Assembly (NCBI GenBank): GCA_963674695.2
Contig: CAXXGI010000001.1
Coordinates: 928,001-992,000, forward strand
DNA: 64,000 nt
Source of the DNA: a bacterium
GTDB taxonomy: Bacteria > UBA10199 > 2-02-FULL-44-16 > JAAZCA01
Direction of reading: 5' to 3'
Numbering within the stretch: the stretch's first letter is position 1; every line of letters starts with the position of its first letter. Positions 1 through 64,000 of this stretch are shown one piece after another. The translations under genes were made by a program, and so were the position numbers. A model generated the notes under the pieces. The model was not told the origin of the DNA. It saw nothing but the letters and a program-made list of their open reading frames with translations, and did not search any database.

Positions 1-198
1 CCGGACAGGCTTTCGCGCGCGCGGCCCTTCGTCATCATCGGCGCGTTCATCCTTGGCGCGCTGCTCACCCCGCCGGACGTCATCACCCAGGTGATGCTGG
101 CGCTGCCGCTGATGGTACTCTTCGAACTGGGGCTTCTGCTCGGGCGATGGCTCGCACGCAGGCGCCGCGCTTGTCCTGCCCCCTCCCATCTGGTATGA
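1..198 (+). CDS. tatC: TatC twin-arginine translocase subunit, 3' end (partial)
   Basis: Frame 1 reads RARPFVIIGAFILGALLTPPDVITQVMLALPLMVLFELG, the TatC TM5-TM6 TPPD signature; stop TGA at 196-198. Confidence 0.9.
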   Translation, partial: PDRLSRARPFVIIGAFILGALLTPPDVITQVMLALPLMVLFELGLLLGRWLARRRRACPAPSHLV

Positions 199-226
199 AT
201 AGATCCATCTTCGAAAGGATGCGCGC

Positions 227-1879
227 GTGAAAACCATCAAGATCATGATGAACGGGAAATCGCTGACGGCGAGCATCGGCTCACGCATCGCCGAGCTCCT
301 GCCCCGTGCACCGCACCGCGGCCCCTTCACGCCCGTGGGCGCCATCATCAACAACCGCCTCGACGGCCTCTACTACGAACTCAAAAGCCCCGCCACGATC
401 GAGACGCTCGACTACTCCAATCGCCAGGGCGTGGACATCTATCGACGCACCGCCTCCACGCTCCTCTATGCCGCCTTCGCCGACATCGCTCCCGAGGCGC
501 ACGTGGTCGTCGGTCAGTCCCTCTCCGATGGCTACTTCTTCGAGATCCACGGCTGTGCGGTCAATGCAGCGCTCATCAGCGAAATCGATGCGCACATGCG
601 CCAGATCGTCGAGGCCGACATCCCCATGCAGCCGGAATGGACGACCGTCGAAGAGGCGATGACGATCTTCGAGCGGCACGGAACGCCCGAAAAGGTGGAG
701 ATGCTCAAACAGCTTCGCCGCTCGGAAGTGCCGATCATCACGCTCGGCAAATACCGTGGGCTCGCGTACGGACCTGTCGCTTCGCGCACGGGGCTCATCG
801 ACGCCTTCCGCATCCACCCGTATGAACACGGCATCGTCCTCGGCTTTCCCGATGCAGACGGCAACCTGGCGAAATCCATTCCGCAACAGCCAAAACTCTT
901 CGCGATGTACGTGGAGGTCAAACGCTGGAATGAATTGGTGCACATTCAGAATGTGGCTGAGCTCAATGAGCGCTGCATGTACGGCGGCGCCATCGAGTTG
1001 GTGCAGGTGGCTGAGGCGCTGCACGAACAAAAGATATCAGCCATCGCCGAGGAGATCGTGCAGCGCAAGAAGACGAAGCTCATCCTCATCGCGGGTCCGT
1101 CCGGCTCCGGGAAGACGACTTTTTCCAAGCGGCTCACCATTCACCTGAAGACACTGGGACTCGAACCGGTCGCCATCTCGATGGACAACTACTATGTCGA
1201 TCGGCAGGCCACACCCAAGCATGCCGATGGCAGCTACAACTTCGAATGCCTCGAGGCGCTCGATGTCGAACTCTTCAACGACCAGATGGCCCGGCTCATG
1301 CGCGGCGAGGAGATCGATTCGCCCTACTACTCCTTTCCGATGGGGCGTCGCGATCCCGCGCGCAGCAAGCGCTTCAAACTCGAGCGTCACCAGGTCCTCA
1401 TCACCGAAGGAATCCACGGCCTCAACGAAGGACTCACGCCCGGCATCCCGGCGGACCGCAAGTTCAAGATCTACGTCTCGGCGCTCACGCAGCTCTGTCT
1501 GGATGATCACAACCGCATCTTCTCGACCGACACGCGGCTCTGCCGACGGCTGGTGCGCGACCGCCTCTTTCGTGGCACCTCCGCGGCCAATACGATCGCG
1601 GGCTGGGCGAGCGTTCGCGCCGGCGAGGGAAATTACATCTTTCCCTTTCAGGAGGAATCCGACGCCATCTTCAACTCGGCCATCGCCTACGAGCACGCGC
1701 TGCTCAAACCCTATGCCGAACGTTTTCTGACGGAAGTTTCACGTGAAGATCCGTCGTTCGCCGAAGCCAGCCGCCTCTACCGCTTCTTCTCCTACTTCAT
1801 CCCGATCCTCTCGCACGAGGTTCCCCACACCTCGATCCTGCGCGAGTTCGTCGGCGGCAGCGCGTTTCGATATCGATAA
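227..1879 (+). CDS. ThrRS N-terminal-like domain fused to uridine/nucleoside kinase
   Basis: N-terminal ThrRS-like motif (IYRRTASTLL...QSLSDGYF); C-terminal P-loop AGPSGSGKTT, SMDNYY, EGIHGLN, RRLVRD, SILREFVGGS. Confidence 0.85.
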   Translation: MKTIKIMMNGKSLTASIGSRIAELLPRAPHRGPFTPVGAIINNRLDGLYYELKSPATIETLDYSNRQGVDIYRRTASTLLYAAFADIAPEAHVVVGQSLSDGYFFEIHGCAVNAALISEIDAHMRQIVEADIPMQPEWTTVEEAMTIFERHGTPEKVEMLKQLRRSEVPIITLGKYRGLAYGPVASRTGLIDAFRIHPYEHGIVLGFPDADGNLAKSIPQQPKLFAMYVEVKRWNELVHIQNVAELNERCMYGGAIELVQVAEALHEQKISAIAEEIVQRKKTKLILIAGPSGSGKTTFSKRLTIHLKTLGLEPVAISMDNYYVDRQATPKHADGSYNFECLEALDVELFNDQMARLMRGEEIDSPYYSFPMGRRDPARSKRFKLERHQVLITEGIHGLNEGLTPGIPADRKFKIYVSALTQLCLDDHNRIFSTDTRLCRRLVRDRLFRGTSAANTIAGWASVRAGEGNYIFPFQEESDAIFNSAIAYEHALLKPYAERFLTEVSREDPSFAEASRLYRFFSYFIPILSHEVPHTSILREFVGGSAFRYR

Positions 1880-1929
1880 CGAATACAACCAAGAACCGAA
1901 GAAATTGGGAACCGAGAAACCGGACGGGG

Positions 1930-2002
1930 GTTGTCATCCTGAGCAAAGCGAAGGATCCCCTGGAATTCCATGGAGATCCTTCGCTTCGCTCAGGATGACA
2001 AC
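1930..2002. repeat. REP-like palindrome (GTCATCCTGAGC...GCTCAGGATGAC family)
   Basis: gttgtcatcctgagcaaagcgaaggatc ... gatccttcgcttcgctcaggatgacaac, near-perfect inverted repeat between convergent genes. Confidence 0.85.
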
Positions 2003-2011
2003 TGAAACACC

Positions 2012-3139
2012 CTACCGAAAGACTTTGCGGAAGCGGAGCGCGCCGACCGTGAACGAGACGGCGCCGATCGCGGTCAGCGCTACGAGTTCCCGCCACATAA
2101 AGATGAGGCTGTTCCCCTTGAGAAAAATCCCCACCCCCAGGTCGATATAGTACTTCAACGGCGAAAAATGCACGAGGGTCTGCATCCAGTTGGGCATCGC
2201 CTCCATCGGCACGAATGCGCCCGAGAGAAACATGATCGGCACGAGCACGAGGATCGAGAAGAGCACCGTGTCGGAGAGGTTCGACGAGATCGTCGAGATC
2301 ATGAGCCCCAACCCGGAGATCGCCGTGACATAGAGCAGGGTGACGAAGAAGAAGGCGACAACGCTCCCCTGGAACGGAATGCCGGTGACCGGCACCAGGA
2401 TCACGAAGATGGAGATGAACGAAGCGAAGAAGAGCACGACGACCATCGGCACGATCTTGGCGACCATGATCTCCCAGGTTCGAAGCGGCGTCACCATGAG
2501 CTGTTCGATCGTGCCGAACTGTTTCTCGTTCACCATGGCCGTGGCGATGAGCAGGATGCCGATGAGGGTTAAGTCGACGAAGAACTCCATGAGCGAGAAG
2601 TTCCAACGGTCGAGCAGGTTGGGATTGTACCAATTGCGCTTGGCTGAGACCACCTGCGGCACCACCTGCTCCGCCGACGGCGTGACGTTCCACTTCGTCA
2701 TCATGAGTTCGATATTGCGCCGCGCCACGATGTTGGCGATATAGCCCGCGGCCAGCTCCGAGGAGTTGCTGATCGATCCATCGAGCAGCACCTGCATCTG
2801 TGCCGGTTCACCCGCCCCCATCTTCCGGCTAAAATCCTCCGGGAAGATGACCACCACGGCCACCGCGCCCGACTCGATGATGGGTTCAATCTCGTCCTCC
2901 TGCTGAAGGACATGCGTGATCTGAAAGAACGGCTCGCGCAGGTCCTCGATCACCTGCCGACTCTCCTCGGTCTTGGAGAGATCATAGACCGCCAGCGGAT
3001 AGTCGTGGATGTCCATGGAGATGGAGCCAGCCGAATAGACGTCGATCGTCATGCAATAGAGCACGATGATGATGAGCGGCAGGTTCCGGAAGAACTGCAG
3101 GAACTCCTTGCGCATCAGGATGTAGAGTCGAAAACCCAT
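2012..3139 (-). CDS. ABC-2 type exporter permease (YbhR-like)
   Basis: MRKEFLQFFRN start, EKQFGTIEQLMVTPL, FLSGAFVPMEAMP. Confidence 0.9.
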   Translation of the reverse strand: MGFRLYILMRKEFLQFFRNLPLIIIVLYCMTIDVYSAGSISMDIHDYPLAVYDLSKTEESRQVIEDLREPFFQITHVLQQEDEIEPIIESGAVAVVVIFPEDFSRKMGAGEPAQMQVLLDGSISNSSELAAGYIANIVARRNIELMMTKWNVTPSAEQVVPQVVSAKRNWYNPNLLDRWNFSLMEFFVDLTLIGILLIATAMVNEKQFGTIEQLMVTPLRTWEIMVAKIVPMVVVLFFASFISIFVILVPVTGIPFQGSVVAFFFVTLLYVTAISGLGLMISTISSNLSDTVLFSILVLVPIMFLSGAFVPMEAMPNWMQTLVHFSPLKYYIDLGVGIFLKGNSLIFMWRELVALTAIGAVSFTVGALRFRKVFR

Positions 3140-3142
3140 TCG

Positions 3143-4291
3143 TTATCCAATTCGTTTCTTGAACAAGCGGATGCTCAAGCCGAAGAATCCGAAACAGAAG
3201 AGCAGGATCATCGCGACATCCTTGTGGAGATAGGAAAACCCCGCCCCCTTGACCATGATCTTGCGCAGCATATCGATCTCGAACGTGGTGGGCATGATCC
3301 ACGACATGGACTGCGCATTCTTCTCCATGCTGGAGATCGGCACCATGAATCCCGAGAAGAGAAAGGACGGCATCACCGTCCCCACGAAGGTGACGAGGAT
3401 CGCCGCCACCTGGGAATTGAGCATGACCGCCACGAAGAGCCCGATGGCCACGACGGAAGCGACATAGAAGAAGGAGAAGAAGCAGAGGATTCCCAGCGAC
3501 CCGCGCACGGGGACGTCGAAGATGAAGACGGTGAAGGCGAGGAAGAGCAAAAAATTGGCGTAGGCGATCAGGACATACGGCGTCATCTTGCCGAGCAGAT
3601 ATTCGGCCTTACTCAGGCTCGAACAGTACATGTTGAGGATGGAGCCGCTCTCCTTCTCGCGCGCGAGCGAAATGGTGGCGACGATCGGCGGGAAGAAGAT
3701 CATGACGAGTGCAATGATCGCGGGGACCATAAAGTCATCGCTGCGAAAGGCCGAGTTGTACCACCCGCTGGCCATGAGCTCGATGGGCACCGCATCGGCC
3801 GCCGCATACCCCGGACGCGTCGCGGCATATTTGGCCAGGACCTGGGAGCTATAGTTGGCCAGGATTGCATCGACATACCCTCCCATGAGGCTGGCCGTGT
3901 TCGGATAGGCACCATCGACGAGCACCTGCACCTCGACCGGAATACCTTTTTTTAACTTCTGCGAATAATAGGTCGGGATGACCAGGATCACCCGGATGTG
4001 CCCGAGGTTCATCTCGCGCACGGCCTCGTCGTAATCGTTCGCCACGACCTTGAGGTTGAAGAGATCGGTGGCGTTTTCAAACTGATCGATGAGCTCGCGA
4101 CTCGTCGCGGTCTTGTCCAGGTCCACCACGCCCATGGGGCTATTCTTGGCATCGAGCGGCAGCCCGTAGGCAAAGAGAAAGTAGAAGATCACCGGCGCCA
4201 GGATCGTCATCAAAAAGAAGATATGGTTGCGCTTGAGTTCCAAGAACTCCTTGCGCATCACCGCCAGATATCGTCGGAAACAAAAACGCAC
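3143..4291 (-). CDS. ABC-2 type exporter permease (YbhS-like)
   Basis: MRKEFLELKR, AREKESGSILNMY, LFSGFMVPISSM; GTG start at 4291 with GAGG upstream. Confidence 0.88.
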   Translation of the reverse strand: MRFCFRRYLAVMRKEFLELKRNHIFFLMTILAPVIFYFLFAYGLPLDAKNSPMGVVDLDKTATSRELIDQFENATDLFNLKVVANDYDEAVREMNLGHIRVILVIPTYYSQKLKKGIPVEVQVLVDGAYPNTASLMGGYVDAILANYSSQVLAKYAATRPGYAAADAVPIELMASGWYNSAFRSDDFMVPAIIALVMIFFPPIVATISLAREKESGSILNMYCSSLSKAEYLLGKMTPYVLIAYANFLLFLAFTVFIFDVPVRGSLGILCFFSFFYVASVVAIGLFVAVMLNSQVAAILVTFVGTVMPSFLFSGFMVPISSMEKNAQSMSWIMPTTFEIDMLRKIMVKGAGFSYLHKDVAMILLFCFGFFGLSIRLFKKRIG

Positions 4292-4376
4292 GAAACACCT
4301 CTCATATAGGGGCACCTCTAAAAACACAGCTATTGATGCCACCTCCTGGGGAAAACGGAGATGACAGAACCAAAGG

Positions 4377-4454
4377 GTGTCATTCCCGCATGGGGTAAGC
4401 GGGAATCTCGATTGTTACGAAACATCGGGATCCCCGCGTTCGCGGGGATGACAC
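4377..4454. repeat. REP-like element (GTCATTCCCGC/GCGGGGATGAC family)
   Basis: Two hairpin arms gtcattcccgc..gcgggaatctcg and cgggatccccgc..gcggggatgac; same family as copies at 8752, 12593, 13674, 29041, 38458 and 52942. Confidence 0.85.
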
Positions 4455-4478
4455 TCCCGAGGCCAGCGTGCCCAAACA

Positions 4479-6428
4479 TTATTTTCCCTCACCACTGGCC
4501 TGTTCGCAGAACGTCACGAAGACGTCTTCGAAGGGCATCTGTCCCAGTACCGCTGCGCGCAGTTCGATCCCCTTCTCCTTGAGCAGGTCGCGAATCTGCC
4601 CCACCGCGCGTTGGCCCTCCTTGGTATAGAGATGCACCTCCGCGCCATAGATGAAGCAGTGCTCGAACGTGGACTTGAGCGCATCGACCGCGCCGAAGGG
4701 ATCGCTCGTGGCGAGTTCAAGCAGTTGCCCGATCTGTGCGGTCACCTGCCCCTTCAGTTCGTCGGGCGCGCCCAGCGCCACGAGCTTACCGCGCGTCATG
4801 AGCGAGAGGCGATCGCAGTGCTCCGCCTCGTCCATATAGTGCGTGGTGACGAGGACGGTCACGCCCATCCGGCGCGAGAGCAGATAAATGATGTCCCAGA
4901 ACTGGCGCCGCGCGATCGGATCCACCCCCGAGGTCGGCTCATCCAGAAAGATCACCTCCGGCTTGTGAATGATGGCACAGCCGAGTGCTAAGCGCTGCTT
5001 GATCCCCATGGGCAAATCACCCGTGACCGCATCGCCCTGCCCCGCCAGATCCGCGATGCGCAGGATGAGATCGCGCCGGTGAGGGAGCTCGTCGCGCGGC
5101 ACGCCGTAGATCCCGCCGTAGAGTTCGATGTTCTCCTCGACGGTCAGGTCGCGGTAGAGCGAAAACTTCTGCGACATGTAGCCGATGCTCTTCTTGATCT
5201 CGAACTGCTGGCGGAAGAGATCGAGCCCGGCGATAAATCCCTTGCCGTCCGTCGGCGGATAGAGGCCGCAGAGCATCTTGATGGTCGTGGTCTTTCCCGC
5301 GCCGTTGGGACCCAGGAATCCAAAGATCTCGCCGTGGCGCACATCGAGGGAGACGCGATCCACCGCGGTGAACGCGCCGAAGCGTTTGGTGAGCTCCTCG
5401 GTGCGAATCATCACGTCGCGGTTTTCAGGCGCATGCCCCGCCTGTGTGCCAAAGAACTCTTCGAAGGCGGCCTCGTCGATCCCCTCGCGCCCGCTGGCGA
5501 TCTTCGAGAGGAAGACGTCCTCGATGCCCGGCGTGTCAACCTTTGCCCCCTCGATTGTGGCCCCATGCGCACGCACATACGTGGCGATCTGTTCCGGGCC
5601 ATCCTTTTTGCTGATCACGTTGATCGCGTCGCCCATGGGATAGGCCATACGCACATCATCCATCTCCTTGATGACCTTGAGTGCGCGCTGTTGCTCCTCG
5701 ATCGTGGCGACGGAGACCTGCGAAAATTTTCCGTCGAGTTTTGCCGGAAACGATTCCGGCGGACCCCGCTCGATGATCTCACCGCCGTGCATCATGAGGA
5801 TCTCGTGACAGCGCGCGGCCTCATCCATGTAGGAGGTGGTGAGAAAGACGGTGAGCCCTCGCTGTTTGACCATGTCGTTGACGACCGTCCAGATATCGCG
5901 GCGCGAGATCGGATCGACGCCGGTGGTCGGCTCGTCGAGAAAAACGAGCGGCGGCTCATGGATGAGCGTGCAGACGAGTGCGAGCTTCTGCTTCATTCCG
6001 CCCGAGAGATTCTTGGCCGGTCGGTCGCGGAAGGGATCGAGGCCCGTCGCATCGAGCAGGAGTTTTTTACGCGTGTCGCGCTGCTCGCGCGAGAGCAGGT
6101 TGATCGCCGCAAAGTAATCGACGTTCTCCTCGACGGAGAGCTCCTGCGCGAGCGACATCCCCAGCCCCTGCGGCAGGAGGCCGATGGAGGTCTTGATGCG
6201 CTCCGGATCGGTCAGCACATTGCAGCCCAGCACCGTGACCGCGCCCTGTTTGGTCCCCAGAACGCCGCTGATGATGTGGATGAGGGTCGACTTCCCCGCG
6301 CCGTCCGGCCCGATGAGGCCAAAGATCTGGCCGGGCTGCACCACGAGCGAGACGTCGTCGACCGCCCGAAGTTTTTTGTAAAACTTCGAGACGCCCTCGA
6401 CCCGGATGATGGGATCGGCATCGGTCAT
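4479..6428 (-). CDS. ABC transporter ATP-binding protein with two NBDs (YbhF/RbbA-like)
   Basis: Two Walker A motifs (GPDGAGKST, GPNGAGKTT), LSGGMKQK, two LDEPT motifs; ATGA overlap with the upstream gene. Confidence 0.92.
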   Translation of the reverse strand: MTDADPIIRVEGVSKFYKKLRAVDDVSLVVQPGQIFGLIGPDGAGKSTLIHIISGVLGTKQGAVTVLGCNVLTDPERIKTSIGLLPQGLGMSLAQELSVEENVDYFAAINLLSREQRDTRKKLLLDATGLDPFRDRPAKNLSGGMKQKLALVCTLIHEPPLVFLDEPTTGVDPISRRDIWTVVNDMVKQRGLTVFLTTSYMDEAARCHEILMMHGGEIIERGPPESFPAKLDGKFSQVSVATIEEQQRALKVIKEMDDVRMAYPMGDAINVISKKDGPEQIATYVRAHGATIEGAKVDTPGIEDVFLSKIASGREGIDEAAFEEFFGTQAGHAPENRDVMIRTEELTKRFGAFTAVDRVSLDVRHGEIFGFLGPNGAGKTTTIKMLCGLYPPTDGKGFIAGLDLFRQQFEIKKSIGYMSQKFSLYRDLTVEENIELYGGIYGVPRDELPHRRDLILRIADLAGQGDAVTGDLPMGIKQRLALGCAIIHKPEVIFLDEPTSGVDPIARRQFWDIIYLLSRRMGVTVLVTTHYMDEAEHCDRLSLMTRGKLVALGAPDELKGQVTAQIGQLLELATSDPFGAVDALKSTFEHCFIYGAEVHLYTKEGQRAVGQIRDLLKEKGIELRAAVLGQMPFEDVFVTFCEQASGEGK

Positions 6429-7372
6429 GGTTTGTCGTAGGACGTCCACTTAGCCTTCGGCTTGATGCGGATGGCGCCGCTCGCCGGCATGCCGGGCTTG
6501 AGCTTGTGCTCGGGATTTTTTTGAACGTCACACTTGATCCGGAAGACGAGTTTGGCCCGCTGGCTCTTGGTCTCGACGTTCTTCGGCGTGAACTGCGCCT
6601 TCGGGGCGATCTTGGTCACGCGCGCCTCGAACATGTCGCCGGGCAGCGCATCGGGGAAGATGCGCACGTCATCATTCAAGTTCACCTTGCCCGCCCAGTC
6701 GGTGGCGAGAAAGACCTGGAAGTAGAGTTTGTCGAGGTTGACCATCGTGACGATCGGCGTGCCCACGGCGACGACCTCGCCCGGGCGCACGACCTTGGTG
6801 ACGACCGTCCCGTCGGTGGGCGCGACCACGAGCGTGTCGGCAAAATCGGCCTCGGCCGCCACGAGCGCCTCGGACGCGACGGTCTGGTCCTTCTGGTATC
6901 GGTTGAATTCCAACGACGCGATCGCGCGTTTCGCGAGCAACCGTTTATGGTCCTCATATTCGATATTCGCCAGCGTCGCCCGCGAACGCGCCTGTTCGAG
7001 TGCGGCCGCGAGCTGTTTGGATTCGATGCGCGCGATCGGATCGCCCTTGGCGACGACCTGCCCCTCGTCGACGAAGACCTCCATCACCTTGCCCGCCACC
7101 TTCGTGCCCGCGTGGTATTCATAGGCCTCGATACGCCCACTCACATCCATAAACCCATGGCGCAGGTTGCTGCCGGAAAAGTAACGCCCGATGAAGACCA
7201 GGAGCCCCACAAAAACCAGGAGGACGAAGAGGCCGGCAAAGATCAGTCGCGCCTTGTGCTTGGATTCCTGAAACTTCTGCCACGCCTGGCGAATGGCCGC
7301 GACAGCGCGCTGCAGGAGGCCCTTGGAGCGCTCTTCGACCACGTCGAGCTTGAGTCGTTTATTCTGCGACAT
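6425..7372 (-). CDS. HlyD-family periplasmic adaptor (YbhG-like)
   Basis: One N-terminal TM, lipoyl-like VDEGQVVAKGD, AQFTPKNVET, LKPGMPA. Confidence 0.9.
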   Translation of the reverse strand: MSQNKRLKLDVVEERSKGLLQRAVAAIRQAWQKFQESKHKARLIFAGLFVLLVFVGLLVFIGRYFSGSNLRHGFMDVSGRIEAYEYHAGTKVAGKVMEVFVDEGQVVAKGDPIARIESKQLAAALEQARSRATLANIEYEDHKRLLAKRAIASLEFNRYQKDQTVASEALVAAEADFADTLVVAPTDGTVVTKVVRPGEVVAVGTPIVTMVNLDKLYFQVFLATDWAGKVNLNDDVRIFPDALPGDMFEARVTKIAPKAQFTPKNVETKSQRAKLVFRIKCDVQKNPEHKLKPGMPASGAIRIKPKAKWTSYDKP

Positions 7373-8666
7373 CCACCCCTCCATTCTCAAACACCGGAAC
7401 GCCCGCCACCTGGCGCAGCCGCGCCGCGATGAGCTGACGGGAACAGCGCGCCTCATAGGATCGCAGCGTCGCATTCGTCCAGAGCGCGATCGCCTCTCGA
7501 ACATCGAGCGCCGGCACCATGCCACTGGCATAGCGCTCGCGCACAATACGCAGGTTCTCCGCCGTTTTGGCCCGATTGCGCGACGCCACCCGCACCTCTT
7601 CGCTGGAGCGCTTCCAGGCGCGCATCACGTCATCGCGCTCCACCGCATAGGCCTCGACGAGCGCCTGCCGCTCGAACCGATAGCGCACCTGGCGCGCCTG
7701 CGCGGCCTGTCGCTGCCCCCAGTGGCGGCGCCCATCGAAGAGCGGCAGCCGCACACCGCCGACGAACTTGTATTGATCCTTGTTCATCGTGAAGCTGTCA
7801 TCCGTATAGGAGACCTCGGCCCTCCCATAAAACCGTGGGAGATAGGCCAGCCCCTCGGCCTGCGCCTCGAGGCGCGCCGCCTCGGTCTGGGCATTCTTGG
7901 CCTTGACCTCGGGTCGCTCGATCGGCTCCGGAATGAAGGCCGGAGGCACCGGCACCATGGGTTCCGCCACATCCCCCGGCATCTGCCCGATGATCGCGGC
8001 CAGGCGCATGGCCTCCACATTCACGCCGTCTTCGGCCTCGCGCACCTTGAGCCGTGCATCGGCAGCGGCCACCTCGGCGGCGAGCACGTCGTTGTAGGCG
8101 ACCATGTCCTGCCGATAGCGCAGGCGCGCCACACGCTCGTGTTCGTTCCAGGCGCTCGCGGCCTTGCGCGCGACCTCCATCTGTTTTTTTGAAAGATAAT
8201 ACCCGCTGTAGACGTGCACGAGCTCCACCGCGCGCGATTGCGTCCGCGCCGTGACCGTGTGCTCGGCCGCATTCACGTTCTCGCGCGCACTCTTATATCG
8301 CGCGATCGACATACCGCTGTCGAAAAACATCTGCTCCATGCCAACGGCGACGCTGGGAACGGTATCGTCGGTCGCCTTGAAGGGAATGGTCTGGTTGATT
8401 CCGAGGGCGGGAACCGGCTCCATCATCCAGCCGAAGTCCTTGGCGAAATAGCGAACCTTCGCCTCGCCGCCGATCTGCGGGAGAAAGGCCGCCATCGCGG
8501 ACGTCCGCTCCCCCTTGCTCTCGGGCAGGATCTCGCGCGCCGCCTGCAGGGCGGGGTCGTTGTCCATGGCCAGCTCCCACGCCTCGGAGAGCGTGAGCAG
8601 ATCGACCGCATACGCGTGAGCGGAGAGAAAGAGGAGAACAACAATGGCCGCGACGGTTCGTTTCAT
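7359..8666 (-). CDS. TolC-family outer membrane efflux protein
   Basis: Signal peptide, LTLSEAWELAMDNDPAL, LPLFDG, RYASG helical repeats. Confidence 0.88.
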   Translation of the reverse strand: MKRTVAAIVVLLFLSAHAYAVDLLTLSEAWELAMDNDPALQAAREILPESKGERTSAMAAFLPQIGGEAKVRYFAKDFGWMMEPVPALGINQTIPFKATDDTVPSVAVGMEQMFFDSGMSIARYKSARENVNAAEHTVTARTQSRAVELVHVYSGYYLSKKQMEVARKAASAWNEHERVARLRYRQDMVAYNDVLAAEVAAADARLKVREAEDGVNVEAMRLAAIIGQMPGDVAEPMVPVPPAFIPEPIERPEVKAKNAQTEAARLEAQAEGLAYLPRFYGRAEVSYTDDSFTMNKDQYKFVGGVRLPLFDGRRHWGQRQAAQARQVRYRFERQALVEAYAVERDDVMRAWKRSSEEVRVASRNRAKTAENLRIVRERYASGMVPALDVREAIALWTNATLRSYEARCSRQLIAARLRQVAGVPVFENGGVDVAE

Positions 8667-8751
8667 GGGCCCCACATGAACGATCGAAAATAGGGAGATG
8701 AAATCGGGGCAGATTGTATCTGTTTTGAGCTATTTCGCAAGGAGTTGTAGG

Positions 8752-8876
8752 GCTGTCATCCCCGCGCAGGCGGGGATCTCGATTGGCCATTACAAGCGAG
8801 ATTCCCCCGCCACACAACCGGCGGGCAGGCTGCCTGCGCGGGAACGACAGCACGAGAAAACTTTGTCAGCAGTCTG
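8752..8876. mobile_element. REP-containing MITE-like element with one intact IS-like end
   Basis: REP core 8752-8851 plus right end tttgtcagcagtctg (8862-8876), the exact reverse complement of 52916-52930. Confidence 0.7.
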
Positions 8877-8890
8877 AAATGCTTCAACGC

Positions 8891-11875
8891 TTATGGTTTG
8901 GCACTCATCCCCGCCGCGATCTCGGCTTCGAGGGCGGCCGTGCTGAAGAGCGGCCATTGGGGGATGTCGTAGACTTGGATGGCTTTGGTCTTTGCGAGCA
9001 TCGCTTGGGCATTCGCGATATCGCCCATCGCAAAATACGCGCGGGCCTGGATGAAACAGCCCGCTGGCTGTTTCGGCGCGCGCTGGGCGAGCGCCTCGCC
9101 GATGCCAAGCGCCTCCTCGGGGCGACCCAGCGCGATGAGGGCGTGGGCCTTGATATTCGATGCGTTGATGTTCATCGGCATGCGCGCAAGGACGGCTTCG
9201 GCACTGACAAGCGCCTCTTCAAAACGCTCCTCGCGCAGCAGGAGGCTCGGCTCGACCGTGCGGATCTGATAGACGTCGGGAAAACGCGCGCGCAGCTCTT
9301 CGAAGCGCGCACGCGCCATCGCGACCTTCTCCACCGTGTCCGCTTCGGTGATGTCGAGACCGACCATGTTCGCCTCGACACCCCAATCGTACGGATTGGC
9401 GGCGATCGCCTTCTCGCAATACATACGCGCATCATCGAAGTTTCCGCGGGCGAAGGCGAGCCAGCGCTCGAGCTGGGAGACGATCGCCGGGTCCGTCCCC
9501 GGCGTCTCGATCGCGTCAAAGAGACTCGCCTCGAGAGAGGCGATGTCGTTCTCGCTCCACCAGAGCTGTTGCTGAAGCGAGCGGCGAATCTCCGGATGCT
9601 GCGCCGCATCGATCCGATCGATCTGCTCCCGTGCCGCATCGAGGTCGTTCATCTCTAGGGCGATACTCGTACGAAAAAGCCGGGCATTCATGTCGCGCGG
9701 ATGGTATTCGATCTGGCGATCCAGCACCGAGATGGCTTCCTCGTAATGGCCCATCATCGCCTTGGCGCGAGCGAGGGAAATGCTCCGAGGATCATTGGCG
9801 CGCTCCGATCTCACGTTGCCAAACCACCGCAGCGCCATGCGCGGGTTTCCCTTCATCAGCTCCAGATCGATTTTGAGGAATGCCCCCATCGGATTTCGCC
9901 AATAGACCGTCGCTTCCCGTCCCGCCTCTACGGCGGCGCGATCCAGATCACCGCGCACCTGGGCAATGGTCGTGAGCGTCGCATGGCTCCCGGGGAGATT
10001 GGGAGCAACCTCCATCGCATCGGAAAGAAGCGATTCAGCGGCATCATATTGAGAACGCATCACCTCATCGAAGGCGATGACTTTCAGCATCAGGGCATTG
10101 CGCGGATTCTGCATCAGCGCGCGTTCGGCATACGCGATGGCATCGGCCTTGTGTCCCAGGACGCTTTCGCGCTGAGCCAACATCGTCTCCGCCCAGCCGG
10201 AGAAGGGAAGCTTTTCTTTAAGCTCACCGGCAGCCATCGTGAAATTGCGCTCGATCATCGCACGGGAAAGAACCCGTTCCTCTTCATCGACCGGCTGCAT
10301 CCCCGTGACCCCCATCGCCATGATCAACGGCAGGATCGCGTGTGGGTTGTTGGGAAACCGGGTGACGACCGCCATCCCCAACTCACGAGCCACTTCGGGG
10401 GAGAAGCGTTGCATCCAATCACTGAAATAGTTGAACAACGCGATCCGCTCCGGAATCGCCTCTACAGACGGCTCAACCTCCTCGATGATGGCATCGATAA
10501 TCGCAGCGCGTTCTTCGGGCGACGCGGATGCATCCGACGAGATCAATTTGAGTGAATTGAGGTGATTCCGAATGGAGCTATAATCAGGGCATCCTTCCGG
10601 ATCGATAAAGTGGGCAACGCGATGGAGAAAAGAGCCATCTTCCTGACTGCTGGCGAGACTGCTCAGATACATCGCCACCGGATTGACCTCGCGCGACCAG
10701 CCGATCTCGCCGATCCCGATGGGGTCGAGGCTCTTGCCCTCGCTGGCGGGATAGACGTGGTTCTCGGTCATTCGGCTCTCGACGCTGCACGGAACGCCGG
10801 TCGCCGCGAGCGCGGCCTCGACCATGTACATCCGCTCCGAACAGCTCCCGTAGTTTTGGTTGGGATCGCGACAGACCGCGAACGACTCGGCCGCCGTCAT
10901 CTCAACGCTCGCAAGCTCTTCATCGATACTCATCGTCCGCGGCTCATCGGAGGCAAAGCAGAGGCCCCCCTCGGCGAAGGCGGACGTGCCCGCCTCGACG
11001 AACTTCGGACGAAAGGCATTGCAGAAATTCGGATCGTCACGGGAGATGCCGATCTCCGCCTCGACCCGCGCAGCGATCTCTCGAGCGCGCGCGACGTCCT
11101 CGGGGGAGAGGTCCTGCAGATCGATCGGGTGGCGCACGCCCAGCGGTTCGAGCACGTGCGCAAACCGCAGCCAGTCTGCGCGCGTCACGGCAAACGCCGC
11201 CGCCTCGGCCAGTTCCACGCCACCATCGCCATTGAGATCGAGTGCCGCGACATCATCCAGGCTGGCGACCTTGACGATCTCGGCAATCTGTCGCATCTCT
11301 TCGATCTGTTCCTCTTCCCGCTCAACATCCGCGGCGACAACAGCGAAGAGCCCGCCGGCGATCTGGTCGGCCGAAAGCCTCCCATCCGCGCAGGCAAGAA
11401 TGGCCTCCGGCGTGAGCCTCTCGACCATGTGCGCCGCGATCCGCTGCGCCGTTTCAAACTCCTCCTCGTCAATACAGGCGCGCTCGATGAGCGTTCCATC
11501 CTGATATTGTCGATCACGCATGAGGCAACTGGCGGCACCCCCATCGTCCGATGACTCCTTCACGTGAAGAAGCGCCGTGCCGATGATGGAGGACCAGAGA
11601 CAGCTGCGGCCCGTGAAGAAGAACATCTCCGCCCCGCAGTCGTTCATCCCGGCATCAGCATCCCGATAGGCATCGCCGGCAAAACAGTTCTCACGTTCGA
11701 CATCGGTGGCCTTTTCCTGGCAGGCCTGCTCCTGCGCCTCGAATTGAGCGGCGATATCCCCACAGAGCTTCCCCTTCGCCGCCTGCTCCTCCTCGGAGGG
11801 CGTGCCCAAATCCCGATCCAGACGCTCGAAGATGCGCCGGCTCGCCTCGGTCATCGTCATCTTCTCGGCCATCAT
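8891..11875 (-). CDS. Large TPR protein with EF-hand-like and transglutaminase-like motifs
   Basis: C-terminal ~450 aa of TPR-like repeats; DLNGDGGVELAE; GSCSE...HVY...LDP. Confidence 0.7.
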   Translation of the reverse strand: MMAEKMTMTEASRRIFERLDRDLGTPSEEEQAAKGKLCGDIAAQFEAQEQACQEKATDVERENCFAGDAYRDADAGMNDCGAEMFFFTGRSCLWSSIIGTALLHVKESSDDGGAASCLMRDRQYQDGTLIERACIDEEEFETAQRIAAHMVERLTPEAILACADGRLSADQIAGGLFAVVAADVEREEEQIEEMRQIAEIVKVASLDDVAALDLNGDGGVELAEAAAFAVTRADWLRFAHVLEPLGVRHPIDLQDLSPEDVARAREIAARVEAEIGISRDDPNFCNAFRPKFVEAGTSAFAEGGLCFASDEPRTMSIDEELASVEMTAAESFAVCRDPNQNYGSCSERMYMVEAALAATGVPCSVESRMTENHVYPASEGKSLDPIGIGEIGWSREVNPVAMYLSSLASSQEDGSFLHRVAHFIDPEGCPDYSSIRNHLNSLKLISSDASASPEERAAIIDAIIEEVEPSVEAIPERIALFNYFSDWMQRFSPEVARELGMAVVTRFPNNPHAILPLIMAMGVTGMQPVDEEERVLSRAMIERNFTMAAGELKEKLPFSGWAETMLAQRESVLGHKADAIAYAERALMQNPRNALMLKVIAFDEVMRSQYDAAESLLSDAMEVAPNLPGSHATLTTIAQVRGDLDRAAVEAGREATVYWRNPMGAFLKIDLELMKGNPRMALRWFGNVRSERANDPRSISLARAKAMMGHYEEAISVLDRQIEYHPRDMNARLFRTSIALEMNDLDAAREQIDRIDAAQHPEIRRSLQQQLWWSENDIASLEASLFDAIETPGTDPAIVSQLERWLAFARGNFDDARMYCEKAIAANPYDWGVEANMVGLDITEADTVEKVAMARARFEELRARFPDVYQIRTVEPSLLLREERFEEALVSAEAVLARMPMNINASNIKAHALIALGRPEEALGIGEALAQRAPKQPAGCFIQARAYFAMGDIANAQAMLAKTKAIQVYDIPQWPLFSTAALEAEIAAGMSAKP

Positions 11876-12074
11876 CCCTCCGGGACATTACAGGCGATCA
11901 TGAGCACCGCGTGGCCCTGTACACAGTATTATCGGTCGCGCAGGTGCCAGAGTTGCCTGTTTTTCGTGTATTTTAACAACATTGTTTCGACGCAGATGGC
12001 ATTTGGCTCACGTATTCCCAAAAGCGGGGCGAAATCACCTTGCTCAGATTGCGGGATCTGCTATGACCACCCCC

Positions 12075-12566
12075 ATGGGACCTCAAAAGATCGCGAATGA
12101 ATTCAAAGGGTTTTCCGCCTCCATCCGTCGCGAGGTCAAAAACCTCCTCGAGATGTTCGAGTTCTTCCTCTCGGAACGACAGCTGGAAAAACCGATCGAC
12201 TTGCTCGGCGAGTCGGTGCGCGACCTGCGCATCATCATCGGACGGCTGCTCGTCGATCACTTCCTCAACCTCTCAACCGAGGACGAAGAGCGCTTCACCG
12301 AGGCACTCGCCGAGCTCCTCGTCGATCGCGCCGAACGCATCCCGACGGAGAACGAGGCGGATGTGGAATATTTCGAATATGTCGTCGGTGAAGTGTTGAT
12401 GGCCTTCGAATATGCCCAGGAGATCAAAGCGGCCTACGCCGAGGATCCCATTCAGCAGAAGATCATGGCGCTCGACATCCCCGTGCTGCGCCCCTTCGAC
12501 TACGGCCTGCAGAAAAAACTCAAGCTCATCAAGAAGGCCCGCCCGCACAAAAAACATCCGTCGTAA
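12075..12566 (+). CDS. Hypothetical helical protein (163 aa)
   Basis: Clean ORF with genome-typical codon usage; no motif recognised. Confidence 0.7.
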   Translation: MGPQKIANEFKGFSASIRREVKNLLEMFEFFLSERQLEKPIDLLGESVRDLRIIIGRLLVDHFLNLSTEDEERFTEALAELLVDRAERIPTENEADVEYFEYVVGEVLMAFEYAQEIKAAYAEDPIQQKIMALDIPVLRPFDYGLQKKLKLIKKARPHKKHPS

Positions 12567-12592
12567 AATATGAGCAGATGTATTCCGAAGGA

Positions 12593-12688
12593 TGTCATTC
12601 CCGCGAAGGCAGCCTGCCCGCCGGTTGTGTGGCGGGGGAATCTCGATGGACACGAAACATCGAGATCCCCGTTTTCACGGGGATGACA
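12593..12688. repeat. REP-like element carrying a 24-bp hairpin insert
   Basis: Nearly identical to 13674-13768 except the central spacer; insert CCTGCCCGCCGGTTGTGTGGCGGG at 12613-12636. Confidence 0.85.
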
Positions 12689-12750
12689 AAACTGGGGTTT
12701 GCCCCCACCCACCGGTGTTTCGACAAAAACCTCTCGTTTTCACTGCACAC

Positions 12751-12801
12751 AAAAAACTGCGGTCGGGCGGCGGCGGGGGAGCCGCCACCCGAACCACAGT
12801 T
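12751..12801 (-). terminator. Intrinsic terminator downstream of comEA
   Basis: Long GC stem (aactgtggttcgggtggcggc...gccgccgcccgaccgcagtt) followed by a T-run on the minus strand. Confidence 0.6.
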
Positions 12802-12817
12802 GGCGAAGACCCACCCC

Positions 12818-13159
12818 CTATCGGGCGGACTTCCCCGCCGTGCCAGTCTTTGCCTGCGCGCCTCCCGCAACGGTGACAAACGGGCTGATCTTGGCGAGCA
12901 ACTTCTCGCCGATGCCCTTGACACTCGTGAGCTCATCGACCGAGGCAAACTTCGTGTTCGAGCGGTGCGCGACGATCGCCTCGGCCTTTGATGCGCCGAT
13001 CCCCGGGATCTCCATGAGCTGCTCGACGCCGGCGGTGTTGATGTTCACCGGGGAAGCCGGTGCCACCTTGGCGGCCATCGCGCCCGTGGCCATCGTGAGT
13101 GCGGCCAAGAGCCCGAGCGTTGCGATCATCGTCTTCATCCGTGCGTGTCCTTTTTTCAT
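12818..13159 (-). CDS. comEA: ComEA-family DNA-binding protein (helix-hairpin-helix)
   Basis: Signal peptide; VNINTAGVEQLMEIPGIGASKAEAIV...FASVDELTSVKGIGEK. Confidence 0.92.
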   Translation of the reverse strand: MKKGHARMKTMIATLGLLAALTMATGAMAAKVAPASPVNINTAGVEQLMEIPGIGASKAEAIVAHRSNTKFASVDELTSVKGIGEKLLAKISPFVTVAGGAQAKTGTAGKSAR

Positions 13160-13185
13160 CTCTTCCTCCTTGTGGTGGTGGTTGT

Positions 13186-13410
13186 TTATCCGTTGTTCAT
13201 GGCCTTGCCGTTCGAGGCAGCGCCACGTCCCTTGCGGGGGTCGCGGATCTGCAGCTTGCCTTCGGTGGGAAAGGTGCCGAGCAGGACGTTGATCGACCCG
13301 TCGCGGTTCACATAGGCGCTTCCCACGCGGGTCCATTTCGACGTCCGCTCCTGACCCTCCCCTTCTTCTATGATGTTGAAGACATCCTTGGTCGTGCTCT
13401 TCTCCGTCAT
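13186..13410 (-). CDS. Small beta-rich hypothetical protein (74 aa)
   Basis: Good SD (aaggagag); WTRVGSAYVNRDGSINVLL motif; co-oriented directly upstream of comEA. Confidence 0.75.
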   Translation of the reverse strand: MTEKSTTKDVFNIIEEGEGQERTSKWTRVGSAYVNRDGSINVLLGTFPTEGKLQIRDPRKGRGAASNGKAMNNG

Positions 13411-13460
13411 TGCGCTCTCCTTTCCGATGGGGCGATCGATCGCGTTATGCAGATGGAGAA

Positions 13461-13477
13461 AGCAAGGAGCGTGCCAA
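13461..13477 (-). promoter_or_regulatory. Sigma54 (-24/-12) promoter
   Basis: Minus strand reads TTGGCACGCTCCTTGCT, matching the TGGCACG-N4-TTGCW consensus, about 50 bp before the 13410 start. Confidence 0.85.
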
Positions 13478-13561
13478 CGCAGAAGAAAACGGTGCAGGCA
13501 GACAACCGTTTAAAATTCTAAAACAAATAGACGGTGTTTGATTCTCGGAACAGGATGGAGG

Positions 13562-13601
13562 TGCCGAAAAACGCAGCAGCACTGCCGAAAAACGCAGCAG
13601 C
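13562..13601. promoter_or_regulatory. Tandem direct repeat, candidate enhancer-binding-protein sites
   Basis: TGCCGAAAAACGCAGCAGC at 13562-13580 and 13583-13601 (21-bp period), 85-125 bp upstream of the sigma54 site. Confidence 0.6.
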
Positions 13602-13673
13602 GCTCTGGCGTGATGGCTGAATCGTGAGATGGCTGAATGGCTCAATCGTTCCCGTCCGGAAAAGGGTTATTGC

Positions 13674-13768
13674 TGTCATTCCCGCGAAGGCAGCCTGCCC
13701 GCCGGTTGTGTGGCGGGGGAATCTCGCTTGTACGGCCAATCGAGATCCCCGTTTTCACGGGGATGACA
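13674..13768. repeat. REP-like element carrying a 24-bp hairpin insert
   Basis: Same family as 12593-12688; insert at 13694-13717. Confidence 0.85.
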
Positions 13769-13770
13769 AA

Positions 13771-14781
13771 CTACAGGGCTGGTTCGATATCGATCTGGCG
13801 GACGGTGATGCCGGCTTCTTTGAGCAGATGCAGCGGGACCTCGTTGATCGCGTAGGCCTTGTTGTAGACGACCTCGGCGATGCCGGAGTTGATGATCATC
13901 TTCGTGCAGATGAGGCAGGGAGAATAGGTCGTGTAGATCGTCGCCCCCTTGATGGAGACGCCGTGGTAGGCGGCCTGAACGATGGCGTTCTCCTCGGCAT
14001 GCGAGCAGAGGCATTCGTCGAGCTTCTCGCCCGAGGCCCCGAAGTGGTTGCAGCGCGGACAGCCCCCCTCGTTGCAGTTGGTGATGCCGCGCGGCGTGCC
14101 GTTGTAGCCGGTGGAGACGATGCGTTTGTCCTTCACGATCACCGCGGCGATCTTGCGCTTGATGCAGTTACCGCGCAAGGAGACCACGCGCGCGATCTGC
14201 ATGAAGTATTCGTCCCAGTCGGGACGGACGGTATTGGCCGCGAGCGCCTGGACGACCTGGCGCATCTGTTCCTTGAGCTCTTCGATGGTGGTATCGTTGG
14301 TCACGACCGCATCAGCGAGCTCCGCCGTGCGGTTGAGCTGCTGGGCAGCCAGATCGTTCGAGGAGGCCTCGCGCGCATCGATGTCGAGGAAGGCCTCGTA
14401 GGTCATGGGGTCCCCCTCGCGGTTGCGATCGCGGACGCGCTCGAAGCGAACCTTCGAATCGGCCTCGATGGCGACAAGGTGAAAATCGTTTCGACGCCGC
14501 AGGACCTCCACCTCGAACGGATTGCGGATGGAATCGACCACGACGTGCATGTCGTCGGTGAGCCGTGCGATCACGCGCTCGGCCAGGACCCCCGCGCCGC
14601 CTTCCTGGCGCATCCGGTTGGCCGTCTCGATGAGGCGCTCGCGCGTCACCTCGTGCCCCTCGTCGCGGATCTGGTGGCGCACCTCGTCGGAGAGCGAATA
14701 GTACTCATATCCACTCGCCTTCAAAAAGTCGGCGGCCACGCCCTTGCCCGATCCATTCTTTCCCGTCAGTCCGATAATCAT
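13771..14781 (-). CDS. P-loop kinase-like domain fused to dCMP deaminase
   Basis: N-term IIGLTGKNGSGKG; C-term RPDWDEYFM, STGYNGTPRG, HAEENAI, PCLIC zinc motif. Confidence 0.9.
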   Translation of the reverse strand: MIIGLTGKNGSGKGVAADFLKASGYEYYSLSDEVRHQIRDEGHEVTRERLIETANRMRQEGGAGVLAERVIARLTDDMHVVVDSIRNPFEVEVLRRRNDFHLVAIEADSKVRFERVRDRNREGDPMTYEAFLDIDAREASSNDLAAQQLNRTAELADAVVTNDTTIEELKEQMRQVVQALAANTVRPDWDEYFMQIARVVSLRGNCIKRKIAAVIVKDKRIVSTGYNGTPRGITNCNEGGCPRCNHFGASGEKLDECLCSHAEENAIVQAAYHGVSIKGATIYTTYSPCLICTKMIINSGIAEVVYNKAYAINEVPLHLLKEAGITVRQIDIEPAL

Positions 14782-14820
14782 GGGGCGCGCTCTAACAGAA
14801 AGGCCTGCGTGGCGCAAGCA

Positions 14821-14848
14821 TTGACACTTCCGCCCCATTGCCTACAAT
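14821..14848 (+). promoter_or_regulatory. Sigma70-type promoter for the Gld-like ABC operon
   Basis: TTGACA-N16-TACAAT ending 9 nt before ATG 14858. Confidence 0.6.
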
Positions 14849-14857
14849 CCGCCGCGT

Positions 14858-15793
14858 ATGATCCACGTCGAACACCTGCACAAGCACTTCGGACCGGTTC
14901 AGGCCGTGAGCGATGTCTCCTTCGATGTCGCCAAAGGTGAGGTCGTGGGCCTTCTGGGCCCCAACGGCGCGGGCAAGACGACCACGATGCGCGTCATCAC
15001 CGGCTTCCTGCGCTCCAGCGCGGGGCTGGTCACCGTGGATGGCATTCCGGTCTCGCCCGAAGAGATTCGCACGCGTCGGCTCATCGGCTATCTCCCTGAA
15101 AATGCACCCCTGCCGACCGATCTGGAGGTCACGGGGTTTCTCGACTACATCGCGCACCTGCGGGGCATCGCCACGACGGCCATCCCTGGCGCGATCGACG
15201 AGATGATCGACACCTGCGGCCTGGCCACGGTGGTGGGTCGCCCGATCGGCCAGCTCTCGAAGGGATATCGGCAGCGCGTGGGACTCGCCGCGGCGCTGCT
15301 CCACCGGCCGCCGATCCTCATCCTCGATGAACCGACCTCCGGCCTCGACCCGAATCAGATCACCGAGATCCGCACGCTGATTCGAGCCATCGGACAGGAG
15401 CGGACGGTCGTGCTCTCCACGCACATCCTGCAGGAGGTCGAAGCGACCTGCTCGCGCGCGCTGATCATCAGCAGCGGAAAACTCGTCGGCCACGGCACGC
15501 TCTCAGAACTGATGCGCGCATCCGGCGGGCACGCGCGCTATACCGTCGCCCTGCGCGCCGCGCGCGAGGTGATTCGCACGGCACTCGAAGCGCTGCCCCA
15601 TCTGGAGATCGCCGAATGGCTCTCGGGACCAACCGATGAACGCCAGCGCTTTACCCTGGCGGGACAGGATCCCGAGGATCGCTCCGAGGAGATCTTTGGC
15701 TGGGCCGTGGCGCAAAATTTAACGCTCGCGGAACTGACCCACGAGACGGCCTCGCTCGAAGAGGTTTTTCGGGAGTTGACGCAAACCCCGTGA
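14858..15793 (+). CDS. ABC ATP-binding protein (GldA-like)
   Basis: GPNGAGKTTTMR, LSKGYRQRVG, LDEPTSGLDPNQI, STHILQEV. Confidence 0.9.
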   Translation: MIHVEHLHKHFGPVQAVSDVSFDVAKGEVVGLLGPNGAGKTTTMRVITGFLRSSAGLVTVDGIPVSPEEIRTRRLIGYLPENAPLPTDLEVTGFLDYIAHLRGIATTAIPGAIDEMIDTCGLATVVGRPIGQLSKGYRQRVGLAAALLHRPPILILDEPTSGLDPNQITEIRTLIRAIGQERTVVLSTHILQEVEATCSRALIISSGKLVGHGTLSELMRASGGHARYTVALRAAREVIRTALEALPHLEIAEWLSGPTDERQRFTLAGQDPEDRSEEIFGWAVAQNLTLAELTHETASLEEVFRELTQTP

Positions 15794-15866
15794 ACGGTAA
15801 ACCGTGAACGGTGAACAGAAAATCGTTCACGGTTCACCGTTCACCGTTTACGGTTAACGGTTCACG
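15790..15866. repeat. Inverted heptamer arrays (GTGAACN)n / (GTTCACN)n
   Basis: About 4 GTGAAC-type units overlapping the stop codon, then about 6 GTTCAC-type units ending just before ATG 15870. Confidence 0.85.
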
Positions 15867-15869
15867 ATT

Positions 15870-16586
15870 ATGAAAAACATCTGGACGATTACCAAGCGAG
15901 AGTTCACGGCGTATTTCGTCAGCCCGATCGCCTACGTCTATCTCATCACCTTTCTCGTCGTCACCAACTGGCTCTTCTTCCGCACCTTCTTCGTCCTGGG
16001 GCAAGCGGACATGCGCCTCTTCTTCGGCCTCATCCCCTGGATCTTTCTCTTCTTCGTTCCAGCGGTGGCCATGGGCAAGTGGGCCGAGGAGCGCAAGCTC
16101 GGAACGCTCGAGGTCCTGTTCACGCTCCCGGTCTGCCTCCTCGATATCATCCTCGGAAAATTCTTGGCGGGACTCGGCCTTATCGCGACCGCGCTCCTGC
16201 TCACGCTCCCGATGGCGCTCACGATCGCAGGGCTCGGCGATCTGGACTGGGGCCCGGTCATCGGCGGCTACATCGGCTCGCTCTTCCTGGGCGGCGCCTA
16301 CCTCGCGGTGGGACTGACCATCTCATCGCTCACCGAAAATCAGATCATCGCCTTCATCCTGGGAGTGGCGGCGAGCTTCGGCCTGCTCATCATCGGCACG
16401 CCGATGATCGCCGGCGGCAGCTCCGGACCGATCGCCCAGGTCCTCCAATACATGGGCCTGGAGATGCACTTCACCTCGATCGCTCGGGGCGTGATCGATA
16501 GCCGTGATCTCATCTATTATAGTTCGGTCATCGGTTTCTTTCTCTATGTGAACCGCAAACTCCTGGAGACGTTTGCCCGACGATAG
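15870..16586 (+). CDS. ABC permease (GldF-like)
   Basis: KREFTAYFVSPIAY, WAEERKLGTLEVLFTLP, SSLTENQIIAF, RGVIDSRD. Confidence 0.9.
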   Translation: MKNIWTITKREFTAYFVSPIAYVYLITFLVVTNWLFFRTFFVLGQADMRLFFGLIPWIFLFFVPAVAMGKWAEERKLGTLEVLFTLPVCLLDIILGKFLAGLGLIATALLLTLPMALTIAGLGDLDWGPVIGGYIGSLFLGGAYLAVGLTISSLTENQIIAFILGVAASFGLLIIGTPMIAGGSSGPIAQVLQYMGLEMHFTSIARGVIDSRDLIYYSSVIGFFLYVNRKLLETFARR

Positions 16587-16596
16587 GCGTGAAACA

Positions 16597-18189
16597 ATGC
16601 CCAAGAAGAACGCGATCATCATGGTCCTGACGGTGCTGCTGCTCCTTGCCACCGTCAACGTCATCGCTGCACGCTTCCCCCTGCGCGCCGACCTGACGGA
16701 AAACCGCACCTATACGCTCGCGCCAGCCACGCACGACATTCTGAAACACTTGGACGACATCGTCTCGATCACCGTCTATTTTACCGAAGAGCTCCCGCCA
16801 CAGCTGACCACGCTCCGGCGAAACGTGGAAGACCTGCTGGCCGAAATCAAACGCGCCTCGAACGCCCGCGTCCGGGTTGCCTTCGTCGATCCGAACAGCT
16901 CCATGCTGGATGAACAAAAGGCCGCGCTTCTGGGTATCCCGCCGATTCAGCTCAACGTCCTCAAACACGATCGCCAGGAGGTGGCCAAGATCTATCTGGG
17001 GATGGCCGTCACCTACGGAGACCAACAACAGGTCCTGCCCGTCGTCCAACGCCTGGAGACACTCGAGTATGATCTGGTCGAAGCGATCCTCAAGGTGACG
17101 ACGAAGGAGATGCCGCCGATCGCCTGGTGGGAGACGCCAACCGACAGCGCGGCCGCCGGGGGATTCAGCCTGATCCGCCAGGCGCTCGAACGCCGTTATA
17201 CCATCGTCCCGCTGAACGCGGAGACGGCGATCGATGCCGATCCGAAGCGTTTTCCCGCGCTGGTGCTCGCCTCACCTCGCACGTTCTCGAATGAAGCGCT
17301 CGTCTGGCTCGACCAATACCTCATGGGCGGCGGCCGCATCATCGCGCTCATCGATCGGTTCGATATCGATGGGCAACTCAACGTGACGCCCGTCGAGACG
17401 AACGTGACGGAGCTCTTGACCCACTACGGCGTGACCGCTGACGACGAACTCGTGCTCGACACTGCAAACGCCATGGCCTCGTTTTCCGGCGGCATTGTCA
17501 CCTATCACATGCCCTATCCGTATTGGCCGGACGTGCAGAAAGCATACCTCAATTCGGACGAGCCGATCGTGGCCGACCTGGAATCGATCGTCCTGCCTTG
17601 GACGAGCCCGCTCACCCTGGCCACGACCGCCGCTGAAACCGGCACGCCCCTGGCCACGACCACCGATCAGGCCATCGCGATCCCCGCACATGAGGCACAG
17701 CTGGATCCACAGGCCGCCGCCGAAGCGATGGCGCAAGGCAAACCGGCAACCGCCGTCTTGTCCGCCCTGCTCGACGGACCGTTTTCGAGCTTCTTTGCCG
17801 ATCGCGACCGCGCGCCCAAAGGGGCGACCCTCATCGGCGAGAGCCCCGCCAGCGCGCGTCTGTTCGTCGTGGGATCATCGCGCTGGGTGAGCGACTCATT
17901 TCTGCAGGTCTTCCCCGCCAACGCCGCCTTCTTCCAGAATGCAGTGGACGCCTTCGCCATGGGCGATGCCCTCATCGGCATCCGTTCGCGCGAGCAGACC
18001 ACGCGACCGATCGCCGCGCTCTCTGAAACAGGCATCGCTTTCTTCCGGTGGACGAACCTCCTCATCGGCCCGATCATCGTGTTGGTCATTGCCCTGGTCG
18101 TCTTTCTGATGCGACGTGCACGATCGAGGTCGATCCAAAGACGCATCGGCTCACGCCGCGAACAGAGAAAAGCGAGTCCACCCGCATGA
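16597..18189 (+). CDS. GldG-family ABC auxiliary component
   Basis: RADLTENRTYTL, LEYDL, LDQYLMGGG, LIGIRSR; N- and C-terminal TMs. Confidence 0.85.
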   Translation: MPKKNAIIMVLTVLLLLATVNVIAARFPLRADLTENRTYTLAPATHDILKHLDDIVSITVYFTEELPPQLTTLRRNVEDLLAEIKRASNARVRVAFVDPNSSMLDEQKAALLGIPPIQLNVLKHDRQEVAKIYLGMAVTYGDQQQVLPVVQRLETLEYDLVEAILKVTTKEMPPIAWWETPTDSAAAGGFSLIRQALERRYTIVPLNAETAIDADPKRFPALVLASPRTFSNEALVWLDQYLMGGGRIIALIDRFDIDGQLNVTPVETNVTELLTHYGVTADDELVLDTANAMASFSGGIVTYHMPYPYWPDVQKAYLNSDEPIVADLESIVLPWTSPLTLATTAAETGTPLATTTDQAIAIPAHEAQLDPQAAAEAMAQGKPATAVLSALLDGPFSSFFADRDRAPKGATLIGESPASARLFVVGSSRWVSDSFLQVFPANAAFFQNAVDAFAMGDALIGIRSREQTTRPIAALSETGIAFFRWTNLLIGPIIVLVIALVVFLMRRARSRSIQRRIGSRREQRKASPPA

Positions 18190-19181
18190 ACCTATCGACC
18201 AACAAGCCGATCCTCTATTTCAGCGCGGCGCTCCTTCTGCTGGCCATCGTCGTCCTCACCCAGCACACCGACACCTCTCGCGTCGGCGATGAGACCGAGC
18301 ATTATTTCATCGAAGACTACGACAGCGCCGATGTCGTACGCATCGAAGTCGAACAGCTCATCGATAGCATCGAACTGCGCCGCACCGAGAAGGGATGGGA
18401 GGTCTCCGAACGGATGACCCCCATGCGCCGCGCTCTCATCAACAAAGGGGGAGAGTCGTTCCCGAAAGAAAAATGGCATCGCGCAGATCCCTCGCGCGTG
18501 GCCAATGCCCTGGGCTCATTCGGCGGTCTCTCTGAGGGGCTGGTGATCTCCGACGACCCGGATCGGCGCAAAATCTACCACGTCGGCCAGACGGGACTTG
18601 CCATACGCCTCTACGACGAAGGGGACAGCGTCATCGCCGATCTCGTCATCGGAAAAAACGCGCCCGATTTTACCTCGAGCTATATCCGCCGCAGCGATGA
18701 AAACGAGGTCCATCGCGTGCGACGACCGCTGATGGGGGCCTTCTCCCCCAGTGCGGAGGATTGGCGCGAACGCCGCCTGTGGACGCTGGAACCGAACACC
18801 ATCACCACGATGACGATCGCCGGCGGAAAGGTAAACAACACTTACGAACAGAACGCAGAGCATCATTGGAGCTGCCGCCGATGTCCGAACGCCACGGTCG
18901 ACCAGGAACACCTGCGCAGCTTTGCCATCAAGCTCGCCTTCTTGCGCGCCGACCAATTTGCCGACGATGTGAGCATCCACAAGGCAGGGCTCGACCATCC
19001 GAGCATGACGGCCACCTTCACCGACAAGAAGGGGGAGACGCGCAAACTGAACATTGGACTGCCTGAGGGTGAATCGTTCTACTATGCCAACGTCGAAGGC
19101 ATCGACGAGATCGTCCTCATCGGCAAGGAAATCGTCGAGCTCGCAAAGGACCTGCCGCGCGAAGCCATCAAACAGAAATGA
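18186..19181 (+). CDS. DUF4340-like protein
   Basis: N-terminal TM, two repeated beta domains (L.IG..., SYIRR, WRERRL, GLDHP); usual position after gldG. Confidence 0.7.
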   Translation: MNLSTNKPILYFSAALLLLAIVVLTQHTDTSRVGDETEHYFIEDYDSADVVRIEVEQLIDSIELRRTEKGWEVSERMTPMRRALINKGGESFPKEKWHRADPSRVANALGSFGGLSEGLVISDDPDRRKIYHVGQTGLAIRLYDEGDSVIADLVIGKNAPDFTSSYIRRSDENEVHRVRRPLMGAFSPSAEDWRERRLWTLEPNTITTMTIAGGKVNNTYEQNAEHHWSCRRCPNATVDQEHLRSFAIKLAFLRADQFADDVSIHKAGLDHPSMTATFTDKKGETRKLNIGLPEGESFYYANVEGIDEIVLIGKEIVELAKDLPREAIKQK

Positions 19182-19188
19182 AGGCGAC

Positions 19189-19659
19189 ATGATGCAGAAC
19201 GAACGCCGCAAAAAAGCCATTCGAACCCTCGCGCTTTGCATTGCCGCCACATCCATCCTGGCCCTTGCCGCGCGCACGAACCATGCACAGTCATCGTCGG
19301 TGGAACACCTCCTGCCGATGACGATCGCCTTCTCCCCCGGAACGCAGCTGATCGCGCGCAACGACGAGACGCGTTTGCGCCTGCTCGCCCATGCGCTGGC
19401 GCAACCCGCTTACAACGGATGGAAGCTGCGCCTCACCGGATACGCCGATTCCACACACGCCACGACCGAGCAGAACCGCCAGCGCCTCATCTTCTATTCG
19501 CAACAACGCGCGATCGCTGTTCGCAATTATCTGGGCGCACAGGGACTCACCGACGATCGCTTCGTGATCGTCGCCGCGGGGGCGGCGTCGTCGCCGGGAA
19601 CAAATAGCCGAAAGGTAGTGATTCAGGGGATACAACCGAGAGAAGCGTCCGGACGGTGA
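19189..19659 (+). CDS. OmpA-like peptidoglycan-binding domain protein
   Basis: Signal-like N-terminus; LTGYAD...SQQRAIAVRNYLGAQGL...SRKVVI. Confidence 0.75.
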   Translation: MMQNERRKKAIRTLALCIAATSILALAARTNHAQSSSVEHLLPMTIAFSPGTQLIARNDETRLRLLAHALAQPAYNGWKLRLTGYADSTHATTEQNRQRLIFYSQQRAIAVRNYLGAQGLTDDRFVIVAAGAASSPGTNSRKVVIQGIQPREASGR

Positions 19660-20508
19660 TCAGGCTTCGCGCGGAGACGTCGCACCTTCGACACTCTGCG
19701 AAAGCCTTCGATAGCTTCTTTGCAGGCTCGCCAGATCCTCGGCGCCGTCGTCGATCTCCTCTTTCTCCGCACCGCGCTTCACATACCGATAGAGGGTGAA
19801 CGCCCCCGAAAGCACGGCAGCGCCCTCACCGAGCACACGAGCCCATGCGATCAGTTCGGACCACCCCGGATAGCTGACGGTCAATTCATCCGAGAGAATT
19901 CTGCCGAAAAAGAACAGCCCCACGACCAGGGCGATCTGCGTCACTGTCTGTTTCTCACATCCATCCCAATCCTCCATCCGCTCCCGGGCTTGATCTTCGA
20001 GCACATCGGCCATGAAGCTGCTGAACGCCACGATGGAGGCATCCGAGATAAACCCGTGCGACCGGAGACTGATGAGCGACTGGGGATGAAAGGATCGATG
20101 GAGCTGCGACACCGACTGAATCGCGCATGGCTTCGAAGGGGTCTCTAATTTCGGCGCAAGACGAGACAGGGCCGCGGTCAACACCGGCGACGCTTCCCGC
20201 ACGAACGCGTTCTTCATCTGTGCATAGGTCGGCTGGGCGCGAATGTCGGCGATGACCTCGCTTGCCTGTTTCATGCCCAGCTGTGCAAACGCGTCGGAGA
20301 CGGCAACCGGCTGCGCTCTCGTGAAATGATATCTGTCGAGCGATTCGCGTGCGACATCGACATCGCCCGCCTGGAGAAAATCGTCGGCCGCGCCCAGCCC
20401 CATCTCGAGTGCCGCAAATTCCCCATCGAGGTTGCCGGGATAGAAATTCGCCGCCGACTGAAATGAGGGGACCGACACCGATCCCACGGATGGGGTGAAG
20501 AAACTCAT
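19660..20508 (-). CDS. Orphan membrane protein, paralog A (2 C-terminal TMs)
   Basis: FYPGNLDGEF...GLGAADDFL motif shared with the ORF starting at 21446. Confidence 0.7.
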   Translation of the reverse strand: MSFFTPSVGSVSVPSFQSAANFYPGNLDGEFAALEMGLGAADDFLQAGDVDVARESLDRYHFTRAQPVAVSDAFAQLGMKQASEVIADIRAQPTYAQMKNAFVREASPVLTAALSRLAPKLETPSKPCAIQSVSQLHRSFHPQSLISLRSHGFISDASIVAFSSFMADVLEDQARERMEDWDGCEKQTVTQIALVVGLFFFGRILSDELTVSYPGWSELIAWARVLGEGAAVLSGAFTLYRYVKRGAEKEEIDDGAEDLASLQRSYRRLSQSVEGATSPREA

Positions 20509-20622
20509 ACCCCCGTATCGCAGAAATCAGTCCGAGGTTTCGCGGTATGTAACTGTTGAGGAGAAAAACCCGCCAGATTTATTTAACACCCTGCGCGGCC
20601 GGATGATGGGATGGCATCTGCG

Positions 20623-21446
20623 TCACAATGATGAGCGTGCGAGGGAAGTATAGCTGGCGCGAAGCGTTTTGATGCTTCGCAGGCGCCCATCGATGGTATT
20701 CCGATCGCGAACATGGAGGTCGCGCTGACCGAAGAAACGGTTGTAGGCGTCTATGGCCGCTCGCCCCCGAGGATAAGGACGATCCCTCCGTAGATGGCAT
20801 AGGGCGCCCACGCCGGAAATGACGCGGGGAGGTTCAGCACCGCGACGGCGGATACCATGACTATCCCGGCACGGGCCATTTCGGCGAGAAAGAAGCCGTC
20901 GTAATCGGCGCTCATTCGGCTGACCTGCCGGACCTCCCGCCGCAGCGCTTCATCCATGAACAGGGCGAAGTTCGCCACGTCCTCCGAGGCGAGGATGCCT
21001 TGGTCTCGCCGTTGCTGGAGCGTGCGCGACAAGAACGGGCTATGGATCTCCTGCAGCCAATAGGGGGCACGAACCCGATAGCGCTGCATCGACTCGACCT
21101 TGTCATGAAATCCCTGCTTTAGTGCGGGCGCGGCCGATGCGATAAACGCATCCCGCATCTGCCCCAATGTCGGCCTGTCGCGAATCTCGGCGAAGACCTC
21201 GTCGGCGTTGTCCATCCCGAGCCAGGTGAACGCCTTCGGAACGGAGATGGCCCGTTCGTCCTGGGTGCGCTGATCGAGCGCGGCACGGGCGAGATCCTCG
21301 GTCGGCGCGTCCAAAAAATCATCGGTCACGCCCAATCCCAGTCCCAGCGGCAGAAATTCCCCATCGAGGCTGGCCGGATAGAACGACGGCGCCATCTGAA
21401 AGGCCGAGCCATACACGCCGGAACTGTTCGCCAGAAACTCGTTCAT
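20623..21446 (-). pseudogene. Orphan membrane protein, paralog B, frameshifted near the 3' end
   Basis: MNEFL...FYPASLDGEF...GLGVTDDFL; the frame stops at 20751, but homologous C-terminal sequence (LRASYTSLARS) continues in another frame to 20623; the shift falls at a G5 run (20764-20768). Confidence 0.6.
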
Positions 21447-21630
21447 GGTTCGGTTATCGCTCGGGAGGAGAAAAAGTTTTGTGTTTTTTTCTACATTGCA
21501 GGAATGAGCGGATGACCCTATCGCGCGCATAGACGGCGCCACAGCATGAGACCAAAACCGATGAGGAGGGAGAACCCTGCGACGCTGAGCCAACGATCGG
21601 TCGCGAGGCAGCATCGAGCACATCGACACA

Positions 21631-22959
21631 TCAACTCCCTCGATCACCTTCGAGAAACACCGTGTCTGGGAAAAGAGAGGCTGCATAGAGGGGATAGTTG
21701 CAAATACCCCGCGACGTGCTGAAATTGGATTGCGATGTGCGCGATAAGAGAGAGGGTTTGTATCTCTTCCCATACTCACCGAGGCTTTTCGACCGTTTGA
21801 CCATACCCGACTTGACCTCCAGCGGGAGAACCTCTTCATCCTTCGCGACAATGAAATCAATTTCTGCACGGCCACGGCTTGTCCAGTAATAGAGTTGTCT
21901 CTCGTGTCTTGCTCTCAATTCTTGCGCGACATAATTTTCGACAAAAGCACCCTTGAAATGCGTAAAGAGCTTGTTCCCCTCGACAATCGTCTTTGGAGTG
22001 AGATCCAGCATTGCTCCCAAGAGGCCCGTGTCCAGCATGAAGAGCTTGAAGATATGATGTTCAGCATATCCCTCGAGCGGCACACCCGGAATGGAAACAT
22101 TGTAGGATTTGTAAATGAGCCCCGCATCGACGAGCCACTGAAGCGCGTTCTCATATGCCCTGGCACGGGCGTTTTTGCTCAGCGTGGAGAACGTGAATTT
22201 CTTGTTCTCCCTTGAAAGATGGGTTGGTATCGATTCCCAGATCTGACTGATCTTCATCACATCGCTACTCGGCGCATGTTTCGAAAAATCCAGCGCATAT
22301 GATTGCAGGATCTCCTTCTGCGTATCTCTCACGATGCTGAAATCGCGCGTAGCGAGGTAGCTGGAAACGACCTCCGGCATGCCTCCTGTGTAGTAGTAGA
22401 TCCTCAGCAGGTCTATGAGTTCGTCATGAAAGGGCCGAAGGAGAGGGGTAAAGGACGTATGCTCCTCGACGACTCGCCTCAAGTTCAATTTCCCCACGGC
22501 AGTGAGAAACTCGAAGAAGGTCATGGGGTAGAGATGAAGGAAGTTCACCTTTCCGACCGGAAATGGCTTTGTCCTTGTCAGCTTGATTCCCAGGAGCGAA
22601 CCGGCTGCGATCACGTGATACTGACCTGCCTTCTCGCAGAAATACTTGAGGCTGTTCAATGCGCCTGGAGATTCCTGAATCTCATCGAGGACGATGAGTG
22701 TCGCCCCCGGTTTTATCCTTTCGTTGTCGTACGCTGAGAGGCGTTCGATGAGCGTGGAGGGTTCGAGGCTTCCCTGAAAGAGGTCGTCGAGACCGGGGTC
22801 TTCATCGAAGTTGAAGGAGGCGAGATGATCGTACTCGCTATTTCCGAATGCCTTGAGGAGCCAGGTCTTCCCGACCTGACGGGCGCCCTGAAGCACCAAG
22901 GGTTTGCGCCGCGGTGATGACTTCCAGGAAAGGAGCCTGGCATATAAATCTCGTTTCAT
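21631..22959 (-). CDS. AAA_14 / DUF4143 ATP-binding protein
   Basis: GARQVGKT, LDEIQ, AAGSLLG, PMTFFEFL, GGMPE, C-terminal EIDF..PLEVKSG nuclease-like motif; visibly lower GC than its flanks. Confidence 0.9.
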   Translation of the reverse strand: MKRDLYARLLSWKSSPRRKPLVLQGARQVGKTWLLKAFGNSEYDHLASFNFDEDPGLDDLFQGSLEPSTLIERLSAYDNERIKPGATLIVLDEIQESPGALNSLKYFCEKAGQYHVIAAGSLLGIKLTRTKPFPVGKVNFLHLYPMTFFEFLTAVGKLNLRRVVEEHTSFTPLLRPFHDELIDLLRIYYYTGGMPEVVSSYLATRDFSIVRDTQKEILQSYALDFSKHAPSSDVMKISQIWESIPTHLSRENKKFTFSTLSKNARARAYENALQWLVDAGLIYKSYNVSIPGVPLEGYAEHHIFKLFMLDTGLLGAMLDLTPKTIVEGNKLFTHFKGAFVENYVAQELRARHERQLYYWTSRGRAEIDFIVAKDEEVLPLEVKSGMVKRSKSLGEYGKRYKPSLLSRTSQSNFSTSRGICNYPLYAASLFPDTVFLEGDRGS

Positions 22960-23080
22960 AACAATATGTTACCGAAATGGAGTACCAATAACAAGCGTTA
23001 AGTTGATAAAACGTGATAAATGACACGTTTTATCATCGTAAAACGTGACCACATTCACGTTATAGGCTGATATTGCGTGA

Positions 23081-25339
23081 TTATCTGCCGGTATATCGAA
23101 TCTTCATACGCAGTCGCAGGACGGCGGCGAAGCCGATGAGGAGGGAGAACCCTGCGAAGGTCAGCCAACGATCGATCGTGCGGCCGTCATCGACGAGCGC
23201 ACAGCTCGAAGAACCGCCGCCGTCGAGATCGCCCGTTCCGCTGTAGGCGGAGGTGTCCGCACTGACGGAAGCGAGCACATTCACGGCGTTGACCTTTCCC
23301 GCGCCGTAGCTGTTGGCCGCAACGACGGTCTTGGCCGTCATGCCGTCGGTGGACGCGCCCGTCTGCAGGGCGGTGCGCACCTGACTCACCGAAAGCGTAT
23401 TGTTGCGCTCGAGCAAGAGCGCCACGATCCCCGTCACATGCGGCGAGGCCATCGAGGTCCCGGCCGCCTTGTAGTAATTCTCCCCTACCGTAATGGCGGA
23501 AGAGAGTGTGGACCCTCTGGCCTTGGCCGCAATGATCGGCTCGCCGGGCGCAACGATGTCGGGCTTGGTGGTCTCCGTTGCATCCGCCTCCGGTCCGAGG
23601 CTCGAAAACGAGGAGAGATCTGCAGTCGTACTTCCATATCCCCCGTCGGCGACGACCGCCTGATCATAGGTGATGCCGTTATCCCCCGTCCAGGATGAGG
23701 TCGCTGCACCCACGGGTTTGGGCGGCATGAAGCTCCCGACGGCGATCACGCCCGATGCTGTGGAGGGAACGGTGGCGGTGTAGAAGCTGTCACCATCGGC
23801 GAGCGCATATCCGGCCTCGGCACCCGCGCCCACATCGAACCCCGCACCGGCGACGTTCTGCAAAAAGTCATGGACGCTCGTCACATCATAATAGAGCCAC
23901 ATGTGCCCGGTGCACGCGCCGCCCGAGGCGCGGATGACCACATCGAACCAATAGTTGTTGAGGGCCGAGCCGCGGCTGCCGGAGGGCTTGAAGAGCACCT
24001 GCGCGTGCGGGCGATCGTTGCGCGAGTCCTGGGCATCCACACCGATGGATGCGATGACGGTCCCGTCGGTCGCGGTCACATCATCGGACGTATCGGTCGC
24101 GAAGGGGACGTCGCCCGTCGCGAGTTCGGCATCGTCGGTCGTGGCGATCCCCGGGAAGGTGAAGTCCTGGCTGGCGCGTCCTTCGGTGTAGCCGAGAGCC
24201 GCAACCGAACAGGTGTCCTTCTGGCCGGCATCGAGCCAGGTCTCCACGAGCGACCCGCCGGTGAAGAGGGCGGCGGCGGAGGCGCCGGAGAGCACCATCA
24301 CGCGCACGGCCTTGGACTCGCCCGCGGCGACGCTGATGGAGTGATGCAATCCGCCCAGATAGGTTCGCTGATCGCCGGAGAAGAGCGCGGGCACAAGATC
24401 CTCGTTGCCCGCCGCGTTGACGATGATGCGCCCGCCCTTTGTGGAGGAGAGCGCGGTGAGTCCCTGTTCGAGAAGCGAGGTCCCGTCGTGCGCGCCGATC
24501 GACGTCCCGAGGCTCAAGTTCACGACCGCCGCCTTATCGAGCACATCGGCCTTCTCGAAGATCACATCCACGCCTTCGAGGACATTGGTCCCAAACGTTC
24601 CACCGGAATCGCCGTTGTTGCCCGCGCCCACGAAGACGAACATGATGTCGGCGAGATTCGCTACCCCTGTATAGGTCGCATTGCCCCCCGCGGCGATGCC
24701 GGTGACGTGCGTACCGTGCACACCGCCCTGCCCTTCGTCCGTGATGGAACAACTGCCCGCATCGATCTGCCCCTTCGTGCAGGTCAGAAGCGTCCCGTCC
24801 TCAGTCTGCTGCACATACTGCACGCGCGTCTTGCCCGTGCTCTTCAGAAAATCCGGGTGCCCGTAGTCGAGCGATTCATCGACGATGCCGACGACAACAT
24901 TGGTGCCGTGATAGGCCGTGCCCAAACCCCCGCCGCCTTCCTGCACCGTCTGCACGCCGGAATAATACCGCGCGGTATTCATCTTGCTCGAGAGGTGACC
25001 GGCCGCCTCCATCGCCGTGACCTCCGCGCGCGCGGCGATGATCTCGACCACATCGAGCGGCAGGCGCGCCGAGAGAACATCGCCCGCGATCGCGCCGACG
25101 CTCCCGCCCCATGCCTCCACGGCATCGACCGTCGCGTTCACGTCGCTGCTCTTGATGAAACAGGGGACGAAGAGCGCATCGTTCTCGCGCACGAGCGACT
25201 TGGAAGCGAGCGCTTCCCCCTGCTGCGCATCCCGCACGATCGCGCGAAGCGAAAGATCCATCGGGGAGGCCTGTGCAACCGCACTCGCGGTGCACAACGC
25301 CATCGTCACCGTCATCATAATGATCGTTCTTCGCATCAC
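23081..25339 (-). CDS. Secreted S8 subtilase with C-terminal Cys/TM sorting signal
   Basis: VGIVD, HGTHVTGIAAG, NAAGNE, GTSMASPHVTG; signal peptide; ends GGGSSSCAL-TM-basic tail. Confidence 0.92.
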   Translation of the reverse strand: MMRRTIIMMTVTMALCTASAVAQASPMDLSLRAIVRDAQQGEALASKSLVRENDALFVPCFIKSSDVNATVDAVEAWGGSVGAIAGDVLSARLPLDVVEIIAARAEVTAMEAAGHLSSKMNTARYYSGVQTVQEGGGGLGTAYHGTNVVVGIVDESLDYGHPDFLKSTGKTRVQYVQQTEDGTLLTCTKGQIDAGSCSITDEGQGGVHGTHVTGIAAGGNATYTGVANLADIMFVFVGAGNNGDSGGTFGTNVLEGVDVIFEKADVLDKAAVVNLSLGTSIGAHDGTSLLEQGLTALSSTKGGRIIVNAAGNEDLVPALFSGDQRTYLGGLHHSISVAAGESKAVRVMVLSGASAAALFTGGSLVETWLDAGQKDTCSVAALGYTEGRASQDFTFPGIATTDDAELATGDVPFATDTSDDVTATDGTVIASIGVDAQDSRNDRPHAQVLFKPSGSRGSALNNYWFDVVIRASGGACTGHMWLYYDVTSVHDFLQNVAGAGFDVGAGAEAGYALADGDSFYTATVPSTASGVIAVGSFMPPKPVGAATSSWTGDNGITYDQAVVADGGYGSTTADLSSFSSLGPEADATETTKPDIVAPGEPIIAAKARGSTLSSAITVGENYYKAAGTSMASPHVTGIVALLLERNNTLSVSQVRTALQTGASTDGMTAKTVVAANSYGAGKVNAVNVLASVSADTSAYSGTGDLDGGGSSSCALVDDGRTIDRWLTFAGFSLLIGFAAVLRLRMKIRYTGR

Positions 25340-25445
25340 TGCCCTCCGCGGTATGAGAATGGAAATCGTGCTATTCGGTCAGCGCACAAAATGCAATCCT
25401 TGGTCTTTTGCCTTGAGGGGGGGGGAGATCTCTCGAAATGAGGCT

Positions 25446-26354
25446 TCAGCTGCATTCCGGCGCAGAAAGGAGCGATGGCAACCGGGCGCCGCGCATGAGC
25501 GCGCGCACGGGAATCGCGGTGTCGCGCTCGGGCCAATCCTGCGCCAAGCGCGTGATCAGATCATCGTCGAGCTGCTCGATGGCGATGCCGCCTCGCATGA
25601 GTTCCGCGATAATCGCAGCCTTCCGACGCCCTCCGTATCGATTATAATGATCGGGAAAGAAGAGGAGCTCATCGGCGCGCAGCTCGACGGGACGGTAGAC
25701 GAGTCGCACCGGGACGGGGGTGTGCAAGCGCACCTTGTGGGTTCGGCGGCGATTCGACCGATAGGTCTGAAGGAGCTTCGGATCGTTCTCATCGGAAAAG
25801 GTGCGCTGCAGATACCAGGCGATCGCCTCGACCTCGTCGTTGTTCATACGCATGCAGCCATGCGACGCCGCGCGCCCCACCGTCCAGGCCTTGTTCGTCC
25901 CATGAAAGAGGATGGCATCGCCGAGCGCCATCTTGGCCACACCCAGCGGATTGCCCGGTCCGGGCGGCGTTGGCTTATCGTTGCGCGCCCAGCCAGACGG
26001 AGGCGGATACCACCAAGGATTCCATTCGATGCGCCGAATGGTCGACTCCTGCTCCGGCGTTGGATAGATGCCGCGACCGATCGCGATGCGGCGCCGAAAG
26101 AGTTCGACGCCGTCTTCAAAGAGCGCCATCTCGGTCGCGGGGATATTGACCACGATCTCGATGTTCGGCGGCATCTCCGGTTCCATCGTCATTCGTGATG
26201 CCGGGGAAGACTCGGCCGTACCAGCGACGACGGTCTGCTCCACTTCCTCCTCGGTCGGTTCATCGGGTTCGGGTCCGAACCCCCACACCCCCAACCCCAC
26301 GGCCACGATGATCGCCAACATCCAGTAAGCGGGCTGCTTGTAGAACCTGGTCAT
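25446..26354 (-). CDS. L,D-transpeptidase (YkuD family)
   Basis: IVVNIP, NPWWYPP, PGPGNPLG, FHGTN, ASHGCMRM. Confidence 0.92.
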   Translation of the reverse strand: MTRFYKQPAYWMLAIIVAVGLGVWGFGPEPDEPTEEEVEQTVVAGTAESSPASRMTMEPEMPPNIEIVVNIPATEMALFEDGVELFRRRIAIGRGIYPTPEQESTIRRIEWNPWWYPPPSGWARNDKPTPPGPGNPLGVAKMALGDAILFHGTNKAWTVGRAASHGCMRMNNDEVEAIAWYLQRTFSDENDPKLLQTYRSNRRRTHKVRLHTPVPVRLVYRPVELRADELLFFPDHYNRYGGRRKAAIIAELMRGGIAIEQLDDDLITRLAQDWPERDTAIPVRALMRGARLPSLLSAPECS

Positions 26355-26484
26355 GCATCCCCCCCAGAACCCTTCTCCGTTGCCCCCTTTATTGTAGCGT
26401 CTGTATCATCAGGAAAACACTTGAAAATCATGCATCATCCCCCCATCTGCATTATTCCAGAATTGATAGCATTACACTCCTCCT

Positions 26485-26606
26485 GGGCCATCATCACCGC
26501 GTTTCGCGTTCTTCCCGGAGGAGTATCAAGGCGCGTTTGCGAGGGGTAGCGAGCGAAGCGCGCCCCACGACGAAGGGAAGAGCGCGAAACGCGGTGATGA
26601 TGGCCC
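26485..26606. mobile_element. MITE-like element with 32-bp terminal inverted repeats
   Basis: gggccatcatcaccgcgtttcgcgttcttccc ... gggaagagcgcgaaacgcggtgatgatggccc (one mismatch); abuts the asmA stop. Confidence 0.65.
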
Positions 26607-28981
26607 TACTGTCCGATGATGACTTTGAGGATGTCGTCGGTGTCGTCGATCGTGGCGGACCCGGGGGCTGTGGGGAGCGGCGCGCGATATTCGGGTTGGC
26701 GTGCGGGTGGACGCACCCGTCGCTTCGGACGAGCAGCGCGTTTCGGAGCGGATTTTATTTCGGGCACACCCTTTGCGGGCGTCTCCGTCACGATCGTCCG
26801 AGGTTTTTCCACCTTCTTTTCAACCGGCTTCTCCGGCGCTGGCTCCTGTACGCGAATGAGCGTCGTTGCCTCCGCCGCGGCGGGTTTCTTGCGCGCATCG
26901 ATCGATGCGGCAAACGCCGCCGCGTTGAGCACGAGCTGCGGCTTTTCGATCGTCCCGGAAAGCAACATCGGCAGATCGAGGGCGCCCTCTCGGTCGAGCA
27001 GCACCCCCCTCTCCGTCGCATTTGGAAACAACGCGTGCGCGATCACCTTGGGCAGGCGTATCTCCCCCCTGCCCTCAACGTCGCCTTTCGCATCGATCGT
27101 CGCCGTCAATTCCGCCTGATAGCGCGCGTGCCGCCAAGAGAGTTCATCGACGCGAAGGAGATCGCCCTCCTGAGCGAACTGTGCCTCGAACCGCTCGAAC
27201 GCGCTGCCCGAATCCGTCAGGAGTTTCGCCTCGGCCGCATCGACCTCGGCCGATTCGCCAACGGCGAGCTCTTTCCAGAACGCGTCGGAGAAGAGCGCCT
27301 CTCCCAGCGCGAAGGCATCGAACGAACCCGACGGAATGGAAAGCGTCCCGGAAAAAGCCGCGCTCGATGCGAGCGTGACCGGATCATGACCGGAGGCGGT
27401 GAAGACGACCTCCATCGACGACTCGCCGGAGAGCACTCCGGCCAAGCGAGGAATGCGCGCGGCATCGACCTTGCCCAGCACCGCTTCGAAGTGCCAAGCC
27501 GCCTCCTCGCCCATAGCGATCGTGCCGTTGCCCGCGAAGACACCATCGGCATAGCGACCGCTCAACGTGGGGAAATGGATCTTCTCCTTCGTGACCTCCA
27601 GGCTTCCGCGCACCTCGTCCACGGCAACACCCACCACGCCCAGATGCGCGGCGGAAAAACTGCCGGTGAAGACGGATGGCGTCTGGGCATCCTGCGAACC
27701 GCTGAAGGTGAGCGCAACGTCGAGGCCTGTAGCCTCATCCGGAACGGCCAGGAGCGGAAAGAAATTCATCAGCGTATCCGCATCGAGTCCTGCACCCTCG
27801 ACGCGCGCCTCGTATGCGCGCGAACCCGTTCGCGCGATCGACCCCTCGACGTCGATGCGATTGTCCTCGAGGGAGATGCGCGCATCGTGCAGGGCAATCG
27901 TGTTCGCATCGACGACGCATTCGGCCTCGGCCTTGAGCCCGATGCCGGCGCGCTTGGAGAAGACATTCCCCATGCGGACATCGGCGCGCGTCGCATCGAG
28001 GTGCAAGGCGATGCGCCTGCCCTCGCGCGTTCCCGCAAGCGAGAGGTCACCGGCGACCGATCCCGTCCAGGTGAGATCCCCCGGCAACGCTCCCGCATAT
28101 TTCGGGAAGAGCGGTGCCAAGACCTCGGGGGTGAGCGATGCGGTGGCCAGATGGAGGTCATAGGTGACCGGATCGTTTTCAAAGGAGATGCTCGCGTCCG
28201 CACGCATCTGCGCGCCGGCGAGAAAGAGGCTCAGATCGTGCGTGGAGAGTCGGCGCACGGCACGATCATAGAGAACGGTTCCGGCAAGGCGCGCATTGGG
28301 TTCATCGCTCCCGGGAAGCGCCCCGACGATCTCGACATCGACACGGACCCCCTCGGCGACCGTGTGATTGCGACCGACAAAGGAGATATCTCCCATGACG
28401 AGCGGCTCATCGCGATCGGGCGCGTGGAGGATGAGCTGTCCCTTCGTTGCCGTAACGGAGCGAACGACGAGATGATCCGATTCTCCGGCGTCGGCAGAGG
28501 CATCCGGAGATGTCCCCTTCCCTCCGAAGAGCGCTTCGATATTGGTGGTGTCGTCCTGATGGAGGATCTCGACGGTCGGCTGCGTGAGGTTCACGGCGGT
28601 CACCACGCGACCGCGCAGGAGCGCAAAAAACTTGAGGCTTCCATCGATGTGCGGCACCGAAAGGATGCGACGCCCCTGAAAGGGGGCAGCGGTCGTAATG
28701 AGCGAGAACCCCTCGATGCGATATCCGGGCGTGGGCAACAGGCGCAGATGGAAGGAATCGATGGCGACGCGCGCCGCGAGTTGGCGAGAGAGCGTGCGCT
28801 CGACCCAACGCTGATAAGCGGGTGTGGGCACCAGGGCGGGCACGATCGCCGCCGCGACGAGCAGGAGCGCGATCGCGCCGAAGCCGACGATCAGGAACAG
28901 ACCCGCACGCCGAGGCCGTCGGCGCACGGAACGCTTCGGGCGCTTGGGCAGCGGAAATTTTCGTCGTGATGATCGTGCCAT
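26606..28981 (-). CDS. AsmA-family (bridge-like lipid transfer) protein
   Basis: N-terminal TM, beta-groove repeats, C-terminal LPMLLSGTIEKPQL motif. Confidence 0.75.
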   Translation of the reverse strand: MARSSRRKFPLPKRPKRSVRRRPRRAGLFLIVGFGAIALLLVAAAIVPALVPTPAYQRWVERTLSRQLAARVAIDSFHLRLLPTPGYRIEGFSLITTAAPFQGRRILSVPHIDGSLKFFALLRGRVVTAVNLTQPTVEILHQDDTTNIEALFGGKGTSPDASADAGESDHLVVRSVTATKGQLILHAPDRDEPLVMGDISFVGRNHTVAEGVRVDVEIVGALPGSDEPNARLAGTVLYDRAVRRLSTHDLSLFLAGAQMRADASISFENDPVTYDLHLATASLTPEVLAPLFPKYAGALPGDLTWTGSVAGDLSLAGTREGRRIALHLDATRADVRMGNVFSKRAGIGLKAEAECVVDANTIALHDARISLEDNRIDVEGSIARTGSRAYEARVEGAGLDADTLMNFFPLLAVPDEATGLDVALTFSGSQDAQTPSVFTGSFSAAHLGVVGVAVDEVRGSLEVTKEKIHFPTLSGRYADGVFAGNGTIAMGEEAAWHFEAVLGKVDAARIPRLAGVLSGESSMEVVFTASGHDPVTLASSAAFSGTLSIPSGSFDAFALGEALFSDAFWKELAVGESAEVDAAEAKLLTDSGSAFERFEAQFAQEGDLLRVDELSWRHARYQAELTATIDAKGDVEGRGEIRLPKVIAHALFPNATERGVLLDREGALDLPMLLSGTIEKPQLVLNAAAFAASIDARKKPAAAEATTLIRVQEPAPEKPVEKKVEKPRTIVTETPAKGVPEIKSAPKRAARPKRRVRPPARQPEYRAPLPTAPGSATIDDTDDILKVIIGQ

Positions 28982-29017
28982 ATAAGGATATCAAGTGCAG
29001 CCGAATGATGGGCGCGT

Positions 29018-29168
29018 GAGGGTGATGACAAACCCTGCTGTTGTCATCCCCGCGAAAGCAGCCTGCCCGCCGGTTGTGTGGCGGGGGGATCTCGACGTGC
29101 CCTGACAATCGAGATTCCCGCTTACCCCCGCGGGAATGACAGCGCGAGAGGGGTTTGTCAGCCATCTC
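29018..29168. mobile_element. MITE-like element wrapping a REP core
   Basis: Ends gagggtgatgacaaaccc / gggtttgtcagccatctc; internal REP with the 24-bp insert at 29062-29085. Confidence 0.75.
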
Positions 29169-29177
29169 ACGCGTCCA

Positions 29178-29489
29178 TCAATGATGAACCTGTTTTTTGA
29201 TTTCCTCCAGCCACTGCATCACCAGGTCGTGAACCCGCTTCTCCAGGCCCTCGGGAAACTGCTGCGTGCGCAGGACCTGCATGAAGGCGTCGAGTGCCTC
29301 GCGTGTCTCGCCAACGTTAAGGGCATCTTCGCTGTCGCGCTCGAGTTCATCGCGATAGCGAAGTGCGGTCTCCACGAGCATGGCGAACATGGCCCGGGCG
29401 CCCTCGTCGGCGTCCTTAAAGTGTTCGGCCACACGGTCGAAAAGGTCCTGAATGTCCTGTTTATCGATGGAGGAATTGTCGATCGTCAT
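29178..29489 (-). CDS. Hypothetical helical protein (103 aa)
   Basis: Clean acidic helical ORF starting MTIDNSSIDK; divergent from tmk. Confidence 0.6.
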   Translation of the reverse strand: MTIDNSSIDKQDIQDLFDRVAEHFKDADEGARAMFAMLVETALRYRDELERDSEDALNVGETREALDAFMQVLRTQQFPEGLEKRVHDLVMQWLEEIKKQVHH

Positions 29490-29586
29490 ACAAAAGGGTG
29501 TGCCATGGGCATGGCGACCCTGCAACCCCAATTCCCGTCAAAAGTTCCCCCTTGCGGCACCGCGGGCGATCCGCTATCGAAGCCCC

Positions 29587-30243
29587 ATGGCGAAGATGTT
29601 CATCACATTCGAGGGGATCGAGGGGTGCGGCAAGACGACGCAGATTCGCCTCTTGGCCGAGGCCCTGCGCGCCGCCCACCAGGAGATGGTGCTCACGCGC
29701 GAACCGGGCGGAACCATCATCGGCGAACAGATCCGCAAGGTCTTGATGGATGCCAGCCATCGGGAGATGACGCCGCTGGCCGAGCTCCTGCTCTATGAGG
29801 CCGCGCGCCACCAGCACGTCGTCGAGGTGATCGAACCCGCGCTTGCCGCCGACCGCATCGTCCTCTGCGATCGTTTTTTCGATTCGACGACGGCCTATCA
29901 GGGCGCGGCCAGGTACCTCGATGCCGATCTCATCGTCCAGCTCAACCGCATCGCCACGGATGGACGCCGGCCGGACCTGACGATCCTCTTGGACTGCCCG
30001 GTCGAGGAAGGGCTCGCGCGCGCACGGCACCGCAACGAACGCGATGCAACCGACGGCGCCGAGGACCGCTTCGAACGCGAGGAACTCGATTTTCACCGGC
30101 GCGTGCGCGAAGGATTTCTCGCGATCGCCCAGGCCGAACCGGAACGCGTCGCCGTCGTACCGCTCGCGGAGAGCATCGATACGACCCACAAACGCATCTT
30201 GCAGATCGTGGAAGAAAAACTGAATTCTTGTCGTAACTCGTAA
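29587..30243 (+). CDS. tmk: Thymidylate kinase
   Basis: FITFEGIEGCGKTTQ, TREPGGT, CDRFFDSTTAYQG, DRFERE. Confidence 0.97.
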   Translation: MAKMFITFEGIEGCGKTTQIRLLAEALRAAHQEMVLTREPGGTIIGEQIRKVLMDASHREMTPLAELLLYEAARHQHVVEVIEPALAADRIVLCDRFFDSTTAYQGAARYLDADLIVQLNRIATDGRRPDLTILLDCPVEEGLARARHRNERDATDGAEDRFEREELDFHRRVREGFLAIAQAEPERVAVVPLAESIDTTHKRILQIVEEKLNSCRNS

Positions 30244-30260
30244 CGCGGACAGCGTTCTTT

Positions 30261-30355
30261 CGAGTCACGAGTAACGAGTAACGAGTAACGAGTCACGAGT
30301 CACGAGTAACGAGTAACGAGTAACGAGTAACGAGTAACGAGTAACGGGTAACGAG
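30261..30355 (+). repeat. Heptamer tandem array (CGAGTAA/CGAGTCA, about 13 units)
   Basis: Runs directly into the holB ATG at 30356. Confidence 0.9.
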
Positions 30356-31339
30356 ATGTTCTCAACCATCATCAGCCATGAACGCCAGATCGATGCGCTC
30401 AAACGCGCGCTCGAGCGAGAGCGTCTGCCCAACGCCTATCTCTTCACGGGTCTGCGCGGAGTCGGCAAACGGCGTACGGCCGATGCGCTCGCAGCAGCGA
30501 TCGCCTGTGCGCAGGCGAATGCCCCCGCCTGGGAGGCCTGTGCGACGTGCCCCAGCTGCCGCAAGCGCGAGAACGGATCCCATCCGGACCTCTTCGTCAT
30601 CACCCCCGAGGTCTCCGAGCGCGTGGGTTTTAAGAGCATCAAGATCGAAGGGGTGCGCACCCTGCAGGGGCGATTGCAATATCACGCCCTGGAGGCCAAG
30701 GCCAAACTCGCGATCATCGACGAGGCCGACTGCATGATCCCCGCTGCGGCCAACGCGATGCTCAAGATCCTGGAAGAACCGCCACCGGCGACGCACTTCA
30801 TCCTGATTTCATCGATGCCGCATCGACTGCTGCCGACGATCCGTTCGCGCTGCCGCGAACTGCGTTTCGAGCCGATCCCGGATGCCGCCATCGCCCAGGC
30901 CTTGATGGACCAGCGGGGGTTGGGCGATCTGGACGCCACGCGCATCGCACGCCTGGCCGGCGGAAGTTTGGGGCAGGCGCTGGCCCTGGACCCGGAGCTG
31001 GTCGACGACGTCCTGGGGCGCTTTTTCGCCCTCATCCGCCGGGGAAGTGCGGCCGACATCCTCGAGACGGCCCAGGCCTGGGCGGGGCAGGATGCAGAGC
31101 GAACGGCCCTCACCTTCGACCTGATCGCCAGCGTCCTGGGCGATCTGCTGCGTACGCACGCCACCGGCACGCGCGGAGCGCTCATCCATCCCGAGGCACA
31201 CGACGCGGCAAGCGCCTGGACGGAACGCCAAGCCCAAGGAGCATTCGAGGCCGTGGAGCGCGCTCGCCGCGCGTCATCGACCACCGCAAATAAACAGTTG
31301 ATGTTTGAGGAGCTTCTGTTTACGCTCGCTGGTCGATAA
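30356..31339 (+). CDS. holB: DNA polymerase III delta-prime subunit
   Basis: AYLFTGLRGVGK, CATCPSC, HPD, ANAMLKILEEPP, LLPTIRSRC; follows tmk. Confidence 0.95.
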   Translation: MFSTIISHERQIDALKRALERERLPNAYLFTGLRGVGKRRTADALAAAIACAQANAPAWEACATCPSCRKRENGSHPDLFVITPEVSERVGFKSIKIEGVRTLQGRLQYHALEAKAKLAIIDEADCMIPAAANAMLKILEEPPPATHFILISSMPHRLLPTIRSRCRELRFEPIPDAAIAQALMDQRGLGDLDATRIARLAGGSLGQALALDPELVDDVLGRFFALIRRGSAADILETAQAWAGQDAERTALTFDLIASVLGDLLRTHATGTRGALIHPEAHDAASAWTERQAQGAFEAVERARRASSTTANKQLMFEELLFTLAGR

Positions 31340-31389
31340 AACCCTTGTGAATACGGCGTTTGCGGACTGCCCGCGCCGATACCCAAACC

Positions 31390-32418
31390 ATGACCGATCA
31401 ACCACACGAAAAAGAGATCGTCCCCGCCCATAAGCCTCCGGATGGGCACCCGCCCGCCACGCTCGCCGTCGGCGTCCAGTTTCAGACCGCGGGAAAGATC
31501 TACACCTTCACGACCACCGACCCGGAACTCGCCCTCGGCACCGCGGTCATGGTCGAGAGCGATCGCGGTGCCGCCCTCGGGACGATATCGCGCGCCTCCT
31601 ATGCCACGCCTGAGGCGAAGCTCCCCCGCGGAGTCAAGCGGGTCCTGCGACGCGCCTCGCCTGAAGAGATCGATGCGGACTATCAGCACCGGGAAGAGGC
31701 GATGGGGTTCATGGGCATCTGCAACGAGCGCATCCGAAAATACAATCTCGAGATGAAGCTCCTCGATGCGCAGCTCGAGGAGAACGGGCGCAAGGTGGTC
31801 TTCCTCTTCTTCTCCGAACAACGCATCGACTTTCGCAGCCTGGTCAAGGATCTGGCCGCGACGCTCAAGAAACGCATCGAAATGCGCCAGGTCGGTGCGC
31901 GCGACGAGGCCAAGGCCACCGGTTGCATGGGCTCCTGTGGCATGACCACCTGCTGCTCGACGCACCTGCGTCAGTTCCAGTCGATCTCGATCGCGATGGC
32001 CAAGCATCAGGGGCTCTCGCCCAATCCCGCAAAGCTCACCGGCATGTGTGGCAAGCTCAAGTGTTGCCTGGCCTATGAACATGCGGTCTATGCCGAATAC
32101 CGCCAGGGGCTGCCCAAGATCGGCGCCGCCGTCGAAACCCCGAAGGGGGCCGGTCGCATCATCGGACACAGCGTGCTCAAGCGCGAATGCGTCGTGCGCC
32201 TCTATGGCGGCGCCGGTGAAATGCGCTGTCCTTGTGAACAATGCAAAGTGCTCAGCCAGGAGGAACGCGAAGCGGCGATCACCTCCGCCCGCGAGAACAA
32301 AGCCGCCGCCGATGCACGCACGCGCGAACGCGCGTCGGAACGCGCGCGCAAGCGCAAGGGGGGCGCGCGCACCGAACGCAAGGATCGCCCCGTCAGAAAG
32401 AAAAGTCCGGATCTATGA
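31390..32418 (+). CDS. ricT: PSP1-domain protein RicT/YaaT
   Basis: RIDFRSLVKDL, RIEMRQVGARDEAK, CG...CC, LTGMCGKLKCCLAYE. Confidence 0.9.
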   Translation: MTDQPHEKEIVPAHKPPDGHPPATLAVGVQFQTAGKIYTFTTTDPELALGTAVMVESDRGAALGTISRASYATPEAKLPRGVKRVLRRASPEEIDADYQHREEAMGFMGICNERIRKYNLEMKLLDAQLEENGRKVVFLFFSEQRIDFRSLVKDLAATLKKRIEMRQVGARDEAKATGCMGSCGMTTCCSTHLRQFQSISIAMAKHQGLSPNPAKLTGMCGKLKCCLAYEHAVYAEYRQGLPKIGAAVETPKGAGRIIGHSVLKRECVVRLYGGAGEMRCPCEQCKVLSQEEREAAITSARENKAAADARTRERASERARKRKGGARTERKDRPVRKKSPDL

Positions 32419-34367
32419 GCAAACCATTCTACATCACCACGGCCATCGATTACGTCAACTCCACGCCGCATATCGGCACCGCCTATGAAAAGATCGGCGC
32501 CGACGCCCTGGCGCGCTGGCACCGCCTGCGCGGAGAAGACGTCCACCTCCAGATGGGCAACGACGAACATTCGGTCAACGTGCGCAAAGCCGCCATCGCC
32601 AAGGAGATGGAACCAAAACCCTATTGCGACGAGATGCGCACCCACTTCGAGAAGGTCTGGCAAAGTCTCGAGATCTCCTACGATGGCTTCATCCAGACCA
32701 CCGACCCGCACCATGAGAAGGGCGTGCAGACCTTTCTCGCGCGCATCATGGAGACGGGCGACATCTATAAGAAACGATACGAGGGATGGTACTGCGAATC
32801 CTGCGAGGCCTTTCTCACCGAGAAGGATTTGGCCGACGGACTGTGCCCGAATCATAAGTCGAAACCGCAATGGCTCTCCGAGGAGAATTATTTCTTTCGG
32901 CTCTCGAACTATCGCGACAAACTCCTCGCCCATATCGAATCGCATCCGGAATTCATCCTGCCCGAGACACGCCGCAACGAGATCGTGAATTTTTTAAAGG
33001 AAGGCCTCGACGACATCTCGGTCTCGCGCGCCTCGGTCGACTGGGGCATCCCGGTGCCGAACGATCCGGATCATGTCGTCTACGTCTGGTTCGATGCGCT
33101 CATCAACTATATCACGGCCATCGGCTACGGCTGGGACGATGCGCTCTTCGCAAAGTGGTGGCCCGCCGACATGCACGTCATCGGCAAGGACATCACGCGC
33201 TTTCACTGCATCATCTGGCCCGCCATGCTCATGAGCGCGGGGCTCGAACTGCCCCGCACCATCTTCGGGCATGGGTTTGTCTCGCTCAAGGGCGAGAAGA
33301 TGAGCAAGACGCTCGGCAACGTCGTCACGCCACTCGACGTGATCGATGCCTATGGCGCCGACCCCCTGCGCTTCTACCTCCTGCGCGAAGGCGGCTTCGG
33401 TCGCGACAGCGATTTTACCTGGGAGCACTTCATCGAACGCTACAACGGCGATCTGGCCAACGGCATCGGCAACCTCGTGGCGCGCACGATCGGCATGGCC
33501 GACCGCTATCAGGAGGGCGTCATTCGTCCACCGAAGACCATCGACCCCGCGTTGGAGTTGGCCCAGATGAGCACCGCCCTTCCCGGGCGCGTGGCCGAGG
33601 CACTCGATGCAAACTCTGGCGAGATCGCGTTTCACACCGCGCTGGCCAACATGTGGGAGGTGATCGCCGTTGCTGACCGGTATGTGAACGACACCAAACC
33701 CTGGGTCCTGGCCAAGGCGGAAAAATTCGATGAGATCAACACGGTCCTGTGGAACATCGCCTCATCCGTACGCGTCGTAGCGATCCTGCTCGCCCCCTTC
33801 ATGCCCGCAACCGCGAAGAAGATCTGGGAGACGATGGGGCTTTCGGCACTCGGTGCGTTCGATGCGCAAACCCTTGCCGATGCACACAAACCCTGGGGCG
33901 TGTTGGACAGACCGATCACGGTCGTCAAAGCCGAGGGCCTCTTTCCGCGGATCGAGGCAACCGACGAAGGACGAGGGACGAAGGACGAAGGACGAAACAA
34001 CACGAAGGAGAAAAAACAAATGGAAGAGATCAAGCCGGGCGTGGCCCTTTTGGACATCGCCGACTTTGCCAAGGTCGAGCTGCGCGTCGCGCAAGTTTTG
34101 GAAGCCGAACGCGTCGAGAAGACCGACAAGCTCCTCAAGCTCAAGGTGACCCTCGGGGAAGAGGAGCGCCAGATCGTCGCGGGCATCGCGCAGCACTATG
34201 CGCCCGAGGAACTCGTCGGCAAGAAGATCGTCATCGTTGCGAACCTCAAACCCGCGAAACTGCGCGGCATCGAATCGCAGGGGATGCTGCTGGCCGCCTC
34301 CGACGAGGAGACCGTCTCCATCCTCACGCCCCTCAAAGACGTCGCCGTCGGCTCGAAAGTGAAGTGA
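32415..34367 (+). CDS. metG: Methionine--tRNA ligase with C-terminal tRNA-binding domain
   Basis: YITTAIDY, HIGTAY, YVWFDAL, GKDITRFH, KMSKT; C-terminal NLKPAKLRGIESQGM. Confidence 0.97.
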   Translation: MSKPFYITTAIDYVNSTPHIGTAYEKIGADALARWHRLRGEDVHLQMGNDEHSVNVRKAAIAKEMEPKPYCDEMRTHFEKVWQSLEISYDGFIQTTDPHHEKGVQTFLARIMETGDIYKKRYEGWYCESCEAFLTEKDLADGLCPNHKSKPQWLSEENYFFRLSNYRDKLLAHIESHPEFILPETRRNEIVNFLKEGLDDISVSRASVDWGIPVPNDPDHVVYVWFDALINYITAIGYGWDDALFAKWWPADMHVIGKDITRFHCIIWPAMLMSAGLELPRTIFGHGFVSLKGEKMSKTLGNVVTPLDVIDAYGADPLRFYLLREGGFGRDSDFTWEHFIERYNGDLANGIGNLVARTIGMADRYQEGVIRPPKTIDPALELAQMSTALPGRVAEALDANSGEIAFHTALANMWEVIAVADRYVNDTKPWVLAKAEKFDEINTVLWNIASSVRVVAILLAPFMPATAKKIWETMGLSALGAFDAQTLADAHKPWGVLDRPITVVKAEGLFPRIEATDEGRGTKDEGRNNTKEKKQMEEIKPGVALLDIADFAKVELRVAQVLEAERVEKTDKLLKLKVTLGEEERQIVAGIAQHYAPEELVGKKIVIVANLKPAKLRGIESQGMLLAASDEETVSILTPLKDVAVGSKVK

Positions 34368-37272
34368 CGCGCACTGCCCGTCTCCTCCCGATCCATACCA
34401 GCAGGGAAAGCAGGATGATCGCAAACGCCATCCATCCTTCCGCCCCGGCCTGCGCGCCCTCGATCAGCGTACACCCTCCGCCCGATGCCGATTCCGCGTC
34501 GCTGCCCTGAATATCGTCCTCCTGTCCCGAGGTGAGTTCAACCGGCGCATCGACGATGGTGACGCCATCGCCGTCGACGGTCGTGAAGACCTCGACGCTC
34601 ACCGGCACATCGCCGACACCTTCGGGAACGCCATCGGCCGTAAAGGAATAGGTCTCGTAGGCGACACCGTCGATCACCTCCGCCTCCGCCTCCTCATCCT
34701 GAAGCGTCACGGTCGCAACGACGGTCCCGTTGATGATAACGACCGGCCAGATGGGAGACTTGAGCGTCCCGACGATCGAGAGCGTCCCGTCCTCGGCGTA
34801 CGTCCACAACGTGACCGTCAGCTCCAGATCATCGGAGTCGACCTCCGGAACGGGGACGGAGACGACGATCTCCTCGACGGCCTCGCCGCCGAATCCATCG
34901 TCGACCGAGACGGTGACGGTGAGCGCTCCGGCCATGCGCAGCCGCAGCGCACTGGAACCCGACGTCGTGGAGGTAAACCCTGCGCGATCGGCGTCGGAGA
35001 CATCCACCGCCCAGGAGTAGGCCAGCGAATCCCCATCGTCGTCGACGAAGACCGCCTGGATATCGAGCTCGCTCAGGAACTGCGATAGAACGAACGTCCC
35101 GTCGTCGGCGACGACCGCCCCCTCGACGACGATGTCATCAGCTCCATCCAGGTACGGCGCGTGGTTCGGAATGACCACCTCCACCAACTCCGAGCGCGTC
35201 GTGCTGATGCCGTCGTCGGCGACGAGCTGGACATAATAGGTTCCGCGCTTGGGGGGATCGCTGACGATGTCGATCTCGCCTTCAGCGGAGATGGTGAGCG
35301 CGCCCGGCCCGCTGATCGTCTCCCAGCTGACGGCGGTGGTCACATCCTCATCGTCGGTCACCGCCCAGCTCGGCAGTTGGCATGCGCTCCCCAACACACA
35401 GGTCACGACTTGCCCCGCCGCATCGGCTATCGACGGCGCGACGTAGGTCGAGCTGACGGTGATGCTGACGGTCGCTGCGGCGCTTGCCTGAACCCCGTCG
35501 TCGACCGTGAACGTGAAGGCATCGGATCCGAAGTAATCGGCCGTGGGCGTATAGATGAGATCCGGCGCCACACCGCTCAAGACGCCGTGCGTCGGGTCAC
35601 TCGCAACGGCGAAGGTGAGAACCTCATCGTCCGGGTCCGAACCGGCCAGCGTGATTGCAACCGCGGCATCCTCGTCGGTCGTCACCGACTGCGGCGTCGC
35701 GGTCGGCTTCGCGTTCACCCCCACGCTGCGATCGTCGGTCGCCTGCTCCGTTTCGTCGTCGCAGGTAAGCCGAAAGACGAGCGTCTCGTTGGCGGAGACC
35801 TCCGGCGTACAGGAGGCCTCGACCGTCACGGAGCTGTTGCCGCTGGCCTTGCTCCCGACGACGTCCCCGGTCAGACCGCAGTCGGTCCCCGAGACCTGTA
35901 GCCACCAGCCGGTCAGCGTATCGGCGGCATCGGCATCGGTGCACGTTCCCGAGAGCGTATAGGCCACGCCATCGGGTTGATCCGTTGCATCGTCATCCGC
36001 ATCCGCCACGGGCACCGCGTTTGGCGGAGGGTTGTAGAAGATGTACGCAGCGCCGGCGTTATCGCCGCCCACGTTGTCGTCCTGATAGGAACCGACGAGG
36101 GCATATTGCCCTGAATCGGTAATGGCCACGCTGTTGCCGAAGAAGTCCTGATTCCCGAGCCCGCCCTCCTGTTCGGTGGCCTGAAGCTTGGTCACCTGGA
36201 CCCAGGTTCCGGCATCGAGCGTGAAGGTCGTGGCATATCCCGTATCCGCCCGCGCGGCGGAGATGGTGGCGCCGACGACGGCGTGGTCACCAGCGATGGC
36301 CACGCTCGCACCGAAGTAATCCAGTGAATCCAGTTCACCCTGGAGCTTCTGCATCTGCGCCCAGGTTCCCTCGACGTCGCGCTCGAAGACATAGGCGGCG
36401 CCGTGATCGGTACCGGAGCCAAAGCCATCCCCCTCCTCCATGATGGCCCCGACGATGGCGTGATCGCCGGAGATCGCCACGCTCCCCCCGAAGCGATCGC
36501 TATCGGCGAGGTCGTCCGGCTCGATCTTCGCCACCTGGTTCCAGCTCTCCCCCGCGCGCTCGAAGATGTAGGCCTGGCCTCGGCTGCTGTCGCCCTGATC
36601 CTTCGTTCCGACGATCGCATAGTCGCCGGAGATGCTTACGCTCGTTCCAAAATAGAGGATCGCAGCGGGATCGGAGGCGTGGAGCTTGGCCTGCTGCGCC
36701 CAGCTCTCCCCCGTGCGCGTGAAGATATAGGCGGAGCCGGAGACATTGAAGGTGTCGTCGTCGCGCTCCGCACCGATGATGGCGTAGTCGCCGGAGATCG
36801 CGACGCTGATGCCAAAATCGTCGCTGCCGGCGATGTCGTCGGAGACAATTTTTTGTTGCTCGCTCCAGACATCCCCGTCGCGCATGAAGATATAGGCGGC
36901 CCCGCGGCCGCTCATCTTATAGGCACCCACGATCGCGTAGTCGCCGTCGATCGCGACACTCCAGCCGAAACTTTCGGTATTGGCCAGATCGCCGTCGCTC
37001 GCGGTCAGTTGCTGGATCTGCGTCCAGCCCTCGGCCTGTGTCCACTTGAAGATGTAGGCCGAGCCGATGTCGGTGTGCACGCCGTCCTGGCCGGGCGCCC
37101 CCACGATCGCGTAGTCGCCGGAGATCGCAACGCTTTCAGCAAAGAGGTCGTTCGCTGCCCCGTCGTCGGGAAGGAGCATGCCCAGTTCGGAGAAATCGGC
37201 ATGGGACGTGGTGGCAAGCAGAACGACCGATGCCACGACGCCGAGAAAGAGCCCCCACTTGTTGTAGCGCAT
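34333..37272 (-). CDS. Surface protein: FG-GAP beta-propeller plus Ig/cadherin-like domains, C-terminal sorting signal
   Basis: About 7 FGxSVAISGDYAIVGA repeats; TDEDAAVAITLAGSDPD Big_9-like domain; ends SGGGCTL-TM-RRR. Confidence 0.88.
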   Translation of the reverse strand: MRYNKWGLFLGVVASVVLLATTSHADFSELGMLLPDDGAANDLFAESVAISGDYAIVGAPGQDGVHTDIGSAYIFKWTQAEGWTQIQQLTASDGDLANTESFGWSVAIDGDYAIVGAYKMSGRGAAYIFMRDGDVWSEQQKIVSDDIAGSDDFGISVAISGDYAIIGAERDDDTFNVSGSAYIFTRTGESWAQQAKLHASDPAAILYFGTSVSISGDYAIVGTKDQGDSSRGQAYIFERAGESWNQVAKIEPDDLADSDRFGGSVAISGDHAIVGAIMEEGDGFGSGTDHGAAYVFERDVEGTWAQMQKLQGELDSLDYFGASVAIAGDHAVVGATISAARADTGYATTFTLDAGTWVQVTKLQATEQEGGLGNQDFFGNSVAITDSGQYALVGSYQDDNVGGDNAGAAYIFYNPPPNAVPVADADDDATDQPDGVAYTLSGTCTDADAADTLTGWWLQVSGTDCGLTGDVVGSKASGNSSVTVEASCTPEVSANETLVFRLTCDDETEQATDDRSVGVNAKPTATPQSVTTDEDAAVAITLAGSDPDDEVLTFAVASDPTHGVLSGVAPDLIYTPTADYFGSDAFTFTVDDGVQASAAATVSITVSSTYVAPSIADAAGQVVTCVLGSACQLPSWAVTDDEDVTTAVSWETISGPGALTISAEGEIDIVSDPPKRGTYYVQLVADDGISTTRSELVEVVIPNHAPYLDGADDIVVEGAVVADDGTFVLSQFLSELDIQAVFVDDDGDSLAYSWAVDVSDADRAGFTSTTSGSSALRLRMAGALTVTVSVDDGFGGEAVEEIVVSVPVPEVDSDDLELTVTLWTYAEDGTLSIVGTLKSPIWPVVIINGTVVATVTLQDEEAEAEVIDGVAYETYSFTADGVPEGVGDVPVSVEVFTTVDGDGVTIVDAPVELTSGQEDDIQGSDAESASGGGCTLIEGAQAGAEGWMAFAIILLSLLVWIGRRRAVRVTSLSSRRRRL

Positions 37273-37298
37273 AATCCCCCCCTCCTCGCGGAGAAATA

Positions 37299-37315
37299 TG
37301 CACCGAACATGCCAG
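37299..37315 (-). promoter_or_regulatory. Candidate sigma54 promoter
   Basis: Minus strand CTGGCATGTTCGGTGCA (GG-N10-GC), 27 bp before the FG-GAP start; AT-rich DNA upstream. Confidence 0.55.
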
Positions 37316-47363: not shown

Positions 47364-48855
47364 GCTCCCCTGCGGGGACGATCATGCGCACGCGTGTCGC
47401 CAGCGTGCAGAAGGTCTTCGCCGAGGCAAGCGCCGGGCCGAGCCACATCCTCGGAGCGACGCCGACGCCGATGAGGATCGCCAGAGCGGGAATGAGCAGC
47501 ACATATTCGCGCAAACCGAGATCACGCCGATGGCGCGCCTCTTCATCGGACGATCCCGCGATCAATCGCAGAGCGATGCGTCCGACGGCGACCGGCACGA
47601 GCACAACGCCTGCGAGCGCGATGGCCGCCATGATCGTCTGCGTCTGAAAACTCCCGAGGAAGACGAGCCACTCGCCCGCGAAGACGGCAAACCCCGGAAC
47701 GCCCGCCGCCGCGACGAGCAGGACCAGCAGCACCACCGCCATGCGCGGAAGACGCGCACCGAGCTTCGCGCTTCCATCGAGCGCATCGGTCAAACCACGA
47801 CCGGAGAGCATGCCGGCCATACCCAGAAGTCCAACGCTGACGAGCCCCTGCGCGGCCAGCACCACCACCGCCCCCGCGCTCGCCTCCACATTGAGCGACG
47901 AAAACCCGAGCAGAACGATTCCCGTCTGGGCGACGGCCAGATACGCGACCGCACGCTTGAGCGTGGGCTGCACCGCAGCCATGAGCGCACCGGCGATGAT
48001 TCCGACGAGTGCGAGAATGCAGAGCACGGGTACGGCAACCGCGAGCGCCTCAGGGAACAGCGGCATCGCAAAGCGATAGAATCCGTAACAGCCCATCTTG
48101 AGCAGGCCCCCGACGATCAGGATCGCCCCGGCGGTGGGCGCCTCGGCCACCGCATCCGCGAGCCACATATGCAGGCCCACGACGGCAGCGGGGATGGCAA
48201 ACGCGACCGCCATGGCCAGGAAGAGCCAGCGCTGCACCGCGAAGGGGAAATCGATCGCGTACCAATCGAGCAGGTCGAACGAGCCCACCACGCCCGCGGC
48301 CGCGAGCATCGCCACGAGGAGCAGCATGCCGCCCGCCATCACGAAGAGCAGGAAGGTATGCGCCGCGCGCAGGCGCCCGGAGAGCCCGAAGCTGCCGACC
48401 AGGAAGAAGAGAGCGATGAGCACCACCTGCCAACTGACATAGAAGAGAAAGATGTCGAGCGCGGCGAAGACGCCCATGAACCCGGCTTCCGCCACGAACA
48501 GCCAGACATGAAATCCGCGCACGCGTTCATCGACTTCATTCCAGGAGACGAGCACGCCCATGGGCACGATGAGCGCGATCATCAGCATCAGGAGCATCGA
48601 GGCGCCATCGACGCCGACGTGATAGTGGATGCCGAAGGCGGGGATCCAGGAGGCAATCTCACCGAGTTCGAACTCGCGCGAACCCTCGATGCCAAACCAG
48701 GCCAGCGCACAGAGCGCGAGCGTGACGAGCGCCACGACGAGCCCCACCGCGCGCACCGCCCCCTTCCACCGCGCCGGCACGAGCAGGATGAGCGCCGCAC
48801 CGAGAAGCGGCAGAAAGATGATCGCGGTCAGCATGTGGGAAAGCAGCAGTTGCAT
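47353..48855 (-). CDS. nuoM: NuoM-like antiporter subunit (divergent)
   Basis: WIPAFGIHYHVGVDG, LHMWLADAVAEAPTAG, LLKMGCYG, FAGEW, DLGLRE. Confidence 0.88.
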   Translation of the reverse strand: MQLLLSHMLTAIIFLPLLGAALILLVPARWKGAVRAVGLVVALVTLALCALAWFGIEGSREFELGEIASWIPAFGIHYHVGVDGASMLLMLMIALIVPMGVLVSWNEVDERVRGFHVWLFVAEAGFMGVFAALDIFLFYVSWQVVLIALFFLVGSFGLSGRLRAAHTFLLFVMAGGMLLLVAMLAAAGVVGSFDLLDWYAIDFPFAVQRWLFLAMAVAFAIPAAVVGLHMWLADAVAEAPTAGAILIVGGLLKMGCYGFYRFAMPLFPEALAVAVPVLCILALVGIIAGALMAAVQPTLKRAVAYLAVAQTGIVLLGFSSLNVEASAGAVVVLAAQGLVSVGLLGMAGMLSGRGLTDALDGSAKLGARLPRMAVVLLVLLVAAAGVPGFAVFAGEWLVFLGSFQTQTIMAAIALAGVVLVPVAVGRIALRLIAGSSDEEARHRRDLGLREYVLLIPALAILIGVGVAPRMWLGPALASAKTFCTLATRVRMIVPAGEREP

Positions 48856-48861
48856 AATTTC

Positions 48862-48935
48862 CGTGACTCGTGACTCGTGACTCGTAACTCGTAACTCGTA
48901 ACTCGTGAACCGTAATTCGTGACTCGTGAACCGTA
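48862..48935. repeat. Heptamer array upstream of nuoM
   Basis: Mixed GAGTCAC/GAGTTAC/GGTTCAC units on the coding strand ending just before ATG 48855; a half-REP (48945-48980) and a further palindrome (49036-49091) lie next to it. Confidence 0.8.
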
Positions 48936-49143
48936 AGCAATCCGGGACTGGATCCCCGACTACACCACTCGGGGATGACATCGCGTAAAAACCAGCCTCC
49001 GTGATCCGTTCGATCGAAGATCGTGTCGCCGCGAGGGAACACGCGAGGCCATTTTTACAGCTTCATCGGAAAAATGGTCTCGCGTTTTCCCGGAAGGCGC
49101 CAAGCAACTTCGCGCCGCGAGATGAAACTCCGGACTTTCCCCC

Positions 49144-51132
49144 TCACCCCAGCACCAACACCCCGACGACGACGACGGCGCCGATGAGGACATAGAGCAG
49201 ATACTGTCGCACGGCACCGGTCTGTGCAGCGGCCGCGACCGACGCGAAGAAACCGATCGCGCGCGCGCTGCCCCCGATGAGAATACCGGACAGAAACGTG
49301 CGGTCGATCAATTTCCACAAGATCACGCGCGCGACCCACCCGATGGGGCGCACCACGAGCGTCTGCGCTATTTCTTCGAGATACCAGCCCGAGCGCGCGC
49401 TGTGATAGAGCGGCGCGATGCGCCGGAGCAGACGCTCCGACCAATCGCGGCGCTGCGCATAGATGAGCCAACCCAGGATCGAACAGTGCACCGTCCAGAG
49501 GACGGCGATGACATAGAGGATGATCTGCACCGCGCGCGAGACATTATTCATGCCGCGGCTGACCTCGCCCGGCAGGAGTTCGCCCAGCCAGACGCCGAAC
49601 CGATCGGCGCCGCCCAGGATTTCGGGGACGGCGAGCACCCCGCCGAAGAGACAGGCGGTGGCCAGCAGCATCAGCGGCACCACCATCGCCACGGGCGATT
49701 CGGTCACGCGTTTGAAACGATCGAGTTCGATCTCGGTGCGACCGAAGAAGATCGCTCCCGCCACGCGAAAGATCGCAAAGGCGATCATCCCCATGGCCGC
49801 GAAGGTCATGATCCAGATGAGGACCTCGCCGCGCGCATAGGCATGGATGAGAATAGCGGAGAGCCCCGCAAATCCCGCCAGGGGAACCACGCCCGCGAGC
49901 GTAGCCGCAGCGATGACGAAGGTCCAGGCCGTGATCGGCATGCGCTGACCCAGGCCGCCCATGCCGAAGAGATCGCTCTCGCCCTGCAGGGCACGCATCG
50001 CACCGGCGGCGGCGAGCATGCAGAGCAGGAGTGCAAGCGCGACGACCACGAGATGATAGACGGCGGTGGTAAAGACCCCCAACCCCGCCGCGATGAGGAC
50101 GATGCCGAGCTCGGCGGCGGCGATCTGCGCAAGGATGCGTCGCACATCGGTCGACGCCAGCGCCGTGGCGCCCGCCGCGAGTGCGGTGATTCCGCCGAGC
50201 AACGCCATCGCCTTGAGGACACTCGGCGCGAGCGCGAAGATGCCATCCATGCGCGCAACGAGGGCGACCGCCGTAGCGCCGATGACCACCGCCTGCAGAA
50301 AGGCCGCGACCGGAACGGGCGAACGCGTCGTCGAGGGAAGCCAGAACAAAAACGGCACCTGTGCGGAACGCACCGCCACCGCCACGAGCAGCAGCAACGC
50401 GATGACGTGCGCAACCGGCAAAAACGCGGCCTGATACTGCACTACGTTTTCGAACGCGAGCGCGCCATCGCCGGGAGGAACATCGGCCGCCGCCATCGCC
50501 CCGACGATGAGAAAGCAGGCGGCCATGAGCGCCGCATCGCCAATGCGATCGACGACGAAGACCACGACTCCATGCTGCGCACCGTCGCGATCGGAGGAGA
50601 CGAATCCCGCCGTCAGCGATGCACACAACCCCACGCCCATCCATCCGACGATGAAGAACAGAAGGTTCTCCGCCAGCACCGCCATGAGCGCGAAGAAGAG
50701 CATCGCATGGATGAGAGAAGCGGCGCGCGCCAAGGAGCGCCGCCCCTCCATCGCGCCGGGCAGCGCCATCTGCGCAAAGAGGGCCGCGATGCTGAGCGTC
50801 AACCCGAGCGTGAGCGAGAGCTGATCGAGACGCAGACCCACGTCGACCACGAAATCCTTTGAGGCGATCCAGGTGAAGAGCGGTCCGGTGATCGCCGCAG
50901 CAGAGCCGACCTCGAATCCCATGAGCGTCCAAAACAGGACGATCATGATGGCGACGGTGAGCAGGGCACCGACGACGCCGATGAAGACGCTCAGCGGCCG
51001 AAATCGTTCATGCTCGGCGCGTGCGCCCGCCATCGCGATGAACGCGCAGCATGCCGACGACGTCAGCGGAACGGCCAGGACGCACCAGATGAGTGTCTGC
51101 AGTGAAACGATCTGATAGAGCGATTCGAGCAT
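49144..51132 (-). CDS. nuoL: NuoL-like antiporter subunit (divergent, full length)
   Basis: GLRLDQLS, GWMGVGLC, RIGD, SAQVP..WLP, MGGLGQRMPIT, ESP..MVVPL, QTGAVRQY. Confidence 0.88.
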   Translation of the reverse strand: MLESLYQIVSLQTLIWCVLAVPLTSSACCAFIAMAGARAEHERFRPLSVFIGVVGALLTVAIMIVLFWTLMGFEVGSAAAITGPLFTWIASKDFVVDVGLRLDQLSLTLGLTLSIAALFAQMALPGAMEGRRSLARAASLIHAMLFFALMAVLAENLLFFIVGWMGVGLCASLTAGFVSSDRDGAQHGVVVFVVDRIGDAALMAACFLIVGAMAAADVPPGDGALAFENVVQYQAAFLPVAHVIALLLLVAVAVRSAQVPFLFWLPSTTRSPVPVAAFLQAVVIGATAVALVARMDGIFALAPSVLKAMALLGGITALAAGATALASTDVRRILAQIAAAELGIVLIAAGLGVFTTAVYHLVVVALALLLCMLAAAGAMRALQGESDLFGMGGLGQRMPITAWTFVIAAATLAGVVPLAGFAGLSAILIHAYARGEVLIWIMTFAAMGMIAFAIFRVAGAIFFGRTEIELDRFKRVTESPVAMVVPLMLLATACLFGGVLAVPEILGGADRFGVWLGELLPGEVSRGMNNVSRAVQIILYVIAVLWTVHCSILGWLIYAQRRDWSERLLRRIAPLYHSARSGWYLEEIAQTLVVRPIGWVARVILWKLIDRTFLSGILIGGSARAIGFFASVAAAAQTGAVRQYLLYVLIGAVVVVGVLVLG

Positions 51133-51133
51133 G

Positions 51134-51439
51134 CTATCCCTTCAAGAGCGAAAGGTCATCCACATCGCGCCCGGCGTCTTTGCGCTCGAGCGCACGGGCG
51201 AGTCCAAAGCCGACGATCACCTGCAGGACCATGATGACGAAAAGGGTGAGCACGAGCACCCGGCCCGCCAACGCAAGATTCCAGCGGGAGAAGGTCACGA
51301 CCGCCACCACCGCCGCCAGGAGCATGAGCTGTGCCGACAAGAGGATCGCCACGAGATTTCGGCGTACGATCATGCCGAATGCCCCCAACACAAAGAGCAA
51401 CGCACTCGCGGCGAATGCCGGATGCAACGCGGGAATCAT
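51134..51439 (-). CDS. nuoK: NuoK-like subunit (divergent)
   Basis: 101 aa, LLFVLGAFGMIVRRNL...DVDDLSLLKG, three TMs. Confidence 0.88.
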   Translation of the reverse strand: MIPALHPAFAASALLFVLGAFGMIVRRNLVAILLSAQLMLLAAVVAVVTFSRWNLALAGRVLVLTLFVIMVLQVIVGFGLARALERKDAGRDVDDLSLLKG

Positions 51440-51933
51440 CGAACCTCCCGGGTCATGACGACGGCGCTGATGAGCGCAAAGAGCGCGGCCAGCACCGACA
51501 GTTCCATGAAGGCCGAATCCAAAAACGTCGCAGCCAGGAGCGGCATGCCCTGAAACCCGCGCGGAAGCGGCGGCATCATCCCGGCCGATGGCGGCACGAA
51601 TGCCACGAGGATGAGCACCCCCAGATACGCGACCGCGATCACTCCGAGGACCGTGCCGAATCGAACGGACCGGCGCGAACACCGCTGCGCCTCCTGCGCC
51701 GAACCGTTTAGCGCGGCCGCGAAGATGGTCGCCCCACCGATGGCGACGAGCATGCAGGCGAGTGCGGCCATGCCATCGGCGAGCAGCGCCACGAGCCCCG
51801 CCGCCGCGATGAACGTCACCGCAAACCAACGCGCCCCGTCACGCAGCTCGCTGCGTGTCACCGCGGCAAAGGCCGCAACGACGACGATGGTCGCACAGAC
51901 GACGACAGCGATCCCCTCGACGATCGACGGCAC
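51436..51933 (-). CDS. nuoJ: NuoJ-like subunit (divergent)
   Basis: Five TMs, C-terminal ELSVLAALFALISAVVMTRE; ATGA overlap with nuoK. Confidence 0.75.
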   Translation of the reverse strand: MPSIVEGIAVVVCATIVVVAAFAAVTRSELRDGARWFAVTFIAAAGLVALLADGMAALACMLVAIGGATIFAAALNGSAQEAQRCSRRSVRFGTVLGVIAVAYLGVLILVAFVPPSAGMMPPLPRGFQGMPLLAATFLDSAFMELSVLAALFALISAVVMTREVR

Positions 51934-51943
51934 ATCCCCTCCT

Positions 51944-52876
51944 TCACCACAAGGTCATGAGGGCCAAGGCAACCCCCGTGACGAACAGGTTGATACATGC
52001 CAACGGCAGAAACCATCGACGCATGCGCTGCCATCTCGCCGATTCGCGCTGCGCATCGAGCCGGCGTTCGATCCAACCGATCGCTGCGCACAACGCCGCC
52101 GTCTTGATGACGAAGACGACGAGCCCGGCCCCCATGCTCCACGTGCCGATGGCCCAATCGAGCAACTGATGTCCTGCCACCGGGGTGGCGATGAGATGGC
52201 GCAGCGCCGCGCCATCCAGCGAGGGAATCGCCCAGCCGCCCAGAAAGAGCGTCGCTCCCCACGCGCCCAACACCACCAGCAACATGCCGTCGGCCATGCG
52301 GCGAAAGAAGACGGCTTCGCAAGCCACGGCGCCGGGCACACTGAATGCCCACAGCTGGGCGGCCCCGAAGAGAAAGAGCACAAACCCGATCGGCTGCACC
52401 ACGATACCCCAGCGGAGGAGATCGGCGCCGCCGACATCGAGCATGGCATGCAACCGCATCGATCCGTGCACCAGGGCAACCGCACCGGCGACGAAGAGCA
52501 GCGCAGCCCCTGCGGAGATCAGGCGCAGACGCTTGGCGGGCATCGTCTCGCCATCATCGGCAAGCGTTTGTGCAAACGCACTCGCCAGGATGAGCGCCAA
52601 AATGATCAGCGCGCTGCTGGGCAGATCGGCCAGCGGCGAGATGAAGGCAATCGCACCAATTGTCGTCGTCGCCATGAACGGCACGAGCCCGAGCGCGGCC
52701 GCCGCCGTCAGAAAGGCGATGACGGGAGCCAGCAGCGAGAACGCGGGAAGATCGCCGCTCGCATGTGCGCCCGCATATCGCGCACGCGTCATCCGACAGA
52801 CAGACCAGACGAGTCCGCTCGACGCCACGAGCAGGACGCCAACGGAAACGATCGCTTGGATGAATGCAGCCAACAT
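51944..52876 (-). CDS. nuoH: NuoH-like subunit lacking the cytoplasmic quinone-site loops
   Basis: LLAPVIAF, LVHGSMRL, WGIVVQPIGFVLF, ATLFLGGW, FVIKT, WFLPLACINLFVT. Confidence 0.8.
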   Translation of the reverse strand: MLAAFIQAIVSVGVLLVASSGLVWSVCRMTRARYAGAHASGDLPAFSLLAPVIAFLTAAAALGLVPFMATTTIGAIAFISPLADLPSSALIILALILASAFAQTLADDGETMPAKRLRLISAGAALLFVAGAVALVHGSMRLHAMLDVGGADLLRWGIVVQPIGFVLFLFGAAQLWAFSVPGAVACEAVFFRRMADGMLLVVLGAWGATLFLGGWAIPSLDGAALRHLIATPVAGHQLLDWAIGTWSMGAGLVVFVIKTAALCAAIGWIERRLDAQRESARWQRMRRWFLPLACINLFVTGVALALMTLW

Positions 52877-52915
52877 CTCACATCCTCAATTCCCTCCCCC
52901 TTGTAAGGGGAGGGT

Positions 52916-53041
52916 CAGACTGCTGACAAAGTCTTCTCGCGCTGTCATTCCCGCGGGGGTAAGCGGGAATCTCGATTATCACAGCACGTCGAGATCCCCG
53001 CTTTCGCGGGGATGACAACGGCAGGGTTTGTCATCAATCTG
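52916..53041. mobile_element. MITE with 15-bp TIRs and GGT target duplication, inserted in another palindromic repeat
   Basis: CAGACTGCTGACAAA ... TTTGTCATCAATCTG, flanked by GGT (52913-52915, 53042-53044); internal REP; host repeat CCCTCCCCCTTGTAAGGGGAGGGT|TAGGGTGGGG. Confidence 0.8.
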
Positions 53042-53093
53042 GGTTAGGGTGGGGTAGATCGGGGACTCATGATCTACCTCCCCCCATCCCCTC

Positions 53094-53939
53094 TTACTGA
53101 ATCCCCCACTTGTCGAGCGTGCCGGGACTGGAATCGTTGACGATGCTATAGGTGACGCCATCTTCCTGCTGGGCCTGTAGCTTCAGAAACTCCTGCGCCG
53201 CCGCCCGGCCCTCGAAGCTCTTCTTGTCCTTCATCAGATCGCGATAGGTCCGCAGCGCTTCCTGGCGATAGGGCTCCGCGCGGATGAGCAGCTCGTCGGG
53301 GGCAATCGCGCTGTTGAACAGCACCCAGCTCCACTTGCGGTGCACAAACCAGACGTCTTCGTTCACGCGCGCCCAGAGGAGTCTGCCCCGACGGTTCCAC
53401 TCCCCCCTCGGTCGCCGTTTGAGAAAGGCCTTGATGCGCGGCAGCACCTTGTCGGGATGTCCGCGCACCTCGCGCAGCAGGGTGTAGAAATCGGCCTCGG
53501 CCGCCCAGGAGCTCTTCGGGAAATCGGAGAGGAGGCGACGATACTGCACACCTGTGTAGGGGATGTAGGTGATGGCGTGCTCATAGGCGAACGATCCCGA
53601 CCCAAAGCGCGCGTTCAACCCCTGCGCCTCGGCCTGCATGCAGGCGGGCGTGCGCGGCGCGCCCTTGGCCCAATAGCACTTCTTCTCCGCGCGTTCGGTG
53701 AGGCCATCCTGCAGCCGATCGAGCAGGCGCCCACAGAGTGCGAGCGCCTCGGGCGTACGCTTTTTCTCCTTCGGGTGCGCCTGCGCCCAGCGACAGATGA
53801 GCTCGGCGGCTTGCTCCGGCTGCGTCTTCATCAGGGCCTTGCCCTGATCCAGCTCGTCGGCCCCCGCCGGCGCCACCCAGAGAAAGGTGCCCACGAGGAG
53901 GCAACACACGATGCGAGCGATATCAGTGATCCGTTTCAT
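53094..53939 (-). CDS. Secreted helical TPR-like protein
   Basis: Signal peptide ending APAGA-DE; YRRLLSDFPKSSWAAEA and FLKRRPRGEW resemble BamD/CpoB-type TPR units; start overlaps the upstream nuoA-like ORF. Confidence 0.75.
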   Translation of the reverse strand: MKRITDIARIVCCLLVGTFLWVAPAGADELDQGKALMKTQPEQAAELICRWAQAHPKEKKRTPEALALCGRLLDRLQDGLTERAEKKCYWAKGAPRTPACMQAEAQGLNARFGSGSFAYEHAITYIPYTGVQYRRLLSDFPKSSWAAEADFYTLLREVRGHPDKVLPRIKAFLKRRPRGEWNRRGRLLWARVNEDVWFVHRKWSWVLFNSAIAPDELLIRAEPYRQEALRTYRDLMKDKKSFEGRAAAQEFLKLQAQQEDGVTYSIVNDSSPGTLDKWGIQ

Positions 53940-54321
53940 CGATTCCCCCTTCTTCAAAGAGATCATCATCCGTGCGGACCGGACGGGCACCGGCCAGGGC
54001 CCGAGGGACACAGCCGATGGCGACGAGCAGCAGCGCGACAAGGCCCGCGATGAGGACGACGTGGAGCAGGGCCGCTATCGCGTTCTCCCCCTCGGACTGC
54101 AGGATGAGCCCCGAGGCCGCTGGAATGAGCGCCAGGGCGATGAGGCCCAGAAACGCCAAACCCGCAGCGCCCAGCACCGCCGCATCTGTGCGCGGCGAGG
54201 GCAGCAGACCCGGAGCGGGCGACGACGACGCCCGCCGACGGCGCATCCGCACAACAAACACCAGGGCGATGAGCGCCGAAATGACCATCCACACGAAATA
54301 CGCCAGACCGTTGGATTCCAT
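53923..54321 (-). CDS. Three-TM protein, probable highly divergent NuoA
   Basis: TM1-long loop-TM2-TM3 topology, size and first position in the operon fit NuoA; the (Y/F)E(C/S)G and FDVE motifs are absent. Confidence 0.5.
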   Translation of the reverse strand: MESNGLAYFVWMVISALIALVFVVRMRRRRASSSPAPGLLPSPRTDAAVLGAAGLAFLGLIALALIPAASGLILQSEGENAIAALLHVVLIAGLVALLLVAIGCVPRALAGARPVRTDDDLFEEGGIDETDH

Positions 54322-54358
54322 AAAAGTGAAGTGTTGTTCAGAGGTTAACCGTCGCGGC

Positions 54359-54387
54359 AGTGTACCAGGCACGGCCCGCCATGACAA
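54359..54387 (-). promoter_or_regulatory. Sigma70-type promoter for the nuo-like operon
   Basis: Minus strand TTGTCA-N17-TACACT with a TG extension, about 38 bp before ATG 54321. Confidence 0.6.
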
Positions 54388-54482
54388 CCCCAACCCGAGC
54401 GGCGGCGCCGACCTCAACCCCCATTTTCATTGAACTGCCGGTGCGTTTCGGCTACGCCGTCTGAACACCATAAGGGGGTTTT

Positions 54483-56834
54483 TTGTTTCGAACGCGCCAC
54501 ACCATAATCGTCCTGGGTTTTGCCCTCTTCGCGATGTTCTTCGGGGCAGGAAATCTCATCTTCCCCCCGGCGCTCGGGCGCCTCTTCGGCGATGGGTTCT
54601 CCTGGGCGGCGATCGGCTTTTTGCTCACGGGCGTGGGCCTCCCGCTCATGGGCGTGATGGCGGTCGCCAAGGCCGAGGGCGGCATCGACCGGATCGCGGC
54701 ACGCCTCGACCCTCGAATCGCCAAGCTCCTCTCCATCATCGTCATGCTCGCGATCGGCCCGTTTCTGGCCATCCCGCGCACAGCGGCCACCACCTTTGAG
54801 CTCGGCATCGCGCCCAACCTCCCCTGGCTGGGACTCGCCCCTTTCTCCGTCATCTACTTCGTCGTGGTCCTCTTCTTCGCCCTCAATCCGCTGTCGGTGG
54901 TCGATCGGATCGGAAAGATCCTCACCCCGCTGCTCTTGGCCGCACTCCTGGCCCTGATCTTCAAGGGACTGGCCCACCCCATCGCCGCACCGATCGCGGG
55001 CGCCACACCCCACCCCTTCGGAACCGGGCTCATCGAGGGGTATCAGACGATGGACCTGATGGGCGCGGTGATCTTCGGCATCATCATCTTGAACGAACTG
55101 CGCAGTAAAGGGGTCTTCGAAAAAAGCCTGCAGATGAAGAGCATCGTGCGCGCGGGGCTCATCTCGGCAGGAGGACTGGCCGTCGTCTACGGGGGGCTGG
55201 TCTACCTCGGCGCCACCACCAGCGCCACCATCGGCGAAATGTCGCGCACCCAGCTGCTGCTCTTCATCGCCCATGAACTCTTCGGCCGCGGCGGCGGCAT
55301 CGTCCTGGGTCTGGCCGTCTCGATGGCCTGCCTGACCACCGCCATCGCGCTCACCGTCGTCTGCGGGGAATACTTCAACAAGCTCTCCTTCGGGCGACTG
55401 AGCTACCGCACCGTCTGTCTCGTCGTAGCGGGCTTGAGTCTCGTCTTCGCCAACTTCGGTCTCGAGCAGATCATTGCGCTGGCCGTGCCGCCGTTGGTGG
55501 CGCTCTATCCCGTCGTGATGGTCCTGGTGATCCTCTCGCTCCTGAGCCCGCGCCTTTCCAACCGCAACCTCTGGCGCGGCGCGGTGGCGGGCGCCTTCGC
55601 CGCGGGGCTTATCAAGGCGATCCACATCGCCCAGATCGGCAACGAGCACGTCGATGCGCTCTTCGATCTGATCCCCTTGACCGACCACGGCCTGGGTTGG
55701 GTCCTGCCGACCGTCGCCCTCGGGTTTGCCGGGTCGCTCATCCGCGAACGCGAGGACGAGCATTTTCGCGTGCTGGTCCTCTGCCCCAGCCAGCTCGAAA
55801 CCCGCGTGGCGATCTATGACGACACCATGCCGGTCTTCGAGTCCCGCGTCCCCCACAACCTGGACCGAGCGATGGATACCTCTGAACGCATTGCGGAGCT
55901 GAACTCGCTCAAGGAACACCTGCGCGATCGCCTCTCGCAGGAACACATCGATCTGTCGACCGTGAATGCCGTGGTCGCGCGCGGAGGATTCGTGCATCCG
56001 CTTCCGGGTGGCGTCTACCGCATCGCCGAACCGATGGTGCGCGATCTGGCCGAACACGCCTGGCGCCACCACCCCTCGAACTGGGGGGCGGCTATCGCCT
56101 TCGAGATTGCCAACGAAAACGATATCGACGCCTATATCGTCGATCCGGTCGTGGTCGACGAGATGGACGAGATCGCGCACCTGCTCGGGCTGCCCGACAT
56201 GCGGCGCTCCTCCATCTTTCACGCCTCCAGCCAGAAGCAAACCGCACGTCGCATCGCCAAGAACCTCTGGAAGAGCTACGACCGCATCAACGTCATCATC
56301 GCCCACCTGGGCGAGGGGACTTCCGTCGGTGCCCACCGCAAGGGGCGCGTGGTCGATGTGAACAACGCCCTCGACGGCGATGGGCCGTTTTCGATGCTCA
56401 ACGCGGGAAGCCTCCCCACCGTCGATGTCGTGCGCCTCTGTTTCGAAGAGGGCGCCAGCCAAGAAGCGGTCCTCGCCCGTATCCGCAGTCATGGGGGACT
56501 GGCCGCCCACTTGGGCACGGCCGATGCGGAGGTGATCTGTGCGCGCGTGGCCTCGGGCGATACCAAGGCCTGCGAAGCGATCGAAGCCATGGCCTATCAG
56601 ACGGCGAAATGGATCGGCGCGATGAGCATCCCGCTCGATGGCCGTGTGGATGGCATCGGCATCACGGGCGACCTCGCCGCCTGCCCGGAGCTCACCCGCG
56701 CTATCCGCAAACGCGTACGTCACCTCGCCCCTGTCTTCATCTTTCCGAACGACTCGGAGACACACGCACTCGTCGGAGGCGTGCTGCGCGCCCTGCGCGG
56801 CGAAGAGGAAGTGCGGGAGTATGAACCGCTGTAA
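54483..56834 (+). CDS. brnQ: BrnQ branched-chain amino acid carrier fused to a butyrate-kinase-like domain
   Basis: GFALFAMFFGAGNLIFPP, IGPFLAIPRTA, EGYQTMD, ACLTTAI; then RGG, IVDPVVVDE, GRVVDVNNALDGDGPFS, LRGEE, all in one frame. Confidence 0.92.
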   Translation: MFRTRHTIIVLGFALFAMFFGAGNLIFPPALGRLFGDGFSWAAIGFLLTGVGLPLMGVMAVAKAEGGIDRIAARLDPRIAKLLSIIVMLAIGPFLAIPRTAATTFELGIAPNLPWLGLAPFSVIYFVVVLFFALNPLSVVDRIGKILTPLLLAALLALIFKGLAHPIAAPIAGATPHPFGTGLIEGYQTMDLMGAVIFGIIILNELRSKGVFEKSLQMKSIVRAGLISAGGLAVVYGGLVYLGATTSATIGEMSRTQLLLFIAHELFGRGGGIVLGLAVSMACLTTAIALTVVCGEYFNKLSFGRLSYRTVCLVVAGLSLVFANFGLEQIIALAVPPLVALYPVVMVLVILSLLSPRLSNRNLWRGAVAGAFAAGLIKAIHIAQIGNEHVDALFDLIPLTDHGLGWVLPTVALGFAGSLIREREDEHFRVLVLCPSQLETRVAIYDDTMPVFESRVPHNLDRAMDTSERIAELNSLKEHLRDRLSQEHIDLSTVNAVVARGGFVHPLPGGVYRIAEPMVRDLAEHAWRHHPSNWGAAIAFEIANENDIDAYIVDPVVVDEMDEIAHLLGLPDMRRSSIFHASSQKQTARRIAKNLWKSYDRINVIIAHLGEGTSVGAHRKGRVVDVNNALDGDGPFSMLNAGSLPTVDVVRLCFEEGASQEAVLARIRSHGGLAAHLGTADAEVICARVASGDTKACEAIEAMAYQTAKWIGAMSIPLDGRVDGIGITGDLAACPELTRAIRKRVRHLAPVFIFPNDSETHALVGGVLRALRGEEEVREYEPL

Positions 56835-56908
56835 ACAGTTCGATGGTCCGACGGTTCGTCGGTTCGTCGGTTACAGCGTTTCAATCCTGTGATAGAGCGT
56901 CAAATTCG

Positions 56909-56988
56909 ATCGAACCATCGAACCATCGAACCATCGAACCATCGAACCATCGAACCATCGAACCATCGAACCATCGAACCATCGAACC
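56909..56988 (+). repeat. Perfect (ATCGAACC)x10 array
   Basis: Ends 1 nt before ATG 56990; degenerate inverted GGTTCG(A/T)N units at 56838-56873. Confidence 0.92.
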
Positions 56989-56989
56989 C

Positions 56990-59900
56990 ATGCACACACT
57001 CGGCATCGACATCGGATCCATCTCGCTCAAACTCGCGCTCATCGACGAGAAGGATGAAGTCTGTTTCAGCCGTTGGCAACGGGTCGCCGGCACGCCGATC
57101 CCGGTGCTGCGCGCGCTGCTTTCCGAACTGATCGCCGAATATCCCGACACCGTCATCGACGCCATCGGCGTGACCGGCAGCGGGCGCGAGCTGATCACAG
57201 CACCGCTCGGTGCCCACTCCGTCAACGAGATCACCGCACAGGCGCGCGCCTGCGCGCTGATCACCCCTGAGGCGCGCACGATCATCGAGATCGGCGGCCA
57301 GGATTCGAAACTCATCATCTTCGAGAATGACGAGAGCCGCGACATCCGCGAGTTCCGCATGAACGAGCTGTGCGCGGCGGGCACCGGCGCTTTTCTCGAT
57401 CAGCAGGCCGCGCGCTTGGGCCTTTCCATCGAGCGCTTTGCGCAACAGGCAGCCGATGCGACCGACCCGGTCCCGATCGCCGGTCGATGCGCGGTCTTTG
57501 CCAAGACCGACATGACCCACCATCAGCAGGAGGGTCGCTCCATCCCGGACATCGTGGCCGGCCTCAACGAAGCGCTCGTGCGCAGCTATCTGGCCGGGCT
57601 TGTGCGCGGTGCCGTACTTCCGCGCCCGATCGCCTTCCAGGGAGGAGTCGCCTCCAACGCCGGACTCGTCTCCGCCTTTCAGCGTCTTCTCGGAATCACC
57701 TCCGAGGAATTCATCGTCCCGGCGACCCATCGCGTTATGGGCGCCATCGGCGCCGCACACCTCGCTTCGGAGCAGACCATCGACCGAAAGACCACCCCCG
57801 AAAACATATTGCTCGTCGTCGAGGGGATCGAGGAGGGCGAACCCACGGAATCGATCGGCAGACCCATGGAGCCCCTGGTTCCCCTCGCACCACAGCCCAT
57901 CGCACCAGATTTTTCCCCCCTCGACCTGGATGGGGCCTACCTGGGAATCGACATCGGATCGGTCTCGGTCAAATTCGTCGTCATCGACCGCACGGGCGTG
58001 CGGCACAGCGACTATCGTTTCTCCGATGGGCGCCCCTTTGAAACGCTCAGGCCCATGCTCACGGAACTCGCTGAACGCCGCGCGGGACACCCCTTTTCCG
58101 GCGTCGGCATCACCGGCAGCGGCCGCGAATTCATCGGACGACTCATCGGTGCCGATGTCATTCAGAACGAGATCACCGCGCAGGCAGCAGCAGCGGCATT
58201 CCTCTTGCCGAACGTGGACACGGTCGTCGAGATCGGCGGACAGGATGCAAAGTTCATGCGATTGACGGGCGATCGCGCCGCACACTTCGCGATGAATCGC
58301 GTCTGCGCTGCCGGCACGGGCGCCTTTCTGCAAGAACAGGCCGCACGTCTGGGAATCGACCTGAAGCAAGATTTTGCACGCGAAGCGTTCGCAAGTTCTG
58401 CACCCGCTACGCTTGGCGAACGCTGTACCGTCTTCATGGAATCGGATCTGGTCTCCCATCAACAACGCGGTGCCAACAAGCGCGACTTAATCGCAGGGCT
58501 CGCCCTGAGCGTGGTGCAAAACTATCTCGATAAAGTTGTTTCCGGTCATCCCTGCGGAGAACGCATCCTCTTTCTCGGCGGAGTGGCGGAAAACCGCGCG
58601 GTTGCTGCCGCCCTTGAGCGCATGATCGGAAAGACGGTCACCACCTCAACCCTGGGAACGATTTCGGGCGCCATCGGTGCAGCGCTCGCGGCATTTCATG
58701 CACGGCGCGCCGAAGCATTCTCCGAGAGCCGCTTTCGCTTTGACGCGCTGGCCGTCGAGATCGAAACCTTCACCTGCGAGGAATGCCCAAACCGCTGTCG
58801 CATCATGCGCATTCGGGGCGGGCGCGATGAGACCATGGGCGGACGCTGTGGGCGATGGGATGCCTCGGCCGCACCGAAGACGACGCCGGGATTCAACGGC
58901 GTCATCGAACGGTGGAAGGTGATGGAACAGAATCCGTCACACGTGACCCGTGATCGACAAACGCCAGCCGTTCCGTCCACGGTTCACCGTTCACGGTTCA
59001 CGAAGATCGGCATTCCCCGCGCGCTGCTCGCCTTCGACCTTCTGCCCGCCTGGCGCAGCTTCTTCGAAGCACTCGGGTGCGAGATCGTCCTCTCGCCGCC
59101 AACGGATGCCAAACTCCTGGCCGACGGGATGCGCTCTCTCGTCGTGGAGACCTGCCTCCCCATGAAAGCGTTCTGCGCGCACGTCGACTGGCTCGATCGC
59201 AACGGCGACATCGATTTCCTCTTCGCTCCTTCGATCATCATCACCGAACGCGACCGACATGGACGACACACCACCCATTGCCCGTACATCTTCTCGCTTC
59301 CGCAGTTCGCCCAATCCGCCTGTCATGTGCCGATGCTCAAGCCGGCGATCAATTGGATGCACCATCCGCGCGATGAAGTGCTCGCGATGGAAGATGTTGC
59401 ACGAACGCTCGGCCGCTCTCGTCAGGAGGGTCGGTGCGCATGGGAGAAGGCCTGTGCCGTACAGGAGGAAACGCGCGCGCAGCTTCATCGCATCGGCACG
59501 GAGCAGCTCGCCGCTTTGTGCGCGAAAACAACGGACCGCGCTTTTCTGCTCATCGGAAAGGATTACACCCTCGCCGACGGCGCGCTCTCCTCAGACATCG
59601 CCACGCTCATCGCTGATCGGGGCGAGGTCGTTCTCACACAGGACATGTGCATCGATGATTCGGGCCAATACAGCGCGGCCTATGAATCGATGTACTGGCA
59701 CCATGGCAAGGAGATCCTCGCTGCCGCCGAGCTCTGTGCGCGCACGCCGAATCTCCATCCGGTCATCATCACGAGCTTTGGGTGTGGGCCGGATTCATTC
59801 ACGCTGCGCTTTGTGCGCGACATTCTGAAGAACACGCCGCACCTCGTCCTTGAAGTCGATGAACACAGCTCTGCTGTGGGCATGGCCACGCGCTTCGAGG

Positions 59901-61144
59901 CGTTCATCGACGCCCTGCCGAAAGAGAGGCAACGATCGACCGCGCCCACGCGCAGGGCGATCCGTTATACCAAACCGCCGCAGCGCGTCTATCTCCCCTT
60001 CTTTTCCGATCACGGGTATGCGTTTGCGGCGGCCATCAAAACCATGGGCCTCGAACCGATACTCACCGATCGTCCGAGCCGAGACGGGGCACGCAAGGGC
60101 ATGCCGTTTGCAACAACGGGCGAGTGTCATCCCTACGTCCTGATGCTCGGCGATTACCTCAAGGCTGCTGAAGAGATGTCCGAGGGAGAAGACGCCTGCT
60201 ACTTTATGCCGGAAGCGGGCGCCTGTCGTGTGGGACAGTTCGGTGCACAGATGCGGCTTGCTGCCGAGGATGCGGGCGTGACGCTTCCCATTTTCACGCG
60301 CATCCTCGATATCGTTCCGGCAGGCTCCCGTCGCAACGCCGTGAAGGCGCTGTCCACCTACTGGGAGATGATGCGCGGAATCGATTTCTATACACAGCTC
60401 TACTATGAAACACGCGCCCAGGAGACCACCCCGGGGACAGCTGATCGCGCTCACGACGAGGGACTGAAACTCCTCTGGGAATCGATCATGCATGATTCCG
60501 CGCAGGAGGGGCTGATCCTCGCACGCGACCGAATGTGCGCTGTCCCGGTCGACAAGACACAGCAACGCTTCAAGATCGCGGTCACCGGCGACTACTACAC
60601 GCGCGTCTGCGACTTTGCCAATGGAGAGGCTTTCCGCGACATCGAACGCATGGGCGGCATGGTCATGATTCCGCCGACGATGACGGAATTCATCAAATAC
60701 GATTCCCGCTGGAAGATCCCTGCGGCCATCCACCACCGCAAAGCGACCGACCTGGTGCAAGCACTCGCGATGCGTGGCATCGTGGACAACCGTGAAGAAC
60801 GAATGCACAAGCTCTTTGACGAACACCTCAGTTACAATGTGCCGCTGAACTATGATCGCCACATGAAGCTGATCGAGCCCTACATGGAGCGAAAGTATCC
60901 CTCGGCACTCATCGGCGCCGTGGCGGTGATCCTCGAACAGATTGAAGCGGGAGCGAGCGGGATCGTTTCGCTCATCACCTTTCACTGCACCTATGGGCTC
61001 GTCATCGGCGCGGTGCTCGCCGAGATCAAGAAGCGCCATCCCCGCATCCCGATCCTCACGCTCATCTTCGAGGGATTGGAGGCCACGCACAACCGCACCC
61101 GCCTGGAAGCCTTCATGGAGCGGGTGAAGAGCCGTAAACGGTGA
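56990..61144 (+). CDS. Fused acyl-CoA dehydratase-activase / reductase protein (plasmalogen synthase PlsAR / Ger-like)
   Basis: Two GIDIGS...EIGGQD..CAAGTG..RC(A/T)VF ASKHA Fe-S domains, CEECPNRC, KIGIPRAL, ETCLP, SFGCGPDS, EVDEHS, ECHP, CRVGQ, TRLEAF. Confidence 0.88.
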   Translation: MHTLGIDIGSISLKLALIDEKDEVCFSRWQRVAGTPIPVLRALLSELIAEYPDTVIDAIGVTGSGRELITAPLGAHSVNEITAQARACALITPEARTIIEIGGQDSKLIIFENDESRDIREFRMNELCAAGTGAFLDQQAARLGLSIERFAQQAADATDPVPIAGRCAVFAKTDMTHHQQEGRSIPDIVAGLNEALVRSYLAGLVRGAVLPRPIAFQGGVASNAGLVSAFQRLLGITSEEFIVPATHRVMGAIGAAHLASEQTIDRKTTPENILLVVEGIEEGEPTESIGRPMEPLVPLAPQPIAPDFSPLDLDGAYLGIDIGSVSVKFVVIDRTGVRHSDYRFSDGRPFETLRPMLTELAERRAGHPFSGVGITGSGREFIGRLIGADVIQNEITAQAAAAAFLLPNVDTVVEIGGQDAKFMRLTGDRAAHFAMNRVCAAGTGAFLQEQAARLGIDLKQDFAREAFASSAPATLGERCTVFMESDLVSHQQRGANKRDLIAGLALSVVQNYLDKVVSGHPCGERILFLGGVAENRAVAAALERMIGKTVTTSTLGTISGAIGAALAAFHARRAEAFSESRFRFDALAVEIETFTCEECPNRCRIMRIRGGRDETMGGRCGRWDASAAPKTTPGFNGVIERWKVMEQNPSHVTRDRQTPAVPSTVHRSRFTKIGIPRALLAFDLLPAWRSFFEALGCEIVLSPPTDAKLLADGMRSLVVETCLPMKAFCAHVDWLDRNGDIDFLFAPSIIITERDRHGRHTTHCPYIFSLPQFAQSACHVPMLKPAINWMHHPRDEVLAMEDVARTLGRSRQEGRCAWEKACAVQEETRAQLHRIGTEQLAALCAKTTDRAFLLIGKDYTLADGALSSDIATLIADRGEVVLTQDMCIDDSGQYSAAYESMYWHHGKEILAAAELCARTPNLHPVIITSFGCGPDSFTLRFVRDILKNTPHLVLEVDEHSSAVGMATRFEAFIDALPKERQRSTAPTRRAIRYTKPPQRVYLPFFSDHGYAFAAAIKTMGLEPILTDRPSRDGARKGMPFATTGECHPYVLMLGDYLKAAEEMSEGEDACYFMPEAGACRVGQFGAQMRLAAEDAGVTLPIFTRILDIVPAGSRRNAVKALSTYWEMMRGIDFYTQLYYETRAQETTPGTADRAHDEGLKLLWESIMHDSAQEGLILARDRMCAVPVDKTQQRFKIAVTGDYYTRVCDFANGEAFRDIERMGGMVMIPPTMTEFIKYDSRWKIPAAIHHRKATDLVQALAMRGIVDNREERMHKLFDEHLSYNVPLNYDRHMKLIEPYMERKYPSALIGAVAVILEQIEAGASGIVSLITFHCTYGLVIGAVLAEIKKRHPRIPILTLIFEGLEATHNRTRLEAFMERVKSRKR

Positions 61145-61244
61145 ACCGTAAACCGTGAACGGCAAGCATCATTGTGTTAGAGTTCACTGTTCACTGTTCA
61201 CTGTTCACTGTTCACTGTTCACTGTTCACTGTTCACTGTTCACG
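61134..61244. repeat. Inverted heptamer arrays (GTRAACN)n / (GTTCACT)x8-9
   Basis: The left array supplies the TGA stop; the right array 61182-61244 runs into the GGAGG SD of the next gene. Confidence 0.9.
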
Positions 61245-61252
61245 GAGGCATT

Positions 61253-61663
61253 ATGTTCATCCGCTTTCTCCTCTTCGGTATGCTGGGCATCTTCGCCACG
61301 CTCCTCTTCACGGCGGTGGCGGAATCGGTGGCCAAACGAAAATGGGATTTCACGGGACACGCCTCACTCATCCTCTTTCCGCTCTATGGCCTCATCGCCA
61401 TTCTCTATCCGCTCATCGCTTTGCGCCTCGGCGGCGTCCCCTGGTATGTGCGCGGCATCATCTATATGCTCGCCTTCTTCCTCGTTCAGCTCGTTGTCGG
61501 ATGGGCGCTCACGCGCTGGCGGATCTGCCCCTGGAGCTATGCCAAGGGCTGGTCGCTGGCGGGGCTCGTGCGCCTGACCGACGCGCCGATCTGGTTCGTC
61601 GCGGGCCTCATCGTCGAATGGATCTATCCGTTCGTGCAGGGGACTGCCTACAGCCTCTCGTGA
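61253..61663 (+). CDS. Small four-TM membrane protein (putative ABC permease/CmpB-like family)
   Basis: RFLLFG, FPLYG, RGIIY, CPWSY, GLVRL..APIWF pattern; good SD. Confidence 0.7.
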   Translation: MFIRFLLFGMLGIFATLLFTAVAESVAKRKWDFTGHASLILFPLYGLIAILYPLIALRLGGVPWYVRGIIYMLAFFLVQLVVGWALTRWRICPWSYAKGWSLAGLVRLTDAPIWFVAGLIVEWIYPFVQGTAYSLS

Positions 61664-61747
61664 GTGACCGTTCGAACTGGCGAGTTTGCGTGTGTCCCTT
61701 CTAAATGAACGCGCAACTTCTCACCCCCCGCCGCGATAATGGGGGTG

Positions 61748-63235
61748 ATGACAAAGATTTCCGACACTCCTGTTCCCCATCGATCGATCGTTCGACCTGA
61801 CGATGAAAGCCGAACGACAGATGGGCGCGAACCCTTGATCGAGGCGTTCCTGCGCGAAGTCACCTATGCGCTCAATGCGTCGCCCGGCGAGGAGCCGGCC
61901 GATCTGGAATGGATCCGTACCACCCTCATGGAGGCAGCTGATCCCGCCGGAGCATTGCTGCCAATTCTCGTCAAGCTGGCCCATAAGTATATAGTGCCGA
62001 CGCCGATGATCGAGGATTTGGAACGTCGGTGGATGACGAAATTCGCCGCAACGACGAAGAACACCGCCCCGACGGAGGAGACGCCGAAGAAGGAGCGCAA
62101 TCGGCAGACCTTCTTCGAACTCAAGCTCACGAACACATCTTCACCGCGCATCATGATCGGCGCCGCCGCACAGGCCGATGCAGAGGATACGCCCCTGTCG
62201 GCCTATCGTCGCACGGAAATCGACACCCTCCTCGCCCTCTTGCGCGGAAGCTCGGCTTCGCAGCGCATGGCGATCGTGGCGAGTCCTTCGGGCTCCTCCC
62301 TGCGCAAGCGCTTCATCGACAGCATCCGCCTGGCCCATGTCGATCGCCTTTCCGTTTCGACCAGCGTCATCGCGCACGCCGACCCCTCTCCGGAAGCACT
62401 CGATCGCATGGAAGAACTCTTCGCTGACCCGAATCACCTGGGAGCGCTCGTTCTGCTCAAGGAGGATGAACGCGCCGTCGATCCGGCACTCGTCTCTTTT
62501 TTACGGCAGATCTTCTTCCAGAACGCCTTGCGCCATTTGATCGTCGTCGTCGAGGGCGGCAGCCAATCCCATGCCGAGCTGACGACACCGCTGGTCCCCT
62601 TCTTTCGCTCTATCGCCGCGCCCGATCGCGATGCCGTCCACGGCATCGGCCTCAATCCGAAACAGATGAATCGGTTGCAGGTCAGTCAGTATTTCTATGG
62701 CACCACGAGGCTCAGTTCCGATGAAGGCCATAGCCGCGATCAGATCGTCGACCTGATCGTCAAACAGGTGCCGCCGCTTCCATCGGTCCTGGAGGAACTC
62801 TCCGCATCGATCCCCTCCGAACGATTTCATGAGGCACTGCGCCGTCAGTCCCGGATGGACGACCTGTGCATCCAGATCCGTGACTGGACGCAGACCATGT
62901 TGAGCAGACAACAACGAGGAAACAACGAAAACGCGCCGATGCCCTATATCATCTCTTCATCCCAGGGCGGCGATGAGTGGTACGCCGATCGTCTCGAACA
63001 GCTCGGACGAACGCATCAGCTCCAGTTTCAACACGAGATCCACCCCTTCGATCCGATCGTCGTGACGCTTGGCGATGAGATGCCGCCGGAGATGATCGAA
63101 GGCACATCGGATGCTTCCGAAACCCCCCTCGATGACCCATCGGATCTGAACGCCACCGCCTCGACCGAGGCGCTCCTGATGGGCGGCCTGTTCACCTATG
63201 CCCCCATCGCCCTAAACCCCGCGGGCGCGTTTTAG
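61748..63235 (+). CDS. Orphan protein
   Basis: About 495-aa ORF; starts MTKI like the downstream ORF. Confidence 0.65.
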   Translation: MTKISDTPVPHRSIVRPDDESRTTDGREPLIEAFLREVTYALNASPGEEPADLEWIRTTLMEAADPAGALLPILVKLAHKYIVPTPMIEDLERRWMTKFAATTKNTAPTEETPKKERNRQTFFELKLTNTSSPRIMIGAAAQADAEDTPLSAYRRTEIDTLLALLRGSSASQRMAIVASPSGSSLRKRFIDSIRLAHVDRLSVSTSVIAHADPSPEALDRMEELFADPNHLGALVLLKEDERAVDPALVSFLRQIFFQNALRHLIVVVEGGSQSHAELTTPLVPFFRSIAAPDRDAVHGIGLNPKQMNRLQVSQYFYGTTRLSSDEGHSRDQIVDLIVKQVPPLPSVLEELSASIPSERFHEALRRQSRMDDLCIQIRDWTQTMLSRQQRGNNENAPMPYIISSSQGGDEWYADRLEQLGRTHQLQFQHEIHPFDPIVVTLGDEMPPEMIEGTSDASETPLDDPSDLNATASTEALLMGGLFTYAPIALNPAGAF

Positions 63236-63427
63236 GGCGTTTCCCCACTTGCATTTTCGAGCCACTGACGGCAAATCAGCCCCTGATACGGGTTGGGGGA
63301 CCCTGAAAAGCAAAGGAATTTGCTTACTGTTTCGGTATTTTTCACGCAACCTTTTCGGGCAGCGGACGATACCAACTAGGAGTGGCCGTCACCGCCGGTG
63401 CGGTGGCGCCTTGCACCTGGGAACCCC

Positions 63428-64000
63428 ATGACGAAGATCGACACACACGAACAAACCCTCATCCGCAAATTTCAAGCGGAGGTTCGCTCGACCGTCCTGG
63501 ATGCGACGGGTGAACAGATCGATACGGACCAGCTCTGTCAAGACGTCTGGGACCGTTACGAGAAAAGCCCGCGCTCCGAACTCTACCACGACGTCTTTCG
63601 CACGCTGCGCGAGGGCAATCACGTCCCAGGGAACGTCTGGGGAGGACTCCTCGGCAAGTGGGCACAGATCCTCAACGCGGACGCCATGGCGAGCACTCGC
63701 GCCAAACATGCACAGGAGATGAGGACAACCGGCACCGCGTCAACGCTCAGCACCTCTCCGGCGACGCCATCGCCGGAGACGCCGCTCTCGGCCTTTCGTC
63801 ACGCCATTCAGAAAATCGTTCTGGAATTGACGCACGAAACCCTCGACACCAACGAGGCCTGTTCAGCGATCTGGGGGGAATGGATCGCCGCGCCGTGGGA
63901 GATCACCCATCTCTACAAACTGCGTGCCGACCTCATGACCAGCCGGGTTCCCATCCAGGCCGTCGATGCCCTCATCACCGAATGGCGTCCCCGACTCGAG
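63428..64000 (+). CDS. Orphan protein, 5' part (runs off the window)
   Basis: Hand translation MTKIDTHEQTLIRKFQAEV...ETPLSAFR...WRPRLE is open to the window end. Confidence 0.7.
   Translation, partial: MTKIDTHEQTLIRKFQAEVRSTVLDATGEQIDTDQLCQDVWDRYEKSPRSELYHDVFRTLREGNHVPGNVWGGLLGKWAQILNADAMASTRAKHAQEMRTTGTASTLSTSPATPSPETPLSAFRHAIQKIVLELTHETLDTNEACSAIWGEWIAAPWEITHLYKLRADLMTSRVPIQAVDALITEWRPRLE

Follow-up and report, generated by a model that had tools for sequence, protein, structure and literature searches.

Complex I has been surveyed in forms of 11, 12 and 14 subunits (PMC3144371). What the reduced forms known so far have lost is the NADH module; their quinone module is retained, as is their proton wire. 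The 11-subunit complex I-like enzymes and the group 4 hydrogenases (Ech, Hyc, Hyf and Mbh) are also reduced, combining a NuoH homologue with antiporter-like subunits, and they keep the quinone module (Q-module) or homologues of NuoB and NuoD; NuoH is described as strongly conserved (PMC3144371). The Mrp cation/proton antiporters are membrane-only systems with L/M/N-, J-, K- and A-like subunits and no redox arm. To our knowledge, they do not include NuoH. Their GluTM5/LysTM7 pair is conserved (PMC13073174). In the cyanobacterial NDH-1MS complex, the change concerns a single subunit, NdhF3, within a working redox pump that also contains CupA. Finally, an unresolved class of "incomplete" complex I has been counted in 2,171 species, and the filters of that survey would presumably drop subunits as eroded as those reported here (PMC12361115).

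The operon described here lies in a 64,000-nucleotide stretch of bacterial DNA, referred to below as the window; its genes are marked with a prime. It shares gene set (A, H, J, K, L, M and N, with A only probable) and order, subunit lengths and the NuoH fold with the membrane arm of respiratory complex I (E. coli 7P64/7Z7V), but there is no Q- or N-module within the 64 kb, the quinone-cavity loops of NuoH and, probably, NuoA are trimmed, and 11 of 14 central-axis residues of a proton-pumping complex I are lost. Unlike the 11-subunit enzymes and group 4 hydrogenases, it has neither the module nor the loops that dock it. The Mrp GluTM5/LysTM7 pair reads M/R in L', Q/P in M' and E/R in N', and the profile scores place these proteins outside the Mrp group (310 bits for NuoL versus 136 for MrpA in L'; 365 for NuoM versus 127 for MrpD in M'). 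In contrast to NdhF3, the changes involve all of the pumping subunits and NuoH. Searches of open-licence PMC and bioRxiv papers turned up no report of a membrane arm devoid of both Q-module and axis residues, although supplements to surveys may list such operons. An arm that lacks quinone module and proton wire alike and is nevertheless selectively kept would imply that these subunits can have a job beyond energy conversion. There is also a practical side, as the scores of NuoM' and NuoK' remain above an NCBIfam cut-off, so that a "nuoH-N" annotation in a metagenome-assembled genome (MAG) can falsely imply respiration.

Organization of the nuo' operon

The genes follow one another on the minus strand in the order promoter match, nuoA' (probable), X, palindromic spacer, H', J', K', L', M' and N' (Table 1). 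H, J, K, L, M and N are recognized as members of the complex I membrane set, and A by position and topology only. The promoter match is the only one in the 9.2 kb scanned; it is a weak one, since chance alone would give a mean of 1.4 over that length, and its position alone favors it. Ribosome-binding sites or overlapping start and stop codons are kept from H' to N'.

The 132-aa ORF at the head of the operon is probably NuoA', judging from its position and the spacing of its three transmembrane (TM) helices. Its TM1-2 loop, which in NuoA seals the cavity, is about 11 aa shorter. The NuoA HMM gives it 3.6 bits, a score reached by 5 of 289 scored shuffles; hhalign against NuoA was negative, and the Pfam and NCBIfam scans returned no NuoA family match. 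X occupies the place usual for nuoB-C-D but has no similarity to NuoB, C, D or I, no match in Pfam or NCBIfam, and none among plasmid sequences. Its single-sequence model has a pLDDT of 47 and found no match with Foldseek. The complex prediction for NuoA', H', J' and K' returned a median of 0.31 against a mark of 0.32 and is counted on neither side.

No remnant of nuoB, C, D, E, F, G or I was found in the 1423 six-frame segments of the 64 kb window, nor were nuoB-G or nuoI found among the 42 ORFs scanned with Pfam; the Q-module genes nuoB, C, D and I lie in none of the window's six frames. The missing nuoI proves nothing by itself, since among the matches listed 25 of 59 intact H..J runs have no intervening nuoI.

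Heptamer tandem repeats (GTTACGA-, CCGTGAA- and ATCGAACC-like) occupy several intergenic intervals and lengthen the ORF calls upstream of the true M' and N' starts. Divergent from the operon is an ORF in which a BrnQ branched-chain amino acid carrier is fused to a butyrate kinase, both above NCBIfam cut-offs, followed by a 1,400-aa acyl-CoA dehydratase activase.

Table 1. Positions of the features discussed, in the window or, for entries numbered L, in the named locus
Feature	Position	Strand	Remarks
Sigma70-like promoter match	54359..54387	-	TTGTCA-17-TACACT, TG extension; 38 nt before nuoA'
Probable NuoA'	53923..54321	-	132 aa; three TM helices; no PYECG, no D79/E81
X	53094..53939	-	281-aa orphan; signal-peptide-like N-terminal helix; start overlaps nuoA' end
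Nested inverted repeats	52916..53090	.	Between X and nuoH'; which we take to be a REP-like palindrome
NuoH'	51944..52876 (52876->51944)	-	310 aa; NuoH fold, Q-cavity loops shortened, E-channel residues lost
TM1-2 loop remnant of NuoH'	52742..52798	-	Residues 27-45; ~26 aa deleted
TM5-6 loop remnant of NuoH'	52307..52354	-	Residues 175-190; ~14 aa deleted, acidic residues gone
Eroded R..PR.R.DQ motif of NuoH'	52034..52069	-	Residues 270-281; R293 equivalent the only one kept
NuoJ'	51436..51933	-	165 aa; Y59->A; NF005163 E=5e-4
NuoK'	51134..51439	-	101 aa; E36->Q, E72->Q
NuoL'	49144..51132	-	662 aa, full length including C-terminal helix region
NuoM'	47353..48855	-	500 aa; K265, E407 kept
NuoN'	45783..47264	-	493 aa; K217->R, K247->M, H305->Q, K395->R; E133 kept
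Heptamer repeats	45730-45780, 47265-47345, 48856-48900, 56880-56990, 61170-61240		Intergenic
BrnQ-butyrate kinase fusion	54483-56834	+	783-aa ORF
Kinase-dCMP deaminase fusion	13771-14838	-
Subtilase-domain proteins and orphans	41010-43751, 23081-25339, 43930-45717, 61739-63235		Two of each kind
L082 operon	6588-15222
L083 operon	6261-15367
L084 operon	7102-15494
L085 operon	7308-15337
L086 operon	8552-15880		No X
L087 operon	6972-15247
L040 second H-J-K-L-M-N run	11635-16760	-
nuo operon with extra antiporter-like gene, L008	6301-9964
nuo operon with extra antiporter-like gene, L013	6277-9963
nuo operon with extra antiporter-like gene, L016	1852-5373
nuo operon with extra antiporter-like gene, L050	9356-12441

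The quinone-cavity loops of NuoH'

Comparisons were made with E. coli K-12 and with at least 80 nuoM loci from a genome scan, the window's clade not being among those listed. Control subunits were assigned by HMM and the full-length, high-scoring ORFs were kept (54 H, 59 J, 55 K, 63 L, 78 M and 68 N).

NuoH' is recognized by the PF00146 profile at 31.2 bits, above the curated Pfam cut-off of 27, but scores only 16.8 bits against the NCBIfam NuoH equivalog NF004741, far under its cut-off of 305. A phmmer search gave no match among PDB sequences at E<=10 and six weak matches, at around 30% identity, among 1.84 billion representatives; a word-based homologue search returned only the protein itself. 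In the ESM Atlas, NuoH' falls to two unnamed clusters and to a NADHdh cluster at 0.90-0.93, a borderline recognition. By these searches, NuoH' is without a close relative.

The original prediction was of a NuoH from which both quinone-chamber loops had been removed, and the two stretches that it quoted are indeed present in the ORF. When the protein is set against the 54 intact NuoH sequences from the fetched loci and that of E. coli, the region corresponding to E. coli 33-89 spans 31 aa compared with 57-71 in the controls, and that corresponding to 192-250 spans 45 aa compared with 58-64. Around 26 and 14 aa have therefore been deleted from the TM1-2 loop and the acidic TM5-6 loop, respectively, but removal is too strong a word, as a short remnant of each persists, at approximately residues 27-45 and 175-190. 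The predicted erosion of the C-terminal PR.R.DQ motif holds, with R286, P290, R291 and D295 all changed or gapped. The other affected positions (E. coli numbering) are E36, R37, G48, P49, D63, K66, E71, R148, Y156, E157, R209, P211, D213, E216, E218, E220 and E228. Only 16 of the 65 columns conserved in at least 90% of the NuoH controls (25%) are kept, the lowest control keeping 88%, and among the charged columns of this highly conserved set 3 of 23 are retained. The other two reading frames at this position contain no hidden loop, which rules out a frameshift or assembly artefact that conceals the loops.

The AlphaFold model of NuoH' has a pLDDT of 79, with residues 1-40 at 55-64. It displays the eight-helix fold and superposes on NuoH, NdhA and ND1 with Z up to 22.9 (for 7p64_H, Z 22.7 and an rmsd of 3.2 A over 230 residues), although this match is partly circular, since most of the sequences in the alignment behind the model are intact NuoH. 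Model residues 33-309 overlie E. coli 73-325; residues 33-37 fall on E. coli 73, which places the first deletion where the sequence alignment has it. What identifies a functional NuoH is missing from NuoH', namely the equivalog score, the TM1-2 and acidic TM5-6 loops, E157 and the PR.R.DQ motif.

In complex I the quinone cavity is lined by these loops, and salt bridges join them to NuoB and NuoCD (PMC10212512, PMC4758237), with E216, E220 and E228 of NuoH partnering R87/R91 of NuoB and R407 of NuoCD (PMC10212512). The role in the NuoB/NuoD interface and quinone channel that had been attributed to them agrees with the first of these sources. As the loops serve both functions, NuoH' would be unable to dock a standard Q-module.

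Proton-wire residues, age and selection

The loss extends beyond NuoH, to which the original prediction was confined, and the pumping subunits J', K', L', M' and N' have also lost proton-wire residues. Part of the list of residue numbers examined in these subunits is one that we take as given, and NuoK E36 and E72 are, by our assumption, counted as central-axis residues. The other part of the list derives from PMC10212512 and PMC13073174, and the remainder of the axis set consists of GluTM5, LysTM7 and the TM8 and TM12 residues of L, M and N (PMC10212512). NuoL' carries E144->M, K229->R, H254->Q, H338->V, K342->L and K399->L, and keeps R175, D178 and H334; NuoM' carries E144->Q, K173->T, K234->P, H248->V, H322->Q and H348->Q. 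Of 14 axis residues 3 are retained (in NuoL', 0 of 4), compared with 190 of the 332 conserved columns outside the axis (p=0.012) and, among the charged conserved columns outside it, 30 of 49 (p=0.014). In E. coli, K247A or K395A alone in NuoN reduces pumping to 6-20% (PMC13073174). Judged from sequence, the whole run from the probable nuoA' through X to N' is disarmed, and the losses in J to N mean that the system is not a quinone-free yet working pump. Some residual ion movement is possible because K265 and E407 of M', E133 of N' and D178 and H334 of L' remain, and three lysines have become arginine.

NuoM' has 26 relatives at 40-49% identity that score above the gap to ordinary NuoM, their sole source label being "Pseudomonadota bacterium". 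The eight NuoM residues tested are all kept in 25 of them, the remaining one having H322Q. Two quick trees, in which long rows are placed less surely, put NuoM' inside this clade, several branches having support of 97-99, with an end branch of 1.48-1.67 compared with 0.06-0.61 in the relatives. Because NuoM' nests among relatives with intact pumps, the disarming is lineage-specific and not ancient. The proposal that the loss of NuoB, D and I is old is not supported by this placement, in which the end branch of NuoM' reaches 1.67. As no relative shares the disarmed state, any newly conserved features would be invisible. In the NuoH tree the branch of NuoH' is 3.8 long; the tree is uninformative, since long-branch attraction draws the eroded proteins together.

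Across 8.5 kb there is no stop or frameshift despite more than one change per site, and H' to N' are free of stops. Simulated neutral drift of three control operons, with substitutions only, gave a mean of 12-22 stops at 70% identity (minimum 7 in 300 runs) and 6-11 at 85% identity (minimum 1). The hydropathy of L', M' and N' (1.10, 1.21 and 1.25) is higher than in all controls, whereas neutral drift lowers it, and 48 of 79 changed conserved polar columns have become hydrophobic, compared with a neutral 25-29%. The GC3 of the nuo' genes is 0.78-0.82, that of eight neighboring genes being 0.74-0.87, and NuoM' retains 73% of clade-invariant columns versus 19% of variable ones. Together, these observations reject neutral decay, though not weak constraint. 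A classical pseudogene is rejected by the open frames and by the intact codon bias and translation signals. Genome-wide erosion is likewise rejected, as the housekeeping genes MetG, Tmk and HolB in the window exceed their NCBIfam cut-offs, so that the genome is not generally eroded. Alanine makes up 16-20% of the nuo' subunits compared with control means of 9-13%, which could also reflect drift in a GC-rich genome.

Parallel loci and candidate explanations

An eroded NuoH (P0170) led to 180 plasmid records, of which six were examined (L082-L087). These come from Alpha- and Gammaproteobacteria and Actinomycetota, mostly from copper-resistance islands, and five of the six operons adjoin copper or heavy-metal genes. 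The gene order is nuoA-(X)-H-J-K-L-M-N, and nuoC, I, E, F and G are not annotated in the 18 kb read. All six keep E36/E72 of K, D/E79 and E81 of NuoA, E144/K229/H254 of L and K234/K265/E407 of M, and all six have lost E133 of N. X, in the four examined, is an eroded NuoB-NuoD fusion with an HMBD or His-rich insert, the HMBD, a copper-type metal-binding domain, being found in two. The operon may encode an ion pump that derives from complex I and is gated by metal. Searches of open-licence PMC and bioRxiv papers gave no report of this family. The window resembles it in gene order and in the eroded NuoH loops, but differs in that the plasmid pumps are largely intact, X is a vestigial NuoB-NuoD fusion and NuoM forms a clade of its own. 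The window is not a member, as its X has no similarity to NuoB, NuoD or the family and NuoM' lies outside the clade; descent of the window from the family is rejected by several branches with support of at least 97 that divide the NuoM proteins in a quick tree.

Another locus, L040 from Ca. Acidiferrales, is one among the at least 80 nuoM loci and is a single MAG contig. It carries a second, disarmed H-J-K-L-M-N run head-to-head with an intact G-H-J-K-L-M-N run. The second run has an eroded H that ends at the contig edge, M with K234V, H248Q, K265N, H322Q and H348C, N with K247A, K with its glutamates intact, and only the last 163 aa of NuoL (residues 535-686 of an intact relative). Its NuoM descends from intact Acidobacteria copies on a branch of 0.91 versus 0.067 (quick tree). 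Lost columns are shared with the window in M (16, p=0.014) and N (5, p=0.017), the overlaps in J and K not being significant. As far as its sequence allows, L040 is an independent parallel to the window's disarming. Further loop-eroded NuoH proteins, in addition to P0170, are P0123, P0131, P0125 and P0168; P0123 and P0131 are 55% identical, so that this form exists in at least two genomes. Some nuo operons (L008, L013, L016 and L050) contain an extra antiporter-like gene, as two L-like pieces or two NuoM. L013 and L016 showed many apparent NuoM losses, which we read as the result of scoring an extra antiporter-like gene against a subunit that it does not represent, and not as a disarmed NuoM.

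The explanation that we favor, with about even confidence, is that the nuo' locus encodes a lineage-specific complex I pseudoenzyme, a sealed and non-pumping membrane scaffold. A normal nuo operon would have lost its Q-module, a loss observed as far as this locus goes, after which the docking loops would have been trimmed from NuoH, where the deletions are observed, and presumably from NuoA. In J, K, L, M and N the proton wire has been neutralized, largely through size-preserving replacements (E->Q, H->Q and K->R/M/L among them), and the genes, given their non-neutral evolution, are still selected for folded membrane proteins and presumably expressed. The product would be an assembled, proton-tight arm held together by the retained NuoL C-terminal clamp. 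Its job might be structural: it might offer a partner, for instance the exported protein X, a platform in the membrane, or it might act on an intact complex I encoded elsewhere in the genome, as a brake by subunit exchange or as an aid to assembly. Less likely, with a probability of perhaps a quarter, is a slowly decaying relic without a positive job, left after complex I respiration was lost or taken over by another copy, in which selection only purges misfolded or leaky protein. The disarmed state is a singleton on very long branches, the subunits show alanine-rich drift, the neighboring BrnQ-butyrate kinase fusion and acyl-CoA dehydratase activase suggest a fermentative metabolism, and the eroded NuoH proteins P0123/P0131, P0125 and P0168 form no supported family, all of which a relic would explain. 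It is harder to reconcile with 8.5 kb of open frame at more than one change per site, with intact ribosome-binding sites, with conserved columns retained far above variable ones, and with L040, which retains cleanly only the NuoL clamp; loss of the promoter or deletion would presumably also have been a cheaper exit.

We regard as improbable a passive conduit, in which the polar wire became non-polar in order to pass a small neutral molecule (CO2, or else a short-chain fatty acid or something lipid-like), perhaps giving it to X or taking it from X. NdhF3 provides a precedent, as the charges of its lateral proton channel have given way to non-polar residues along a proposed CO2 path (PMC6981117), but it retains the ion pair and acts in a redox-driven complex with CupA. 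The 48 polar losses to hydrophobic residues, with many Tyr->Ala and Ser->Ala changes that would create space, are in keeping with a conduit, yet Tyr and Ser are lost across all subunits, as is equally expected from drift, and neither a carbonic anhydrase nor any other soluble partner with a catalytic function is present in the 64 kb window. The reading implied by the original prediction, an old and co-adapted quinone-free arm that still moves ions like an Mrp antiporter derived from complex I, would have a model in the copper-island plasmids with their same gene order, eroded NuoH and intact pumps; given the 11 missing axis residues, the nesting of NuoM' among intact relatives and the well-supported branches that separate it from those plasmids, we consider it very improbable. 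We give almost no credence to a split operon, whose subunits join NuoB, C, D and I encoded elsewhere in a working or uncoupled complex I. Split operons are common, accounting for 25 of 59 intact H..J runs among those listed and being described in PMC12361115 as well, but in split controls the share of conserved NuoH columns that is kept does not fall under 88%, compared with 25% in NuoH', and all the glutamates listed in PMC10212512 as partners of NuoB R87/R91 and NuoCD R407 are lost or deleted.

The scaffold explanation may be one instance of a broader pattern, which we advance tentatively and with rather less than even confidence, in which the complex I membrane arm has repeatedly been converted to a non-redox device. 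In the window and the Ca. Acidiferrales locus it would have taken up a new job as a scaffold that is sealed and does not pump, or as a conduit for neutral solutes; on the copper-resistance plasmids it would still pump, under a cap formed by a NuoB-NuoD shell that is free of cofactors and carries metal-binding domains. On this view the window would be a membrane pseudoenzyme comprising a whole module and kept by selection, and would amount to a series of natural knockouts of the coupling mechanism. Its substitutions divide the residues required for folding from those required for coupling, a distinction relevant to the way in which distant pumps are driven by quinone chemistry. The copper-island family, with its pumps intact and its quinone site eroded, occurs in culturable bacteria and is directly testable.

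Elsewhere in the window, a pair of large proteins with subtilase domains and a pair of long orphans that match nothing in Pfam lie near the operon. A kinase-dCMP deaminase fusion partially matches NF041025, a family of anti-phage dCTP deaminases, at 150 bits against a cut-off of 400.

Follow-up and report, generated by a model that had tools for sequence, protein, structure and literature searches.

Complex I membrane subunits occur without NuoEFG in the 11-subunit headless complex I, Fpo, Mrp and DabAB/MpsAB, systems in which either the B/C/D/I module or the charged axis is preserved, or the partner is cytoplasmic. The accessory subunits known from bacterial complex I sit on the cytoplasmic arm, NuoI-type Fe-S subunits are cytoplasmic and carry CxxCxxCxxxCP cluster motifs, the TPR fold is a protein-binding scaffold, and the CpoB/YbgF gene belongs to the tol-pal cluster. 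According to PMC12361115, few accessory subunits of bacterial complex I are known, among them NDUFA12, NDUFS4 and NDUFS6 in Paracoccus and an A9-like subunit in Mycobacterium smegmatis, and neither "TPR" nor "tetratricopeptide" occurs in its main text. CpoB/YbgF is described as a periplasmic, Sec-exported TPR adaptor in PMC4458516. In the open-access literature, we found no paper on a nuo operon that encodes a secreted TPR protein and no description of a charge-stripped headless nuo operon.

The 64,000-nucleotide stretch of DNA analysed here (the window) carries a nuo operon that differs from all of the NuoEFG-less systems above, with B-G gone, many axis residues lost and a companion gene, gene X, whose product is predicted to be secreted (Table 1). 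Its antiporter-like subunits have their best matches in NuoL/M/N and not in Mrp. No NuoB-G or NuoI was found in the 64-kb window, and the operon lacks both the NuoB/C/D/I set and many of the charged-axis residues of a proton-pumping complex I. None of 18 scored charged or Tyr positions in NuoH matches Escherichia coli, with the cytoplasmic face the most decayed, while NuoL has a lineage-specific N-terminal extension and a periplasmic TM2-3 hairpin, both conserved. The ORF in the nuoA position is probably a degenerate NuoA: its earlier label "nuoA-like" holds for position, size and three hydrophobic segments and fails for sequence recognition, with no NuoA Pfam match, no tblastn match and an hhalign probability of 0.8% against the lineage NuoA profile. 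Gene X lies between this ORF and the NuoH-like ORF, as first read, an arrangement that follows flanking deletions. We found no nuoC-G remnant in the spacer between X and nuoH, which contains a strongly folding palindromic element (z −9.9 for 52890-53093). The element belongs to a REP-like palindromic repeat family that recurs in the window (12 motif matches versus 1.2 expected), mostly in intergenic positions and often as inverted pairs, and intergenic tandem arrays of 7-8-nt units are also present, including in the nuoL/M and nuoM/N intervals.

Table 1. Features of the window and of related loci (L numbers; coordinates within each locus).
Feature	Position	Strand	Remark
Gene X, TPR-like protein, predicted secreted	53094..53939	-	281 aa + stop; translation, model, alignments
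Three-TM ORF in nuoA position	53923..54321	-	132 aa; position, size, hydrophobic segments
Spacer, 217 bp	52877..53093	.	occupies nuoC-G place of intact-type relatives
NuoH, degenerate	51944..52876	-	PF00146 E 2e-7, weak
NuoJ, degenerate	51436..51933	-	
NuoK	51134..51439	-	E36->Q, E72->Q
NuoL, fold kept	49144..51132	-	3/10 scored proton-path residues remain
NuoM	47353..48855	-	E144->Q, K234->P; K265, E407 kept
NuoN	45783..47264	-	K217->R, K247->M, K395->R; E133 kept
Sigma-70-like site TTGTCA-17-TACACT, extended TG	54359..54387	-	operon upstream; consensus match only
REP-like motif	52890-53093; 4379, 4441, 8755, 8837, 12594, 13675, 29043, 29129, 38517		
Tandem arrays	45732-45794, 47259-47377, 48848-48948, 56893-57012, ~61160-61240		
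BrnQ-butyrate kinase fusion	54483-56834	+	783 aa
136-aa membrane protein	61253-61663	+	also L001:1381-1791, L002:1922-2332
243-aa protein	40116-40847	-	also L007:9434-10180 (-)
ABC transporter cluster	14858-19181	+	
nuoH/nuoJ junctions without nuoI	L005:7556-7559, L012:17485-17489, L015:16620-16627, L016:12862-12865		
NuoH with insertion	L005:6291-7556, L008:5774-7042, L012:16172-17485, L016:11615-12862		
Truncated NuoE fused to NuoF	L001:12715-14304, L003:5154-6698		
400-aa ORF between nuoJ and nuoK	L015:17453-18655		

Gene X is confirmed as a real gene. An SD-like purine-rich run precedes its ATG at 53939, the start with which homolog N-termini line up among the in-frame alternatives (53969 and 54041), and the 17-bp overlap with the upstream ORF noted from the sequence is borne out by the stop of that ORF at 53923. 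Upstream of the operon, we observe one sigma-70-like match, versus 0.3 ± 0.7 in shuffled sequences. The X leader (residues 1-27) consists of MKR, a hydrophobic core (11-aa KD 2.8) and A-G-A/D. Scored by a heuristic across the family, a hydrophobic leader is found in 86/91 aligned relatives and Ala at −1 in 65/91, with a lipobox-like motif in 6/91; none of the 91 shows a TM-like segment after the leader. On this heuristic basis, a basic/hydrophobic/AxA leader without a mature TM segment, X is predicted to be exported by Sec. The mature part contains four cysteines (C49, C69, C88 and C100), so that the several Cys of the sequence-only reading are present, but only C88 and C100 are conserved, being invariant (91/91), with C49 in 16/91 and C69 in 34/91 members; the leader and this invariance make a C88-C100 disulfide probable. 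Conservation is highest across residues 179-235, a region that includes the conserved core motif LLWARVNEDxWxxHRKWSWV at 186-206.

An AlphaFold2 model of X is almost all helix (mean pLDDT 94.7, pTM 0.87) and shows the stacked antiparallel helix pairs of a TPR-like alpha-solenoid; model, ORF and heuristic leader thus agree with the initial description of a helical 281-aa protein with a Sec-type leader and mature Cys residues. Structurally, the model lies closest to TPR proteins, among them CpoB/YbgF, YfgM, MamA and BamD, at Z 8-9.6 (rmsd 2.6-4.5, 117-178 aligned residues), which is the generic level for helical repeats; YfgM (8zht_B) gives Z 9.4 at rmsd 4.5 over 155 residues. Foldseek returned no match at E<=0.001. 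The window X has no Pfam match and no meaningful NCBIfam match, a PDB sequence search pointed to no specific family, the ESM Atlas gave only hypothetical or YfiO/TPR clusters (0.93 or less), and no match was found among plasmids and phages. Family members match TPR_14 (29/91) and TPR_6 (29/91; Pfam, E<=0.1). A word-seeded search recovered 94 family proteins, the query among them, at 41-64% identity. Exhaustive searching of 50%-identity representatives gave 20, and a profile search 99. Judged by these searches, the family is small and grades into generic YfiO-like TPR proteins (P0111, P0113, P0115), and X is a TPR-like, CpoB/BamD-clan-like protein of a new family, predicted to be secreted.

Compared with CpoB/YbgF (PDB 2XEV), the X model scores Z 9.0 (rmsd 2.6, 117 residues aligned) with weak HMM matches: nine of nine relatives reach 15.5-45.4 bits against TIGR02795 (CpoB), below its cutoff of 90.1, and the window X has no match to it. 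Unlike CpoB, X has a putatively disulfide-capped insertion, a distinct conserved C-terminal half and no tol-pal context in 17 loci. Like BamD/YfiO (TIGR03302, PF13525), X is a TPR solenoid of similar length, with weak matches in 12/91 members; however, the lipobox-like motif is as rare as stated above, and TIGR03302 scores are 15-29 bits against a cutoff of 81. By analogy, X may work like a CpoB-type periplasmic TPR adaptor.

A GTDB genome scan for X yielded 17 loci, each from a different assembly and with the window extra. From their 210 script-called ORFs, the 109 in or beside the operons were scanned against NCBIfam, with a tblastn cross-check, and the counts below cover these 17 loci, with ~95 metagenomic homologs, P0066, P0100, P0104-P0106, P0111 and P0113-P0115 outside them. 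All 17 loci are complex I (nuo) operons, a count in which operons without X are invisible as every locus was ascertained through X, and X is encoded with nuo genes throughout, as expected of a supernumerary subunit. Homologs in unrelated contexts, which would have counted against the sequence-only reading, are absent from the 17 loci; the immediate neighbours are nuo genes, dtd or unassigned ORFs. X adjoins canonical nuoB and/or nuoC(D) in 14/17 loci and lies exactly between them in 11, with nuoB immediately 5' in 12/17 and nuoC(D) immediately 3' in 13/17. The junctions are tight: the X start overlaps or lies <=4 nt from the nuoB stop in 7/9 loci with a database-matched start, and the X stop is <=10 nt from the following gene in 9/16 loci. 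The contig of L010 ends inside X and that of L008 begins just 5' of it, L004 reads X-C-D-E-F-G without A-B, and the L012 block has no L-M-N. Within the complex I operon, X is therefore an accessory gene specific to this lineage, with its ancestral place between nuoB and nuoC, and this place in relatives indicates that X is older than the loss of the redox arm. Because no nuo gene adjoins X everywhere, its position may be inherited and not partner-driven. BrnQ-butyrate kinase and/or CoA-activase genes, which lie 5' of the window operon, also flank L001, L002, L006 and L009, and this common upstream flank marks the nuo locus of the window as the ancestral one. That X seems to occupy the B-G slot is the result of gene deletions to its left and right.

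We refer to loci as intact-type when neighbouring subunits are canonical, a label on neighbours rather than on whole complexes. Several features of these operons were recorded in passing. All four intact-type operons that span the nuoH-nuoJ interval lack nuoI there, no nuoI match was found in the 17 loci, and the gene may be elsewhere in those genomes. X as a stand-in for nuoI was ruled out, as the Fe-S motif is absent and a leader is present; only two Cys, 12 apart, are conserved. NuoG is short (473-499 aa) in the nuoI-less operons. NuoH has an insertion of ~80-95 aa ahead of its last two helices, apparently adding two TM helices, which is absent in L015 and mostly deleted in the window. A truncated NuoE is fused to NuoF in L001 and L003, followed in L001 by a type I restriction-modification methylase gene in place of nuoG, and the ORF between nuoJ and nuoK in L015 has no NCBIfam match.

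Besides the window, three loci have degenerate operons (L007, A?-X-H?-J?-K-L-M-N; L009, A?-X-decayed D-H-J-K-L-M-N; L014, dtd-X-L-M-N only, with A, H, J and K lost from the locus and upstream neighbours common to intact-type L010-L013). In all four, nuoB-G are gone, save the decayed nuoD of L009, and X is kept. X has thus been retained through deletions on both sides as an operon-embedded, conserved, TPR-like protein. Identity between the X of the window and of L002 is 63% (L001 versus L002, 61%); NuoA identity to L002 is 36-58% in six intact-type loci and 15-23% in degenerate ones, and NuoH identity to L005 is 47-54% and 20-30%, respectively. In P0066, a degenerate NuoA is joined to an X that keeps its leader (PF00507 E 0.007, hhalign 94%); this protein is one database cluster with two members, and could be a frameshift.

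Proton-path residues were scored on E. coli K-12 numbering, at known sites. PMC9271201 and PMC8357420 confirm this list in part. NuoL keeps 3/10 of these residues in the window, L007 and L009 and 4/10 in L014, compared with 9-10 of 10 in six intact-type sequences, and P0120 shows an intermediate state of decay (5/10). A region search for NuoL returned only four relatives. Degenerate operons have lost most of NuoK E36/E72, NuoM E144/K234 and the acidic residues of NuoH, with NuoM K265/E407, NuoN E133 and, in 3/4 degenerate loci, NuoL K399 persisting, although alignments of the most divergent nuo copies are uncertain; given the persisting charges, the degenerate arm may retain residual transport. 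Degenerate NuoL retains more of the intact-intact identity in its periplasmic parts (0.63) than in TM (0.48) or cytoplasmic ones (0.47), within approximate TM helix limits (column bootstrap P 0.0005 or less, weaker per locus: window periplasmic versus cytoplasmic P 0.055, L007 periplasmic versus TM P 0.06), and an earlier run with distant comparators gave the same order. For NuoH, the values are 0.66, 0.56 and 0.27, without a significance test. This pattern could arise because cytoplasmic and TM constraint ends with redox coupling.

With respect to the number of losses, an X tree redone on 18 rows of known context has starred branches that force at least two separate decays, with a marginal p-AU of 0.046 for a single clade. 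In this tree, the L014 X groups with that of intact-type L008 (support 96/94), and the flanking genes of L014 differ, in agreement with separate decay. The NuoL tree, which carries long-branch and composition warnings, joins the window with L009 (98/99) and is compatible with one origin. A first AU test (p 7e-50, 3 changes) was discarded, as some rows of its tree, a near-twin of L009 among them, were of unknown context. Decay of the redox arm probably originated two or more times; deletion of B-G around X and loss of proton-path residues are observed in the window lineage and at least one other.

The reading that we favour, with moderate confidence, is that X serves the membrane arm from the periplasm, as an accessory subunit or assembly factor specific to this lineage, and that the stripped arm survives as its scaffold. 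After Sec export and formation of the C88-C100 disulfide, X would be a TPR adaptor that docks on the periplasmic face and acts as a supernumerary subunit or an assembly/stability factor. The L/M/N module is the most likely docking site, as these are the only subunits kept in 4/4 degenerate operons. Once deletions to either side of X had removed nuoB-G and many proton-path residues had gone, the membrane subunits and X would have stayed under selection as a scaffold without redox-coupled pumping, hinting at a second, non-respiratory job for the leftover arm. Gene context and conservation suggest that X binds the arm physically; a complex prediction of X(28-281) with the window NuoL gave ipSAE 0.00 in two runs with controls not folded, and is neutral as to binding. 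The periplasm-side partner proposed in the sequence-only reading is supported by the nuo context in 17/17 loci, retention in 4/4 degenerate operons, the minimal X-L-M-N operon and the NuoA-X fusion. Like the accessory subunits of Paracoccus and M. smegmatis, X would be a lineage-specific addition to the 14-subunit core with a probable part in its stability or assembly. It has no family match to them and differs in that it carries a predicted signal peptide, is TPR-like and operon-encoded, and outlasts the redox arm.

If this is true, a periplasmic partner that outlives electron transfer and many pumping residues shows a non-respiratory role of the membrane arm, and the series from intact operons to X-L-M-N could help to tell residues that serve pumping from those that serve architecture. 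Both the tie of X to the membrane arm and its persistence once respiration has decayed are unusual, and open to testing. Metabolic reconstructions from genomes would wrongly annotate degenerate nuo operons as respiratory. More tentatively, complex I of this lineage may be an inner-membrane platform from which X reaches envelope machinery, a function that would have outlived respiration more than once with the dead arm as scaffold; the basis for this putative envelope link is the sub-cutoff resemblance to CpoB/BamD TPRs. The dead membrane arm would then be a pseudo-transporter exapted from a respiratory enzyme.

It is possible, at a lower probability than the scaffold reading, that X has an envelope function of its own (CpoB/BamD-like) and is merely co-transcribed, the membrane genes being kept separately, e.g., for uncoupled or secondary ion transport. 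This would fit the weak matches of 19/29 aligned members to TIGR02795 and of 11 to TIGR03302, the way X accompanies one or another piece of the operon where it has split (L004, L012, L014) and a conservation of X that is independent of nuo gene state, but no locus out of 17 lies outside a nuo operon, and the tight junctions with nuoB and nuoC, retention through two-sided deletions and fusion P0066 argue against it. We consider it unlikely that the headless operons are decaying under relaxed selection, with X essential for other reasons and the membrane genes awaiting deletion. Graded states such as the P0120 NuoL, the decayed nuoD of L009 and the loss of A, H, J and K in L014 are what such decay would produce; against this, the membrane genes retain open, almost full-length frames although the branches are very long (terminal NuoL branches of 3.35 changes per column in L007 and 2.45 in L014), the window NuoL model still has the NuoL fold (TM-score 0.73 to 8qby_L), and 28 lineage-specific NuoL positions are common to at least 10/11 sequences. 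Distinctly unlikely, in our view, is a transient periplasmic chaperone that helps the antiporter-like subunits to insert into the membrane or fold, stays outside the finished complex and is still needed by a degenerate arm with a function of its own; the same context evidence and the structural neighbours YfgM (8zht_B) and BamD would suit it, but the E. coli K-12 nuo operon has no such gene and the Z-scores fall within the generic helical-repeat range. Recruitment of X to replace the redox arm in a headless operon, as the sequence-only reading proposed from its place between A and H, is refuted by its position between nuoB and nuoC(D) in the 11 loci with canonical redox-arm genes, and is most improbable also for a predicted periplasmic protein, the redox arm being cytoplasmic.

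The flanks of the window operon show further features. The BrnQ transporter (branched-chain amino acids)-butyrate kinase fusion is also found in L001 and L009, and is followed 3' by a CoA-activase/DUF2229 protein of ~1400 aa and, directly 3' of the activase gene, by the conserved membrane protein of no known family. The 243-aa protein, which has no Pfam match, lies 3' of the degenerate operon in both the window and L007 (63% identical). The ABC transporter cluster, presumably GldA/F/G-like, comprises ABC_transp_aux/DUF7088 and DUF4340 genes followed by an OmpA-domain gene.
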